A stretch of 64,000 nucleotides of DNA from the NCBI GenBank assembly GCA_010093605.1, contig MU004181.1, positions 186,001 through 250,000 of the forward strand, read 5' to 3'. The notes under the pieces are model-generated. The model saw nothing but the letters and a program-made list of their open reading frames with translations. It searched no databases and was not told the DNA's origin. Origin of the DNA: Lophium mytilinum. Taxonomy: Eukaryota. The translations under genes were made by a program, and so were the position numbers. Below are positions 1 to 64,000 of this stretch, piece by piece. Positions within the stretch are counted from its first letter, which is position 1; every line of letters begins with the position of its first letter.

Positions 1-3000
1 AAGGGATTCGTTGTTGGTGCTTCAAGTGCGTGAAGAGGTGGTGTGGTGGGCGAGGCTGTCTGGGAAACGTTGTTGATGTCGTTTTGGGTTTGGGGGAGGA
101 GGTGTATTTATAGGTAGGATATACAGGCTGTCGACCTACGGGGCGCACAGAAGGAACAGCACGGGTCCGAAGCGGTGAATTTTGTGGATGTCATAAACAA
201 GCCGAGAGAAAATATGCCAAGCCGGGCGTTGATCCGTCGTGGTGAATGAAATTCTTCGATGTCCGTCCCTGGGCAGCCGATGCTTCTTGTATTGGGCGTA
301 GTCGCGTGTCGGCAAGGGCTCATAATCGAAGCAAGCTATATCTCTCGAAGGAGGCTTGTGGAGGTATGTGTCGGGTAGTATATCATCAAGCTATAAGCCG
401 AAATGGCCGTAATGAATGGCGACGAGATTACCCATGAGTCCCGAGGGGACACCCACACGCAGTGCAGCCAGCGCTTCTGCCCATTATATGGAGGACGAAA
501 ATTTCAGTTTGCCTGAATCCTTTCTTACGATTCAACCCCAAGGAAGTCGCGCGAGCAAAACCGACGTAATCCTCACTGAACTTCGAAGCAAACCTCCTCT
601 GCATCCACCATAGGCCTAATTGCTGTTTCAGAGGCGATTTCTCCTTTTTTCCTCAACAGCTCTTCGCCATCCTCATTTATTTCCTAGGCTCAGCATCCCC
701 CGATCCCAAGTCATTAGACTTTCCCACGGTGCTGGTACTATCATCTCTTTCATCCATTTGCCACTCTAATCCATCGTCATTATCTTCATCCCAGCCAAGG
801 TGCCAGTACTAGGATACCTAGCCAGCAATACGAAACTAACCACAACTCGCTCGCTGCCACGAGATGGGTCCTGGCGACTCTTCCCCGCAACTCCCGTCCA
901 GCAAGCGTTCCGCCGAAGACACCTGTCCGAAGTACAAAGCTAGCATCCCGATTCACCGCAAAAGAATGCTAAAAGAGGTCCACCCCTCGCAGACTGACCG
1001 CATGTGACCCAAATGCGCATCCCCAAACTTGCTTTCGGCGTAAGCAGAATGCTGTCCCAGCGCTGCGAGAGTAATGACAACGGAGCTCCTGGCGTCGTTT
1101 CCTCTGCGCAATCGTTCGGGAAAAGGTCTCGTGTACGGCATTCTACTCCGCGCTCACCCACGACGTCCAAAACGCAGCCATCTTCCTACGCAAGCTAGAC
1201 AGGCCGCAGAAGCTCGGGTATGGAAGCTCGTCACTAAAGTGCTGATCCGCGGCCCCCTATATCTCTCCCGGTGCGATTATCACCTCGGCGACGTTCTACA
1301 TAGCTTTCTCGCACTCGACAGGTGGCAATGTGTTGTCGGCCATAAACAGGATGTACTCGGCGCTATTCAGAATGACCTCCCTGCCTCCACAGCTTGTCTT
1401 CAAGGAATATGTCGTCGCCGATCTAGGAGACTTTCTCACCACAACTCGGCGCGATTGGGGAAAGATGTCGTTCATGGCCGAGTCCTTCGCCGACTATCAT
1501 GGAGATGAGGGGATCTGGGGTTGGGAAGAAGCCTGTGGACTCAAAAAATGAGCTGGCGTCTCAAATCTGTGGTAGGGACATGAGTGCGACACTTAAGGAA
1601 ATGAAGGTGCTAGCCGACCAGATGGCGGAAGCGCAGGCGAGGATTGCAGAGACGAAGCAGTGTCTGGAGTAGGGAAGGATAGAGTCGAGGGATCGTCCGT
1701 GAAGTCTTCTTGTTAGTATAGTAAAAATGTCTTCAGCACGGGAAAGTATTCGGTCTGGCCAACCCCATGACTCGCGAAACATGGAGCATGGTCTCCTTTA
1801 GAGATCAAGAACTACTTCGACACCTGCTTAGTCTCCAGCTCGCAGAAACACTCCAGCAGATGCGCTCTCCACTGCCTCAGAAATATCATCGAGGCGATGA
1901 CTCTCCCTCTCTCTTTCTGCTTTACCATATGCTCAACGCTGATCATGAGCCCCGTATTTCCTAGCTTCCTCCAAGCATCAATGACGCCCTCGACATCCGA
2001 GTCACCCAAGAAACTATCCTGGCGGGCTAGCTCTTTATAAAACTCGATGGTCGCAGTCTACGTTCAGCAGATTGAAGAAGCCTTAGACCGGAGAATCTAG
2101 TGTACCAAAATCCTGCCTAAACTGTACAAGCGTAGCAAGATTCCACGCGGCCCTCATCCACGATTAGCGGAACGAAGGCGCTGTTGCCGTTCCCCATGCC
2201 CTCCAGCCTGAGTGAGGTGGCATAGTGGGCTGCGCTGATCTTCCACTGCTCAACATCTTTCTTGTTGAATGCTTCCTCGTCGATGCGAGGGCCTCGTGCC
2301 ACATCTTAAACAGAGAAACCAAGATTCTCGGCCTGGACTCGACACTCTAGGAGTTCTCTATGACGGTTGTCCTCGTCTCATTCTGCTTGTTTCTCCGGGG
2401 TTCTGGCGGCTACTTCGTTCGAGCCTCCTCGAGATCGGCCGCTCGAAACTTTTCGTGCTCACAGAGAAACAAGAATGAGCTCGTGATCTGTGCTTGTCAA
2501 CTACTCAGGTAAAGCCACAATTGTGCAATGAAGTCTCCAAATATTGCCACCATATGGTAATGCGCCCGAACCGCCATGTGTTCGAAGCGAGCTGGTCCAG
2601 CTGCAACGTTGTAACTCCTCTGAGGCAGGGACGGCGGGCTTAGTACCCTTCCTTCTTGTAACAGCAAATTTCTCCCTCGATCGGGGTTGTAGAGAAGTGA
2701 ACGCAAGGTATTCGAACGAAGCTCGGACGTTCCGCTGCTGATCGTCAAGTCCTCGAATACTCGGCTGAGCATGGCGACGTCTGCAGCATCGAGGTCGTTG
2801 TGATCCCACCTCTCTTCCTTCGATATCTACCTAAATTTCATAATCGCTTGCAGAGGGACCCTCGAAGGAATACCCAGAGCTCATGTGTTCGGGATGGGTC
2901 TCGTTGGTGTGCGCGGAGCTGTCCCAGCTCTACCGAATCCTGCCGCCAGCGCCCCGACGCTGCTGATGATCCAGCCGCTTGAGCTTGGGGAACACCTGTC

Positions 3001-4159
3001 GGGGCGAAGGAGCCTAAAAGAGGATGTAGATATGAGCGTCACCGGGTGGGGCTGGTTCGGCAGTATGCCACTCGAAATGCATAGTTGTGTTCCGCTTCTT
3101 TGTCCATGTCAAAGACTCTGACAGGTAGTCCCACGAAACCGTCTGCTTCACCAAGCTCGCCCTTCGACTCGATCTCGGTTCCTGGTCGGATTGCTGGTCA
3201 CCCATGGCGCTGCCCGCGAACATTTCTCGTGCACAGAGGCTGTCTTCATTCTTCGAGGATTCCCCCTAGCTTTCCCGTCCGCCCTTGGTGTCTAACCCAT
3301 TCTCGCCACTGTGTTATCAAGCTGTTATGCTATTTTCGAGGATTGTCGGGCCTACTACGCGAGCTTGGAGATAAGAGGCCTGTAGCACACTGCGTTAGAT
3401 GATTAATGCCTGTCGCAGACCGAGTTCAACTTACCAATGCCTGATGCACCATTAGCCGTGAGACAATACTATCGTGGTGTGGAGTTTCTGGAGGGGTCCG
3501 CTCTCGTGCCGTCGTTGCGTCTCTGTCGCCTGTAAGAATGCCTTGGACTGTCTACGTGTAGCTGTGGGGGCTGATATAGAGACCGTCGGCTGCTCATCGA
3601 GGTTATGGAGTGAGATGGACTGCTGCGGGGAACAGAGGTGTCCAAGGCGGCTGCGGTTGACCATTGCAGACGGATGTTTTGGAGAACGGACCAGAGTTGG
3701 ATTAAACGAATTCAGCGGGTTGGCGATGCCGTCGTGGAGCTGTTGGTTTTGACGCGTGACGGACGCGTCTAGAGAGTCTATCATGGGATGTCAACATGCG
3801 GAGGAAGCACATGATGGCGTGGTGTTGCCTCGCGACATTGACAGTAGGAGAGTCAGCCTGGGAGCCTACCTCGAATCCGGCTTTGCTCCAAACATCATGA
3901 AGAACTGGACGTCAGGCGGTAAAGACCCGCAACTCCATCCTCTCAGGATCTTCAGGTCGCACAAAAACGCTCAATTTGTGGAAATCTCATCACAGCCCCA
4001 ACAACTTCAAGCAGCAAGAAGTCCAAGAACACAACAAACAGAGAACACCTGCCACTGTCTCACAGCAACACCTCCAAGCCCAGCTTCAGCTTCACAACAC
4101 CACCAATCCCTTCTTCAGCCTCCCGCACAAGGCGAGAAAACCAATGAAAAGAGTTTGTT

Positions 4160-4311
4160 GCCCAGAGGTTGAGCGGACCATCAAAAATTGTGCCGGTTAA
4201 CCCCCCCGAAGGGTGATTAATAGCAGTCCCCTGACGCGTTGTGCAATGCAGGAGGGGTCTGCCAGGTGGACCAGATTCATGAGCTTGGACACCCCAACGT
4301 GGTACCCGCAT
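4160..4311 (-). ncRNA. U1-like spliceosomal snRNA, variant 5' end
   Basis: Minus strand folds by hand into the U1 cloverleaf. Helix H is GUUGG/CCGGC; stem I is GGUG..CCA/UGG..CACC; stem II is GGCAG..CCCCU/AGGGG..CUGCU, with the 10-nt loop AUUGCACAAC (U1A site, 4238-4247); stem III is UUAAUC-ACCC-UUCG-GGGG-GGUUAA. The Sm site AAUUUUUG (4182-4189) is followed by 3' hairpin GCUCA/UGGGC. Length ~152 nt. The 5' arm reads AUGCGGGUACC instead of AUACUUACC. Confidence 0.8.
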
Positions 4312-4348
4312 AGGGTGAGGAGCAGGAAGGAGGCAGAGGGGAGGCAAG

Positions 4349-4356
4349 CTTATATA
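4349..4356 (-). promoter_or_regulatory. TATA box of the U1-like gene
   Basis: TATATAAG on the minus strand, followed by a CT-rich tract, about 45 nt upstream of the inferred 5' end of the U1-like RNA. Confidence 0.55.
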
Positions 4357-6249
4357 GCTGGAGGAGGGCGTCGCCAAGGCGGGTGACTAATCAACACTAG
4401 GCCTATTGCGGAGCTTCTAGAAACTGGCGGAAGGGAGGGCGTGGAAGGCTGGTAGCCGGGCAGTGGAGCGGCTGGTGCCTGTTGTCCTGCCGCAGGCGGC
4501 TGGGTCTGATTCGGCTCTGAGGGTCCCCGGCATAGGTGTGTGCCTCATATCTTAGGCTTCAGGAGACTGGTATGGTCCGCGGGTGGCGTGGGTGGTCAAG
4601 AGTGTCATTGGGCCCGACAGAGCATGATGTGATCTATGTGAGATGTGAAAATGAATTCATTTTGGAAGTATTCAGGTATTGTCTCCGCAACATTCAGATT
4701 TCAACTCTACACCCCGATCATTTGTCGAGTTGTAGTACACAACTGAGGTAGCTCGTCTCAAGTCATGGCCAGGTAGTGTATAGCGCCACTCAATCGTTGT
4801 TGTATCTTGAAAGCAGAAGGAGCTTATTTTCTGCAACCCCTTTCCTCGCCCACCTGATTTCTGCATTCACTTGCCTTGACCGAGCCAAAGATCTTTCGGA
4901 TCCTGCCTACTCCGCATCAGTACCATGAAGTCAGCTATGGTAAGCTCATCGAACTACGCTTGGATGGCGTCGAGCTCTCGATACACGACCTCCGTCTCAC
5001 TAGCTCTGATTAGTCTTGCGAAGTATTCTCTCATTTGCCGGTTGCAGCTACTTGACGTGTAAAAATAGCCGTGCGACCTCCTCCACAGCCCTTCGCCCAA
5101 TCCAGGCTGGAGTGAGACTTGATCAGGACTTTCCGGACCAGGATCTTTTTGTTAGATTGCCCTAGCAGCTACATCGTCCGAGAAGAAGCAACAGGCGTGG
5201 CTAGAAGACGAGGTGAGAGAGGTCGTAGGAGTAGCTGTTGCTGAGATTAGTCGCTCGGGAGATGCCGATTCCCTTATGGGCGAAGGAATGCTCCGTCGTG
5301 ATCACGATGGGCTGTCCGGTTGCTTAGCTGTCACGTGTCCATTATAGGATGCCTGCTGCGGCCAAGACGAGCGATAGAATTGGGGAAAGTGCAGTGGCAG
5401 TGCTGGGGCCTAGTTGAGTGGTGTTGGGAAGTGGATGCTCCCAGTTGTTAGACTCTGGGACGGGACAATGTTCCTACGTTGTGGAGAAGGCTCGCTTTTA
5501 GAGATCAGTGGATCGTCACTAGGCAGAAAAAATTGTGCTTGCTTGTCATGTCTTCCACGTCATGAGGTTACGCGCTGAGCAACTGTGTGAAGACTTGAAT
5601 AGAATTGTCTTCCCGCTAACCCTGTTTGCAATGGCATCTTCTAAACTTGCCCTCGGCAATTAACCGTGAACCCTTTCAACGCCATGCTAACCGGGGAATG
5701 TGTCGTTCCTGATCAATTAGTGTATAGAAACCCGTTTTTACCCCTTGTCCCATAGAGGATTCACAACTCCGTTCCGTCCATTGTCTCAAATGAGAGGCTA
5801 GAAATGAAAACGCTACGCAAGACCCTTCGATTAGGATCAGATCGAGCTGTCGTGCGGGAAACTAGATGATATTGACGTCGAGTATGTGAGATACGGGGTA
5901 TTAGGGAGTCGATAGGTCCAGTATCGGCGACGTAAACGTCGAAGGCGAAAGCGTACTGCGTAAGGCAAAACAGGCTTCGTCCATTCGGGCAGAGAGGGAG
6001 ATTAGGTCTTCTTTACGACGTCCTCTATTGATTGTTATTGATTCAATTCGCGGCTAGGCTTCATTCCAACCCGATTGAAACTCGCCTCTTGCAGTCTGCA
6101 TCACCTCATCCAATACCGAACTTCACCTGGGGCGCAATAATATAGTCCTAGACCGCGTCAGTGTCTATCCGAGTAGAAGATCGCTTGAAGTGTTGACTCA
6201 CTTCACGAAGGAATCCCCCAGTTTCGGCAATGTCCATGTCCATACCCTT

Positions 6250-6700
6250 CTCAAAGCTCGACTCTTCCAGTGACCGTGTCGCTAGCGCCATCGAAAACAT
6301 CATGCTCACCCTCCATGTCTAGTCGATTGATGGCGGTATTGGTGGAACCGACATGGTGCTTATCTATCAGGTCGCACTCGCTGTTCTTGTAGAATGTCGC
6401 ACATCCATCAGCCCACTTTGCTTCTTTTTCTGCCATCGTCCTCGCTCTCGACTTGGGCCAGAAAACTCCAATGTAGTCGGTATGCGCCAGTGAGGAGTAA
6501 AGACAGATGTCGTAAGATCCTAGGTCAAATTCCTGGAGACACACGATATCGGCATTCCGTTCTCGGAGTTCTGCTAGAGTGACTTCTTCCGGTGATCCGA
6601 GGATAGTGCGCGTGAAGGCGTGTACCTAGATTGGGCCTACGTAGCGTGCTTGTTACCGGGCGTATCGTTGCTTGTTACCGGGCGTATCGTAAGTTAGAGC
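6250..6700 (-). pseudogene. CCR4: CCR4 deadenylase (EEP domain) fragment 1
   Basis: Translates to YTPSRAL..CLQE..GVFWPKSRARTMAEKEAKWADGCATFYKNS..NTAINRLDMEGEHDVF, matching the fungal Ccr4 nuclease domain. Has frameshifts, stops and a 22-bp tandem duplication (6647-6690). Confidence 0.85.
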
Positions 6701-7469
6701 CGTGAACGTTTCTTGGCCAGCCCTTGGGCTTCCTTGTCCGAGTGAGAGCCGGTAGGTTCTGGGGCGGACAAGTTGCTCGGCCATGACATTGTCGTGACCG
6801 CTTGGCTTCATATCCCACTAGGTACGGCAGAAATTGCGTAAGGGGCGTTGGTGGCGTTGATGAAGTCTGCATTTCCGAGAGAGGCTCGAGGAAGCGAATG
6901 ATTCTCCAAAGGTCGTCGTGTCCCCTCGGTGAGGCGCAGTAGTATCCAGCAGTGAAGAGGGCCAGTGCCCAGAATGTGAAAAGCACGAGTGTCCGGCACG
7001 TGAGGAGAAAAGAGAGGCTGTCGTCCGTCTCGGTCGCGTGCATATACGGCACTGGCTTAGAGGCATCTAAGAACCTCAGCAGATTAGAACGTGCCGTGGA
7101 AGAGCGGAGTGGGTGACTTGCCGTACGCGGTTCATGTTGACCTCTGCTTCTCGCCGAAGTTTTCCTCGTCTTCGCCGGTAGTGTTTTCGCGACGTTCTTG
7201 TTGCGACCGTAGAATCTGACCACATTTCTGCCGCGGAAGAAGGGCTTGAGGTAATTAGCAGCACTTCGACGTGAAGTAGACGTTGTAGATAGGTTGGAGG
7301 GCGGATGATGTTTCGGGTCGGTCGGCGGCACAACGGGGTTGACACTTGTTCTCACCCAGGTTTGTATCACGAGACCTCACTGAGCGGAACGCTATCTTCT
7401 CTGACATTTGCTATCTACTTCAGATCGATAACCCCTCAAACTCCTCCTTGATTGCTTTGATGCGAGTCC

Positions 7470-8090
7470 ACTTCTCCATGATAGGGTAGACTGGACAGTA
7501 CTTGGAGACTAGACGGATGGTGTTCTCGCTAATAAAAGTTAGCTCTGGATGCTGTGACATGTCACTCTATTAGAACGTGACTTACCTAGTGGTCAGGACT
7601 AAGATGGCACCAGCATTCTGCTCCAGGCTGGCACTGACAGCAGCCATAGCGCAGGTCTCGGTAGTAGGAGCAGGCACAGGGACGACCTCCTCAGCTCAGG
7701 AAAGGGAGATATCCACTTCGGCGGGCAAACAGGTCTTGTGCACCATGGTGACATCCTCGGCCCGCGAACCAACTGTGTATTCCCACCACACGTTTGAGAT
7801 TCCATCAATCCCACCCCAGATAAACTCCACAATCATCCCAGGTAATTGCCCTTGGTGGCCTCGCCTGACAGTATAGCGCAGTCGGTCTGCACCGTTCAAC
7901 ATGACGATTCCTGCCTCGCTCTCTTCAGCACGGGTGGGGCGGGGCTTGTAAGTTATACTCTTCAGGATCTCAGTGGCGCAGATAGCGGGCTTGCCGGCGA
8001 TGTTGCACTTAGTAATCATCCTCTTCTGTGCGATTAAGATCTGGCTTGGAGGAATGTCGATACCGAGATCACCACAGGCGATCATGACGC
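7470..8090 (-). pseudogene. PYK1: Pyruvate kinase fragment (C-terminal half) with retained intron 7529-7585
   Basis: [36 protein letters not shown]; then TETCAMAAVSASLEQNAGAILVLTT | GTAAGT..GCTAAC..TAG | ENTIRLVSKYCPV. Interrupted by stops and unrelated sequence. Confidence 0.9.
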
Positions 8091-8629
8091 CAAACGAAAC
8101 CAGAGTGTCCGCAGTGTCGTTTGCCTTCGTCCTCAACACGTCGGGCTACTTATCGTTGAGGTACCACAGGCCGATGAAACTGTTCACACTGACGTGAGTC
8201 AAGTTGAACGGAGGTGCATCCGGGTGAGTCTCGAAGTCCTTCACATGTTCGTGGACGGCCCTCACTACATGTCAGCAGTAGTACCTAGATCCGGTTTCTA
8301 TCGCCTCACTTTTGATTCTCGAAGTCGCACTGGCACTTGGGTAGGTGGAAAAGAGTTTCGGTGGCTTCGAGCGACTCTTTGACCTTCGCCTTGTCTGGCA
8401 CGTTGACATCGAGGGAGAAGAAGTCAAGGAAACGGACCACAAGCGCTGGCTTCCTGGGAATGTTGGGTTGGGACATGTCGTTAGGCTTCTGTTTGGATAA
8501 ACGATGATAGTAGGATGTGCGCATGCAAAAACGGCAGCTTGGGCGGAGCCTTGGCAGTGTTGAGACGGCCAGCGAAGAGATCGTCTTGCAAAGCATCGGC
8601 AGTAAGATAAGCGTTCGCAAAGCCAGCAG

Positions 8630-8740
8630 CAAGGTTCTCGTCGAAGTTGTTGACTCACTCCCTGCTGGCTCTTGATCTTGGCAATGATCTGGATGTCCTT
8701 GCCCTCTTCGCCCAGGACCTCGACGATGTTGAACAAGATT
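8630..8740 (-). pseudogene. PYK1: Pyruvate kinase fragment (upstream piece)
   Basis: IVEVLGEEGKDIQIIAKIKSQQGV resembles the PK IREVLGEEGKxIQIIAKIENQQGV motif. It is separated from the main PK piece by about 500 bp of unrelated sequence. Confidence 0.8.
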
Positions 8741-9275
8741 TACTCCGGTACGGCTCTCAACGCAAGATGCACGGTAAGTGTCGCGGTCGTCACGGTCGCG
8801 GGGACCATCTCGGTTGCGGCCGCGGCGCACGCCATGGGGCTTGCATAGGTGCTTGTGCTCGAGGCAGGTAGCAAGTTGCTGGACGAAGACCGTCTGTCTG
8901 TCACGCTCGTCCACGGTCGGCATTGGCTCCGGGGTCTTCGTGCAGCGCTTAGGGCTCTCGTCGCAGGATCCACATCGTCCGTATTTGCCTCCACGGTAGG
9001 AGTTGCGGAAACCATCTTTATCTCGGCCGCGGCGCATACCACGGGGCTGATAATGGCGATCTGGGATCTTGAGCGGGTTCGGCGATGTCCACCTCGACAC
9101 TAGTCACCGCGTCTGTCGTCAGGGCGACAAGGGAACCTAGATCTGTGTCTGTGGTGCTGTAAGTCCCTACTCCTGTCACTGTCCGGGGCGTCCATTATCT
9201 CGACGTCGTCATCTTCCTTCTGGATTCTCGTGCGGCTACGATTGCGACGATGGTCTCGATCGCGGTCGTGGGCAC
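8740..9275 (-). pseudogene. RBM39/Rsd1-like splicing factor N-terminal fragment (RS/RD region and start of RRM1)
   Basis: RDRDHRRNRSRTRIQKEDDDVEIMDAPD.. and KTPEPMPTVDERDRQTVFVQQLA (RBM39 family: DERDRRTVFVQQLAAR). The RG-RRGR-RDG segment is internally duplicated (about 8780-8840 vs 9000-9045). Confidence 0.75.
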
Positions 9276-11272
9276 GGGCACAACCCCAGTCAGTGTCGAC
9301 CGGAACTTGTATCCAGGCTTCCATCTCAGATCTGGTCGCCTTTTTGGTGGCGGTCTGCTTGGCTCTACATCCATAGGTGTCGAAAGACATACAGTAAATC
9401 CCCCGCACGTGCAGCCCATATCCGTCGTTCGCTCGAGACAAGAGAAGAGGAGATCGTTGTCCATGTGGAAGGTAGTTGCCCAGCTGGCTAGGGCTTGTGA
9501 TGGACTATTGTAGTGAGGAGTTGAAAGAGGCGGGTTGACATCACTAGCGATATCTTGTGTGGGTTACCATGTTAGTACGTTTGGACAGGAAATCTAAAGA
9601 CGGCGGTGAGGTCACTCACCTTACTCAACAAGAGTCAAACCTCGAGCGGCGCGAGTGGGTGCGTCGTAGGAGTCGGGACGTTCGATGTAGAGGCGCTCGA
9701 AGTTCCGGAGGAGAATCAGGTCTTTGCACGTCCTAAGCAGCGGCAATTGTCATTGTCAGTGTCTTTCTCAGGTCGCGGGAAGATACTCCTGGGTAGCTTG
9801 TCGGTCTGTGGGCTTCGTGGGGCAGCGAGGATGTCGAACGCCAGGAAGAGAAGGTGATGGAGTGGGTGAAGCGAGGAATGAGGAGCTAGGTGAGGCGGCC
9901 GCCGGGGCGGTTCTGGATAGCACGCTGGGCATGGAAAAGTGGCACTGCGAGCGGTCCGTCTTCCTCAGTCGTGTGTCGACGAAATGCGTAAAATCAAGGG
10001 AGATATGGTTGCAGAGCGGGAGAAGTAAACGATAGAAAGTGAGAGGCCGATAAAAGCAAACGAAAAGATGAAGAAAGACGTCAATGAGGCATAGATAGAT
10101 TAGGATTGCTTACGGACTGAGCGCAACGGCGCTAGCGCCACCGTTGAAGCACTTAAGGCGCAGCGAACGGTTGTTGATGAGGAGGGACTAGTACTCTCCC
10201 ACACGATATCTAAAAGATGTGGGAATACTCCTAGAAAGAATTGCATTAAAGAAAAGCCGAGAAGGCCGCCACACGGTCGCAGCTCTTGAGTGGTATAGCA
10301 GATGTTTGTACACGACTGTCAGCGATATTACGGACGACATCATCATCGGATGGTAATCTTATAGAACAAGGCGAACACTACGAACGGTCCCCGCATAGCT
10401 AAGCTGCAGAGGATACACGAGCAGTATTCGAATCGACTTTGGTAAAACTCCTCAACCTTATCTATTACACTCAGACAATTGATCCTGTTCCACTCTCTCG
10501 TCTGTCTCTTTACAGTCTATGGCGATCAGGTATTCTCTTAAATCACGGAACTTGTAAGAGCGGCTATACCACCAAATGTCTTGCACGATGCGCTAGTAAG
10601 ATTGCTTAGAGAAGAAAAGCCCGAGTTTGATGTAATATTCCGCACCTAGCTAGAAAAAATGTAAAAGGAGTTGTTTCAAGGAATCACGGATCCGTTCAAG
10701 CTTATGGTACGCTAAGGGGCCTCTACGAGTTTCCCGGTAGCTTAAAGCTAAGAGTTTCTTTCTCATTAATATTTTCGAAAGTGCATTGAAGCAATATAAA
10801 TAGCGGCAAACAGGTAAACAAAGGCATTCGGGAGATAAGATAGTCGGCACATATAGCAAGCATTCCATCTCGTGCATTCCTGCATGCACCTCTACGTTAC
10901 TGCTTGAGTTGCTTCCACAACTTTGCACATCACATAAAAGTACAGGTTGCCACCTCGTTGATATTGTTTGGGATGTATTGAGACACTATAAACAGCGTCA
11001 GAGATGTATATAGAATGCAAGAGAAAAGCTGCAGTATTGACACATTGATAATCATTGGCGAACTAGATTAGAAATGCTACACTAACGAGGTATAAGATCC
11101 AGTATCTAGGCTCAATCCTTTGAGGAGCTCATGATCCAAACTGAAGTCCTACGAGGAGAAGCTCAGACCTTGTGAACCCTCTCCATGTCCTACCTCCGAA
11201 ATACGCAGCATAGGCGCTGAACACTATCCCACGCGCCTTGAGACCGTCTGTCCTGAACCTTTCGCTCGCCAA

Positions 11273-12610
11273 CTACGCCACGTTGAGGCGACTTTCCGCT
11301 TCCTCGACCAGCTTGTTGATCTGCGCATTGACCACTGCGTTGATCTCCTTGGCCGTAGCAGCAATGTCATCAAGCGAAAGTGGGATGGCGTCGCCCGCCT
11401 TGCCGCAGACTTGAGCCCGTCGAATTAACTCATGAAATCTCCTATAGCAACCGTTGGACTCAGCATCAAATATAAACGTGATGTTGCCTCTACGTTCCGC
11501 CCGGAGCGGCAGTAAGAGGTCTCTCTTGCACTTATAGAGAATCCAGCTAAAGATCTCAAGACACTTGTGGTTAAACAGATCTTGGCGATCGCCTGCTTGG
11601 TAGACGTAGCAAGAGCCATGGAACGTCGACCGACGCAGGCTGGATAAGCCCTTGAGGCTTATCATCATATTTTCCACGTCACCTCTGACCTCGGTGAGAG
11701 TGACAGAACGTATTTGGTCTAGGAACATCGACTCGGTCCGCAGCAAGGTGTCGATGAGGACGTCGCAGCTATCGAACTCGAACGTATTGTGGCGCCAGAA
11801 GTTCTTGTCGGCCATGTTGCGAAGCTTCTTGTTCACCAATCGAAGACACATGTAAGTTGTTATGCACTCCGAGTCAATCGAGTGATTTGCAATGACGAAG
11901 CGGGCGGGGTGGTTGCTGCGAGTTCCGGTGGAGCTATACATAATCACGTCTCCACCTCCTCCGACGGATATATAGATGACTTCATGCAGGAGCTCGTTGG
12001 GTAGAGTTAGTAAAAGACATGGCTCCTTGTTGTCCTTACTGGCGTCCGAATTGTCATACTTATTATCGACCTTGTCCTCTTTTCCGGTGTTGCGTCCGTC
12101 CTCGTGTAGAGTGATCGTCTCTGCATCTGACGTTTTGTCGCCAACTGTTTTGTTGCCTACATTATCTGCAATCTCTCTATAATCTGCAGTCTCTATATTA
12201 TCTGCATCCTGTGCATTATCTGCGCCGAGTCCGGAGCTAAATGCATCTTTCCGAAGGGAGGTGACAGCGTGAGCTGACCCCGTCGCATCCTTCAACTCTA
12301 GACCATTGAAAATGGCGTTTACATTTCCATCTGGCACGTCTTTCCTATTGTCGCTAGGGATCGTACCTAAATCTTGGATGTTTTCCTTGCCAATGGCCGA
12401 CACCTCCTCGTAAGCTCCCTTCGAAAGTCCCCCATTCTTCGGCAACTCTTTGACTAAATGCTGAATGTTCTTGACGGGAGGCAAAAGAGAGAATCCAACA
12501 TCTCCATGCTGCACGGTCTGCTGGTGTCCATCATCCTGAACGTGCCGCTTTATAGCCGAGTCCTAAGTCATATTCTACTTCCCCAAGGGCGGGGTGGGGT
12601 TGCTAACCAT
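11273..12610 (-). pseudogene. F-box-like family member A; probable true start ATG at 12610 is followed by two in-frame TAG stops
   Basis: ORF 11273-12514 (GTG start) has an acidic N-terminus, LLLTLPNELLHEVI and the family C-terminal domain. The in-frame ATG at 12608-12610 is followed by TAG at 12575-12577 and 12563-12565. Confidence 0.7.
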
Positions 12611-14469
12611 ATCGAGGTAGATTGGTGAGTGTAGTGTAGAGTTACTAGCTGTGTGTTAAGAGATGCCCTAAAGTGGGTTGTGGTGGATAGTTCAGGGCTA
12701 TGCGAAGGAGGATTAGGGCTACCGTTCGATCGACCAGTTGACCGGTTGATCGAGTTAATTGACAGTTTTGTTAATCAATTCAATCAACCGGCCATCTAAA
12801 AAAGGTTCAATCGATTAATTTAAAGAGGCGCACTTAATTAAATTAATTAATTAATTAATATATAAGTTTATATAAGTTTAGTATTATAGTTTAGTATTAT
12901 TAGAGGCCTAGAGGTCTATAATTCTTAGCCTTTTATTAGTCTACCTATATAAGCTAATAAACTCTATATACTTACTATACTTATACTTACTATACTCTAT
13001 ATACTTACTATAATCTATATACTTACTATAATCTATATACTTTCTATTTTATATAGCCTTAATTTATTACTAAAATATAGAGTTTTTATAATAGCTTCTA
13101 TATAATAGTACTACTATTCTTATTACTATCGCCCCTATACTTATTGCTACTATTCTTATTACCGCTATGCCTTCTACTGCACGCGGCCGCTATACTTAAC
13201 GCCCTTAGTACTATAATGCACGCTATACTAACTCTTCTATTACTACTACTACTACTACTATAAATAAATATAATATTTCTCTATATTTTACCCGCCCTTC
13301 TATAGAGGTATCTATATATTATAATATTACTCTTTAAGAATCTAATAGTAATAATAGTAATATATTTAATACTATTACTAATACCACTACTATAGAGAAC
13401 GCCTACTAGTAATAGTAATAGAAAGCGGCTATATAGCTAGAATACGCTATAATATATAATAGAATTAATTAAACTCGCCTTTCTAGATATTATTAGCCTA
13501 TACTAAGTACTTTTATATAATCTAGTAATTTCTAGTTCTATAGCTATAATATCTATAGAGAAGTAGATAGTAAGCGCTTCTAGTACTATAAAATCTACTA
13601 TCTATAAAAGGCCTATAGCTACTATATCTATAATAGTAAAGGTACTAGAAATTATATAAAATACCTAGCTAAATAATATAGAATATTTCTTAGCTAGTAA
13701 TAAGAATATTTTAAGAAGCTTTTTATTATTAAATAGCTAGCTCTAAGTATAGTAAATCTAGCTAGCTAAAGAATAATTAATACTATTATCTATAGTTTTT
13801 AACCTATCTACTTCTTCTAGCTTCTTATCTAATAGCTAGTATATATAAAGATGCCCTTTCTAGCTATTAAGAATCTATACTTCTATACTCTTTTTATCTA
13901 CCTTAATAATGCTATAGATATAGGCAACTATCTACTTAGTTAAATAGCTACTTATATAATAGTAATACTAGAATATAATTACTACTAAGGTATAATTAAG
14001 AGCCTACTTACTACTATACCTAGAAAGCTATACTTCTCTATAGATATCTAGATATTATATAACTAGAAGATATTACTTAGAATTAATATCTACTTTATAG
14101 ACGCTATAAATATATACTAATTAATAGTTCTAGCGTTACCTAAGCTACTTACTAAGTATAGAGGTATTAATATTAAGAATATAGTATTATAAATATTCTA
14201 AGTATATACTTACTATTATTATATAGCCTTCTATATACTTACTATTATTTTATAGCCTTCTATATACTTACTATTATTATATAGCCTTCTATATACTTTC
14301 TAGATAGTTTAGTAGCTAATATATATCTTAGCTCTTTAAAATTTACTTTAATTAAGTTGGCTATATTATTACTAATAACGCGTTAAATCTTAATATATTT
14401 ATACGCGATATAGTGTTCTTTAGTATTAATAAACTTAAATAATAGCTGCGCTACCTTAGCTATATTATT

Positions 14470-14679
14470 TATAGGGGGCTAATATAATATAAATAATAAG
14501 GTATATTAACTATTATAAAAATCTAAGCTAAGAAAAAGAGAGAGAGCTAGAAGCTCTTAAGAGGTTATAGTTTAAGGCCGGCGTACGGGCTATAGCCTAG
14601 CGCGCCTCGCTTAGGTTACGTAAGGGCAGCACGTAACCTAAGTATATAATTATTAGAATTCTAGGTTTATACTATAATA
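14470..14679 (-). repeat. 3' LTR of the Gypsy element
   Basis: Direct repeat of 21965-22174. I count 17 differences, all C/T or G/A transitions. Confidence 0.92.
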
Positions 14680-17600
14680 CTACCCCCTTCTTTATAAGCT
14701 AAAGTTCTATAAGGCTTATAATATATTATAGCTCCTTTATCTATTCTATTCTATCTATATTAAGCCGCTTATGCAGCCCTTCTATTATTATACTTACTAT
14801 TATCTATAGCTGCTTATATAGCCTTACTATATCTATTATTTCTATACTTATATTTATTCTTATATTTATTCTTATATTTATTTTTAAGCGCTGCAAGCGG
14901 ACTATATAAATTAACCTAAAGCCTATTATTAGCTTCTACCTATTAGAGTTTTACTTTAGGTTACCTATATAGAATAGCCTTCTTATAAGATAACTTAGCT
15001 ACCTAATAAGGTTACTATTTATACTTACTTAGGCTAGTACTAAGAATATTCTATAGGCCTACTATTGCTATAGTAGCACTTATACTTTTATCTATTATTT
15101 TTGTAACCTTCTACTTAGACATGCTAAATATTAAATAAGGTTCTAGTTTAAGGCTATATTTTGCGTAGTATTCTATAAGGAGTTTATTATAACTATTAGT
15201 ATTCTAATAGGGTTTCTATTTAGGCTATATATTATTATATCTAGTCTAGGCTATTCTATAGACTAAGTAAGGCTTCTTACCTATATAGAAATTAAGGCGT
15301 TAGCTATTAAAGTAGAAGTCTAATATCTTATTAATATAGTATTCCCCTATAAAGCTATCTTCTTCTATCTTAAGCATAGGTAGGGGTTCTAGATATTATC
15401 CTAGAAGGGGAGGATTTTTATTAATTTAATAGAGTAACTATAGATAGAATACTAGAAAGATTCCCTTTATAGAGTTAGAAAGTTCTAACTTATAGGCTAT
15501 ATTATTAATAACCCGTGTTATATAAAAGGGACTAAGATTCTTATAGTTAAGTAACTTACTTAGCTGCGTAGTATAAATATTCTTAGTATTAAGTATAACT
15601 ATATTATTAACCTTAAACTTAGGGGCTAGTAGGCAGTTTTAGTTAGCTAATTTCTTTATTTTAGATTAATTCTAGTATAGTTCGCCTTTAAGAAACTTGC
15701 GTAAATTATAGATCTATATAATAAGCTTTTTAGCAGCGTCTACGCCTTATTTCTCCGGGCCTAGCATAATAATTCTATAGAAGAAAGATTTAAGACTACT
15801 TCTAGGCATATATTCTTTAGTAGCTTTAAATAGTAATATACTAGTAGACTAATTAATATTAGCATTAGCCTTAAATTTAGTAAAGGTAATAAGGTTTATC
15901 TAGTTATCTTATAGGTAATAAATATACGCGCGCAGGTACTACTTTAGGCCTGTATTAATAATTTTAGTTTATCTATTAGTTTCTAGATAGGCTATAGTAG
16001 ATAGCTTTAAATATATTTCTATACGCTTATATAGGTACTTCTAAAAGAAAAATATAAACTACGCGCTATAGTTAGATATAATATAGTCTAGATAGCTTTC
16101 CTTACGCTAGATTTAGTTAATAAAGGCCTATATAATATCCTCTAGCTCTATAGAGTTTAGCGGAATAAACTTATACTTTTTAGAAAGTTAATTAATAACT
16201 ACTATAATGTGTTAGTATATATAGCCCTTAATAGTATAAGAAGGCAGCTTAGTAATAAAGTTAATAGAGATATCTATCTAGTATTAATTTAGAATAGGTA
16301 ATAGCTTAAGTAAGCTATATTTACTATCTTTATAGACCTTAGTATATCTATATATTTAATAGGCGTTAATATATATAGTAATAGAGTTTATAATACTAGG
16401 CTAGTAGTACTAGAAGAAGAGGTAATAATAGAGGGAGTTTCTTCTAGTATAGCCTCTAGAAAGAGAGTTATAGGCTTTCTTAATTAACTATATATAGAGC
16501 TTTGCGTTATATAAAATATATAGGCGGCCGTTAATAAATAGCCTATTTTTATAGATCTTGCAGTTACTAAGCTTAATTTTAATTTCTTATTTCTAAATAA
16601 GTTTAAGAGGAATTTATTATTTACCTATCTCTTTAGTATATATAATACGCTAGAGGATATTATTCTCTATATATATATAATTAATCTACTAAATAGTAGT
16701 ATTATTAGTATAGTCTTCTAGTAAGTCCTTATTTAACTTATTACTAGGCTTAGATACCTTTAGTACTTCTTCTTTAGTAGGGTCTATAGGTTTAGGGGCA
16801 ATTAGCGCGGTAATATTAGAGGTAGTATTCTATAGATCTTTATCTAACTTACTATATTTAGCTACAGCCTTAGCTAAGCGCTTCTTTTCTCTAGTTTTAT
16901 TAGCGGCTAGAATAATATATAGAATATTAGTTAGATACTATTTAGCTATTTTATATATAAGCTAGGCTATTTAAATAATAGAAACTTTCTATTTATTTAG
17001 AAGTATACTAGCGAGCTAGAGAGCTTAGTATATACTATCTAGTAGATTTCTCTTCTTTAAAATTATTTACGTTTAATATATAGTTCTAGAATTATTTAAA
17101 TTATTTAGAATATTACTAGGCCTATAAGTAAGGCTATTAGACTTAGTTAACTACTTACCTAGTCGCTAGTTTAGGATAAAGTTAAATTAAGAAAGGTACT
17201 TAGCCTAATAGGCTTATTAGCGGTTTAATTATTTAGAAAATATAAAGTATTCTAGGTTCTTATAATCTATTTATATAAGCGTAGGGTTAATTATACTAGT
17301 AAGCTTAGGGCGCTATTCTTTAAAGGTATAGATAATAGTAAGTAACTTCTTATTATATATCTTATAGTTGCACTTAGCTAGAGTTATTTTCTTAGAAAGA
17401 AAGGCGACGGGGCGGAGGATTCTATCTAGGCCTTATTAAGAGAGGATAGCGGTAATAATATAGTTAGATGCGTCTATTTCTAATATATAGTCTAGGTCTA
17501 GATTAAAATAGGCTAAGACTAGTACTAAGAGAAAAAAGGCTTTAAGCTTCTTAAAGGCTTACACTACTAGACTATTAGTAAGTAAGAGAAAATTACCTTA

Positions 17601-20600
17601 TTCTATAGTTTTCTTAGTAAGCTTAGTTAATAGAGTAGTAATTTATAAGTATCCTGTAATAAATTATTAATAGAAGTTATAGAAACTAAGAAATAATTAT
17701 ATATTCTTAATATTACGCGGTAGCTTCTAGTTCTAGATAGCGCTAACTTTATTTAGGTCTATTTCTATACTATTAGGCGTAATAATAAGTCTAAGATACT
17801 TAACGCGTTTAACTAAAAAGTAGTATTTATTAATATTAAGAAAGAGTCCTATATTATATAGGGCTATAAGAATATTTATATAGTCTCTTTTATAGTCCTC
17901 TTTATTATTACTATAGATAAGAATATTATCTATATAGGCTATATAGTAGACGTCTAGATATAGATAAAGTATAGAATTAATAAAGAATTAGAATATTCTA
18001 GAAGTATTATATAAGCTAAAAGGTATAATATTAAATTTAAAGATACTATATTAGGTATAGAATACTATCTTAGGTTAATTACTATTTTTAATATAGATAT
18101 TATTAAAGGCTGTAATAATATTAAAGATAGAGTATATCTTAGCTTTATAAAGCTATATAATTATATTATATAAAAGAGAAGAAGTATTTCTATTCTTAAC
18201 TATAATTTTATTTAGTAAGCGGTAATTAATATAGATATAGAGTCCTCCGCCTAGTTTATAGATAATAATAACCGGCGCTATAAAGAGTAAGGTACTAGAA
18301 TAGATAAAGCTTTTACTAAGTATTTTATTAATATAGGCTTTAACGGCCTATAATTTATTATAGAAAAGGCTATACTAATATAGAACTAGTAGTTTTGCAT
18401 TAGAGTCTTTAAAATTAATAGCGTAATTAATACTAGGCCTATATAGAGGCAGCTTATTAGCTACTTATAGATTAAATATATTTAAAATCTAGTAAAAGAA
18501 GGGAGAAACCTTCTATTATAGCTAGTCCTTAGTATATAGTAATTTAGTTATTTTCTCTTTAAACCGGCGGTAGTCTTTAGTAGTAATATCTACTAGGTTT
18601 ACTATCTATTATCTATATATGTATTACTTATCTATATTCTATAGTTAATCTAGTTGCTTAAAATCTTATAAACTAATAGTTATTACTATATCTTTATTAT
18701 ATTTTACTATAATAGAATAGGTATATATAGAAATAAATTAAATATTATATACTAGCGGCTTATCTAGTAGAACTAGTTTAGGCAGGAAAGGCTTACTATT
18801 ATAATTAAGCTAAGGGGAGTCTTCCGCGTTATTAGGGCCTTTAATAGTTAGGGTAAGGTTAAAGTTAAAGTTAGGGTTAGAATTAGAGTTAGAGTTAGAG
18901 TTAGGGTTAGAGTTAGAGTTAGGGTTAGAGTTAGAGTTATATTAAGAGCTATAGAAGTCGCCTAGATTCTAGTATAGTTTAATTTTAATATATTTTAAAT
19001 AGATAAGGCTTTTTATAATAACTAGCCTGCTATAATAGAGGTAGTTAGATATATAATAGTTAGATTAGAAGATAAGTTGCGTCTTTCTAAAGCTAATAGT
19101 AGGGTTATAAAGTTAAAGCTAGAGTATACCTAGAATTATATTATATTAGCTAGTATTAGTAATATAGTAAATAATAGTATTATAGTAGTTACCTATATAG
19201 AAGGTAATATCTACTATATAGTCTAATATAATAAAGGGTTTACTATTAGTAAGCTTAAGAATAATAGGTTATAAAAGGGGTTAGGTAGGTATCTTATAAA
19301 GGCGCGCGGTCTTTAAATAAAGAAACTAAGAGCCTAATTCTATATTAGAAAGAATTTTAGTAGTAAATAAATTAGAATTAGATTAGAGAATACTACCTAA
19401 GAAGCTAAACTATTTACTATTAACTAGTTAAGGCGTAAGTATAGATATACGCATAATAACTAGCTTAATTTCTTATTCTAAAATAGTAATTCTATCTATA
19501 ACTACTCTTAATTTTCTATTATTAAAGGCTATTAAAGGTTCTTAGTAGCAACTATTACTAAAAACTAAGTATTTTCTATTATCTTATTATAGGTAGAGCT
19601 AGTATTTATAGCGCTAATATTAACGCCGGTAAGGTTAATCTTATCTATAAGGCCGCTAACTTTATAGATTAGAACTAGCTATTAGCTAATATATAGTATA
19701 TTACTATTAGCTATATATCCGCGCTTAAGGTAGTTCTAGTAGCGGCCTAGCTACTTAAGGCGCGTAATAGTACGGTAATTATAGCTAAAGGGGCCTAGAG
19801 AGTTATTTATAATAGTAGTATTACTTAAGGTAGTATTACTAGTATTATTCTTAGATATATACTTAGCGTTAGTAAGTAGCGGGTAGTAAGGCGTAGTAGA
19901 GCTAGCGCTAGTAGCTTTATAAGTATTACGCGTAGACTTAGAGCTATTCTTCTCTTTATAGGTATTCTTATTTAGCTTAATAATATTAAGCTATAACTCT
20001 AGAGTCTATAGAAAAGTAATAAAAGTTATTATATTAGTATTCTATCTATTAGTAGCCTTATACTTAAGGCTATTAGTAAGATTATATTATATATAGTAGA
20101 TCTTCTTAGAGTCTTTAAGATAGAGGGAGGCTATACTAGTATTAAAATATTCTACCTAGGTTATAACGCGCTTATCTTTCTCTTATATAAACTTACTATT
20201 ATATAAATTAGTGCATATATTAGCTACTTTATTAAAAGGTCTATAGATCTTATTAAGGTTATTAATTAGTTTCTCTATAGAGAGGTATAGCTTATTACTA
20301 TTAGGTTTAGCGCGGTAGAAGATTATATTAAATACTTTACTCTTAAGCCTATTACAGACGTATACTATATAATAATTAGTAGTAGCGTATAGTAGTGTAT
20401 AGATATCTAGCTTACTAAGTACCTATATACGCTACTACTAGTAGAATAGCTTATTTTTATTACTACTACTAAACTTATCTAGGTTAGAATAATAAGATAT
20501 TACTATATATATGTCTAGATTCTAAATAGATATAAATAGAGTAGTAGACTTACTCTTAATAGAATTAAACTATAGAGGTTAGCTAATAGAATAACAGTAA

Positions 20601-21964
20601 ACTAGTACTGCGGGCGTAGAAGAGCGGGTGCTATTATTATTATTATTATCTAAATTATAGTTAGGGTTTAAGGGCTATAGGTAAGCCTATTAATAAAGCT
20701 ACTATTTAAGCTTCTTAATATAAGTAGTAAGCTTCTTATATATCTCTTTAAGAGTCTAGTACTTACTATACTAGTAATTATAGCGTAGGCGCATCTAGTT
20801 AAGCTTAAGGTTAGCTTAATAACTACTTATAACTTACTATAGCTACTTAGTATAATAGGCCTCTAGTTCTTATTCTACTATAGTAGTATTATTAGTAGTA
20901 TTCTATTTATACTTTTAGTATTTATTCTAGAGTTTATTATAGAGCTTATCTTTATTATTAGCTTTTTTAAAGTCTACTTTATACTCTATATAGAGCTTCT
21001 AGAAGGATTTCTACTATACTAGGTTATCTTTATTTACTATAGTAGTAAATTTAATCTTATTAGTAACTATAGTATTAATAGTAGTTATACTATTACTATA
21101 ATAGTTAAGAAGCTAGACTAGTAGCTATATATAGCGCTATAGGTTAGTTTCTTATAGTTTCTCTAGAATATCTATATACTTAGGTTTAGTATTTAGAACC
21201 TATTTAGTCTTATAATATATAACTAAAATAGAGGCTTATTAGTCTACTATAGATACGCAGTAATAAGTAGAATATAGCTTACTACCTCTAGCTTATATTT
21301 TATTTATATTATCCTTAGTAATAAACTATATAGCGCGCTTACTAAGAATATTTACGCTAGGTATAATAAAGCCTTCTTTATTATTAGAGTTATAGTCTAG
21401 GTTAAGTTTATTAGTAATAGTCTAGGTCTAGTTCTAGTTAGAGAATCTAGTAGTATTAACTTATTTATCCGCTAGGCGTTTAAGGCGCTAAGTATTAGCG
21501 CGCTAGGTATTATTTATTATCTATAAGGTAGCTAGAAGAGTTATAGAGTCTTAGGTCTATTCTTAGGTATTTAAAATTAGTTCTCTAGTTCTATAGTAGA
21601 AGCTAGAAATAATAACTAGAGTAGAAGAGCTTTTAGCTACACTATAGAAATATATAAGGCGCGTAGTATAGCAGGCTTTCTTATTACTAGTAGTTAATAG
21701 AGTTATAGAAGTATTTAGGTTAGCGCTACTTATAGTACCTAGAGTCTTTAGGTTATTTTAAAGCTTAGCTATAGTAACTAGCTTATTTAAAGGAGGTAGT
21801 ACTAGATTATAGTTTACTAGGTTAGATTTAGGTACCGCGTGTAGCTATATAGCTAGGCTAGCAGAAGGGTATTTAATTAGTTTTAGTAAAAACGCCTAGA
21901 TCTTATAATAGAGTTCTAGAAAAAATTAATAAGATTCTAAGTATAGAAGAGTAAGCTTAGATTA

Positions 21965-22174
21965 TATAGGGGGCTAATATAATATAAGTAATAAGGTATA
22001 TTAACTATTATAAAAATCTAAGCTAAGAAGAAGAGAGAGAGCTAGAAGCTCTTAAGAGGTTATAGTTTAAGGCCGGCGTATAGGCTACGGCCTAGCGCGC
22101 CTTACTTAGATTATATAAGGGTAGTATATAATCTAAGTATATAATTATTAGAATTCTAGGTTTATACTGTAATA
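21965..22174 (-). repeat. 5' LTR of the Gypsy element
   Basis: Direct repeat of 14470-14679; termini TAT..ATA are consistent with RIP-mutated TGT..ACA. Confidence 0.92.
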
Positions 22175-25100
22175 TTATTAACCTTATAGTCGCCGCGCTA
22201 TTTACTAGTAAGTAGAAGAGTAACTTTACTACTTATTATAAGTATAATATTTTTAATAAATATATAGTAACTAAGCTATAAGTCTAGTAGTAGCTTAGTC
22301 TAATTATAAAGCTTTACTATATTATAATATAGCTATTTAATAGTAAGTAGCGCATATAACGCCTTATTACGCACTAGATAGATACTAGTAAGAAGAATAG
22401 CCTTCTTTCTATTAAGCCTATTACTACTAGGTAGAATATACTTAAAGCTATAATAGAGCGTAGCATTTAAATATAGGCATCTCTAGATACTATAGTTATA
22501 GAGAAGGTTATTAGTATATTATATCTATTCTATATATACTATAGCTTATTATATTCTTTCTATTTTATTCTTTCTATTTTATTCTTTCTATTTTATACTT
22601 CTTTTTTTATACTTTCTATTTTATACTTTCTATTTTCTATATACTTACTATATATACTTACTATACTCTATAGCCTATTATATAATACCTACTAATATAT
22701 ATATAGAGTAGAATACCTATTAGACTACTATTATCTAAAATAGTATATAACTACTACCTATAAAATAGCGCTTATAGCTAAAGATTATTAATAACTACCT
22801 CTTAGATAATAACTAGATTATAATTATATAGTATCTATAGCTTTTAAAGCTATTTAAAATCGCTATAAAGCGCCTTAAGAGTTATATTTATAAAGAAAGA
22901 GAGGGATCTCTATAGAAGATTCTACCTATATTTAAACTTCTACTAGCTTATCTTAAAAAAAGTAAGATTTAGTATACCTTATACCTAGAAGCGCACTTTA
23001 AAAATAGTATTAATCTAGGTATATATTAGACGCTATATAAAATAGAAAGTATAAATAGAAAGTATTTAGATAAATAGAAAGAATAATCTATATACTTTCT
23101 ATTTATCTATATACTTATAGTTTCTTATATACTTTCTATTTCTTATATACTTACTATTTTCTATATACTTTCTATTTTATATAGTCTATCTATATCTAAC
23201 CTTATATTAGCTAATCTTTAATAGCTTAAATAAAGCTTAAGAAATACTACTATTTTTCTAACTACTCCCCTATATATATTACTGCTATTATTCTTTATTC
23301 TATGCATAAATAGATATAGATAGAGAAGAGGTAGCTAATAAACTAGATTAGATCTACCTAAGAGAAGGTGCTATAGCTATAGAACTTAAAGTATAAAAAC
23401 CTAGTAATTATTTAGCCTACGCCTATTTAATAAGAGGCTTTAGCTTATAATAATAATAAATAGTTTAGTACTAGCTTTATAAGTAGCTTTTTAAACTTAA
23501 TACTAGAAATACTAAGCTTAGGTATAGGCTGTAATAATAAGTATATAAGGTAGCTTACCTAGAGTAGTTATTATAATAATATCTAGGTAACTAATCTAGT
23601 ATAGTATTAGGTTATAGAGCTTAAACGCTTTAAGTTTCCCTAGCTAGTATAGATAGCTCTTAATTATATATTAGTTTCTACTATAAGTATATCTAATAAA
23701 TAAGACTTTAACTAAACTAGCCTACTCTAAAACCTAAGAAGATTCGCCCTATATACTAATATTATTAGCGCCTATATATTACTATCTTTATAGAATAAAG
23801 AGGGGGTAATTAATCTACTAGATAGTTAACTTATATAAGAAAATTAACTAAAGTAATATTAAGCTAATATAATTAAGGCATCTATTAAGGATATTAATAT
23901 TAATATTAATATTAACGTTAACGTTAACGTTAATATTAATAAGAACGGTAATACTAAGAAGGATAGTACGGATAAAGATAATAATTAATTATAACTTAAT
24001 ACTATATATATAAATCTATAAAGAATCTTTACTATTATTTTATTAATTAATTAATTACTTTAATTTTATATTAATTAATTTAATTAATTATAAATACTAC
24101 TAACTAAGGCTTTAATTTATTTAATTGTAACGTGTCTAGTTAATTAATTAAATAGACGGTAGCCCTAAGGAGGATAGTAAGAAACGAGGCTTCTTAGAGA
24201 AGAGTAATTATAGACAAGATCCGCAAAAGAGAACTATAAATGCGAGCTATCGTAAGGAATTGGAGTGTGTTGGATAGGTTAATGATTGACAAAGCTTGAA
24301 TAGATTTTGTTGGACTGTAATTGTTGAGGGTCTGTTCCAGCAAACCGCCCATTAATCCAATTGTGGATTGGACGGTCTACTGACCACGCTGCTTCCAAGC
24401 AAACTCGCTAAAACATAGCATACCCCTCCATTGAACGTATTGAACGGATTTTCTGTGACCCGGTAGACAATCTCATTAATCCATAGACCTTTGAAGCGCT
24501 AAGCTCAAACCTCTCGCATTCACAGTACCTGTATGTGGGCTCGGGGTGGTCAAGGTATCGCAGCAAAACTTGACCTTCAGCAACCATTAGTTCGGCAGCT
24601 TCCCTCCGCTCGTTCTCCCAACAAGAAAAGTCTCTTGAAACGCTTATCCAAATGCTTAGATGTTCGCTCGATCCCGTCTGCCGCCAGCGGAACCACGCCA
24701 CGCAGAGAAACCTAGACGGCCACATAAATCGTCTCTCGATTGCGTTGTCCGGGGAGGTCGGTCGTGGAGTGTTTTCGGCATCGGTAGCTTCATCGTTATC
24801 ATCGCGTTCCAGGTCAGAGGCTTTATTTTATCACTGCGGCCGTTCGCGATCGGTGCTTCTTCTCCTTGCTTCTTGATTGATCTGGAAGGCCAGGCAGACT
24901 TGCTCACGCGCTGGCTGCTGTTCAGGCCTGCAGCGCATTGTCAGAAGCGCCACTTGCAGATGCTAAACCAAAGGGCTTACCATATCCCAGCGTCTCCGTT
25001 CTGTTTGGAGTACCCCTACGCCTCCTCTCGCGCGACAACTCCAGTCGCTGTTCAAGCCATTTCCGGCGTAGCCGACGGACAGTTTCTCGTTTTACGCGGA

Positions 25101-25565
25101 TTCGAGGGCTCCGTTGGGCACCCATGATGAATAGCGCAAAAGTAGGATTGTGATAGAAGCGTGAGAGAAGCTGTGAGTACGTGAAGAGCCTGGAAGATTG
25201 ATTTTGGTGATGTGCTGGTTCAGACGCCCGTGCCGATCCAATCTGATAACTAGGTAGCGCCGTAAATGCAGAATTCGGAGCCATCGCGAGAATTTGCTAC
25301 TTCACAGTAAGATGGGATATGCATATACGCGAGCAGAAGGTTTCTCTTTTTACTCTTCCATTGTCACATTATGTTACACTAACCACCATTAATAGGTTCG
25401 ATCTTGCACTCGACGCTCTATAGCAACAAGACGCAGTTTCTCGTCGGCCATCGCCGAAGACATATATCAAGAAACTCCCTATACATCGAGAAGACCCTCA
25501 ACACAGTACTTCCCCCATCAACGCCTCCGGTCTCGTCGGTTGATCGAAACATCTACGCCATCCTA

Positions 25566-26927
25566 CTACTCTTCAGCCGCTCCCTCTGCCTCGCTCGCCG
25601 CCTCGATGTTCGCGATCATGTTATTGCACCGCCGATTGATGGCAGCCGCTCGATCCTCTATCTGCTTCAACGAGAGCGGGACTTGGCCGGCCGCCTTTCC
25701 ACACAGCTGTGCTCGCCTCATCAGGTCGTGAAACCGGACGTTCCGGCCTTTGCACAATGCGTCGAAGACGATCTCGAAACGATTCTGCCCGTACGCTTCG
25801 CGAAGAGGCGTGAACAGCTTCTCCGTTCGGCCTTGCACCAAGTCTTCGAATAAGGATTGGCACTGCGCCTCGAACTGGTCCTGTGAATCTCCTGCTTCGT
25901 ACACGTATGAGCAGCCGGTAATCGTGAGCCGGCGCAGGCTGGAAAGTAACAGTAGGTAGTGGAGTAGGAACTCTGACGAGCCATCCACGACGTTTATGGT
26001 TACGCGCCGGATCTCGTGAACGAACTTAGGCTCCGTCCGGTCCAAGAAGTCGCACATCACGTAGCCAGTCCCGAATTGGAAGCCGTTAAGTCTCCAGAAG
26101 GATTCATCCACGATGTCTCTGATCTTCTTATTCGTGCATCGGAGTGTCATATATGAGGTGACGTACTCTCCACCAAAACTATGATCAGCGATAGCGAATC
26201 GGTTAGGCACGTTCACCTCATCGCCTTCGGTCGTTTCGATGATGACATCGCCTCCTACGCCGACTGCTTTGCTGAAGATGTCGATCAGAATCTCGGTCGG
26301 GAGATCGAGTAGGAGAAGGGGTTTCTTGTTCTCTTTATCTGCATCGGGGTCTTCTTTCCTGTCAACTTCCATTACAACCTCGTCCTCGTCGTCCAAGAAA
26401 ATGATGGTGCTGGCTTCCGATACATCGTCCCGGAGATCGTCGTTGACAGAAGACGTAGTGATGGTGGCAATGGCAGCTCTTGCGCAGACGTTCGTGTTGA
26501 CAATCAAATCCCCTTCGGATCGACTACCCGTACCGTCATCTTTAATCGAGCTAAGAGGTTCAAGCTGCATCGTACTCCTGAGGCTGATGGCACTGGCATC
26601 CACCAGATCTTCGACCTGTTCTCCAGCATCGACTTCCATATCCTCGTCTGACGAAATGGTGGAGTCCTCATTCTGGAAAGAGCCTGCAGCCAAGAGGTCA
26701 TCCGTGCCAGTATGTAGACCCAAGGTACCAACTTCCTTCGGAACCTTGGCCCTTTTCGATCGCATGACCAGGTGTTGGTTCACCGACCCCTGGGCAAGAC
26801 CGAAAGCTCGATTGGCTTTAAGCTCTAGCCTCTGTTGCTGTCGGGCTCGGTGAGCTTGCCGCTTCAAGCTTGACTTCTGGGCACCAGTCTTTCGCGAACG
26901 GGACGACCAAGGGTACGTGACAGCCAT
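25566..26927 (-). CDS. F-box-like family member B (453 aa)
   Basis: Intact ORF with a basic N-terminus, acidic linker, LLLLDLPTEILIDIF F-box-like motif, then AVGxGGD / ADHS / YMTLRCTNK / LSSLRRLT / FDA / RRA family motifs. By eye it is closest to member A. Confidence 0.88.
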   Translation of the reverse strand: MAVTYPWSSRSRKTGAQKSSLKRQAHRARQQQRLELKANRAFGLAQGSVNQHLVMRSKRAKVPKEVGTLGLHTGTDDLLAAGSFQNEDSTISSDEDMEVDAGEQVEDLVDASAISLRSTMQLEPLSSIKDDGTGSRSEGDLIVNTNVCARAAIATITTSSVNDDLRDDVSEASTIIFLDDEDEVVMEVDRKEDPDADKENKKPLLLLDLPTEILIDIFSKAVGVGGDVIIETTEGDEVNVPNRFAIADHSFGGEYVTSYMTLRCTNKKIRDIVDESFWRLNGFQFGTGYVMCDFLDRTEPKFVHEIRRVTINVVDGSSEFLLHYLLLLSSLRRLTITGCSYVYEAGDSQDQFEAQCQSLFEDLVQGRTEKLFTPLREAYGQNRFEIVFDALCKGRNVRFHDLMRRAQLCGKAAGQVPLSLKQIEDRAAAINRRCNNMIANIEAASEAEGAAEE

Positions 26928-27346
26928 TCTCTTGAATTGGACTGTCGAGATTTGTAGTTGATAAAGAAAGTGTTGAGTGGGCGAAGAAGGTGTGTGGTGG
27001 TGTCTCGTGGATATTTTGGAGGGAGGTTGTGGCAGGAACGATCTATCAGAGTCTTATATGGGTAAGGTATTAGGGAAGAAACGGCCAAGCTTTCGCCAAA
27101 AGAGAGAACCGAAGCCTCCTAGCATTCACGTTGTAGTCGCGCTGTGGCTCCATAGCCGGCGACAACTCCGTGAAACCTGACATTCACGTTCAGCTGGAAA
27201 ACCTCCCGAACATATAAGGTTGCTCGTTCACATTCTTTTCTTCCTCTTCAACCACCCCACCGCAACCAGAATCTGCTCTACTCCCCCATTGTATCACCAC
27301 CTCTTCACCAATTTCATCCACCTCCTCACAACCGAACTGTTCAACC

Positions 27347-28582
27347 ATGGCTAAGCCAATTGCTCCTACTGGAGGCTCGGAGGCCAATACCCGAGGACGG
27401 CAGATGCGAGACAATCAGAATTCGAAAGTCAGAAAAACTCGGGTTCCGCTCAAGCTGCAGGTTCGCAACTACCAACGTCGGGTGCTTCAATTGGAGCATG
27501 CCATGACCACATCGAAGCTCGCATCGAAGCCGGATGCCGCTATCGGCGATCCTTCCGGTGGGATGTCATCCCAATCCGACAATGCGGCGGATTTCTCTAA
27601 CGCAGAGAATAACGACGGGCAGGACGAATCGCAACTGGGGGGCAAGGAACCACAAGAAGATCTCGAGATGGATGACGCGGACCAGGATGATGTCAACATC
27701 GAGGAACAGAAGGCCGGCATTGACCCCAATATGGATGATGGTGAACTAGATGCCACTTCCCAGTCGGCTGATCAGGAACAGCTACAGCCAGCAAGGAAGC
27801 CAACCGAGCTCCTGGACTTGCCTCTAGAGATGCTCCGCAAGATCGTCGAATTCGCGGTTGGAGCGGGAGGAGACATTATTCTGAACAGGTCACAGCGGAT
27901 TCTCTTCGACAGCGGGCGTCCCGTGCCCAACTACGCGCGGCACTCCTTTAACGACGACTACGTCAGCACCTACATGTCCCTACGAATGGTCAGCAAAGCC
28001 CTCCGCCCCATTGTTGAGGAATCCTTCTTCAAGTACAGCCCCTTGAAAGCGCTCAACCTAGTCGCACTCCGCGGTGCTCTCGCCCGGAGGGGGTTGCAAA
28101 AGTTCAATAGCAATATTCGCCACGTAGTCCTGGCCTGCTTGCTTTTCAAGTGCGATGAGGAGAAGGTTAATGAAATCCTCATGAGCTTGCCAAGTCTACG
28201 TCGGCTTACCTTTTGCGGGCTCCCTATTAATCGGGGAATTCCTCAATGCACCCCACACGAGCACGAGCAGGCGTCTTTGAACCATTCACGCGACATCCTC
28301 GACTGGTATCTTCCGACTTTGATGGCGCTGAGGGACAAGTTTGGCAAGAACGGCATTCTTATCGAGTTCAACGCGAATGAGAATGGCTGCTTCGATGACC
28401 ACGAAGAGGCGGTACGACGGGCATGCCTATGCGGAAACTCTCCCACCGACCCCCCCACGGAGCCCCTGTCTCAGCAGGCTATCAAGGAGAAGACGGAAGA
28501 GTTGAAGACAGCGTTCATCGATGCGCTGGTAGCCAAGGAAAGAGAAGTCTTGGACGCTGGGAGTCTGGAGGTCCCTGGTTGA
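27347..28582 (+). CDS. F-box-like family member C (411 aa)
   Basis: Intact ORF with ACCATG start and an upstream TATA-like CATATAAG; PTELLDLPLEMLRKIVEFAVGAGGD plus the family motifs. Divergently oriented to B. Confidence 0.88.
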   Translation: MAKPIAPTGGSEANTRGRQMRDNQNSKVRKTRVPLKLQVRNYQRRVLQLEHAMTTSKLASKPDAAIGDPSGGMSSQSDNAADFSNAENNDGQDESQLGGKEPQEDLEMDDADQDDVNIEEQKAGIDPNMDDGELDATSQSADQEQLQPARKPTELLDLPLEMLRKIVEFAVGAGGDIILNRSQRILFDSGRPVPNYARHSFNDDYVSTYMSLRMVSKALRPIVEESFFKYSPLKALNLVALRGALARRGLQKFNSNIRHVVLACLLFKCDEEKVNEILMSLPSLRRLTFCGLPINRGIPQCTPHEHEQASLNHSRDILDWYLPTLMALRDKFGKNGILIEFNANENGCFDDHEEAVRRACLCGNSPTDPPTEPLSQQAIKEKTEELKTAFIDALVAKEREVLDAGSLEVPG

Positions 28583-29575
28583 TGCTCTAGCGCTAGGCTG
28601 ATGGCGTAAACAAGAATGTCGCATCTCTAAGGCGTATATGGAGCGAGCAGAGGGAAGAAATTGAGCGACCTAGTGCGGGTACAAAGACCTCTTGGCGTAT
28701 GTGTTGTCCGAGTCCATATATCTGCTTATCCCGTGAGTTCAAACTAGGATTTGGGGCAAAGTTTCCTTCTTCTAGTATAAAACAAAACACATCGATTATC
28801 AGAGATCTCCACATGAAGAATCAGGGTTCTGGAGTGGATATTTTGCCCTTAGGTATCAGTGATCCGAATCACCTCACAGTCTACAGGCTCATCTCGTAGT
28901 ATACGTAAAGCAACGCGGCCAGATATAGGACATCCGTGATGTAGAAAAGCCTTTAAGATGTAGAAAGTCCCAGGGGCACTAAGGGACGCTATCATCATCC
29001 GCAAATGAGAGTTTAGTGGCGTTTGATCCGCATTGTGTCTATATCAATGCTGGTGTAACGATTGATTTTCTCGCGTTCTGATTTACAGCGAGGAAACTTT
29101 TACATCGTGATATCCATATACTTGAAATGCCCAAGAGCACACGGATATATTTGATCATATGACACCGTTTCTTTGCTAAGAGAGCAGTTTTGCAAACTGT
29201 CGAGCATTCAACCCCGTTTAGCCCTTTAAATCTGAACTTGATACTAAGTCAACAGAGATTGGTACTTTTGGCACAAAGGGTAGGATGCTTCTCTTCACAT
29301 TGCGATATCAATGGTGGAGCTTTTACATCCTATATGCTAATTTTTAACATTGTTAGCGTACTTCATACGGCGTTATGATATTACCACAATTAAACCCTTC
29401 ACAACACGATTCAAAGCATGATTCGAGTCAGGACGAAACAACACTCAATTTTCACTTCACGATAGCCCGACCAGCAGAAAACTCCGCAAACCTACCCGAA
29501 TCCGCCCCCAGAGCACCGAACCCGCAGCGCCCAAACCACCACCTCCCGCCCATCCCCTCGCCTCCACCCCGGGAA

Positions 29576-29957
29576 TCAGGCCCAATCCTCCGCCTCTCCT
29601 CCCTTCCCCTTCCGAACGACTCGCGAACGCCGGCCACCCCCCACCGTGATCTTCAGCACCGGTGTGGAGGGCGCCAAGGTGTTGCCCCTCTGGACAGTGG
29701 TGGTCGTCGTCCGCTCCACTCTCAACCCCATGGCCGAAGCCGATCTCGAGTGGGAGAACTCTTCGATTCCTCCCGGGTTCTGCACGCGGTCGACCGCCAC
29801 GTTCCACAATTCGACTGCCTTTGATGTGTTAGCTATGATGTCAAAAAGTTGAAGGACGTGGTGTGAAACGTACTCTGGCCCAGAGGCGACGCATGCTAGC
29901 CCGCAGGCCGGTCTCTTTCCTCTTCTTGCCGCCAGCGGCTTGGGGATTGGTGCGCAT
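29576..29957 (-). CDS. Small basic hypothetical protein, two exons (intron 29819-29873)
   Basis: ATG at 29957 gives MRTNPQAAGGKKRKETGLRASMRRLWAR, then a 55-nt GTACGT..GCTAAC..AAG intron joins in frame to AVELWNVAVDRVQNP.. No recognisable domain; the 3' end is uncertain at a G-run. Confidence 0.5.
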
Positions 29958-30569
29958 GATGATGTTTTTTGGAGGAATGGTGGAGAGGCTGGAGAGGTTT
30001 GTGATGGTTGAGAGGTTGGAAGTTTGCTGTGATGATGTTGAGGATTCGGAGGCTGGAGAGGTAAGAGAGTAGATATCATAGTTTAGATAGAATGCTATGG
30101 AAATGGACGCAGAGTGAAGGTGGCTAACAATAGGATCTTCTTATTGATGAAGGATGAGTATTGTCGAGGCCGGGCTGGATAGAAAGGTGAAGTGGAAGAA
30201 TCTCAGAGCTGGGAGTGCAGGGAAAGGCGGTGAATGTCATGAATATGGGGCCTTGCAGGCGACATAAGACTGTGGATCCGTGAATTCTTGCAGTTCGAGA
30301 TATCTTCCTGGCTCAGGAGTCACTGTTCTCTTGGACACCCTCTGCGCATTAAAGCCCTGCGTCGAGAGCTCTTCTGCCTTCGTTCTCGGCTTCCAACAAC
30401 ACCACCCACCCTCCAAACTCAACACAACCAGCACCACCAAAGTTACCTGTTGCCTTGCCCTAACAACAACCATCAATCCGCAAAATAGCATCTGGTTGCC
30501 ACAGCGTGACTGGCAGACTCGATCCTCGCAAGTACAATCTTTTCCATTCCATCAGACCGTCTAAAAAGG

Positions 30570-31832
30570 ATGGGGAACAAGCTCTCACTCCCCCGGGCCC
30601 CCGGACTAGGCGTTGAGGACCAGCACATATTAGCAGGTGATAGACCGAAAGAGAGTCACCTCGAGACTACCTCTGGGGCTGATAATCCGAATAAAATACC
30701 ATCCACGGGTCCTAATGATGATAATGCTACCGACGCTGAGTTGGGCGTGGATCCTGACATGGACGCTGAAGATCAAGAGACACGCTTACCGGCAAAAGAA
30801 CCGAAAAGTGAGGTCCACGATGGAGTTTCAGACCAGCACAACGAGCGCGCCCGTGCCGATTCCCTCGTTCCTGCCGATCCGAAACAAGGCCCAACCAACA
30901 CGAGCGCTGAAGCCCCCGAAGCTCTAAATAGGGCCTCTGAGCAGACCAAGCTGGAGAATGGGGAGACGCAGGAAGAACAGAAGGCGCATGAAGAGGAGGA
31001 GCAGAAGGAACCAACAGAACTCATGGATCTCCCACCAGAGCTCCTCCTCGAGATTGTTGAACACTCAGTTGGGACGGGGGCGGATATCAGGATGCAGAGC
31101 TCATTGATCGGGGGTCGTCGGGCAATGCTAGCTGATCATTCCTACGGTGGCATGTACTTCAGCACATACATGGCCCTTCGACAAGTCAACAAAACCCTCA
31201 GCGAGATGGCAGGACAAGGTTTCTACGGGCAAAACAACTTCGAAGCGGGAGACTTTGCCATACTTAACAGTGCGTTCCGACGAGGATTGGGCAAATTCGT
31301 TGGACAGCTCCGCACCATCACAATTGCCAGAGTCACCGGCAACGTTAAGAAGGCATGGCAAAACTTGATACGTATCAAGAATTTGCAACGATTGACCTTC
31401 GGGAACTTCCAGGCATACGTGTATGCTCGAGGCGAACGCGAAGGGTATTTCGAAGGACGAGTTCGAGAGAAAATGCAAGAGGTTCTTAATGCGACTGCGA
31501 CGGACCTCCTCATACCTCTTCGACGCCATCATGGCAAGAAAGGGATCAAGATTGTGTTCGATGGGAACCGCGGAGGTTTATGGGACGAGTACGAAGAGAC
31601 CGTTCGACGAGCTAATCTCATGGGTAAGACAAACGTAGTGGCGTTGTCTCCGGAAAAGGTCGCAGCAAAGGTGAAGGAGCTCGACGACGAGTTCAACGAG
31701 ATGGTGGTCGCCAAAGAGAATGAGTATCTGGAGCAGGAGTTGGCTTCGGCAAAGCGGTTACTCGATGTTGCCCAGTTCCGGGTCAACGAGCTGATAAAGT
31801 ACATGGGAGATTCTGAGGCGACGCGGGACTAG
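30570..31832 (+). CDS. F-box-like family member D (420 aa)
   Basis: Intact ORF; PTELMDLPPELLLEIVEHSVGTGAD, ADHS, STYMALRQVNK, LQRLTF, FDGN, RRA; C-terminal coiled-coil-like tail. Confidence 0.88.
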   Translation: MGNKLSLPRAPGLGVEDQHILAGDRPKESHLETTSGADNPNKIPSTGPNDDNATDAELGVDPDMDAEDQETRLPAKEPKSEVHDGVSDQHNERARADSLVPADPKQGPTNTSAEAPEALNRASEQTKLENGETQEEQKAHEEEEQKEPTELMDLPPELLLEIVEHSVGTGADIRMQSSLIGGRRAMLADHSYGGMYFSTYMALRQVNKTLSEMAGQGFYGQNNFEAGDFAILNSAFRRGLGKFVGQLRTITIARVTGNVKKAWQNLIRIKNLQRLTFGNFQAYVYARGEREGYFEGRVREKMQEVLNATATDLLIPLRRHHGKKGIKIVFDGNRGGLWDEYEETVRRANLMGKTNVVALSPEKVAAKVKELDDEFNEMVVAKENEYLEQELASAKRLLDVAQFRVNELIKYMGDSEATRD

Positions 31833-32723
31833 AGATAGGTCACCGCCGTGCCTTACTGACAGAGAGGAGGTGACGAGGCTTTTCGTTACTTTAAAATATC
31901 ATGAGAATTCAACCTTTATTTGATATCGCCTGATCATCCGTTCAATCAAGAGATGTCATCGTGACGGGGCCGCCCCTGATTGTGGTGACCAGCCGGCCAA
32001 TGTGACACTCAAGCAGTGATATCCGCGTGCAGAAACTTATGACCCCGTACTATATATCTAGAACTATGAGTCTGGGCACCTATCAACCACTACCAGGAGT
32101 ACCCCCATTGGGCGACCACAGCCTAGGCGCTATCTCAAGCTTTGCTAAGCGTAGTCTAAACTTGCTTTTGACAACAGGTATCATCGCGAAGGGCACGCCC
32201 CTAACAATGGCACCTAGCTTGCAAAAGCGACAGCCAAGCAGTGATATCCGTGTGAGCTTCTACTCATTGGCTTTCCGGCGTCCAAATACGACAGCGTAGT
32301 CGATGTAATGAAAAGAGGCTACCCTTTGACTGAAAGAATACCTACTAGCCAAGCTGCTCCTCACAGTACTATTGAGAGAAGAAAATTGGAACTAATGTAG
32401 TCCATGTCAGAGAGAAAAGACAAATTGTAGCCAAATTGGATATCCCAATAACGCAAATGAGAATCCAAGATTCTATGTCACATGTGCAGTCACAAACACA
32501 CTTCTATCGTCAAGTTTGGGACTGGTAATAATGATATGACATCTAGAAAATTCCAAAGAGAACCACAGATACGCCATGTGACCCTTGGAGTGTTATGCAC
32601 TTCCAACCATATATCAGTCCTGAGTTGACTCTATTATTCATGATCCCACTTTGGAAAGACTTCTGCATTTGTTGGAATTTCCCGAATTTTCATCAAGTCT
32701 CGTTCTTCATGTCCTCGTGCCGC

Positions 32724-33761
32724 CTACGAGTCGTCTAGGAAGCTGCGGAACGTCTCCATAGAGAAGTTGAGCTTTCCTTCCTCCCTCTTCAGCCCATTCA
32801 GCTGTTCTTTGATAGTCGCGATTGACTGCTCGTGTATGACCCGTTCCCTCGCCTCCAAAGCCTGATTGAACATCTCGTTGATCTCCTTCGTCTTGACTTT
32901 GATTTGATCTGGCGACAGCGGTACAGTAGGGCCCCTGCCAGCAATGAAGTCTCGCCGGACAACTTCTTCATGTCCGGCGAATGCTCCATTTCCATCAGCA
33001 TCGAATTCGATACTAATCCCTCGCTTGCCGTACTTGAGCCTCAGCTTCATGAAGACGGTCAAGAGTGCATCTAGAATGATCGTGTATTTCGTGATGCAGA
33101 TGTTCTCGAAGTTGTTCGGTAGAGAACCTTGCACACTCGGGGTTTCCCAACGAGAGTAGAAAATGAGACGCCGGAGGTTAGGCAGCGTTATCAGATTCTC
33201 GAACATGCGCCCGTAACCGTCTGGATCACCATCATACGCGAACTTCCATATCGAAACTGCCCGAAGCTGGTCACCAAAGTTCCTCCCAATGTTCCGGTCG
33301 AAGGCCATGTTCAGCTCTTCGAGGTACTCGAACTCGACCACGCCGTGCCGGAAGAAGCTGTTGTCGGCGATCGCCTTCATCGGCTTGCTGACGAGGCGGA
33401 GGGCACTAAACGTGCTAATGTGCATACCGTCCCACGAATGGTTCGCAATCATGATTTCATTGCTGCCATCCGAATGGTGGCCACCGGTTCGGTAGAATTG
33501 GATGTTACCACCCGCTCCTAGGGCTATTTCGACCATTTTCGTGACGATTTCCGGTGGGAGGTCCATGAGTTTGAGGGGTTTTTCCTTCTCGATGTCCTTC
33601 ATCTTGATGGGTTTGGAGAATCGTTGGACACGGCGTTGATACCGGTGGATCTGCGAGTCGATAGTAGTACGGTCAACTCTGCCCCGGAGCAGCCGACGGC
33701 GACGCGTTCCCGCGCGTTGTGACGAGCGCTGCTCGCCTGAGTGTGGGTCAACTCGCGTCAT
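32724..33761 (-). CDS. F-box-like family member E (~345 aa)
   Basis: Likely start ACCATG at 33761 (MTRVDPH..) within ORF 32724-33872; PLKLMDLPPEIVTKMVEIALGAGG, ANHS, ALRLVSK, LPNLRRL, FDA. Confidence 0.85.
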   Translation of the reverse strand: MTRVDPHSGEQRSSQRAGTRRRRLLRGRVDRTTIDSQIHRYQRRVQRFSKPIKMKDIEKEKPLKLMDLPPEIVTKMVEIALGAGGNIQFYRTGGHHSDGSNEIMIANHSWDGMHISTFSALRLVSKPMKAIADNSFFRHGVVEFEYLEELNMAFDRNIGRNFGDQLRAVSIWKFAYDGDPDGYGRMFENLITLPNLRRLIFYSRWETPSVQGSLPNNFENICITKYTIILDALLTVFMKLRLKYGKRGISIEFDADGNGAFAGHEEVVRRDFIAGRGPTVPLSPDQIKVKTKEINEMFNQALEARERVIHEQSIATIKEQLNGLKREEGKLNFSMETFRSFLDDS

Positions 33762-34977
33762 GGTAGCTTTGAAAGTATGGATGAGGTTGAGTGGATGGTG
33801 TGGGTTGGGGTTCGTGGTGCTGGTTGGTTCGTGAAAGAATGGTGTAAGGGAAAAATCTGGCTTGCGAGGCACTGCCTTTTATGCGTAATTCTTGGAGCAA
33901 AACGTGAATCCCTAGGTCCGGCAGATGAAATATAGTAGGTGAATGATCTCGACGCCCGGATCGCGAGTATATGAACCTAACATTCTCCTCATATCTCCTC
34001 TCAACTATCCGAAGGTTTCTTGTGTGATTTCGCAGATACGCAGCCGTATATGATGAACATATAAGTCAGCTCGGTCCGGGGGTGGAGAGAAGAGGCCGGA
34101 GATTGTAACGATTGTGTCGGCTGGGCGGAGGAGGGTTGTAATGTGGAATAAGGAAGGGGGTTTAGGTAGTTCGCACCGCTAGTAACAACCGGTTGTCTTG
34201 TGCTTTGAGATATGGCGTTCTGGGTTGTACATTGCATTCGACTCTTCGTCGGGCTGCCCGAGGGCCCCAGACGCCGGCAGCACCCGTTCATACTTGCTTT
34301 GAAGATGGCACAATTCAAACAATTTAACCAATGATAAGAAAACATGACCTAATCTCAATCCGAGTGCCGCGAGGCCGGTTGGGGGAACGCAGATAGAAGC
34401 TTCTTATTTGCCTTGTATCCCGACTTTTATCAAGCATGCAGAGGAGCTCAAACGACGCTATCATGGGATTCAACTTCACAAAACTCATCACGAGCTTTGA
34501 AGACACGTGTCATATTGACCTGTCACGGTCGGGATATAGCTAATCTCTGGTGTCAAGCTCCAGTTATGAGGGTGGAGGGTTAGCAACAAATCTGCGTTTT
34601 TAAACGATATACAATGGACCCTAATCGGCATCATAAAGCATTCAAATTGATACCGATGTTACTCCTACTCAATCAGACATGCAGGTGGGATATGAAATGG
34701 TATATTCCGAACAGCCATCTGGCCTAAAGCTCGAGTTTCTTCATGCTGTGTTTTTACCACATCTGCATTTTTACAGTGAGTCGAGGAACGTCTTAAGGTG
34801 CTTTCAGGCATGCAGGGTTCAATCCATATTATTCAACTCAATCGCGTTCCACTCGTACGACACGCTGACGTGACTTGTATTCTCTATCCAGCCGGGAAAC
34901 CTCCCGAATCTACCCACGCCGCTTCCCTCTCTTCCCCATCTCCTGAATCACTCCCACTTCTCCTTCCCCACAGGCCG

Positions 34978-36567
34978 CTATTCAGGCTGGGCCAAGAACG
35001 CCCGGATGTCCGCGTTCTTCTCATTGTGCATATCGATCAATAAATCATTGATCTCAACAGTCTCCTCTAGGTCTCTTCGCTCTTCGGCCACAATCATCTG
35101 CTTGAACTCTTCGTTCAGCACCCACGCCGCTTGCTCGATATCGTGAGCAGAAAGCGGCTCAAATGATATATGACCGAGCAAATGGGCGCGTCGGACTTTC
35201 TCCTCGTAGTTGTCCCACGTGCCTTCGCAATTCGCCTCGAACTTAATCTCAACATTGCGCTTACCATGCTTGCGGCGAGCATGCGTGAAAGACTGATGCA
35301 TTGTGAGCACTATCTGCTCAATGTACGTCCGGCAATCCTTTTCAAACTGGTCAACTTCGTTGGCCTCGGTGAAGTCCACATGAGGCGGTGTGAAAAGTAT
35401 TCGTTTCAAGTTCGGCAAGGTCTTCATGATCTCATCAAGTGTCTTTGAGTCCCCTTCGACGCTGCAGATGTAGACCGCCCGAATCTCGGCGCGGGTCGCC
35501 TCGCACATGTCGTTGATTACGATGTTGAACATGTCTAGATCTTCGAAGACGAGGATAGTTTTGAGGAACACGCTCTTGTCTGCAATGTCGCGGAGGTGCT
35601 TGTTGGTGAGGCGGAGCGCCATGAAGGCGCTGATGCACGAGTTGCCTTTGGAGTGCTCGGCGCTCATGCATTCACGTGGCTCCGTCGGGTGGTCATTGTT
35701 GTTGGAAAAGAACACCATCCGGCCGCCAGCGCCCACGGCGTGTTCTGCGATCTTTGCGAGCAGCTCGTTGGGTAGGTCGAGCAGCTCTGTGGGCTTCTTC
35801 GGCTCTGCCGTAGATGAATCCAGCTTAGTGGTCGGCGTAGTAGCTCCTTTGTCTTCTTCAACATCCATCAGTGTATCGCCGTCGAGCGAATCGATCAAGG
35901 TAGCGTCAGGATCGTCCTCGGCGTCCATGTCAACGTCCTCGCCAGACGTCTCTTCATCTCCAGATTCGTGGCCTTGGAGCTGCTTGTCTTCTTCCTCTTC
36001 TTCATCTACTGCTTCTTCAACTTCCTCCTTCTCTGCTTCCTCCTCTTCTTCTTCTTCTTCCTCTTCCTCATCCTCATCTTCATCCGTTAAATTCTCCAAA
36101 TCCTCCCCGTTCGCCGCACGAAAACCGAACTTCCTCGCCTCAATGATAGCACCCGCCGTAAGCTTAGCGATACCCCTCGCGATCCTCGCATCAAAGTGCA
36201 GCTCAGTCTCCGAGTTCTCAGGATCACGATGCTGTCGAGCCCTCGCAGCCTCCGCCATCAAACGGCCGAACATTCCGGGATACTCGATACGTGGGGTGGC
36301 CTGGCAAGGGCGTGCTTGCGCAATCTCCATGCCCTCCATGGCGTCAGCGATCGTATCTTCGACTAACTCTTGAGCTTTCGAAGTAGCCTCAGCGGCCTCG
36401 CGGCGAAGATGCTTCTTCTCGCGGTACCGACGGCGCTGGTTGCGACGCTTACGGCGGATTGTAGCGGCGGACGTTCCTTGGCCGAGTCCGCCGATTGGGG
36501 TGCGGGCGATTGACGGATGATGAGATTTGGCTTTCTTCGCCGTTCGGGCGCGTGGGTTGAGGGACAT
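34978..36567 (-). CDS. F-box-like family member F (529 aa)
   Basis: Intact ORF with an Arg-rich N-terminus, poly-Glu tract, PTELLDLPNELLAKIAEHAVGAGG, AEHS, ALRLTNK, LPNLKR, FEAN, RRA. TATATAAG upstream near 36700. Confidence 0.88.
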   Translation of the reverse strand: MSLNPRARTAKKAKSHHPSIARTPIGGLGQGTSAATIRRKRRNQRRRYREKKHLRREAAEATSKAQELVEDTIADAMEGMEIAQARPCQATPRIEYPGMFGRLMAEAARARQHRDPENSETELHFDARIARGIAKLTAGAIIEARKFGFRAANGEDLENLTDEDEDEEEEEEEEEEEAEKEEVEEAVDEEEEEDKQLQGHESGDEETSGEDVDMDAEDDPDATLIDSLDGDTLMDVEEDKGATTPTTKLDSSTAEPKKPTELLDLPNELLAKIAEHAVGAGGRMVFFSNNNDHPTEPRECMSAEHSKGNSCISAFMALRLTNKHLRDIADKSVFLKTILVFEDLDMFNIVINDMCEATRAEIRAVYICSVEGDSKTLDEIMKTLPNLKRILFTPPHVDFTEANEVDQFEKDCRTYIEQIVLTMHQSFTHARRKHGKRNVEIKFEANCEGTWDNYEEKVRRAHLLGHISFEPLSAHDIEQAAWVLNEEFKQMIVAEERRDLEETVEINDLLIDMHNEKNADIRAFLAQPE

Positions 36568-38749
36568 TGTGGGTGTTTCGGAGAGAGACTGCTGAAGGAG
36601 AAATCGACAGGGGCTCTGGTGGTTGGGGATGACTGTGGTGTGGGGGATGCCGACGGTCGATGTAGAGAATGTGGGGCCCGAGAGAGGGGGGTCTTATATA
36701 CCCCAGGGTGGAAATGATGGTTTAGTGAAAGAGCAACACATGTGACAGATATGGAGACGTGAATGATATGTGACTTACACTTCCTCCGCCTCAACTTGAC
36801 GAGATGGGGGTCATTCACAGCCCCAACGTCGAGGTGAATGCACCTGTCCCAACATTGTTCATCCATAACATCCCCTCTTTGTAACTCAATGATTATCTCG
36901 GCTACTAGCGTGGCTATCGCGAGACCTTCAATCTTTCTAATGCGAGTCCTGCCCTTGTACTCGCTGATCTGCCTTCTCGCGTCTTTCCAGATTTTCAGAC
37001 CCTGATCATCGAGCTCCTCATGGGCCACATCCAGCCTCACATCAAGCATGACCGCTGCCGCCGCTTTCCAAGGGAAATTGACTGCATAGACTTTCGCTCC
37101 TCGCGATTTTCAACATTGTTTGCAGAAGCCTCTCCGCCTTCGCATTCCAGCGCCGGTTCGACACCACCTACGTCTTATCCGCCTGCTTTGCTAACCTTGA
37201 TATGCTGGTCGAGCAACTCCATGCCAGCTCGCATTGCGACACTGGGAAGGCCGCACCGATAGCCTGTCAAGGCTGTGGCAGCGAACCGAAGCTTCCTGGG
37301 TGATGCTCGATACCCAAGATCATGAGCGGATCGTTGGGGTAGAGGTTCATTGTAACCAACGTCCTGAGTTCCTTCCAAAGAGACACGTCCTGGTTGGGCA
37401 ATGCATCTTCATTCCCTTGTTGAATGCGCGCGCTCCTACCCCTGCGTCAGAGCGCTGGTGTTTGTGCGACATACATTGCTCCTGACAGTTGTTGTCACCA
37501 CGATACTAGGCTCCCATGCGGTGGGGTTGGCGGTACATATCCCGCTATTGACCAACGCCCCGTTTACACAGCTCTCGACTTGAATTTGGACGGTATCGAT
37601 ACCGAACGTGGCTCCCCTGGGACGATCTCTGATTCTTGTATATACTTACGTTTTGGGGAGACGAATACTAAGCTCCGCAACGCAGACGGTGCCTCGCGTG
37701 GACCAAGGCTGGTACTGGGAGCGGTTGCTAGAAAGGTGGTTGGAAACATGAAGGAGGCTCGGGGAGAGGGAAGCACGGGAGAGGCACGTGAAAGTCGTGT
37801 ATGAGGCGAATCCTGAACAGATCTGTGAGTATCATGAGACGTTAGTTGCCGGATCTTTTAGGTAGAGAGGAGTACTTGCCTGTCTCCAGCAACCCAAAAA
37901 ATGAAAAAAAAGAGGCTCCCTCCACCGCCGGACAGCCAGTGGCGCTATTCCACGATGGCAGCATCACCCGTAGACCATAAAAGACGGCTGAGAAGGATGA
38001 GCTCATGCTATTGGAGAATAGTGCCCTGGCGTGGAGTTTATGTGAGCGACGACCCGAAGATGATGCTGAAGACCACAATGCCAGCGATGGTGGCAAGTAT
38101 GATAGTGGCTCTCGGCTTCGGATAATACTCGCAAGTCTGGCGGGATATCTGCTGGGGCTTCCCCGTTGTCAATGCTGGTAGGTCGACTCCAGCTTCTTCG
38201 CATTCGCGTGGAGTTCTTCTGCAAGCGGCTAGATAAGGCTTCGATATTGTCAGTAGGTCGGTCTTGTATCTACGATTGGAATGAGGTTGTTGGTAGAGGA
38301 GGGGAGGACGCCGACGTGTGGCGAGTTGCGGAAGCGGTTCGAGGTAGATTTTGGAACGCGGAGGAGCATGTGGGGAGGCTATCTTTGAGGAAGTTAGAAG
38401 AGCAAGGAAAGTCTTTGCAGATAGAAGACTAGGTGCTGCAGCAGGCGCGAGTTGGGGGTGTGAGGGGATGATATCGGCCTGAGTTCTTGGGGTCTCTTTG
38501 GAGAATGTTTACGCTGCTGCGAGTCAGCTGTGTCCTTGGAGGGGAATAAGGCAAGTCATACTGTCATTTCACAGTCAAGTCTGAAGTAGCCAGTGTTTCT
38601 TGGAGCTTCAGGCGTCAGGCCTCAGGCATTCGATGAGAAGTACAGTGCGATACGTGAACTTGAACTTTGTATATGATTACTCGGTATTCCGTCTTCCGCA
38701 ATAACCCACTGCTGCATCCATCTCCCAGAGAAAACATGCATACCTACCT

Positions 38750-39480
38750 TAGCGTCTGCCGACACAAAGCCACGAGCCCGCTGCGACCCCCGCCTCCTCT
38801 TCCTCCCTTGTCAGCCGCCTCCTTCCTCGCCTTGTTCTTCGGTCTCGGTTGGTCGTCGACGAGCAGCGTATCGAGTGGGAGACTATCGGGTAGGATGAAG
38901 TGCCGGACTCGTCTTCGAAGATCTGCAAAGCCGAGCACATCTAGAGCGACATCAGTGAGACGAATTGAGTAGAGGCATACAAGAATAAGTACCGTTGGAA
39001 GGCGTAGCCCGCACCACCATCTCCTCCATCCCACCCCACGCGATGGCCATCGGCGGAAGATGCAGTATGTCCAACTGTGAAAAGGTGTCCAGTTCGCCAA
39101 GATCCTGCAGCGAGTTGGGAGTCGGGGAGTAGAAGTCCAGACCGGGAAGGCGTAGAGACTTCTTGTGGTGGCTCCCGATGCGACACAGATGGTGGACATC
39201 GATGTCTTCCTCCGTATAAGGAACATGGATATCGAGTTCCTCTAAGTATTTGCATCCCTGAACCAAGTTCTCATAGTTGTCCATGCCGGCAAAGAAGCCC
39301 TTTAAGCTGAGGGTGATGATTTCGGAGGACGACTGCGGAACATTGCAGGCCGTGTTGTCACATTCTTTCAGACTGAACAAGCCGAAGCCAGCAAAGTGGC
39401 GGAGGCACGGGCTTGACGCCCTGAAGAACGTTAGTAATGCTTCGACGTGTTGAGGTGCGCACATGAGCACTCACCATGTC
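38750..39480 (-). pseudogene. Degenerate LRR-like C-terminal part of an F-box-type protein
   Basis: [44 protein letters not shown] shows the LxxLxL periodicity of fungal F-box/RNI-like proteins. Frameshifted near 38960. Confidence 0.4.
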
Positions 39481-39649
39481 GGCCTCCAAAGGCTTAGGAA
39501 CCTTCGCTTTGGGAACCCCAGGCGGGGAAAGAACGCATCATCTGGGTTGGTTAGCAGAGGAGCGGTGGAACTGGGCCGAGTGGGGTATGATGCTGCTCAC
39601 GTACCTGTCGTCGGCCTCCGAGTCCTCGTGGTAGGTTGACTTGTAGTCC

Positions 39650-40085
39650 ATCTCAGGCCGCGGTGGAGGTGAGTTGAAATCGCCGCACATGATCAGCGGG
39701 ACTTGAGAACCACTGGAATATTCCATCGATGGGGCGGGCTCTTGGGGGGTTTCTTCTGGATCATCTTCGCCGTCTTCGTTGGTGAACCTGTATAACACCT
39801 TGTCTGTGCACGCCGGCCATTTCGCATACTTTTCAGCGAGCTTCGTGATTTGCTCCATAAGAATTGCAACCTGGACTACTTTGACGTTTACGAAAACTTC
39901 GTTCCAGAAAATGTGTGCGTTACTGAAGATCGAACGTGGTTCCAGTCGCGCGGTTTTCCAGGAATATTATGACGGCGATGTCATCTCGAGGCATTACCCG
40001 GTTGAAAACGTCATGCTCACGCTTCATGTCTGGTCAGTTGATGGCAGTATTGGCGAAATCAACAAGACGATCAAACGTGCTCCAG
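39650..40085 (-). pseudogene. CCR4: CCR4 fragment 2
   Basis: VDFANTAIN..EHDVFNRVMPRDDIA..NAHIFWN..VKVVQVAILMEQITKLAEKYAKWPACTDK..YSSGSQVPLIMCGDFNS, with frameshifts. Overlaps the end of fragment 1 at 6.3 kb. Confidence 0.9.
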
Positions 40086-40149
40086 TCGCGCTGTCTTCCC
40101 GAGTTAGCCTTCGCTCTTCCACTGTGCATCATCAAGAATGAACGTACCT

Positions 40150-40340
40150 TTCCTCGGCACACCAATGGCGCGCTTCTGGTCGATGACGGCGATGCCTTTA
40201 GCGCCGACTTCAGCCATGGCCTGGGCCATGTTAAAGCCGAGTCCGCGAGCCTCACTGGTTTTCTGTCAGTGGAAACTCAACAAGTGAAGAGCGTGGAAGA
40301 CTACTCACCCAGTGACCACGACGATCTTGTCGACGAGGTG
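40150..40340 (-). pseudogene. Short-chain dehydrogenase (sugar-alcohol DH-like) N-terminal fragment with retained intron 40255-40308
   Basis: DKIVVVTG | GTGAGT..CTGAC..CAG | EARGLGFNMAQAMAEVGAKGIAVID, the TGxxxGLG Rossmann motif. Confidence 0.8.
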
Positions 40341-40344
40341 AGGG

Positions 40345-40680
40345 TCGAATCCCCTTGTGCCAGCAGCAGTGTCGATGAACTTAATGTAAACGTCTCCTGG
40401 GCTTGACACCGGATCGACGCCGACATGCGCCACGTCGCCGTACATCTCTCTGCACTCCTCTCCGATTTCGTCGATAAGCTCGCGCTTCCAGTTCGGTCCC
40501 TCTCTATCAGCTTGTTAGCGTCTGTGTCAAATAACTAACAGGTATACCTACTTCTCAAGCTCAGTCTGGTTGTACATCTCCTTGATCACGAGGCATTGGC
40601 TCGCCATTGGAGCTGGGACCCGAGTGGCCGGTCGACAGTTGACTTGTGGTGGCTTGCGTTCGTTATTGGCGGGCTGGGGA
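40345..40680 (-). pseudogene. RBM39-like C-terminal UHM/RRM3 fragment with retained intron 40504-40551
   Basis: PMASQCLVIKEMYNQTELE | GTAGGT..GCTAAC..TAG | EGPNWKRELIDEIGEECREMYGDVAHVGVDP..DVYIKF. Confidence 0.75.
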
Positions 40681-41649
40681 TCATCGGCCCCCGCAAAAGA
40701 AACAAACTTTGACGCGCATACCTGGGAGGGAAAAGCTATACGAAGTCAGTGAGGATGAGGTGAGGATGAGGTGAAGACGTACTGAGGAAGGAGTGATGTA
40801 GGAGAGACGGAGGTTGGAGGGGCGGAGCTGGCTTTTGTAGTGTGCGGCCAGCTCGCTTACGTGAAGTCCCGTGAGGCCCACTTTACTCGGCAAGGCGCTT
40901 TGCCGAGCTCTAGGCCGCTCGCGCCGGTAGCGATAAGGGCTCGGCATGGGTTCTAGCCGTTGTGCGGTCAGTATGGTGTGGCTACAGTTTTCCTGGCCTT
41001 TTGGTGAGCATTTCTTATCATCGCCATCTAGTCGTATAGAGCGAGCATGAAGCATTCGGTATGCAAAAGCCATGTCATTCTCCAGGCCTTGGTAAGGTCT
41101 GGCCTTTCGATGTTATTGTATCTAGTTCCTCCTAGCTTTTAACGTCTAGAGAGTTATAGATGCTGGATAAGTTCTCGTCTAACAGCAACTCCTACTCAAA
41201 CTAGTATATAGTGGGGTGTTCGGCGAGGCAGATCGCACCGATAAACTAGATGTTGGCTGCTTGAGCATTCCAGAGAACGTAGTGCTTTGCTCCTTCTGCA
41301 GAGATTTTCACAGTAGCGGCAAACTTCAAGCTCATTTTTCCGGTACATTGTGTGTTTTAACTAGAAGAGCATGTTGGTTCCTAGTTTGAGAAAGCTAAAT
41401 ACTTGATCTATCTACCCTCTCCGAGCAGAACATGACTGACATGCTGTCCCGCTTGTGCATTTTCGCTGGAAGACAACTCGGAGCAATTCCGCCGTGACAT
41501 CAAGGAAAACGGGACAAAGACAGCTTGACGGAGAGAGATGCAGTCAACTCTACACCCACCACTAGCTAAACTCCCGGGCGTGGTCCCAACCTGTGGTCTG
41601 CATCCACGGGAGCATCAACTACTAACTCCCTCGTCCGAGCACACGTCCC

Positions 41650-41950
41650 GCACCGCTCCATCAACTTCACCCAGGCTCAACACTCTACTCGCGCTCCATC
41701 ACCCTCTAATCGAAGACAAGCTCAGAGGGTAGATACTGCTCGAAGTCATCTAGGCAAAGAACGGAAGATTCGGCGCCGCAGCACTGCGGGTGGTACTTGG
41801 ATGCGTCGGTAAGTGCAAGACGGAACACTTGCTCGAGACACGCGCCGCACATCGAGTGCTCGCCGCAACCAGTCTCCCGGAGAGGCGTGTCTTCTACCTT
41901 GTCTGTCCTGGCGACTCCGCACGCAACCCCGGACCGATCCATCATGCTGG
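41650..41950 (-). pseudogene. RBR/IBR-type E3 ligase RING1 fragment
   Basis: xxCG..GCGEHSMCGACLEQVFRLALTDASKYHPQCC, the pattern of fungal IBR-finger RING1 (C.H..C..CL...F..A..D...PP.CC). Truncated by TAG stops. Confidence 0.65.
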
Positions 41951-43404
41951 AGGCAGTGTGTTGCTGAGTTCTTCACTGTGGTGAAGACATGGTGGTGGAA
42001 CGATAAGGTTAATGGCAGTCGGGGTGGTACCGGTTATGTCCTTCACCTCACCCGCTTTCAGCATTCCGTGTTCTGGGGAGGGTGGCTGTGCGGAGTGAGT
42101 TGCGGTTTCGGGCCTTGGGTGAGGAACTCGAAAGACTGGTGAGGATCTCCCTTGCACATTCGTCGAAGTTCTGCTTGCTGAACTGAGGCTTCTCCTCCAT
42201 ACGTCGTTCAAGTTCGTCCTTGTTCCGCACAGACTTTGTGGCGTGCGTGCGACTCCCGATGAGCTTCCTCCGACGTGCAATCCGACTCTTCATCTTTGCA
42301 GAATCTCCGCTCTGGATCGAAGAGCCCCATCGCGCTCTTGAATGTCTGCCTTGTCAGCTACGGGCTGGCTTTAATACACCAAGGAGATGGGCAGAACCGT
42401 ACCTTCTTGATGTTGAACTAGGAGCCCTTCTTCTGCAGAGAGGGTCATGGCTCCAATTCCGACCTGGTGGCGCGTTTCAGAGGACCGAGGTGGCAGGCTG
42501 TTGCTGAGCCGGCGTCTGTTGAAAGCCATTCATATCGAGGTACCACCTTTTCTGGAATGCGTTCTTCTAGGCTCCGCGCTTCTCGATCTCACAGCTTTGA
42601 CTAAACCGCATTGTCCGCCTGTAGCTCTGCTGCAGGGGCTTGGAATAGTTGAGCCGAATGGCGCCCCATGGCATAGTGTTCAAGCCAATGAGGACCCCTC
42701 CACCACTCATTCCCTGGCCCAAACAACGGCAGCCATCCTCATCAACTCCATTTTGTTGAGCCTGGACTCCACGATCCGGAGCGTGCTCTCTTGAGCCCGT
42801 GAATTGCATTTACCAAAGCGGTAAAAGACCAGTGAGGAGGGGAAGTTACGGAGATTCCTCAGACGGCGGCGCGCAACCGCAGTAGCTTGATTTCGCCACT
42901 TTGAGAAACGTCTTGGGTATGACCGCCAGTGGAGCTGCTGCAGACTGGGACTGAGTTAGCATCTAATATCACACAACCTTGAAGAGGTGAATGTACCTTC
43001 GTCGGCCCTCGCCGCCTCCTTGCCTGCGGCCCGCCTCGAGGATGTTCGTGGCTTGGAGATCCGTGGCCTCCGTACCTTTGACCCTCTTCCAATTCGGTCG
43101 CGCTGAGCTTTGTTATTGGCGATGACCATAGGAACGTCTTGAATCACGGTCTTTTACCATCTGAGCCGCCCACCTCACTCAGCCAACTTTGCTGAAGACA
43201 CCAAGAGGTGTCCAGTCCCAAGGTGAGCAGCTAGCACTAGATGGCACTCGTACGACCATCGCGCATGTCTTCGATCAGCTCGAGCTTCCGTGTCACGTCG
43301 CTCGGGGCTCTCGTCTCAGTTTCCACGTCAGCCATCGCGTCCTCCACCGTCAAACCACAACCGACGGAATTGTCGCGATGATGACGACCATCTCCATTAT
43401 ACTC

Positions 43405-43900
43405 ACACCAGCCTCAGAGAGTACCGAATAGAGAAGCTTCTCCTTCAGCGCACTCTCGTCCTTGCAGATGGGAAGTTTCAACAGGTTCTCGCAGGTGCTA
43501 GTGCTCGGCAGCCTCTCCTTGTCGCCGCCCGCGTCTCGAATACTGAGCGGTGGGTGGAGCGTGCCGAATCCTAGCAGAGGTGATCGTGGGGTTGGAGTGA
43601 CGAGTTTCAGCACAGCGCGTCGTTCCCCGTCGTTGAACTGCTCCATGACACGGCAGAAAAGATCAATGGTTGGGTGGCCGAGACTATCATCGCCGCGCTG
43701 GTGGACGCCTCTACCACCCACTATGGGGTTGATAGTGGCGACCTGGGGACATCGTGCGTTCCTGGTCCAGGTCAGTGCTGCGAAAACGAAAACTGCCGAT
43801 TTTGATACCTTCGAAGCTTGTGTAGTCAGAACTCCGATATCCATGACCCTACTATCTATGCCTGATGCTCGATTCTCCGCCGTCCAGCTCCGTTGTCATC
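43405..43900 (-). pseudogene. HECT E3 ligase (Hul5/UBE3C-like) C-terminal fragment
   Basis: HPTIDLFCRVMEQFNDGERRAVLKLVTPTPRSPLLGFGTL..SIRDAGGDKERLPSTSTCENLLKLP..LKEKLLYSV..AG, a HECT C-lobe including the catalytic Cys motif. Confidence 0.9.
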
Positions 43901-43959
43901 TCTATGTTCCGGCTTTGAAGACGTCGCAGGTGCGAAAGCGTGGCGGAGGAGGAAGCTGG

Positions 43960-44110
43960 GTCGCGAGCGCGCCGATGTCTTGCTCGAGAATACTGGCCAC
44001 GATGATGCCCGTCTTTGCTCTGGTCGCTTCTGAGAGCGTTGGTCATCGCGAAATCTTCAACCTTTTTCTTGATCTTCGTGCGGCTACGATCGCGACGATG
44101 GTCTCTGGAG
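43960..44110 (-). pseudogene. Second copy of the RBM39-like N-terminal RS/RD fragment
   Basis: RDHRRDRSRTKIKKKVEDFAMTNALRSDQS aligns to RDHRRNRSRTRIQKEDDDVEIMDAPDSDRS at 9180-9260; the DNA similarity is visible by eye. Confidence 0.65.
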
Positions 44111-46029
44111 GAAAAGAGCGGCCTCCAAGTCTTTGGACGTCCGAGTTGTAATTTGTAGAGGAGGTTTCAGAGAGAGGTAGGAGGGTGGAGGTGGTGGGAA
44201 TTCGAGAATGTGGAGAGAAGGATACCGAGGTGCAGAGCGGAAGAACTAAAGTTGAGGACGAAGGTGGGGAGGGCCTCGGTTAGGTCCAGATTGGTGCTCT
44301 GCCGGGGATATCGACCGAGACGGTAGAGTCTTCATCAAGTTAGGCATCGACGCTTTCTGATCTTTAATGGAGGATGATTCCACTGGAGGACGCAAGCTGG
44401 GATTTTGGGGTTCTTGGTGCGGCAGACGCTATCACTGTAACTACTCATTTAGGGATTCAAACGGTCGAACGAGCAATCTCTATCATAATCAAGCTCCAAA
44501 TTTAAGCTGGGGAGTTCACATAGTCAGAGAAAAGAATTAAGAAACTCTCTCCGTACATATTCGTAAGGTCTACATTCCACCATCCCATGCCTCCCACAAT
44601 CGGCCAAGCTGCTTCCAACTTCCCTCATGCCTGTACCGAAAAGCATTCCGGTCAAGTTGCCTTTGGCGCCCGAAAAGTCTGCTTTGCGAAAGACCACTCC
44701 CACTCCCGTGCCGGCACATACCAACCAAAACATTGATACATCAGTCCCTCCGATACCCTACCAACTTCTGAAATATCGCGTGCTTCGTCTATCTTTCGAA
44801 GATGACGTAGATGAATTAATGCCGGCGTCTCTTTCTATTTCAGCCAGCTGCTATTTGCGCTGTTCTCATAGTCACAGGCTCGGCTGGCCCTGTGGTCACA
44901 AATGGGAGTCAAATAGATTGCGGCACCAAGAGTGCTAGAGTCGGCTAGGCTGTGCCCAATCTCTTGCATGCCGGCACTAAGAGGCGTTCCAGTCAAGTTG
45001 CATTCGGGACCCCGAACGGTCAGTTTCGCGGAAGAACTATCGCGCTCTTGTGCAAGTGTGCTCATAGTCGCAGGTTCGGCGCGAGCTGACGAGAACGACC
45101 TGCTATCCCCGTAGTGGCTCGATGAGGGAAGACCTTGACCGCTACGTGTGATCTCGTCGTTTGGCCCAGCATCAAGCATCTCCGTCTCAGTCAACTTGCG
45201 TTGCGCGCCACCGCTCCCGGTTTCTGATTTCGTCGCGACGCGTCCCCATTCGTGCTGGTGGGCCAGAGACCTCACCTCGTCGCTGAGTTCGCCTGACTTC
45301 GGAGTGGGGTTGAGATCGAGCTCGTCCCGCGCAAACGATTCATGAGTATCCTGTGATCTTTCGGTGTTCATGGTAGGTAGAGAAGACTCGAATGGCGTTC
45401 TTGCTCATCCATTGTGCTCGGACGTCTGTATGACTCTGAAAGATCCCTGGGCAATACCTTCAACAAGACACCTCACTTGTCTTTCCGTGTCGGTCAGATT
45501 CCGCGGTCCAAGTGAAAAAAAACTTTTGTACCACGTGAAACCGAGAACAGGATCGAAAGGACTCTCATGCTCTTCTATTAGGCTTGCCTGCCGCGACGAC
45601 TTCGACTTCTCCTGTGCTCCAAGGTATCCCGGGAAGCTCACCCTCCGTGCCTGCCAACGTACTGCTTCATGAGGTCTTCGAAAGTCTTGCTCGTCTTGTC
45701 TACCTCGGTGTCGCTCTTTCTGGAGTCTTCAAGATTGCCGGAGAGAACGATAAAGATGTCGCGGGCCTTGGATCGTAGAGCCTGAAAATCACAGTTGGTA
45801 ATCAAAGCAGGTCGGACGTCAGCGAGCTTTTCCAGGGCCAGTAGTGGTGGGGGCGGGACGGCCTAGTCAGTCGGTAACTTCATCACGAAAGTTTTCGCGT
45901 CCTCATACTTTAGGATAACTCATCATCGTATTGCTCTATATCATCGGCATGTAGCTGTTCTGCAACGACGTGGTCTAGCACTATCTTTCTTGCACTTCAT
46001 CGAGACTTCCACGTTCGGCCATGGTAGCG

Positions 46030-47430
46030 GATGCAATAGCCTCGCCACCCGGTCCCGTCGTCTCTAGAGAATTCCGCTGTCCTTTGCTTCAAGACAAACC
46101 CAACACGTTGTTCCTCCAGATCATCGGCACCCAGGTCTCCTACGACGACGTGGTCCACTGCCATCTTCATTCGGCCCATCTGGACCATCTTTTCTTCGGC
46201 ACTGGCACGGAGCACAAAGTCGAAGCCCATGTTCTTCTCGATCTGGCTGCGGTCAAGAAGCTTGTCGATGGCGGCGTCGTCGTCGTGCTTCAGGACAGGC
46301 CCCACATCGCGTTCTCCCATATCATCGGCATCCAGCTGTCGGCGTATCCCAGCGCCTCATGAGTATCCGTGCTCTTTAGCCCCTTTATCTCCCGAATCTC
46401 TGCAGCCGAGTAGTTGACTAGCGCGCGACCAACCTCTTTAGGCGCCGGACTGTGTTGCTCCCACGTTACCGTTGCTGCTGCGAATGAGTGGTGGGCGAGG
46501 GGTGCAGGGACGAAGTAGAAGTAGGCGTAGAGGTTTTCTATGACGACGTGGTCCAGCGCCATCTTCCGCTTTGGCGCTCGCACGGATCCTAAACCGAGAG
46601 CCCATGGTATTCTCAATCTGGCTGCGGTCAAGAAGCTTGTCGATGGCGGCGTCGTCGCAGCGAATGGCGTGGTCGGTGCCGTCATCCTTGAAAAGCTCTG
46701 CATTCCCGTGCTTCAATGCGACAAACTCGACCAGGCGACTCCCCATATCATCGGCATCTAGCTGTTCTGCGATGATGCAATCCAGGGCTAAGGTCTTTGA
46801 ACCATTTTTTCTTCGGCGCTGGCACAGATCATGAACTGGAAGCAGAGCCTTCTGCTGTCCGATACCGTGAGCTCAAGACCTGACATTGATATCCTGAGGT
46901 GGGTTGACGTCTGGGCGGAGGATGATGACGGTGTCTGCGCTGGCAAGGTTGATACCTACTCCGCCAGCCGGTGTCAGTTCGAGCTATATAAGGAGCCGCG
47001 GGAAGAACTCCTTGCTGGTGGCATTGAGGAATAACGGCCTGAGGGCAGTTGCGCCCGCTCCTGTCGGGACTCGCGCTGTGAGCCTAGGACGCGTTGTTGC
47101 TGCAAGCCCGAAGCTTTCTCGCAGTAGTCTACACGAACAAACTCCTGGTGGCCGCAATTGCCGTGGAAAAATGGCTATAGTAGCACATACTGATGCAAAT
47201 GCCCGCTCGAGTGCACAATAGGAAGGCGAAGAGCGGCGAACCTGGTCCATTCAACTTATCGATGCGCATTTCCTTTCTCGAAAGACCGAATACTTCCATC
47301 AAGTCGTTCGTACTGCATCCCATAGCCGTCGAGGAAGTCTTCCATAATATCGAGCATGTCGAGAAACTAGCTGAAGACGGGTACCCTATGCCCTCGTTCC
47401 TTCACTTGGCCTATGCCCTCGTTCCTTCAC
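46030..47430 (-). pseudogene. Mit1/Mi-2 (CHD-type SNF2) chromatin remodeller helicase-C fragments, scrambled and partly duplicated
   Basis: ERGHRVPVFSxFLDMLDIMEDFLDG..YERLDGS; RIDKLNGPGSPLFAFLLCTRAG; GGVGINLASADTVII; RASAEEKMVQMGRMKMAVDHVV; DDAAIDKLLDRSQIE present twice (about 46230-46290 and 46605-46665). Confidence 0.88.
46340..46480 (-). pseudogene. PRO1: Glutamate 5-kinase C-terminal PUA-domain fragment lying between CHD pieces
   Basis: KEVGRALVNYSAAEIREIKGLKSTDTHEALGYADS matches the G5K PUA consensus GRALVNYSSxEIxRIKG..S..I...LGYADS. Confidence 0.75.
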
Positions 47431-47664
47431 TTGGCAGCAGTAGATTTAGGAGCTGGAGTTTCGCGGATGCTTCCACTAGGTCGCGGCAAGAGACGGTAGC
47501 AATATCTCCCGTACTGTCGTTCCGAGCCTAACACCAAACGAAGCAAGCAACATTGTAGTGCTTAACGGCGGTGACAGAAGGGTCAATTCAAAAATCGTCG
47601 TTGGCCAGGCGGATGAGGTCCCGGTCCAGTTCTTCCTCGAGATTCTGGTGCCAGTCAGTGGTTT

Positions 47665-48285
47665 CGGTCAGCATGCCGCCTGTCCCAAGTGCTGAACCAG
47701 CGCTAGAGACGTCCGCTTTGAGATCTTCAATATTCTCTACGACTTCTATGGCGTGGCCATCTGGGTTTGATCGGGGGTTCTTGTCGTAGAGGCAGTCAAC
47801 GTCCGTCATCAAGACTAGGTAGTCAGCGTGGACCATGCCGGCGGTGATGGCAGAAAGAGTGTCGTTGTCGCCAAACTTGAGCTCCGTGACGGCGAGAGTA
47901 GCAATGCGCTAAACTTGATATCCGTGACGGCGAGAGGATCCTTGTCGCCACACTTGATCTCCGTGACGGCGAGAGTATCATTCTCGTTGACGATTGGGAT
48001 AACGTTCAATCCAAATAGCGCGGCGAACGTCGCCTGGGCATTCTGGTACTGAGTGCGGTCTGCGATGTCGTTGCGGGTCAACAGAATCTGAGCTACTGGT
48101 TGGTCCCGTTCGTTGAATAGTCTGTCCCATTGACTCATGAGCCGACATTGGCCAATCGCTGCGATCGCTTGAACTTTGGGGAGGTATTTTGGTCTACGAT
48201 CCAGGTTCATTCGTCGTAGGCCGGTCCCAATGGCGCCGGAGGAGACAAGTACGACTTTACGGCCATCGCGCTGCAGTCCAGACGC
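47665..48285 (-). pseudogene. PRO1: Glutamate 5-kinase N-terminal fragment
   Basis: [95 protein letters not shown]. The segment [11 protein letters not shown] is triplicated (about 47860-47985). Confidence 0.92.
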
Positions 48286-48459
48286 ACCCAAGCGTCTCTG
48301 GGTTTGGGCCAGAGTCGGCCCAAACTTTTGGTGGCACTCTAAACTTGTGGGTCGTCCAACCCTAGGGTGAACAGCCTATAGCTCTCGCGAGCTTTGCTAG
48401 GCGTCACGGTTCGGGGGGACACTCCACAGGGCTCTCGTGCTCTTCCACTGGGCGTCGGT

Positions 48460-48790
48460 GCGAGCGTGGCGGCGAAGGGACCATCCAGGCCATCTCGAAG
48501 TCGCGGTCGATGATTGCGCACTCCATCGGCTTGATGCCGACAGGATCCGCATTGATACCAAGGACAGAAGCACCCTCGCACGGAGCAGGATACACACGAC
48601 CGGTAAACTCAGAAAATTTATTCGTCATGAGAAGGCGGTTCAGCGCGTCCTTCCACTGGTCCTGGAAGCCGAGCTCGTTCCACTTCGGGATGATGTTGCT
48701 GATAGGACATGCAAAGTCAGACTGGCAGAAGGGTACACCGTAGTCTGAAACTTGACTTCATCCTCGTGGAGGCGCGTTGAAAGCTCGGTC
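48460..48790 (-). pseudogene. GLT1: NADH-glutamate synthase (GltD-like part) fragment
   Basis: [83 protein letters not shown]. Confidence 0.9.
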
Positions 48791-49294
48791 CAGTCTCAAG
48801 TTTCGGGATGCGACACTTCTCTGTGCGCCGCTGGTACTTTCACGATCAGGATCTTCGCTCCCAGCTTCTTGACGGGAGTGGACGAGGCTCCAGACATCTT
48901 GAGCGTTGACTTGCGATAGAACGAAACAGGAAGACAGGAGGAATTTATACGCATCGGAATCCCAGTGCGTAGGCGCCTGCGTCCTTGACCATCTGCTGGA
49001 GCTTGCGCTCAAAGCTGGACGTCGTCTCGATTGTTACCATACTGGAGAACATCTGGCTAATGACCGCAGCATCTGGCACATTCCTATATCGCAGTCATTT
49101 GTATTGACTTCGCTCACGTTTCCAGGATCCAGGGACGGGAGCCGTCGGGGTCATATCATCAAGGGATTGTCCATATTGGGCCTGGGTAGTTAGGAGCTCT
49201 TGGTCGACAGCGCCGGGTTCTCTGGAGATCTCGTCGTCGAAGTCGAAATCGAGGTCGAGATCGTCATCCGGATCAACAGCAGCATTGGACAAGT

Positions 49295-49450
49295 TCGTCG
49301 TAGAATCTGCTGCTGGAAGGTCATGATCTCCTCGAATGAACGCCGGCCTGTCCTCCAGTAGACTAACAGGAAGCCCTCGCCGGTACGCATGTAGTGCTCC
49401 CGTATGGTCGAGCACTCCTCCTGGCGCCAGCAGCATTCGTAGTCAGAGAG
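49295..49450 (-). pseudogene. RAS1: Ras GTPase fragment (switch II to helix 3)
   Basis: [42 protein letters not shown] versus fungal Ras [42 protein letters not shown]. Confidence 0.9.
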
Positions 49451-49929
49451 GACCGTGGTCTAAGAGCCATCTAGGCAAGAGGAAAAGAAAAAGGAACCCA
49501 GGATTCCATGTTTGATGCCGATAAAATGAGACATCGCCGCTGGAGCATGAATGAAGCAGCACGGGATGAGACGACGCACAGCATCTTCTGATGACAACAA
49601 GCTATTTTCCCCCGCCTTGAAGGCCACAGCCGAGTCAACGCGCTCGCGCTCGCGATCAGATTCTTCGCCGACCTTGGAGAGTGGCATGACCAGCGTCGGG
49701 ATCCCCGGTAGAGGCAGAGGCAGCCTGCCTATCCATCGCGTCCACACCGTCGGATATTTGTTGCCCCAACCGGTTTCATGCAAGCGCTGCATACGATGCC
49801 GGATTTCCCATCGCAAGGAAGATTTGCAAGAGCGCAGCTCGTACATGAAGAGTACATATACTGAGGGTCATCTAGCGAGAACGTTTGGCGGAAGGAGCGT
49901 CGGGATACGCGGCATGTTTCAGATCAACC

Positions 49930-50220
49930 AGAGTAGGACTGCTTCTCCCATTTTACGAGGTACTGCTTGTCGTCTTCGTTTACGGTAGCGCATGGGGAGT
50001 CTGGGTAATACTCGTCGACATCAACCGGCCTTCAGGCAATGAGACCTGAAACAGTACAATCCTTATTGTCGTCACAATCTTTTCATCGCCCGCTCTTGAA
50101 GTGTTCATGGAACATCCTTCCGCTGTTTCTTCTTCGTCGCGCGCATTGTCCATGGTGTATGCGTGAAGCGCGGACAAATGGTGGCCATGGCGACATGATA
50201 TACAGCCGTAGTCCCTATCG
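49930..50220 (-). pseudogene. Mit1/CHD PHD-chromodomain fragment
   Basis: CISCRHGHH..YTMDNARDEEETAE.. xKDC..GLIAxRP..VNEDDKQYLVKWEKQSY; chromodomain YLVKW motif. Probably the same donor gene as the 46-47.4 kb pieces. Confidence 0.6.
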
Positions 50221-50249
50221 TCGAGCGCTGTATTTAGGGTTTTCGAGGT

Positions 50250-50385
50250 CCAGAAAACTATCCTCTCCACCGGAAGAGTCGACGAGCACATCGATCTGTC
50301 CATAGTGCTCCTTGATGTCTTTGACGGCACCAGCGATCTAGGTTTAGTCACGGATGTTGACCTGGTAGAATCGCACATCCATCCA
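50250..50385 (-). pseudogene. SDR fragment 2, a plausible continuation of the 40.2 kb piece
   Basis: DVRFYQVNIRDxxxIAGAVKDIKEHYGQIDVLVDSSG (SDR D..V..V.....G.IDVLVN.AG motif) with two TAA/TAG stops. Confidence 0.7.
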
Positions 50386-50514
50386 CACCACTCTGGGCGG
50401 AGAGCTCTTCCAGCCGCGACACCGATGCGTACGAGTCGTAAAACGCTGAATACTGGAGTCTGCGAGCTTCAACGAAGGGCGAATAAACCGGCCTTTCAGT
50501 CCACTCACGCTGGG

Positions 50515-50706
50515 GCTGTTCATGAGCGGGTGTTTGACATTGAAGTTGTCAGGGTCCTGGAATACGGTGACCGGGGCATCGTTGACGGTGTCGGCACTTC
50601 CATTGCTCTTGGAGTTATCAGAGCCGATGGTGGACTTGTCTCCATCGGGGGAGATGGGGATGGTGTCGAGCGGGACCGGCTGCTGAGCACATGCGACTTC
50701 AGCCAT
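50515..50706 (-). pseudogene. eIF4E N-terminal fragment
   Basis: MAEV..VPLDTIPISP..VTVFQDPDNFNVKHPLMN, the fungal eIF4E TVFHDPxNFNVKHPL motif; breaks off before the first conserved Trp. Confidence 0.85.
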
Positions 50707-50744
50707 GTTGAGGCTTTTCGAAAGGCGGTAAATTACTCGCTACA

Positions 50745-51010
50745 TCATCCTGCATGCTCCACGGTCGCAGCCAGGTCGGGATGGTTCGCTAGTGTGCATA
50801 CCAATTGACGTGACTGTGCAACGTTGCACTTGCGGCCAATCTGCACGACCACCTTCTTGTACAGCAATGCGCCATTCCGCTCGTGGAGCCTACGCGGAAT
50901 CGGGTTCCAAGGAGTCGAGGCGGCGTCGGGTGATGGGAAATCGGGCGCGGTGCATGGTTCCAGGGAGAGGGGCCCACAGCAGGGAATTGGCGGAAGCATG
51001 GATGACAAGA
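50745..51010 (-). pseudogene. Degenerate N-terminal part of an F-box-type protein
   Basis: RRLHERNGALLYKKV..QLVCTLANHPDLAATVEH resembles the common fungal post-F-box motif LY..V...LL.TL...P.LA..V. Confidence 0.35.
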
Positions 51011-54000
51011 AGAAGGATGAGAAAGCTAGATGGGCGGAAGTAGGATCTGTCTGGAGCCCTCCTGCATTCGGCCAGGACCGTAGTCAGGATGTCTCGCAGG
51101 TGGCCGGAAGGAGGATGGTGTCCCATGCCTAGCGGATCAATTAGGGAGACGCCAACTGGGCTCTTCAACTACGGCGGCGCTGCAGACTCGGTGCGTAGCG
51201 GAACCTGCATCCTGCGATAAACGACGGGAGAAACGGAGCGTTGTGATCTTCTTTGCCGCGGCCTTTCCGACGAGGAGGAACTTGCGCATCGTAGGAGTAA
51301 GGCGCTCAATCAAGGCCTGGTCTAGTAGCGTGACGACCTTCTTGATGTCTTCGAGCGGAGCTGCGACGGCGGCCGGCTGGCCCGAGGTCACCTTTTCGAC
51401 ACGCTTTCCATCTCCAAAGCTGACAACTGGAATTCGGTCAGCCGTGGCTGATTTTCCATCCTTGGGTTTATCACCTTCAGCCTTGCTGCCAATGTCGTTG
51501 TTGTCAGGACGTTTGGTGAAGCGCGGGATGGAGGTGCCGTAGCTCCGACTTCCTCATCAATAGGAGAGTTTGTGGCGAGATGATCGACAATGTTGAGTAG
51601 GATCTCTTCTGGAACTGCGTCTAGCGAGGCTGGAGCACGGTCTGGGTCCTAACAAGCTCGCAGAGAGGCAGTCCTGCACATGAACTGCGATGCTGTCAGT
51701 CTGCTTGATCCTGTGGACACGGGTGCTCTTTGACTTACGAGATGCAACTGGTAGTGCCCAAATCGTCGAGGGCAACCTTTTCTGGACATTTACCGAACAC
51801 TGGGTGCCAAAGAGAACAGCCAGTCTCAGAGCTCGCTTCTCTTGCGTCTCGATCTGCTGTAGCAGTGGGCAAAAGCGTGCAACAACTGGAAAAGGGTGGA
51901 AAGCGTGGTGTTGAGGTTTGAAGTGGGCAAGGCGAGGTGGGCTTCTACGAGGGTGCGAGCTGCTCGCTTAGCTAGAGCGCCTAACCTAATCGGGACGGCT
52001 AGGCTCCACTTTTGCCACTAGAAGGACCCCCTACGAGGAGTGAGAGATGAAAGCACATTTGCAGTTATCCACGCAGTGTGGGGACTACCGGAGCGGTAGT
52101 GGGAGGGTGCTTGGAGCTTTCACTTCAGGGGCGCGAAGGGTTTAGGCTTTAATAATATGGGAAAAGCTATCACTCCAAGGATTTAATCCATGAGATTAGG
52201 GGGTTATTGACGAGTTTGGGAACAGTTCGAATGGAGCTAATTGAATTTCTTGCTGTAAGGCTACACATCTCCTGGGACATACCCTCGAGTTCCTTTATAT
52301 CAGTATGATCCCCTCCTTGTAAGCCCCAGATAGATAGGGTGTAGAAAAGGCAGAAGAGCACTCGATGCTAGGGTTAGCGTGGTAGCCGTGGCTCAATCGT
52401 AAGAGCTGTAGCTTGTACACCCCAATCCATCTTAGCAGCGGCAACAATTTCCACTTAGGGTACATGAAGTAGCTATGCAGGTAAAGACATTATTTCTCCA
52501 TTCTTGGAAGAGGGTCGGTCCACGTCTTAGGTAGGCACTTCGCTTTCGTATCCCACGTAGAGACTCTCAGATTAGCCTTGAAATATACAGTTTCAACGTT
52601 TTTACGCAAACCTACGAGCTGTTAGAAGACCAGTATGACGACGGATATGACGGGGACCCTTTGGAGATAGTAGTACAAATCTGCGACTACTGGATGGCGT
52701 GGGGCGGGGCTGTGGCTAGCGAAAGAAAACTCCTGCATACCCGGAACCTATAGGCCACAGCGTCGGCACAGCGGAGCGGACTGCCGTTGGACCATGGCCT
52801 GGCCGATGTACGATGCGGTAGCCGTTGCAGCAACGCGCCGTGCTGATCTGCTCTCGGACTGCCGCCGTGAATCTTTTTAACTTCGACGAAAACGCTGCAC
52901 GGTCTTGAAGATGATTCCGTCGAGTACTCGGAGTATGGAACAAATCGAATGAATGGCGTAACAGCTCTCCATAGATGATAGTAGCCATATCGCCAGGAGC
53001 ACCGAGGCGCAGCGGATACCAGAGCTCGGAGCAACGCGTGTGACAGCGGGTTTTCCTAACGTGCTTTCAATGGAAGAAGGTTTGTTGACCTAACAGAACA
53101 CAATCTCAATCTTGCGCCCGAGTATTCATTTAGCAGCTCGGAAGTACGTCTTGTCCCTGACGCCTTCGGTCCTGATGCTGCGTCCACCATCTCCATGCTG
53201 CCGGCTGTTGAAGCTAGGGAAGATTAAGAGGTACGAGGTGCTTCTTATCGTATGTCGCCTAAAAGGTGCTGATGAATAATCTCCAATCCTTGCTTATTTA
53301 GGGCATCGAGACCCTTCCCGTTCTTCTGCGAACCGTACGAGTGCCGCCGAATCTCAGATCCATGCAAGAACCCGTGATGCCGGACAGCTGACCAACCCTT
53401 ATAGAGATTCATCTTCGTATGGATGCCTTCAAGATAGCGTTTGGATCGGAAACAGGTGTGTACTCGATTACGGGGGGCCTGGTCCACGGTTTAGCCTTCC
53501 ATGACATTCATTGGATGGGACACTCGGCGCACATTAACAAATGGCCAGAGATCTCCGCCAAGGCCTTTGCCAGAAGCATGCAGCCGGCTTCTGCGGACCC
53601 TCTCTGACGTATCTTAGTTGTATGATGTACGAACCGCGAGGCCTGCCGCGGTCTCGTTCGCAACTCCCCAGCCGTACGAATGTTGGAGACCTAGGGTTGG
53701 CCATGCCGGGATGATCAATCTTATCCAACGTTCGTGGCCTCCGTATCCGCTTGGTGGGAGCTAAGGTTTCATCCAGGCGTGGTTCGTGGTCGCGTGGTAA
53801 AAGACATGCTTTCTGAGGTAGGCGGACGGACTGATCTTGTACGCCTGTATCGGATTTATGCGCACAGGTCGCTCGCAGGGGGTCGATGAAGGCAGTCAAC
53901 AGTCTCGATAGTTTGTGATCGGCGTTCTTGGATTGGCGGTAGATGCGAAGTCGCAGGTAGGAGGAGGCGGGGTCTCTGCTTATGCTCGCGGTGGGCATTG

Positions 54001-54347
54001 GATATTTTGGAGGACTTCCCCCGGCCGCGTAGTCCTTCAAGATCATGCGAGAACTGTCTTGAAGATGCCGCCTGAATGGCTGCACTGCGGGGAGCAAGAA
54101 CAATGAGCGGGTGGTGGAGGATTGAAAGTAAGCGTTGTGATAGGGTACCCCGGGAAATGCCTCCGTCACTGGGCTACAGGAAGACTAGGAGCTGATGGGG
54201 CAAATTTACTTTTATATCACTCTTAGGAACCTGGTAGTGGATAACGCTGGGGGAACGCCGGACTTGGGAAGGTGTCAGGATCTGCCAAAAAGAAAGCCGA
54301 ACACTGCGAGGCTCGAACTTCGGCTCACTGGTCAAAAAATCGACAAA

Positions 54348-54449
54348 AAAAATTTGGAAGCTACTCTTTGGTAATGCGTGTCATCCTTAGTGCAGGGGCC
54401 AATGCTAACCTTCTCTGTATCGTTTCCAATTGACCAAATGCCCGAAGGC
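54348..54449 (-). ncRNA. U6: U6 spliceosomal snRNA (slightly variant)
   Basis: GCCUUCGGGC hairpin, then ..GAUACAGAGAAGGUUAGCAUUGGCCCCUGCACUAAGGAUGACACGC.. and a T-run terminator. TATA (TATATATT) at 54472-54479; B-box-like AGTTCGAGCC downstream at 54310-54319. Confidence 0.93.
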
Positions 54450-57400
54450 GAAGTGCGTTGAATTTATTGGAAATATATACCCTTAGACGTGGGTTGGTCA
54501 GTGCGCGGTTGTCACAATAATGGGCCTACGGGCCGCGAGAACTTCGGCAAGGAGAGCCTACGGCATGCAAGGTCTCCTCCGCCGCCTTTGCTTCTCTCCT
54601 ATTGGCGACGGCCGATGCAGTTCAATGCTTTCAGCAGGCCTGGCCTGGAACAAAATCCCACCGATGCAACCTACACTCCGGCTGACGTCGCTAACCGTTG
54701 CAGCTGCCAGCCACTCAAACCCAGATTGTGAGGTTCAAGGTTAGTTTTCCCACCAGTTCAAGTCCGCAACGCACTCCAGACTCTGCCTGATGAGCTATCT
54801 AGCGTAAGGCTTCCACGAGCGCTCCTTCACGACAAGTGTCGAGCCAATCGAGACCCGCACTTGGCGGGTCACCGGCTTTCCTCCCACACTCGAAACTAAG
54901 CTAGAAGGCAGCTCGGGCAGCAAAGCGGCTATGCAGTGGGACATCCATTCGACACAGTGGACTCTCTTTGCTGCTTCCATGACTACCAATTTGAGGAATG
55001 ACCCCTAAAACTGCCCCGTCTCCTTCTTTCAAATTTATGAACTAAGCTCTCATACCATTTGCAGGACACACCGATAGCTGGACCACTGTCGCAGACATTC
55101 GGGGTTCTTTCTCGCCCTCTCCTACCCAGCGAACGAAACCTCTTCATATGGCGAGCGATGCGCCAGAGAAATCTCTTGCATACGGTACCGATTTCCCGGA
55201 TTTGCGCTACAATCAACATTATCCATCAGCTGCAACACGACATCAATCTAAATAGTGCCGCCCTCAAATAATCCGTAATGCGGCACCCATCTGTAGCCTT
55301 GTGTGGTTGCACACAAAGCGAATTTTGGAGAAGGGAACCTTGTTCGCCAATACTTGGTTCGAAGAGCGAAGGCGGCGGACGGCTTGAAGTTCTGCGGAAA
55401 CGGGACAGGATTTGTAGATGTATGTGTTCGTGAGCGGCATAAAAGTTCCTCAATCTACCCTCAACTACCTGACAATCGATAGTAGAGGGTAACGCCAATT
55501 CCTTCGCTAAAGGGGTGCGCTACCCGGGCGACAAGCGGACACGGCATACCAAAGCCCATAGCGAGCTGCGACGAGGCCGCAATTGACTCTTAGGATTTTG
55601 CGGCTCTTCTCCTTCTCACTGAGAACTCGTCATATGTGGCGAAATCATCCCTACACTTGCTTGAATGACATCTTGTTATTCCTAGGCGTTGTATTGTCCT
55701 TGGGCTATATGGTGTTAGCAGAGTCTGGGCGAGGAATGAAAACATCTAACGTAGTATGACATACCGTCTATTCGTATGCCGCTTCAGCAATCTTCAGAAA
55801 GGTCACCACACCGCATCCCGATATGAGTACAAAATGGAGTAGCTACTATGGTACACCTCCAAGACCTCTCACCATGACGTCCGCACGCCCATGTACATTG
55901 AGAAACCGGAGACCCTCTGTCCTCCGACTCGAAGTGATGGGTGTCGGTGTCCCTGCATGCAGCGACAAATTCCCCCGTTCCGTCCGGAGGCATCGATAAG
56001 AAAGCACCCCCCACCTCCCCTCTAGTTGATATGTCGATGGGCGAAAGAAAGCTGGATGACGCGAGCTGGCATGGGCCCGCTGGTACCGTAACTACCATCA
56101 AGAGCCATAGTAAGTTTTCTTTGAGTCCTCTGCATACTTGGTTGCATTTGAAATCCGAACCGAGGCTGTCACAGCGCGTATTCTTTGCGTAAATACGCCT
56201 GACGGATTCTGCATTGCATGGAGTGCTCATCATCTGCCAGTAAGTCACAACCCCCAAGACGCTTTCCAAACTTCCGAGCTTGACGAGTTATTCCCGAGAC
56301 GCAGCGAGCGTAGTGACTGTGCCGCTATTCATAGGATCTTCCCCGATGTCGCAGCAAAGTACGCCCTCGATCTCTCTTCAACCCAGCTCGACAGGGAGGG
56401 AGCGTTCCGTTGCGTAGCCGTCAAGTGCTACTTGCGTCCATCGGTGTATCTCTACCAGCTCGAGGCAATTTTGAGCCGCATCGACGATGTGACCACCACA
56501 CGGAAAATCTGCCTCCTCTCCTCGAGACTCTCCTACCTTGTATGCTCCTTGAAAGGTAGGCCAGTTGAAAAGGTGGGCGCAAACGTAGGCGATTTCGTTG
56601 GATAAGTTGAAGGGACCAGAACATCGAATGATGGAGAATTTGACACCGATTCTCTTTCGCTGAGCTCCTCAAGTGGGCGGGATGATCCTCACCTACAGTT
56701 CACCCCGTGTAATCGGTTCTAGACTAGCGAAACCCATCGCTTGCCGCAAGGAGGCTGTGGGCCGCTATCCCGGTCGGCTACGCTCCGTAGGGTATTTGGA
56801 CTGGCTAGGTGTTTCGAGATAAAAGGAATCCATCGTGGTGAATATTCGCTATGTTGAGGAGAATGGCATGAATGGCCTCGAGTAAAGCTCGGTAGTCAAC
56901 CGGGTTAGTTTGGCTGATACCAGATAGCCATTACTGTCCCTTAAGGGTGTAGGATACGAAAAGTAGACGTTACGACGGAAATAGTGTCTAATGCTACTGG
57001 AAAGAAAGCATGGTGCCAGGCGGCTCGTATCATCAATTAATCTACCCTGTGGGCATCCGCTGGGGTTGAATTTGCTCTTGCTGCTGAATTAGGTACCTAG
57101 ATGCTACCCATATGATACAAAGATGTTCGAGTAGGGCACTCCGGACTAGATACTGGCGAGATCTGCCTCACCACCCCAAGTAGATGAACTACCTCCGTAA
57201 ACACCTTATCAAACCGAACTCATTCACTAATGATGAGACGAGAAATTTCTTGCTCTTGTACAGTTCTCGTACGGGCTGGGTGAGTGAATCGGTCGAAAGA
57301 GCACTACTGCGACTCAGGTCCCAACCAGGCCGCCATCTTACCTACACCACCATCCGCCGTCAACATTAGGCCTTGACCGTCGCCTAGTCCGACTTGTCCA

Positions 57401-60400
57401 CTCTTCTCTTTCCAGACTCCCTTCCGCGCTCAAGATGTGACAAGGACCGAATCGAGATCGGCCCCGCGCGATGCGTTTCCGCTGGAGCCGTGTATTGCTT
57501 TCACCGTCAACGTATTGCAAAGCTGGCTCTTAACAATCTTCCGTGCCTCTCCAGGCCCTTTCGTCCTCCTCCTCTTCGCAAGCCCCTACCGCGCTGAAGA
57601 TGTGACCACGACCAAGTCGAGACGACCGCGGCCAGTTGCTTCGCACTGCTGCTTGCTGTGCTCCCTCCGGATACGTGGATTCCTTTCAGCGTCAGCAGGC
57701 TAATAACTTTGGTCTTCACGATACTCTGTGGCTCTCCAGTCCGTTGTGTCCTCCCAAACTCCGATTTGCTTCCAAGACGCCACAATGAGCACATCGAGAA
57801 CACCTCGACCAGATTCTTGTTGTCCTGCGCCCCGCGTCCCGTGCTGCTACCGGAGAGGCGTGTGCCATGCGTCGTGAGGCATTCGAGAGTATCTTCCTGC
57901 GTACTCGAGCAGATGCGGGGAATGGCTACTGCACGACAAGCTCGCCGCAGCTTCCTCCGACAAACCCAAAACATCACCGGTCCTTGCTGTCCAAAGCTGG
58001 TATTCATTAAACAGATGGCAGACCTCGAGTCCCGATTGCATCTCTTTCCCCGCCAAGCGTCAGAATTTGCGCGGAACACCTACTTCATTCCTCCTTACAT
58101 CTCGATCGCGCCTTGTTCATCCAATACGCGGCACCCGCTGAATGTATGGAAGATATGAGGAGACTCGCCGCGACAGACTAGTCGAGGATCTGGCTGCGCT
58201 TGAATAAACCTAAGTGCGTTGAACAGAGATGGCCCTCCCCGCACCAAATCTCGTCACCGCAAAATCTCCGGGAGCTGTGGAACTGCAGCTGATCCTCGTC
58301 GTGGAAAATGTGGAGCCCTTCCGGGAGAAGGAACTTATCCGAAGAATGACTAACCTCGTCAGCCATGTCGTGCGCGTATGCCAACAATTCCTCCGGGTTG
58401 CGCGCTGCGTTCGCGCATACCTTGCGTATCTCGAACCCGAACTGGCCTACGCTCGTAGATGGAGATCCCAGGAGGGGGCGGCTTCACGTGAACGGTCGCG
58501 GTATGCTCGACAAAGAGTAGGGGAGAGGTCGCGAATGGGCTGGACGGGTCAGCGTTTCTGCCACGACAAGCGACCGAGTCCTACAGCTGATACGGTGTTT
58601 CTGTTCTTCGTTGCGGGCCGCGTCTGGGTGCTGTCCCTAGCTTGTTCCACGACGGCGCGCTACGAGGCTGCTGTTGCAATTGACAAGCCTCGGGCGAGCT
58701 GGTTCGATGAGGAATGGTAAGGCTGGCCTGCCGGCGCCATGAACTGCGCCTCCTCCTAATTCTAGCTCACCGGGAAGGCCGGCGTGTCTGTCCCTGCGTG
58801 TGTCATCGGAGGCAGCGGGAGTGTGTTGAAGTTGGTAATGGCTTGTACTTACTACGCTGTCCTTACTGGTGCTCTGCCCAGCAACGCCCAGTACTTTGCT
58901 TGCCATGGCTACGTTCTCACAACCATTGTATACCCGCTGCAAGGACTGGCTCTTGCGGACAGGATGCCGAGCTTTTGTGGTGACACTGGAGGCATCTCCG
59001 ATTCTTCCTGGACACCTCTCCGCTTCGTTGGGGAGTAGGTCGTGACTCTTGGTTTCCTGATCTGGCATGCCCTGTACGAGGGCTTTCGCGCTTGAGATAG
59101 AGGGGAGGGCCGGTTCCGGTGATCTGTGGCTCTTGGAGAGTCAGAAGCTCCTCGGCGAGGATCTGTGGGCTCTTGGTCCGACTTCGTGCTCATTGGGAAC
59201 CTGGGTCTTGTCAGCATCCTTGCGTCTTCATAATGAAGGTGTGAGACTTGGCGCTTTCTTCATCACCTAAAAACCTTCGTGCGGGAAGATAGGTATCTCA
59301 TGGTCCCTCCGATCCCTCCATGTTCCCTAAGCTTCTCTTTGTCGTTCTTACACCGACCTCGGCAGTCGATGTAATTGCGCTGCTCGCCGACGAATGTGCC
59401 CGATTGCAACTTGTTCAAAAGATAGAGGCAAGCGGCCACGTTATTGTGCCAGATGATGCTGGTAAGAGTGAGAGAATCTTGTGGTAGAGAGATCGTGGGG
59501 TCTGCCTATGTTCCAAGTATGTTGAGAAGATCCGATGGCAGTCGCAAGAGCAGGCGCCCCTTCAGTACGCGAGCTGAGTATCGGCGCAACCATGTGAAGC
59601 GGTAGTATGGCTGCGTTGGTCCTTGCCTAAGAAAAGAAGAAGACACGGAGGAACGCGTTCGCGAGAGGGAGGGCGGCCAGGTTAGCGGCGAGGAGGTGGG
59701 CGAAGAGTAGGAGAGTGACCAGTAGGAGCGCCGCAAGTACGACGCGTGTGATTGTCAAAAGATCCTCGAACGTTTGAGTGGGATGGTCTTCAGAAAACCG
59801 TGGTTGCCTTTCGGAGTGGACGAGGTGGAGAGTTAAATACCGAGACATCTGACCTTTGAGAGAAATGGCGTCCCGGAAACACGATGCAAGCCTATCCCAG
59901 TCAGCAGAGTCTTCAAGAAGTCTTGCTATAGCGACTATGTCGAGGTACAATCATGGCGTTCCAGGTCTAGACGTCTTGTCAGCAGAGGTGTGCTCGAAAA
60001 TGGGCGAGGGTATCAACACCAACTCGCGGGATGCACTCGATGTGCGGAGAAACTGCTGACCTGTACTCTGGCAGAAACTGCCCTGGATCTCTGCCTTTCT
60101 CCAATCGCCAGTCTTCCATTCTGCCACGTTGCCCGAGCGCGAGTGGTGCTGGGGTCCACTTCAAGCAGGACGCAGAAAAAGAAACACCAAGAGCCAGAGC
60201 GGCGACGCGTCAACACCAAGCGCGACGAGGAGTGAACAGCAACAAGGCGGGGTCTCTACGCGTCACGTCATCAGCACAACACCAACGCGGGTTGCCTCAA
60301 CACGAGGTCAAACACCAAAGCGCCCAACACCACCACTCAAGATACAGTCAAACCAAGAGCTGATCAAGAAACCAAAGCATTTCTTCTTCGAAGACCCAGA

Positions 60401-60790
60401 CAAGCTGAGCAGTTCAATGAAAAAAAAGGTTGAAGAGATATCTCATTCGAGTTTGGGTTCCAAAAATTCCCTGCCGATCCGAAGACCAGCAGGAGCAGGT
60501 CGATTGTAGTTTTCAATCAGCATTACACGGGCTCGGATGACTCCTCACTGCCACGCGTCTAGCCCTGAGAAGATGTTAGTGATGAGGAACTGTGGAAAGG
60601 ATGGGGAGGAGAGGACTTACCTTGCACTAGGATGAAGAACGGAAGGAGGAGCAGTGGCTGTCGAGAATATATGGAAAACTGCTGGGGCCCGTGCTCGGCA
60701 TTACTCATCAACGCTACGCAGTTTAACAGCAGGCAGTCTAGTTGGGGCTTCTTCTTCCGGTTAGCGTGTGGAAAGTAGGCCGGCAGGCGG

Positions 60791-60862
60791 CCAGGAACCA
60801 GGAACCAGGCGGTGGCCAGGAACCAGGCGACCAGGCGACCAGGCGACCAGGCGGCCAGGCGG
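60791..60862. repeat. Array of nine CCAGG units, mostly 7-8 bp period
   Basis: CCAGGAA, CCAGGCGA and CCAGGCGG units read directly. Confidence 0.85.
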
Positions 60863-61043
60863 GCACAGCGGGAGACCTCCACGGATCAACCTCGGGGGAC
60901 TTGGCCACTCGCGTATCGAGGAACTGGGCAGCAGGAGGGCCTTGTTACGGGATATGCCCCAGATTGTACAGCAGCAGTACGAGGCCAGATGATGTGGGTG
61001 CGCTGCGAGCCGTCGATGCGGACTATTCGGCGCTGCAGTTGAT

Positions 61044-61160
61044 TAGCACTCTTAGTCGTTCTTTGAGTGGAGGAACGGTGCATAGCACTCTTAGTCGTTC
61101 TTTGAGTGGAGGAACGGTGCATAGCACTCTTAGTCGTTCTTTGAGTGGAGGAACGGTGCA
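61044..61160. repeat. Three exact tandem copies of a 39-bp unit
   Basis: TAGCACTCTTAGTCGTTCTTTGAGTGGAGGAACGGTGCA at 61044, 61083 and 61122, with no spacers. Confidence 0.95.
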
Positions 61161-64000
61161 TCCAGGGACGCGAGTATGACGATGTCACAGCAGTACGCAC
61201 AGCTCTACTATCGTACATTTCGGCAGATGAATGCGACATGTGTGCTACTCAAACGTTGTCCCAACACTTGGAATATTACTTGGCACTAACTGTCACAAAC
61301 TGCGGGCTATTGAAGACTGCACCGGCACGAGGCGGTGCTGCATGATTGAGGTTGAACAGTTCCTGGGCCTACAGGGTATAGAACACGACACCTTTCCGAG
61401 CTGGAGAGCTCAGCCTCTTTTTTTGCGCAAGGACACAGCATCTGTTCAGATCTTGATCAAGCCAGCTCTGGAGTACACGCTCCAACATCTCGGCGTCCGC
61501 AGCCAACATCTGGACCTTCACTTCGCGTGCAGCTATGCTGATATATGTCGCACTTGGGCATTCTGGAAAGACTGCACGGCTACAGTGTACGCAGGGCACG
61601 CGGCCCGACCTCGAAGGATCAGTGTAAAGAGGGAGCGAGGGTCAACCAGTTGTAGAAGTTGATGAGCTAGCAAGTTGAGATTGTGACTGAGGGCTTAGAT
61701 TGATATACGTCAGGCTTGTGAACACGAGGATTTCCCTTCGCAATCCCGGGGTTTTGGTATCCTAGGTGCTCCAAGAGATAAATCCACAAGTGCTGTCTGA
61801 CGTCAAACGGGGGCGTATTTGGTGTTTTCAGTACCTATTGCGCCACCCTCCTCATTCGCTGGGTTTGAATGATCTGTGATTTTCAGCAGAGTTTGTATCA
61901 AGAACTGTACAACATAGTCTAAATGATGGTTCTTGTCGCCGTCCAGTTTATCCTCGCACGTGATCAAAAACGAGGTCCACCGCGAACATCATTGCCCACA
62001 CCATCGCCAGAATCGCTACCTCTCCACCTCCACCTCCACGCCCGACGATCTCTCCGCACACCTGCACGACACCCACGCCTCCAACTCCGTAATCTAGGTT
62101 TCCGATCGCGCTCTTCACGATGAGCGTTCTTTCAACCTGCCGCCAACACCTATGTTGATACTTCCCTCAGACTCGCATCAAACTCCCATTTTCCTAGGCC
62201 GTACGATGGACGGTATGAGCGTTATCAGTCCAGGTCAAGATCTAGGTCCCCCTACAGACATCCGACATGCCCCCATGGCGAGAAGCGACCCCGCGACTCC
62301 CACTCTTACCGCGACGAACACGAGTAGACAACCGCCGCTTTAGAGACTGTCGTCGCCAGTCGTTCGAATCGGACAGACACTTCGACTACGAGGGACGGGA
62401 GCGTGGTGGGGAGCTGGCCTAGGCACGGGTTTCGACTAAGCTGGCGGATGAGGAGCGCAAGACGCAAAGATGGGTCGATGATATGGCCACACGGAAACCT
62501 AACAACGTTGAGGACGAGAAAGCTGAAAAAGTTGAGGCTTCGACCAAAATGGCGACGATGCCTCCAATGTTTCATCTCATGAGGTTCTTGAAGCGGCACC
62601 TGCGCGAATTGGCCAGTCCAAATTCAACCCCGAAGAGAAACGATCAGCTCACACGACATATTTGACGGTGGCTTTATGAAGACTCTAGGGTATGAATTCA
62701 GCCCTGTCATCTCCTCAGAAAGTGCCGCTAACACAATCTTCTCAGTACTCCCATCTCTACCGTGGCGTGCATCCCTTCTACTTCCTGGAAGAGAAGACCG
62801 ACTTCAATACCGTGCCATGGCAAGAGGACGTCGACCGCCGCGTCTATCAGTTCCTCCAGTCATCCTGACCGAGGGTGCTGTCAAGGGTGGTTTTGCCCAG
62901 ACGCTCGTCAAAGGGAGTCTGACTGCTCCTCTCCTGTTCTTGCGAAGGAGGGTCGAAAAGGCAAAGCTCTGTAGGCACCGAGTCTGTCTCTTACACGGCC
63001 CTTCTTCTCACGGTTCCTGTGCAGACCGACATTCCGTGGAGAGACTCCGTGCTCACGACACCGCTTTCAGAACGCATTCGAACCCCACGCGAACCTGTCT
63101 TGCAAACCGAAGTGAAGTCTACCCACGAGCAGATCACTGGGTCACTGCATCTTCCACGGGAGATGCACGACCTGCTGCGGATCAATCTCACCCGTCACCC
63201 GTCATGAAGCTTCCAACGCCCGGCGCTTGTAGAGTCCGAAAGCAAACGCGTCGATGTATGTCAAGGTCTCAGCCATAGTCTCTATGAATATGCAGAGGGT
63301 GCTGTTGAGTAGACAATCGCGGCTAAGACAACTACCAGCGGAGCTAAGAGGGCGGTCGTCCTACTTGCTTGGCCTGAACCCACCCTCGTTCAACAAGATG
63401 CCTACAAAGCTAAATGCCAACACCAAACCTCCATCCAACCCTCACGTTACGAAATCTCATTTGGGAAGCTTTCCCGTTCTATCTAGACCAACTTCTACGA
63501 CCGCCGAACATCCTGAGCCGCTACCAAGTCGACTCGCTCGGATCAGGTGCTGAAGCGAAACTCAAGTTCATTCCCGAGGGGACATCTTAAAGCGGCGATG
63601 GGTTACAAGCAACGGACCTCGTAGAGCCAGCTTCACGACACGATAATTAGTGCGTATCCTGTGCGTCCGGCAGACCACTCAGCTACGGCAATCAATCAAC
63701 ACCAGTGCCTTCGACAGTCGGTGGAAAGGCAAGAAAGAATGAGATGAGTAGAACAGATAGAGTCAATCCTCAAGTCACGGTCGAGGTAGAGCACCAGCGG
63801 AACCCCGGTGACGTTTGCTGAAATCGCAGCGGAGTAGGCGCGCAAAACATAGACCCAGTTCTCGCTCCCGCCTGGCAGGCGAGTCGCACCGGAGACAGCT
63901 TTGGCGTACATGTTTCTCGGCTCTAGGGTCATGTCCGCATTCCCATCGCAAGCTCCAGACGACGCCGGGCTGAGGAGCTACAGTCCTAGGCCACAAGTCT

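Follow-up and report, generated by a model that had tools for sequence, protein, structure and literature searches.

A diverged U1-like snRNA gene with a non-canonical 5' arm in an ascomycete genome, a candidate variant U1

Introduction

The 5' arm of U1 snRNA is among the most conserved RNA sequences of eukaryotes. A 64-kb stretch of fungal DNA (the window, here meaning the whole stretch analysed) carries a gene with the body of a U1 snRNA and a different sequence in the place of this arm, which raises the question of whether the gene is a variant U1, a decaying duplicate, an ordinary U1 whose arm lies in an unseen exon, or an RNA of another class. Human U1-like snRNAs that lack complementarity to canonical 5' splice sites were reportedly described in a 2006 paper, and the human families of U1 variant genes are huge and hard to dissect. 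Whether a cell can use more than one donor-site code is tested in nature only by copies with an altered arm. A single-copy fungal variant with a clean promoter, in a haploid and tractable host, would make the question directly testable by deletion or arm swap. The window is assigned to an ascomycete; the nearest clusters of its DUF7730/F-box-like paralogues are mostly from Ascomycota, and the GC content falls to 26-34% in a block at 12-24 kb.

Identification of the locus

The Rfam U1 model (RF00003) matches the minus strand at 4161-4311 over its full length (model positions 1-166), at the place and on the strand where a reading of the sequence alone, made earlier (the sequence-only reading), had put a U1-like gene and its parts. 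It scores 33.3 bits, where the gathering threshold is 69.5; E is 1.2e-6 when 701 bases are searched and 1.1e-4 over the entire window. The locus is absent from the gathering-level Rfam scan of the 64-kb window, which returned only U4 (60447-60574) and U6 (54349-54449), both on the minus strand. Within clan CL00005, the best match of the locus is U1 and not U11.

Because the Rfam model is dominated by non-fungal U1, we made a fungal covariance model (R1). A metagenome search with a pattern of loop I, loop II and Sm site gave at least 121 loci, which were sorted into 52 of fungal type with canonical ATACTTACC and 37 canonical ones of other types; the remainder, among the matches listed, comprised 4 loci truncated at contig ends and 28 that lack a canonical arm immediately upstream. 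R1 was made from 44 distinct canonical fungal-type U1 genes among the matches listed, across which 34 of the 36 pairs of its consensus fold show changes on both sides. R1 scores the window locus at 72.2 bits (E 2.5e-14), its sole match in 64 kb. Three members of the training set (L099, L013 and L001) score 128-133 bits, and four loci outside it (L087, L088, L092 and L082) score 76-98 bits.

The locus is certainly a U1 homologue, with the U1 fold and a non-canonical arm. We file it as a U1-like paralogue and not as a canonical U1 because one defining U1 feature, the ACUUACC arm, is missing. That the Rfam U1 threshold misses diverged fungal copies is useful even if the window copy is dead. The parts of the gene, all on the minus strand, are as follows.

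4384-4395, minus: upstream promoter element GTTGATTAGTCA, shared with U4 and lying about 39 nt before the TATA box
4350-4356, minus: TATA box TATATAA, 39-45 nt upstream of the proposed start (from the sequence)
4312-4349, minus: pyrimidine-rich start region with CTCCTTCC, aligning with CTCCTTCC..TTCTTC upstream of U4
4299-4311, minus: non-canonical 5' arm AUGCGGGUACCAC in place of the AUACUUACCUU of canonical fungal U1 (sequence, Rfam and R1 alignments)
4294-4298, minus: 5' strand of helix H, GUUGG, pairing with CCGGC at 4192-4196 (R1 alignment), with the letters of canonical L099
4265-4293, minus: stem-loop I, with the U1-70K loop GCUCAUGAAU at 4284-4275 (R1 alignment)
4221-4264, minus: stem-loop II, with a 10-nt U1A-type loop AUUGCACAAC at 4247-4238 (fold and R1 alignment)
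4197-4220, minus: stem-loop III, with a UUCG tetraloop (fold and R1 alignment)
4192-4196, minus: 3' strand of helix H, CCGGC (R1 alignment)
4181-4189, minus: Sm site AAUUUUUGA, between helix H and the 3' hairpin (sequence and R1 alignment)
4160-4174, minus: short 5-bp 3' hairpin GCUCA-ACCUC-UGGGC (minimum-free-energy fold)
4110-4150, minus: three-part 3' box of TTTTCATTG (4150-4142), hairpin CTCGC-CTTGT-GCGGG (4136-4122) and GAAGAAG (4116-4110), shared with U4

Conservation of the RNA body

Helix H and stem-loops I-III form a four-way junction, followed by the Sm site and the 3' hairpin as in U1, and each part named in the sequence-only reading (helix H, stem-loops, AUUGCAC loop, Sm site, 3' hairpin and upstream TATA) is present. 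That reading had also called the body intact, with its stems still pairing. The fold is indeed kept, with 32 of the 36 R1 pairs standard at the locus, but the remaining four are non-standard and 5 of 21 conserved columns deviate. By comparison, the 44 canonical genes among the matches listed average about 1.9 broken-or-gapped pairs each. Two non-standard pairs lie in the upper stem of stem-loop I in the R1 alignment. In stem-loop II the loop with AUUGCAC is closed by UGC/GCG, and the next two stem pairs, which are C-G in 43 of the 44 canonical genes among the matches listed, are broken.

The 21 columns are those at least 90% conserved in the canonical genes and not forced by the search pattern. 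The window gene deviates at two positions in the linker after the arm, at two G's of the 3' strand of stem-loop II, and at the base before the Sm site, which is A here and G in at least 90% of canonical genes among the matches listed. Of the 44 canonical genes among the matches listed, 30 deviate at none of the 21 columns and the worst at 4.

Loop I, which had been read as rewritten, turned out to be normal for the fungal group. GCUCAUGAAU is of the U1-70K-binding, AUCACGAAG-like type and is identical in 2 of the 52 canonical-arm fungal loci among the matches listed, and the form GCUCA.GAA. occurs in 26 of the 52 among these matches. The Sm site AAUUUUUGA at 4189-4181 is AAUUU(U/G)UGG-like, and CCUUCGGGG of stem-loop III is nearly invariant in the fungal alignment among the matches listed. 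The distance from loop I to the Sm site is 100 nt, as against 97-101 nt in canonical fungal U1 among the matches listed. The gene further resembles canonical fungal U1 in its pyrimidine-rich start, helix H (GUUGG/CCGGC), loop I variant, CCUGCAUUGCACA and AAUUUUUG, in the UUCG loop that caps stem-loop III and, downstream, in the TTTTCATTG 3' box; it differs in its arm and in the two nearly invariant pairs of stem-loop II. Folded as a single sequence, the locus does no better than shuffles (z 0.71).

The 5' arm

The arm region reads ATGCGGGTACCACGTTGGGG at the locus, whereas canonical fungal genes have ATACTTACCTTG(T/A)T.GG after a CTTCTTC-type run. Only UACC (TACC) is retained from the canonical arm; the window arm has 2 additional nucleotides, AC replaces the two T's that follow CC, and GGG-C-G stands upstream of UACC where canonical U1 has U-C-A. 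The sequence-only reading was right that the splice-site arm is altered: the locus has no ACUUACC, the sequence complementary to GGUAAGU donors, and AUGCGGGUACCAC cannot pair with GUAAGU. The choice of start does not alter this. The TATA box lies 45 nt before A4311, and an alignment with the U4 promoter sets the U4 start opposite A4316; the RNA would start at one of these two positions, with the alignment favouring A4316, and neither gives ACUUACC.

The metagenome loci contain no close relative of the window gene among the matches listed, the best body match among them being L001 (75% over 124 nt). Against this nearest canonical locus, 9 of 13 arm columns differ (gaps counted) and 48 of 125 body columns (p 0.033), a weak statistic because L001 is distant. 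By arm pairing alone, the favoured donor would have, after G|GUA, a Y at +4, +5, +6 and +8 and a G at +7. It is unlikely, in our estimate, that the variant has been retargeted to GUACCC-type donors. A search of the window for the donor targets GGTACCCGCAT with up to two mismatches gave 9 matches against 11.3 expected, which is no signal.

Promoter and 3' box

The U4 gene in the window is clearly a working gene and served as the reference for expression signals. It has a 56-nt mRNA-type intron after nucleotide 13 with a standard GUAAGU donor, the one intron visible in the window. Its upstream 12-mer GTTGATGAGTAA (60701-60712) is of the same class as GTTGATTAGTCA, and in both loci the 12-mer sits 39-40 nt before a TATA or TATA-like box, after which comes a pyrimidine run containing CTCCTTCC. 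Both genes served to define the 12-mer motif, which for this reason counts as something they share, not as an independent hit. In the fungal U1 loci L057 and L101 a TATA box precedes ATACTT by 43-44 nt, and canonical fungal U1 loci among the matches listed start after a CTTCTTC-type run. When the 130 nt upstream of the U1-like gene were aligned globally with those upstream of U4, 24 of 1000 shuffles attained the score, as did 24 of 1000 stretches taken elsewhere in the window. With a value of about 0.024 and motifs defined from the same two genes, the promoter likeness is suggestive, not strong.

Downstream of U4, at 60383-60423, is the same 41-nt unit (TTTTCATTG, 25 nt and GAAGAAG). The hairpin within it has 5 bp and a CUUGU loop, and its stem is CUCGC/GCGGG at the U1-like locus and CUCAG/CUGGG at U4, with compensatory changes on both sides. 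A TTTTCATTG-like box was found 3-36 nt after the Sm site in 44 of the 49 fungal canonical loci with enough flank and in none of 36 non-fungal-type U1 loci, both counts among the matches listed, and on these counts we treat it as a lineage signal. The hairpin and GAAGAAG also occur in many fungal loci among the matches listed. Since U4 is a working gene and the layouts are shared, the U1-like locus carries what look like the species' own snRNA expression signals. In this sequence evidence it has the snRNA-type promoter and 3'-end box of variant U1 (vU1) genes. The fungal snRNA 3' box, together with introns inside snRNA guide regions, is a useful yield even if the copy is dead.

U1-type paralogues in the same organism

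We compared positions 4100-4420 with contigs of two DNA runs that are possibly the source of this DNA, at a likeness of at least 80%. The locus is single-copy, with one contig spanning it at a base depth of about 154, and it does not lie within a repeated element of these contigs. At least six other contigs match the 3' box (4110-4152) with 2-7 differences (83-95% identical), one single-copy contig matches 4237-4301 with 6 differences, and approximately 4235-4270 is matched, with a 1-nt deletion, by three multi-copy contigs whose depths add up to about 967, or some six genome equivalents. The loose ends of the matching contigs continue into 3' strands of stem-loop II, a stem-loop III of UUCG type, and an Sm site followed by a 3' stem. 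For the RNA body at 4155-4231, no other contig matched at the likeness used. From the matches and their U1-like loose ends, the genome would therefore hold about eight U1-type genes, of which the window gene is one diverged member. In run X3, the 3' box and the loop II region are covered only via the other U1-type copies, and 4155-4231 and 4276-4420 are uncovered, a pattern that bears on neither expression nor absence.

As with vU1 genes, an altered-arm paralogue stands here beside other U1 genes of the same genome, whose own arms lie outside the matched letters. We infer a canonical arm for these other copies because the arm is universally conserved and the U4 intron has a GUAAGU donor. The 3' box is better kept between the copies than the 3' half of the RNA, which fits old paralogues that were each kept expressed and not a drifting copy. 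In the closest paralogue the likeness stops exactly at 4301, and its loose end (reverse-complemented) has CTAAC with CAG seven letters later; this paralogue probably has an intron at the arm, the 3' end of which resembles that of the intron in the window U4.

Altered and split arms in other fungi

Among the metagenome matches listed, several U1 loci have their arm split by an intron, and five others (L082, L087, L088, L092 and L119) combine a fungal promoter context and a U1 body with an altered arm.

L004 and L021: mRNA-type intron after arm position 6, among the matches listed
L003/L057 (GC donor), L101 and L091: mRNA-type intron after arm position 8, among the matches listed
L082: arm ATAGGTATTCCTG, R1 76 bits
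L087: arm TGAGTCACCATG, R1 97.5 bits
L088: arm ATACCGTACTTCC, R1 97 bits
L092: arm ATATCGTACTTCA, R1 77.5 bits
L119: arm letters not given, R1 48 bits

Between L087 and its canonical sibling L013, 5 of 11 arm positions differ but only 14 of 123 body positions (one-sided Fisher p 0.009), and the helix H of L087 has changes on both strands with pairing kept. A candidate U1 exon 250 nt upstream of L087 (ATACTTACCTG) was rejected, being most simply the reverse of a neighbouring gene's consensus donor. L088 and L092, which are from related organisms, share a non-canonical arm that differs at 1 of 12 positions; the two bodies differ at 19 of 126, and the far flanks cannot be aligned on either side. 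Direct evidence that selection can hold a non-canonical fungal U1 arm comes, in this analysis, from this pair alone. The pair is no proof for the window arm, and the main U1 of that lineage could itself differ.

Evaluation of alternative explanations

We put at about 0.5 the probability that the window gene is a diverged, single-copy U1 paralogue of an ascomycete, a variant U1 that bears a promoter, is probably transcribed, and forms a particle that would be unable to read standard donors. It would use an RNA polymerase II snRNA promoter of the U4 kind, composed of the upstream element, the TATA box and the pyrimidine-rich start. Given this promoter and the three-part 3'-end box, transcription most likely starts near 4311 (or 4316) and ends near 4160, with the processing usual for Sm-class snRNAs. 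A U1-like particle should assemble, as helix H, the protein-binding loops I and II, and the Sm site are kept. The UACC of its arm would pair with G|GUA, with no GUAAGU pairing past +3, and base-pairing would favour G|GUAYYYG donors. We would expect a low-abundance variant particle that either recognises a few non-consensus donors or is largely without function.

The same features may be seen in a U1 pseudogene whose short promoter- and terminator-like flanks have not yet eroded and whose arm changes reflect loss of function, and we regard such a decaying duplicate as the main and a serious rival, though a less likely one than the variant U1. The five deviant columns exceed those of any of the 44 canonical genes among the matches listed, two of the four broken pairs are nearly invariant ones in stem-loop II, the G before the Sm site is lost, and the Rfam score is half of the gathering score. 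About six copies of another U1 type, judged by contig depths, could do the work. The neighbourhood does contain broken genes, as a pyruvate kinase fragment (E 1.6e-25; 73 barrel-domain residues) and a fragment of an Exo_endo_phos protein (E 1.1e-4, under the Pfam cut-off) lie 2-4 kb off on the same strand and suggest a region that collects them. Decay is harder to reconcile with a 3' box that differs from those of the paralogues at only 2-7 of 42-43 nt while the 3' half of the RNA has diverged by more than 20%, or with an upstream element, TATA box and start region that follow the U4 layout. Intact parts include helix H, both protein-binding loops, the UUCG loop and the Sm core, and the arm still has its four letters for pairing with G|GUA. 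In other fungi, too, altered arms are found repeatedly on otherwise constrained bodies, in one case with the arm conserved in two contigs. The related proposal that the gene is a drifted copy captured along with the nearby fragments is unlikely, given flanks that are single-copy in the organism's DNA contigs and a complete promoter and 3' box. In arriving at our estimate for the variant U1 we counted against it the body more deviant than those of canonical genes, the sub-threshold Rfam score, the nearby gene fragments, the four broken pairs (two of them the nearly invariant ones of stem-loop II), the modest promoter significance and the fold z of 0.71.

Two further explanations concern the arm itself. 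The gene could be an ordinary U1 whose canonical arm is spliced on from an unseen upstream exon, so that the apparent arm is intron or leader. Precedents are close at hand in the 56-nt intron after nucleotide 13 of the window U4, in the same-organism paralogue with a branch-site-like CTAAC and then CAG upstream of the position matching 4301, and in L003/L057, L004, L021, L091 and L101 with introns after arm position 6 or 8. The locus itself makes this very improbable: the RNA strand has no AG between 4348 and 4285 and therefore no 3' splice site in front of the body, ATACTT is absent within 330 nt upstream, and ATACTTACC (at most one mismatch) is absent from the minus strand between 4312 and 8772. 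The TATA box, moreover, lies 39-45 nt before the proposed start, as in intron-less genes. A ATACACTACCTGG-like stretch about 470 nt upstream was considered as exon 1 and dropped, having no donor site after it. Even less credible, in our view, is a U11-like reader of U12-type donors or an Sm-class guide RNA outside splicing. U1 and U11 do share an Rfam clan, and by base-pairing the arm would accept GUAUCC through +6, which is what had led the sequence-only reading to propose a U12-type donor. However, the best match in the clan is U1, and the RNA has the U1-type AUUGCAC loop and a U1-70K-type loop I. A U11 would be recognised by AUAUCCUU or GUAUCCUU donor complementarity and co-occurrence with U12, U4atac and U6atac; the locus lacks this combination within the window, its GUAUCC pairing to +6 includes a wobble, and the 64-kb window has no U12, U4atac or U6atac match. 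The proteins of the window are of Ascomycota type, while passages of PMC2396436 restrict the minor-spliceosome RNAs among fungi to Zygomycota and Chytridiomycota, which leaves the U12-type proposal unlikely as far as that source goes.

Relation to known U1 systems

The variant U1 reading has its closest described kind in the human vU1 genes. Like them, the window gene is a U1 paralogue with its own snRNA-type promoter and 3' box, arm changes and a U1-like body; unlike them, it is fungal and single-copy, has an arm 2 nt longer with five positions replaced, and is known from sequence alone. Intron-bearing U1 genes were reportedly found in Rhodotorula hasegawae by Takahashi et al. in 1996. The same-organism paralogue, which seems to have an arm intron, and the mRNA-type intron of the window U4 recall these genes, whereas the window U1-like gene has no intron signals. 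For human vU1 genes, transcription, a TMG cap and snRNP assembly are reported in passages of PMC3561869 and PMC10870369. The literature searched, supplements (which may hold more) aside, gave no fungal variant-U1 example; for A. fumigatus, a passage of PMC2377427 describes two U1 isoforms, 1 nt apart. In Entamoeba, the U1 arm departs from ACUUAC, with a proposed match to changed donors, according to passages of 10.1101/2022.06.08.495308. There, as far as these passages go, the main U1 changed together with the introns, whereas in the window fungus one extra copy is changed.

A more speculative and, in our judgement, doubtful generalisation is that filamentous fungi carry a recurrent, selected class of reprogrammed U1 snRNAs that license private non-consensus donors, for example of GUAC type. 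Such a class may be defined by a kept snRNP-building body and snRNA promoter and kept GU-pairing arm letters, with the readers of +3 to +8 rewritten, often with 1-2 extra nucleotides. Candidate members are listed below.

Window gene: GGGUACC
L088 and L092: CGUACUUC
L087: AGUCACC
L082 and L119: further candidates

If true, such a class would give fungi a natural counterpart, already built in, to engineered suppressor U1s.

U4 and U6 genes

Three spliceosomal RNA genes, for the U1-like RNA, U6 and U4, are carried on one strand of the 64-kb window, with a distance of 6 kb between U6 and U4. The features of the U6 and U4 genes are as follows:

54349-54449, minus strand, U6 snRNA gene (Rfam)
60447-60633, minus strand, U4 snRNA gene (Rfam match plus exon 1)
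60633-60621, minus strand, U4 exon 1
60620-60565, minus strand, mRNA-type U4 intron of 56 nt, with GTAAGT, CACTAAC and CAG

The intron lies after nucleotide 13 of the snRNA, and what the Rfam alignment takes for the 5' end of U4 is the final letters of this intron. When paired with the U6 of the window, the spliced U4 5' end reached -26.8 kcal/mol, compared with -14.7 kcal/mol for the unspliced read. The stem II partners also differ from the Rfam consensus in matching fashion, being UGCACUAAGG in U6 and CCUAGUGCA in U4.

A three-part element downstream of snRNA genes

Downstream of the snRNA genes of this fungal group we found an element of three parts, in which TTTTCATTG is followed by a hairpin with a CUUGU-type loop and then by GAAGAAG. 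Two copies are present in the window:

4110-4150, three-part element of the U1-like gene
60383-60423, three-part element of U4

Among the metagenome U1 loci listed, the TTTTCATTG part was found at 44 of the 49 canonical loci of fungal type (those with the ordinary donor-recognising arm) vs. none of the 36 other U1 loci. The element is probably a signal for 3'-end formation.

Altered and interrupted U1 arms in metagenome loci

A fungal-type U1 body with a non-canonical 5' arm was also found among the metagenome loci listed, at L082, L087, L088, L092 and L119, as well as at L084, L055/L069 and L096. L088 and L092 have their arm in common despite the divergence of their source contigs, and L087 has a near-identical canonical sibling, L013. 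L049, a U1 copy of non-fungal type with an A-rich run in place of its first ~25 nt, adjoins the intact canonical copy L048 on one contig; it scored 21.9 bits with R1, the covariance model built from canonical fungal-type U1 genes, and looks like a truncated pseudogene.

In other loci of the same listed set (L003/L057, L004, L021, L091, L101), the donor-recognising arm is interrupted by an intron of ~55-75 nt, inserted behind ATACTT or behind ATACTTAC. The arm intron of L057 has a GC donor (GCAAGT), and the first exon of L091 is ATACCTAC. U1 introns of this kind are on record for Rhodotorula hasegawae, according to an entry in the reference list of PMC2396436.

Other features of the window

Two protein-coding fragments near the U1-like gene are both isolated, without a complete gene around either:

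6251-6625, minus strand, Exo_endo_phos-type protein fragment (E 1.1e-4, below the Pfam cut-off)
7696-8145, minus strand, pyruvate kinase barrel domain fragment (E 1.6e-25, covering positions 239-311 of the 328-position profile)

Positions 12000-24000 form an AT-rich block with a GC content of 0.24-0.34, against 0.47-0.56 in the surrounding window, and many spaced plus-strand copies of ATACTTACT lie within it (e.g., 12968-13027 and 14206-14272). Its appearance is that of a region mutated by a RIP-type process acting on repeats.

A ...LDLP.E(L/I)...I.E.AVGAGG... core is common to the protein products of five paralogous open frames:

25566-27053, open frame with LDLP/AVGAGG core
27218-28582, open frame with LDLP/AVGAGG core
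30510-31832, open frame with LDLP/AVGAGG core
32724-33878, open frame with LDLP/AVGAGG core
34978-36693, open frame with LDLP/AVGAGG core

For the one of these five proteins that was searched, the nearest Atlas clusters are DUF7730 / F-box-like by name and mostly from Ascomycota.

Follow-up and report, generated by a model that had tools for sequence, protein, structure and literature searches.

A hub of co-oriented gene fragments in Lophium mytilinum, possibly collected by templated insertion during break repair

For the Drosophila 'tinkering loci' (Weisman, 2026, bioRxiv 10.64898/2026.08.09.743762), ectopic recombination at transposon sequences has been proposed as the engine. The locus described here lies in a 64,000-nt stretch of the Lophium mytilinum genome (the window; contig MU004181.1, assembly GCA_010093605.1). 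Both it and the tinkering loci are kilobase-scale hubs of dispersed duplicates or fragments of unrelated genes. Both share non-coding flanks with the parental genes, which indicates DNA-level copying; onward spread of fragments is a further point in common, and nearby transposon remains may be another. The available part of the Drosophila report deals with animals only, without mention of fungi, has its fragments kilobases apart, and mentions antisense fragments but no rule of common orientation. In Lophium, by contrast, the pieces abut, nine of nine donors have one orientation, and transposon sequence is absent between the pieces. For human cells, Min et al. (2022, bioRxiv 10.1101/2022.09.30.509517) report that the templated insertions found at a break derive from transcribed loci, usually with microhomology at one end and a blunt junction at the other. 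As far as the available text of that study goes, these are experimentally induced somatic events with a single engineered site as acceptor, and neither a multi-piece germline array nor an orientation rule is reported, the word 'orientation' being absent from it. Common to those insertions and the present locus are short copies of transcribed loci from across the genome, one-sided microhomology and intact donors.

Gene-capturing transposons usually carry intron-containing pieces in one orientation, and the fragments in plant Helitrons are commonly co-oriented. Template-switch chimeras of LINE reverse transcriptase (U6-L1) are likewise co-oriented joins of unrelated transcripts; these chimeric retrocopies are without introns, end in poly(A) and have target-site duplications. 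Co-oriented unrelated joins are common to them and to our locus, in which, however, introns are retained. In Pyrenophora tritici-repentis, transduplicated copies reportedly ride inside recognisable, multi-copy transposons, whereas the Lophium block appears single-copy and lacks transposon features. That transduplication (Manning et al., 2013, PMC3538342), as described in the part of the paper available, resembles our locus in the DNA-level copying of host genes and comes from a related fungal class (Dothideomycete). Plant Helitron capture, again from the accessible part of the source, resembles it in the stepwise gathering of intron-containing, unrelated fragments in one block (Dong et al., 2011, PMC3288121); Helitrons of fungi are treated elsewhere (PMC4289320, PMC5148889). 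Unlike Helitrons, the Lophium locus yielded no RepHel among the ORFs scanned in the window, no TC/CTRR-hairpin ends and no signs of multiple copies, and its pieces from single donors are scattered and interleaved.

Anatomy of the patchwork

The minus strand of the window carries, at about 39.0–51.5 kb, broken gene pieces of 40–600 bp each (Table 1). At least nine unrelated minus-strand donors were recognised: CCR4, SDR-like, RBM39, HECT, Mit1-type CHD, glutamate 5-kinase, glutamate synthase, Ras, and eIF4E. An earlier note, made from the letters of the sequence, had described a co-oriented multi-gene mosaic, which Pfam profile scans of both strands, tblastn, PDB matches and re-assembled contigs confirmed; the order of pieces given there is also right. 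It had placed the mosaic at 39650..50706, where pieces are indeed found, but contig alignment extends the patchwork to at least 39034 and 51500. Two of its pieces were not supported: 'RBM39-N' had no Pfam or PDB match, and 'RBR' had a RING match at E=0.064 alone and no PDB match.

Table 1. Pieces of the patchwork and profile matches (positions in the window)
Feature	Position	Strand	Evidence
Tentative casein kinase II alpha, transcribed donor	39034..39401	-	3201-nt RNA contig, 30/368 letters differ
CCR4-type deadenylase nuclease piece	39671..40009	-	PDB match CNOT6L, E=1e-3
SDR-like piece B: exon 1 end, retained intron, exon 2 start	40155..40340	-	donor contigs
RBM39 linker and third RRM piece	40351..40745	-	RBM39linker profile; RNA contig, 13/273 letters differ
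Possible RING/RBR piece (weak)	41709..41972	-	zf-C3HC4 E=0.064
ORF with C-terminal end of HECT ubiquitin-ligase domain (about 43400-43685)	43353..43895	-	Pfam
Arginine/serine-rich coding stretch	44045..44105	-	80% identical to left-block 9197-9257
rRNA-like stretch, 37 nt	44132..44168	+	very deep contigs with loose ends on both sides
Piece of donor on 30-kb contig elsewhere	44885..45395		31/255 and 27/166 letters differ
Mit1-type CHD helicase-C region, residues 990-1217	45919..47542	-	tblastn with P0234 and P0125
Glutamate 5-kinase residues 415-470 (PUA end)	46335..46502	-	tblastn 88%, E=2e-26
Glutamate 5-kinase residues 45-223	47663..48276	-	tblastn 86-89%; AA_kinase profiles
Glutamate synthase 4Fe-4S domain piece	48407..48757	-	Fer4_20, Pfam
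Ras GTPase piece	49193..49459	-	Ras profile, Pfam
Mit1 PHD-like/chromo piece, residues 456-547	49933..50207	-	tblastn 70-85%, E=5e-33; domain map of Mit1 relatives
SDR-like piece A	50269..50381	-	donor DNA and RNA contigs both join 50381 to 40155
eIF4E 5' UTR and N-terminal piece	50517..50710	-	highly expressed donor with loose ends at 50517, 50710
SDR-like N-terminal piece C	51259..51500	-	donor contig joins 40297 to 51259; 37/242 letters differ
Left block, second, smaller patchwork	6254..8145	-	Exo_endo_phos 6254-6625, E=1e-4; pyruvate kinase (PK) 7699-8145, E=2e-25
Profile RBM39linker	40551-40745	-	Pfam E=3e-5
Profile HECT	43353-43895	-	Pfam E=5e-21, profile positions 212-302 of 306
Profile PUA	46293-46712	-	Pfam E=8e-4, below curated cut-off
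Profile AA_kinase	47591-47908 and 47818-48375	-	Pfam E=4e-14 and 4e-13
Profile Fer4_20 of glutamate synthase	48407-48757	-	Pfam E=2e-8
Profile Ras	49193-49459	-	Pfam E=1e-6, profile positions 58-102

The Pfam scan covered every stop-to-stop ORF of at least 45 aa overlapping 36–54 kb on both strands. Gene fragments were matched by 7 of the 123 minus-strand ORFs; an eighth match, BSP_II, was rejected as a piece and attributed to low-complexity sequence of a neighbouring gene. The scan found no credible coding piece on the plus strand, where the sole match (1/114 ORFs), Glyoxal_oxid_N, was taken as chance (16.7 bits vs. a cut-off of 37.5). The common orientation of the nine donors is statistically significant (9/9 on the same strand, two-sided binomial p = 0.004). 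It is not absolute, because one 'opposite strands' joint (46396/47003) and the 37-nt plus-strand stretch depart from it. This stretch, the only piece in the opposite sense, presumably resembles large-subunit rRNA; an Rfam search gave no LSU match. With at least nine donors within 12.5 kb, counted at this locus only, fragment density would lie far above background, as it does in tinkering loci.

Several assignments were made from short or weak matches. The casein kinase piece, which lies outside the coordinates of the earlier note, had weak PDB matches to CK2 alpha (E=0.5–0.9) and no Pfam match. The CCR4 piece matched Exo_endo_phos at E=0.026 and its RNA contig differed at 23/338 letters; positions 40004-40064 are 82% identical to 6293-6353 of the left block. 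At the protein level, the eIF4E piece gave just a specific 17-residue PDB match (E=0.28). The SDR assignment was made by a Rossmann-type motif seen by eye together with the donor contig, and no profile matched. Loose contig ends were seen at 44066 and 44105 in the arginine/serine-rich stretch, and the piece at 44885..45395 had no lead from Pfam, PDB or Atlas. Annotated gene models in the block are P0133 and an Atlas entry for ORF 44838-45404, neither of which is evidence of expression.

The earlier note had allowed for an assembly chimera. Contigs independently re-assembled from public reads reproduced the locus exactly, with 0 differences over 40593-41875, 41859-46264, 47053-47711, and 50002-51500. 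In one run, 110 contigs matched at ≥80% likeness; 44 of them did so at ≥99%, 66 were less alike and 57 overlapped the locus only partly. This is the pattern to be expected if the donor genes lie elsewhere in the genome.

Donor genes, introns and divergence

The pieces derive from genes of the organism itself (closest: Lophium mytilinum); these donors are 84–95% identical to the pieces and are located on other scaffolds. The glutamate 5-kinase pieces were closest to L. mytilinum P0001 (residues 45-160, 145-223, and 415-470; 86–89% identity) and carry an L. mytilinum-specific insertion absent from Mytilinidion P0002. The CHD pieces match the L. mytilinum Mit1-type remodeler P0234 (tblastn, E 5e-33 to 2.5e-37), whose residues 456-547 correspond to 50207-49933 and residues 990-1217 to 47542-46606; additional repeat units continue as far as 45919. 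The PHD-like/chromo piece contains two in-frame stops. The earlier note had also envisaged that all donors might form one contiguous segment; they proved to be dispersed over different contigs, one of 1.45 Mb for glutamate 5-kinase and one of 1.83 Mb for Mit1, with the mosaic on a 3.87-Mb contig. Segmental duplication of one donor region was therefore rejected. None of the donor contigs of 8.8, 15.8, and 30 kb matched any pieces but its own. The donor genes of glutamate 5-kinase and Mit1 are intact, and donors are transcribed, being covered by RNA contigs, one of them with a GT..AG splice joint.

In the RBM39 piece, an intron of 48 nt is intact (40551 to 40504, GTAGGT..CTAAC..AG), and the donor RNA contig skips exactly 40504-40551. 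SDR-like piece B retains an intron at 40304 down to 40251, with a minus-strand AG at 40252-40251; the DNA contig of the donor can be aligned to 40155-40297 and the RNA contig only from 40250, a difference of 73 nt. Introns were thus retained in both testable cases, which argues for copying from DNA and not from spliced mRNA; the intron loss expected of a processed retrocopy or a template-switch chimera was not observed. Donor introns and 5' UTR are included in the pieces, as is the non-coding flank shared with parental genes in tinkering loci. In the SDR-like donor, piece C directly precedes B, followed by A, vs. scattered positions at 51.4, 40.2, and 50.3 kb in the window.

Within the Mit1 region, the last ~240 nt of the helicase-C piece occur in tandem in about 3.3 copies, and the repeats were assigned to repeat families D1-D5 and D8. 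The same region contains a local insertion/duplication of 245 nt (46975-47219; donor joint 46974|47220) and a perfect 25-nt tandem duplication (47385-47434). In the glutamate 5-kinase piece, a unit of 38–39 nt is present in 3.4 copies (47856-47986), where the donor RNA contig skips 77 nt. The PUA piece of glutamate 5-kinase is cleanly inserted in one Mit1 repeat unit, which resumes exactly beyond it. On one side of this insertion, ACAGC is assignable to both partners; on the other side, there are 27 nt of filler. The one junction pair examined (1/1), for which the glutamate 5-kinase donor nucleotides were derived from protein, thus combines microhomology on one side with filler on the other, and its donor is intact and transcribed, as expected of a templated insertion. 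Gene model P0169, on the same 3.87-Mb contig outside the window, covers glutamate 5-kinase residues 422-502 and has two derived residues in common with the PUA piece vs. the functional gene and the outgroup, which suggests that fragments have spread to other loci.

Divergence of the pieces from their donors ranged from 4.8% (RBM39-C) to 15–16% (Mit1, SDR) and was strongly unequal (chi-square 38.8, 8 df, p=5e-6), which points to stepwise accumulation, as judged from the sequences. Part of this heterogeneity could reflect differing constraint on the donors, or gene conversion. Fragmentation is greatest for the donors with the highest divergence. The substitution spectrum was symmetric (A>G 89, G>A 89, C>T 84, T>C 88). 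Indices of repeat-induced point mutation (RIP) were 0.64 and 1.16 in the patchwork vs. 1.75 and 0.10 in the AT-rich block next to it; by these indices and the spectrum, no RIP was found in the patchwork. A RIP-mutated retroelement block lies at 13–24 kb of the window.

Origin of the locus

The interval of about 39.0–51.5 kb is best read as a 'gene-fragment hub', single-copy and non-coding, in a gene-poor locus adjoining transposon remains. That repeated break repair let this hub gather templated insertions whose sources were transcribed genes is the explanation we prefer, tentatively and short of calling it probable. Over a long period, actively transcribed genes elsewhere in the genome would have served as DNA-level templates for copies of 40–600 bp, which were pasted into this gene-poor site beside transposon remains. 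The likeliest route would be templated insertion in error-prone repair of recurrent double-strand breaks: a broken 3' end would anneal by a few bases to a donor, copy a short stretch, release and be rejoined. Tandem duplication, small insertions, deletions, and copying of a fragment to another locus may have reshaped the block later. Longer duplicates of essential genes would become targets of RIP, so that only short copies would survive. Plain break repair does not predict the co-orientation of 9/9 donors. This could arise by polarity, if the same broken end always invaded the exposed sense strand of transcribed donors, or by selection, if the locus is transcribed in one direction and insertions whose RNA would be antisense to essential genes were purged. 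What we infer is the engine (break repair), the size filter exerted by RIP and the reason for the co-orientation.

The earlier note had proposed an unrecognised fungal gene-capture process or a source of small RNAs or decoys. Its description of a real, co-oriented mosaic without RepHel or bounding termini stands, as domain scans and end searches agree; for its interpretation, repeated break repair with templated insertion fits the internal anatomy better than a transposon, because of the retained introns, unequal ages, tandem duplications, and the insertion with microhomology and filler. A decayed non-autonomous Helitron or Pack-type gene-capturing DNA transposon that took up fragments stepwise is unlikely, and is nevertheless the strongest of the rivals. 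It would account for co-oriented, intron-containing pieces of many genes and of unequal ages in about 12 kb, and would match maize Helitrons, for which the available text of PMC3288121 describes stepwise capture; the sister glutamate 5-kinase fragment elsewhere could reflect mobility. Against it, none of the ORFs scanned across the window contained a RepHel, transposase, Starship captain, Helitron or PIF1-type domain, and Pfam gave no transposon domain inside 36–54 kb on either strand. A Helitron begins with TC, ends in CTRR behind a short GC-rich hairpin and sits between A and T; such 3' ends (perfect hairpin with stem ≥7 plus CTRR-T) numbered 0 on both strands of the window, in a search that old mutated ends would escape; shuffled 39.7-kb sequence gave a mean of 0.55. 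The 36–54 kb interval held just seven short imperfect inverted pairs (20–27 nt, 74–85% complementary), none bounding the block as the terminal inverted repeats of a Pack-type element (MULE, hAT, CACTA), with their target-site duplication, should. The stretches between pieces are single-copy at ≥80% likeness (bins 40668-41501 and 44421-44837 at the locus's own depth only), and the pieces of a single donor are scattered and interleaved (SDR), unlike typical captured blocks. Loss of the ends is conceivable in a transposon of great age.

That a single catastrophic replicative event, with serial microhomology-mediated template switching (chromoanasynthesis-like), produced the entire patchwork is improbable. 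Many short pieces do abut directly, back-jumps would make tandem duplications, and pieces of two donors are interleaved in collinear order. Against it, such an event normally leaves mixed orientations, divergence differs more than three-fold between pieces, and the perfect 25-nt duplication is far younger than the rest. The PUA piece was inserted into an already duplicated Mit1 unit, which requires at least two steps.

We give an equally slim chance to maintenance of the locus by selection as a source of regulatory RNA (small RNAs, or a decoy from a read-through transcript). A piRNA-like cluster would release its small RNAs from a precursor transcribed from one strand. The co-orientation of all donors would suit this role, as would the gene models placed here, within the limit stated above. 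However, the pieces decay like neutral DNA, with in-frame stops, frameshifts, 5–16% divergence and the symmetric spectrum; an identity of 84–95% is poor for small-RNA targeting, and among the RNA runs listed, none is given as containing the locus.

Slimmer still is the prospect that a reverse transcriptase jumped between nuclear RNAs (pre-mRNAs and small nuclear RNAs) and that the chimeric cDNA was integrated. Co-orientation would then be automatic, with all coding pieces sense on one strand; that strand of the window also bears U1-like, U4, and U6 genes, and a reverse-transcriptase remnant is present at 17736-17987. Yet both testable introns are still present in the pieces despite the splicing seen in the donor RNA contigs, the rRNA-like piece has the opposite sense, and poly(A) tracts at piece ends were not seen in the sequences inspected. 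U6 has its own TATA box, a T-run and a downstream B-box-like element and therefore looks DNA-encoded, not like a retrocopy.

That the whole patchwork is an assembly chimera is scarcely credible: the re-assembled reads come from the same sample as the assembly and so are not independent material, and no exact contig for 46264-47053 or 47711-50002 was among those listed, but a second assembler gives exact contigs over most junctions, including one of 4406 nt from HECT to Mit1, and the pieces are 5–16% diverged from their donors, as mis-joined donor reads would not be.

Composition and authenticity of the patchwork

Pfam domains were searched in every stop-to-stop ORF of at least 45 aa overlapping 36–54 kb of the window, on both strands. 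On the minus strand, 7 of 123 ORFs matched, representing RBM39, HECT, glutamate 5-kinase (the kinase domain twice and PUA once), glutamate synthase, and Ras; on the plus strand, a single match was obtained among 114 ORFs, with a score far under its cut-off. Relaxed Pfam settings added only weak Exo_endo_phos and RING matches. Searches by tblastn with full-length L. mytilinum proteins, found by homology search, located pieces of glutamate 5-kinase and of a Mit1-type CHD remodeler (Mit1). The CCR4 piece was recognized by PDB matches to CNOT6L, the eIF4E piece by a short specific match together with the ends of a donor contig (a donor being the intact parent gene elsewhere), and the SDR-like gene by a motif and a donor contig. 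The mosaic described in the earlier note is present and its order of pieces is correct; the range given for it is too short, as pieces also lie beyond both of its ends (see the table). Two assignments in that note, 'RBM39-N' and 'RBR', found no support: the former concerns a left-block ORF without a PDB match, and the latter a RING-like ORF, again without a PDB match, and a weak RING match in relaxed Pfam. A similar but smaller patchwork, the left block, was present at 6.2–8.2 kb and contained pieces of pyruvate kinase and Exo_endo_phos, both on the minus strand. Blastn matches common to the two blocks were limited to two of 61 nt, and tblastx added short weak ones (22–47 bits).

Features located in the window
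Feature	Position	Strand	Remarks
U1-like RNA	4161-4311	-	33 bits, below gathering score; TATA box, Sm site, conserved loops
F-box-like paralog	11276-12562	-	one of six diverged paralogs
F-box-like paralog	25569-27053	-	one of six diverged paralogs
F-box-like paralog	27218-28579	+	one of six diverged paralogs
F-box-like paralog	30510-31829	+	one of six diverged paralogs
F-box-like paralog	32727-33878	-	one of six diverged paralogs
F-box-like paralog	34981-36693	-	one of six diverged paralogs
Casein kinase II alpha (tentative)	39034-39401		outside the range of the earlier note
Mit1 residues 990-1217	47542-46606	-	tblastn; further partial copies to 45919
Glutamate 5-kinase residues 415-470 (PUA piece)	46502-46335	-	tblastn
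Glutamate 5-kinase residues 145-223	47899-47663	-	tblastn
Glutamate 5-kinase residues 45-160	48276-47929	-	tblastn
Mit1 residues 456-547	50207-49933	-	tblastn
SDR-like N-terminal piece	51259-51500		donor contig; outside the range of the earlier note
U6 snRNA	54349-54449	-	72.2 bits; TATA box upstream, terminal T-run, B-box-like element downstream
U4 snRNA	60542-60633	-	Rfam 72.6 bits, match begins at 60574

Other candidates were followed without success. The PDB search of the Mit1 ORFs gave no match, and ORF 44838–45404 is present in Atlas, yet neither Atlas nor PDB provided a lead. Pieces of a 'gene X' at 50750–51258 were considered as the Mit1 N-terminus, but tblastn detected no such match. 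Short Mit1-like database representatives (37–61% identity by tblastn) resemble the usual incomplete Mit1 models from other fungi, and a contig jumping back from 44096 to 40355 was ruled out as the left block by comparison. The annotated L. mytilinum 'hypothetical protein' model P0133 (46000–46685, minus strand; 98–99% identity to the window over two stretches) is a gene-prediction artefact in which frame-shifted repeat units of Mit1 are combined with part of the glutamate 5-kinase piece; loci of this type mislead gene predictors in at least this one case.

Two public read runs contain 97–98% of sampled words of the stretch and may represent the sample behind the assembly. Contigs produced by another assembler showed no differences from the window over 40593–41875, 41859–46264, 47053–47711, and 50002–51500; among the matches listed, there were no exact contigs for 46264–47053 and 47711–50002. 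Among 110 contigs from one run (X1) with at least 80% likeness, the likeness was at least 99% for 44, 95–99% for 14, 90–95% for 21, and below 90% for 31, and 57 of the 110 lay only partly on the stretch. The less-alike, partly aligned contigs represent donors at other places in this genome. Contigs of donors, 8.8, 15.8, and 30 kb long, each matched only their own pieces among the matches listed, and glutamate 5-kinase, Mit1, and the mosaic are located on separate contigs (1.45, 1.83, and 3.87 Mb). Since the re-assembled contigs are exact over these intervals and the donors are dispersed over different contigs, both explanations that the earlier note had raised against a true mosaic, an assembly chimera and the duplication of a single segment, fail. 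The PUA piece contains a stretch present in the glutamate 5-kinase of L. mytilinum (P0001) and absent from that of Mytilinidion (P0002); therefore, its donor was the lineage's own gene, and a foreign genome (host or prey) was rejected as the source of fragments.

Orientation, templates, and remodelling of the pieces

All nine donors with usable evidence were sense on the minus strand (two-sided p = 0.004), and pyruvate kinase in the left block had the same sense as the right-block donors. A crude and weak codon-bias strand test, trained on the six neighbouring paralogous genes, divided the 38 bins of 39.6–50.8 kb into 17 favouring minus, 4 favouring plus, and 17 favouring neither strand (17 of 21 informative bins minus; two-sided p of about 0.007 by hand calculation). 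The exceptions to co-orientation were one donor joint flagged 'opposite strands' and a 37-nt plus-strand stretch that may be rRNA-like, an identity that Rfam did not confirm.

A third run, X3, behaves as RNA. Its depth ranged from 0 to more than 2000, but short deep donor contigs spill into adjacent bins, and this depth gives no reading of patchwork transcription. Among the runs listed as containing the locus, none was an RNA run. For RBM39, an X3 contig skipped exactly 40504–40551, a 48-nt intron (GTAGGT..CTAAC..AG on the minus strand) that is kept in the window. In the case of the SDR-like gene, donor DNA aligned through 40297, and the RNA contig joined 17 exon letters straight to 40250, the two differing by 73 nt; this intron is also kept, being 54 nt long in the window. 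Both introns that could be tested are thus retained, which argues against a spliced mRNA template. The eIF4E piece takes in the 5' UTR.

The pieces were further remodelled in place. The final ~240 nt of the Mit1 piece consist of about 3.3 tandem units in which the unit junction is repeated too, and the glutamate 5-kinase piece carries a 38–39-nt unit 3.4 times, donor RNA being shorter by 77 nt there. A perfect 25-nt tandem duplication at 47385–47434, within a Mit1 piece otherwise ~15% diverged, is a recent slippage event and suggests continuing instability of the locus. The second Mit1 unit is interrupted by the PUA piece and resumes exactly beyond it. On the 3' side of this piece, ACAGC fits both the end of glutamate 5-kinase and the start of the Mit1 continuation (donor nucleotides inferred from protein); a filler of 27 nt lies on its 5' side. 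Read in the order of its donor, the SDR-like gene is found at 51500–51259, 40340–40155, and 50381–50269, its middle piece now being 10 kb off with unchanged orientation.

Outside the window, on the same 3.87-Mb contig, a 147-aa 'hypothetical protein' (P0169) consists of 66 unrelated residues followed by glutamate 5-kinase residues 422–502 (the last 81 residues). P0169 and the piece in the window have two derived residues in common, against P0001 and the outgroup P0002; therefore, fragments were copied from hub to hub. This chimera indicates at least one further fragment-bearing locus on the chromosome.

Differences per site between pieces and donors, calculated from the listed alignments, were 0.048 for RBM39-C, 0.068 for CCR4, 0.082 for the 39034–39401 piece, 0.098 for glutamate 5-kinase, 0.122 and 0.163 for two parts of a piece of an unnamed donor, 0.147 and 0.153 for the SDR pieces, and 0.151 for Mit1. 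The values were heterogeneous (chi-square 38.8, 8 df, p = 5e-6), and their spread exceeds the ~1.7-fold that, by our own estimate, is attainable from donor constraint alone. The most diverged donors (SDR and Mit1) are split and scattered and the least diverged are compact, which fits stepwise accumulation. The substitutions comprised 350 transitions, with no excess of C-to-T or G-to-A, and 225 transversions; with this symmetric spectrum and the normal RIP indices of the patchwork, RIP was rejected as the origin of the divergence. RIP clearly operates or once operated in this genome, yet the pieces have escaped it. None of them exceeds ~600 bp in length. In Neurospora, RIP is known to depend on duplicate length, and we infer that essential genes duplicated over greater lengths would have set off RIP and that such copies would then have been lost.

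Possible origin of the patchwork

Captured gene fragments are known to form clusters in plant Helitrons and in Pack-type elements. In a non-exhaustive full-text literature search, no transposon-free, co-oriented patchwork was found described for any fungus. The best-supported reading, held tentatively at a little under an even chance, is a templated-insertion hub generated by repeated error-prone break repair, with subsequent local duplication and spread of fragments. It matches the single events in human cells in the accessible text of Min et al. (2022; bioRxiv 10.1101/2022.09.30.509517), according to which donors are transcribed loci and microhomology occurs at one junction and not at the other. 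At the population level, it matches the gene-fragment clusters very recently described in Drosophila as 'tinkering loci', as far as the accessible text presents them (Weisman, 2026; bioRxiv 10.64898/2026.08.09.743762). The common orientation is a feature of the present locus, reported in the accessible text of neither Min et al. (2022) nor Weisman (2026).

The main rival is a Helitron-like origin, possibly as an old element with eroded ends, which we consider unlikely. Against it, no RepHel, transposase, or tyrosine-recombinase domains were detected in the ORFs scanned across the window, no bounding inverted repeats were found, and a scan revealed no hairpin-CTRR Helitron ends; moreover, the stretches between pieces are single-copy according to the read contigs.

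The insertion hub could acquire its orientation in two ways. Polarity would arise if the invading end were always the same and transcribed donors always exposed the same strand; alternatively, insertions giving antisense RNA to essential genes would be purged by selection. Polarity could be part of a wider scheme of fungal gene-fragment hubs with inbuilt direction, which as a whole appears rather improbable to us. The locus would break recurrently, and one and the same 3' end of the break would prime each time on the sense strand that transcribed genes expose, through R-loop-type intermediates; each repair would leave a copy that is short, unspliced, antisense-templated, and always of one direction, RIP would act as a size filter on the locus, and the locus would seed more hubs on the same chromosome. 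If this were true, the locus would preserve, like a fossil record, transcription-coupled templated insertion in a germline. If the orientation reflects mechanism, the locus offers a natural read-out of transcription feeding templated insertions into a germline and would also show how RIP restricts what can be duplicated; if it reflects selection, it suggests that antisense transcripts of essential genes carry a cost. With either cause, loci of this type unite pieces of unrelated genes.

Surroundings of the patchwork and snRNA genes

The window is fungal, and the closest proteins to its translations are those of Lophium mytilinum (Dothideomycete, Mytilinidiales). Together with the near-identity of P0133, this points to L. 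mytilinum or a very near relative as its origin. Its GC content is ~50–57% except for a block of 25–28% GC at 13–24 kb. The RIP indices of this AT-rich block (13000–24000) are extreme (TpA/ApT 1.75; (CpA+TpG)/(ApC+GpT) 0.10); with a reverse-transcriptase (RVT_1) remnant inside it (17736–17987, minus strand), it has the appearance of a retroelement nest destroyed by RIP.

Six diverged paralogs of 384–571 aa, located between both patchworks, have an F-box-like motif in common, and their C-terminal halves are conserved. Pfam matched none of the six; one was placed by Atlas near DUF7730/2EXR clusters of Ascomycota. No Pfam match was obtained for any of the 62 ORFs of at least 75 aa at 24–36 kb. 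Among ORFs outside 24–36 kb and the right patchwork, 3 of 111 matched (PK, Exo_endo_phos, and RVT_1, all on the minus strand), and ORFs of 40–74 aa outside the patchworks gave only sub-threshold matches (1 of 119 and 1 of 118).

At 51500–64000 and 1–5700, ~18 kb of normal GC content showed no credible domain in ORFs of at least 40 aa, and only snRNA genes were conspicuous. Compact fungal genomes do not usually contain so much domain-free DNA, and both intervals may be an older patchwork, further decayed.

The U1-like RNA may be a variant or a pseudogene: its 5' end differs from the usual sequence pairing with the 5' splice site, a motif without matches in the window at one mismatch. The U6 gene looks functional; U6 and U4 lie on the same strand, 6 kb apart, in an otherwise gene-free stretch. 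The U4 gene probably starts at 60633 and seems to be interrupted, within the U6-pairing region, by a 56-nt intron of spliceosomal type (60620–60565; GTAAGT..CTAAC..CAG). The predicted duplex of U4 with the window's own U6 had an energy of −33.1 kcal/mol with the intron removed and −20.5 kcal/mol when unspliced, the mean for shuffles being −21.9 (sd 3.7).
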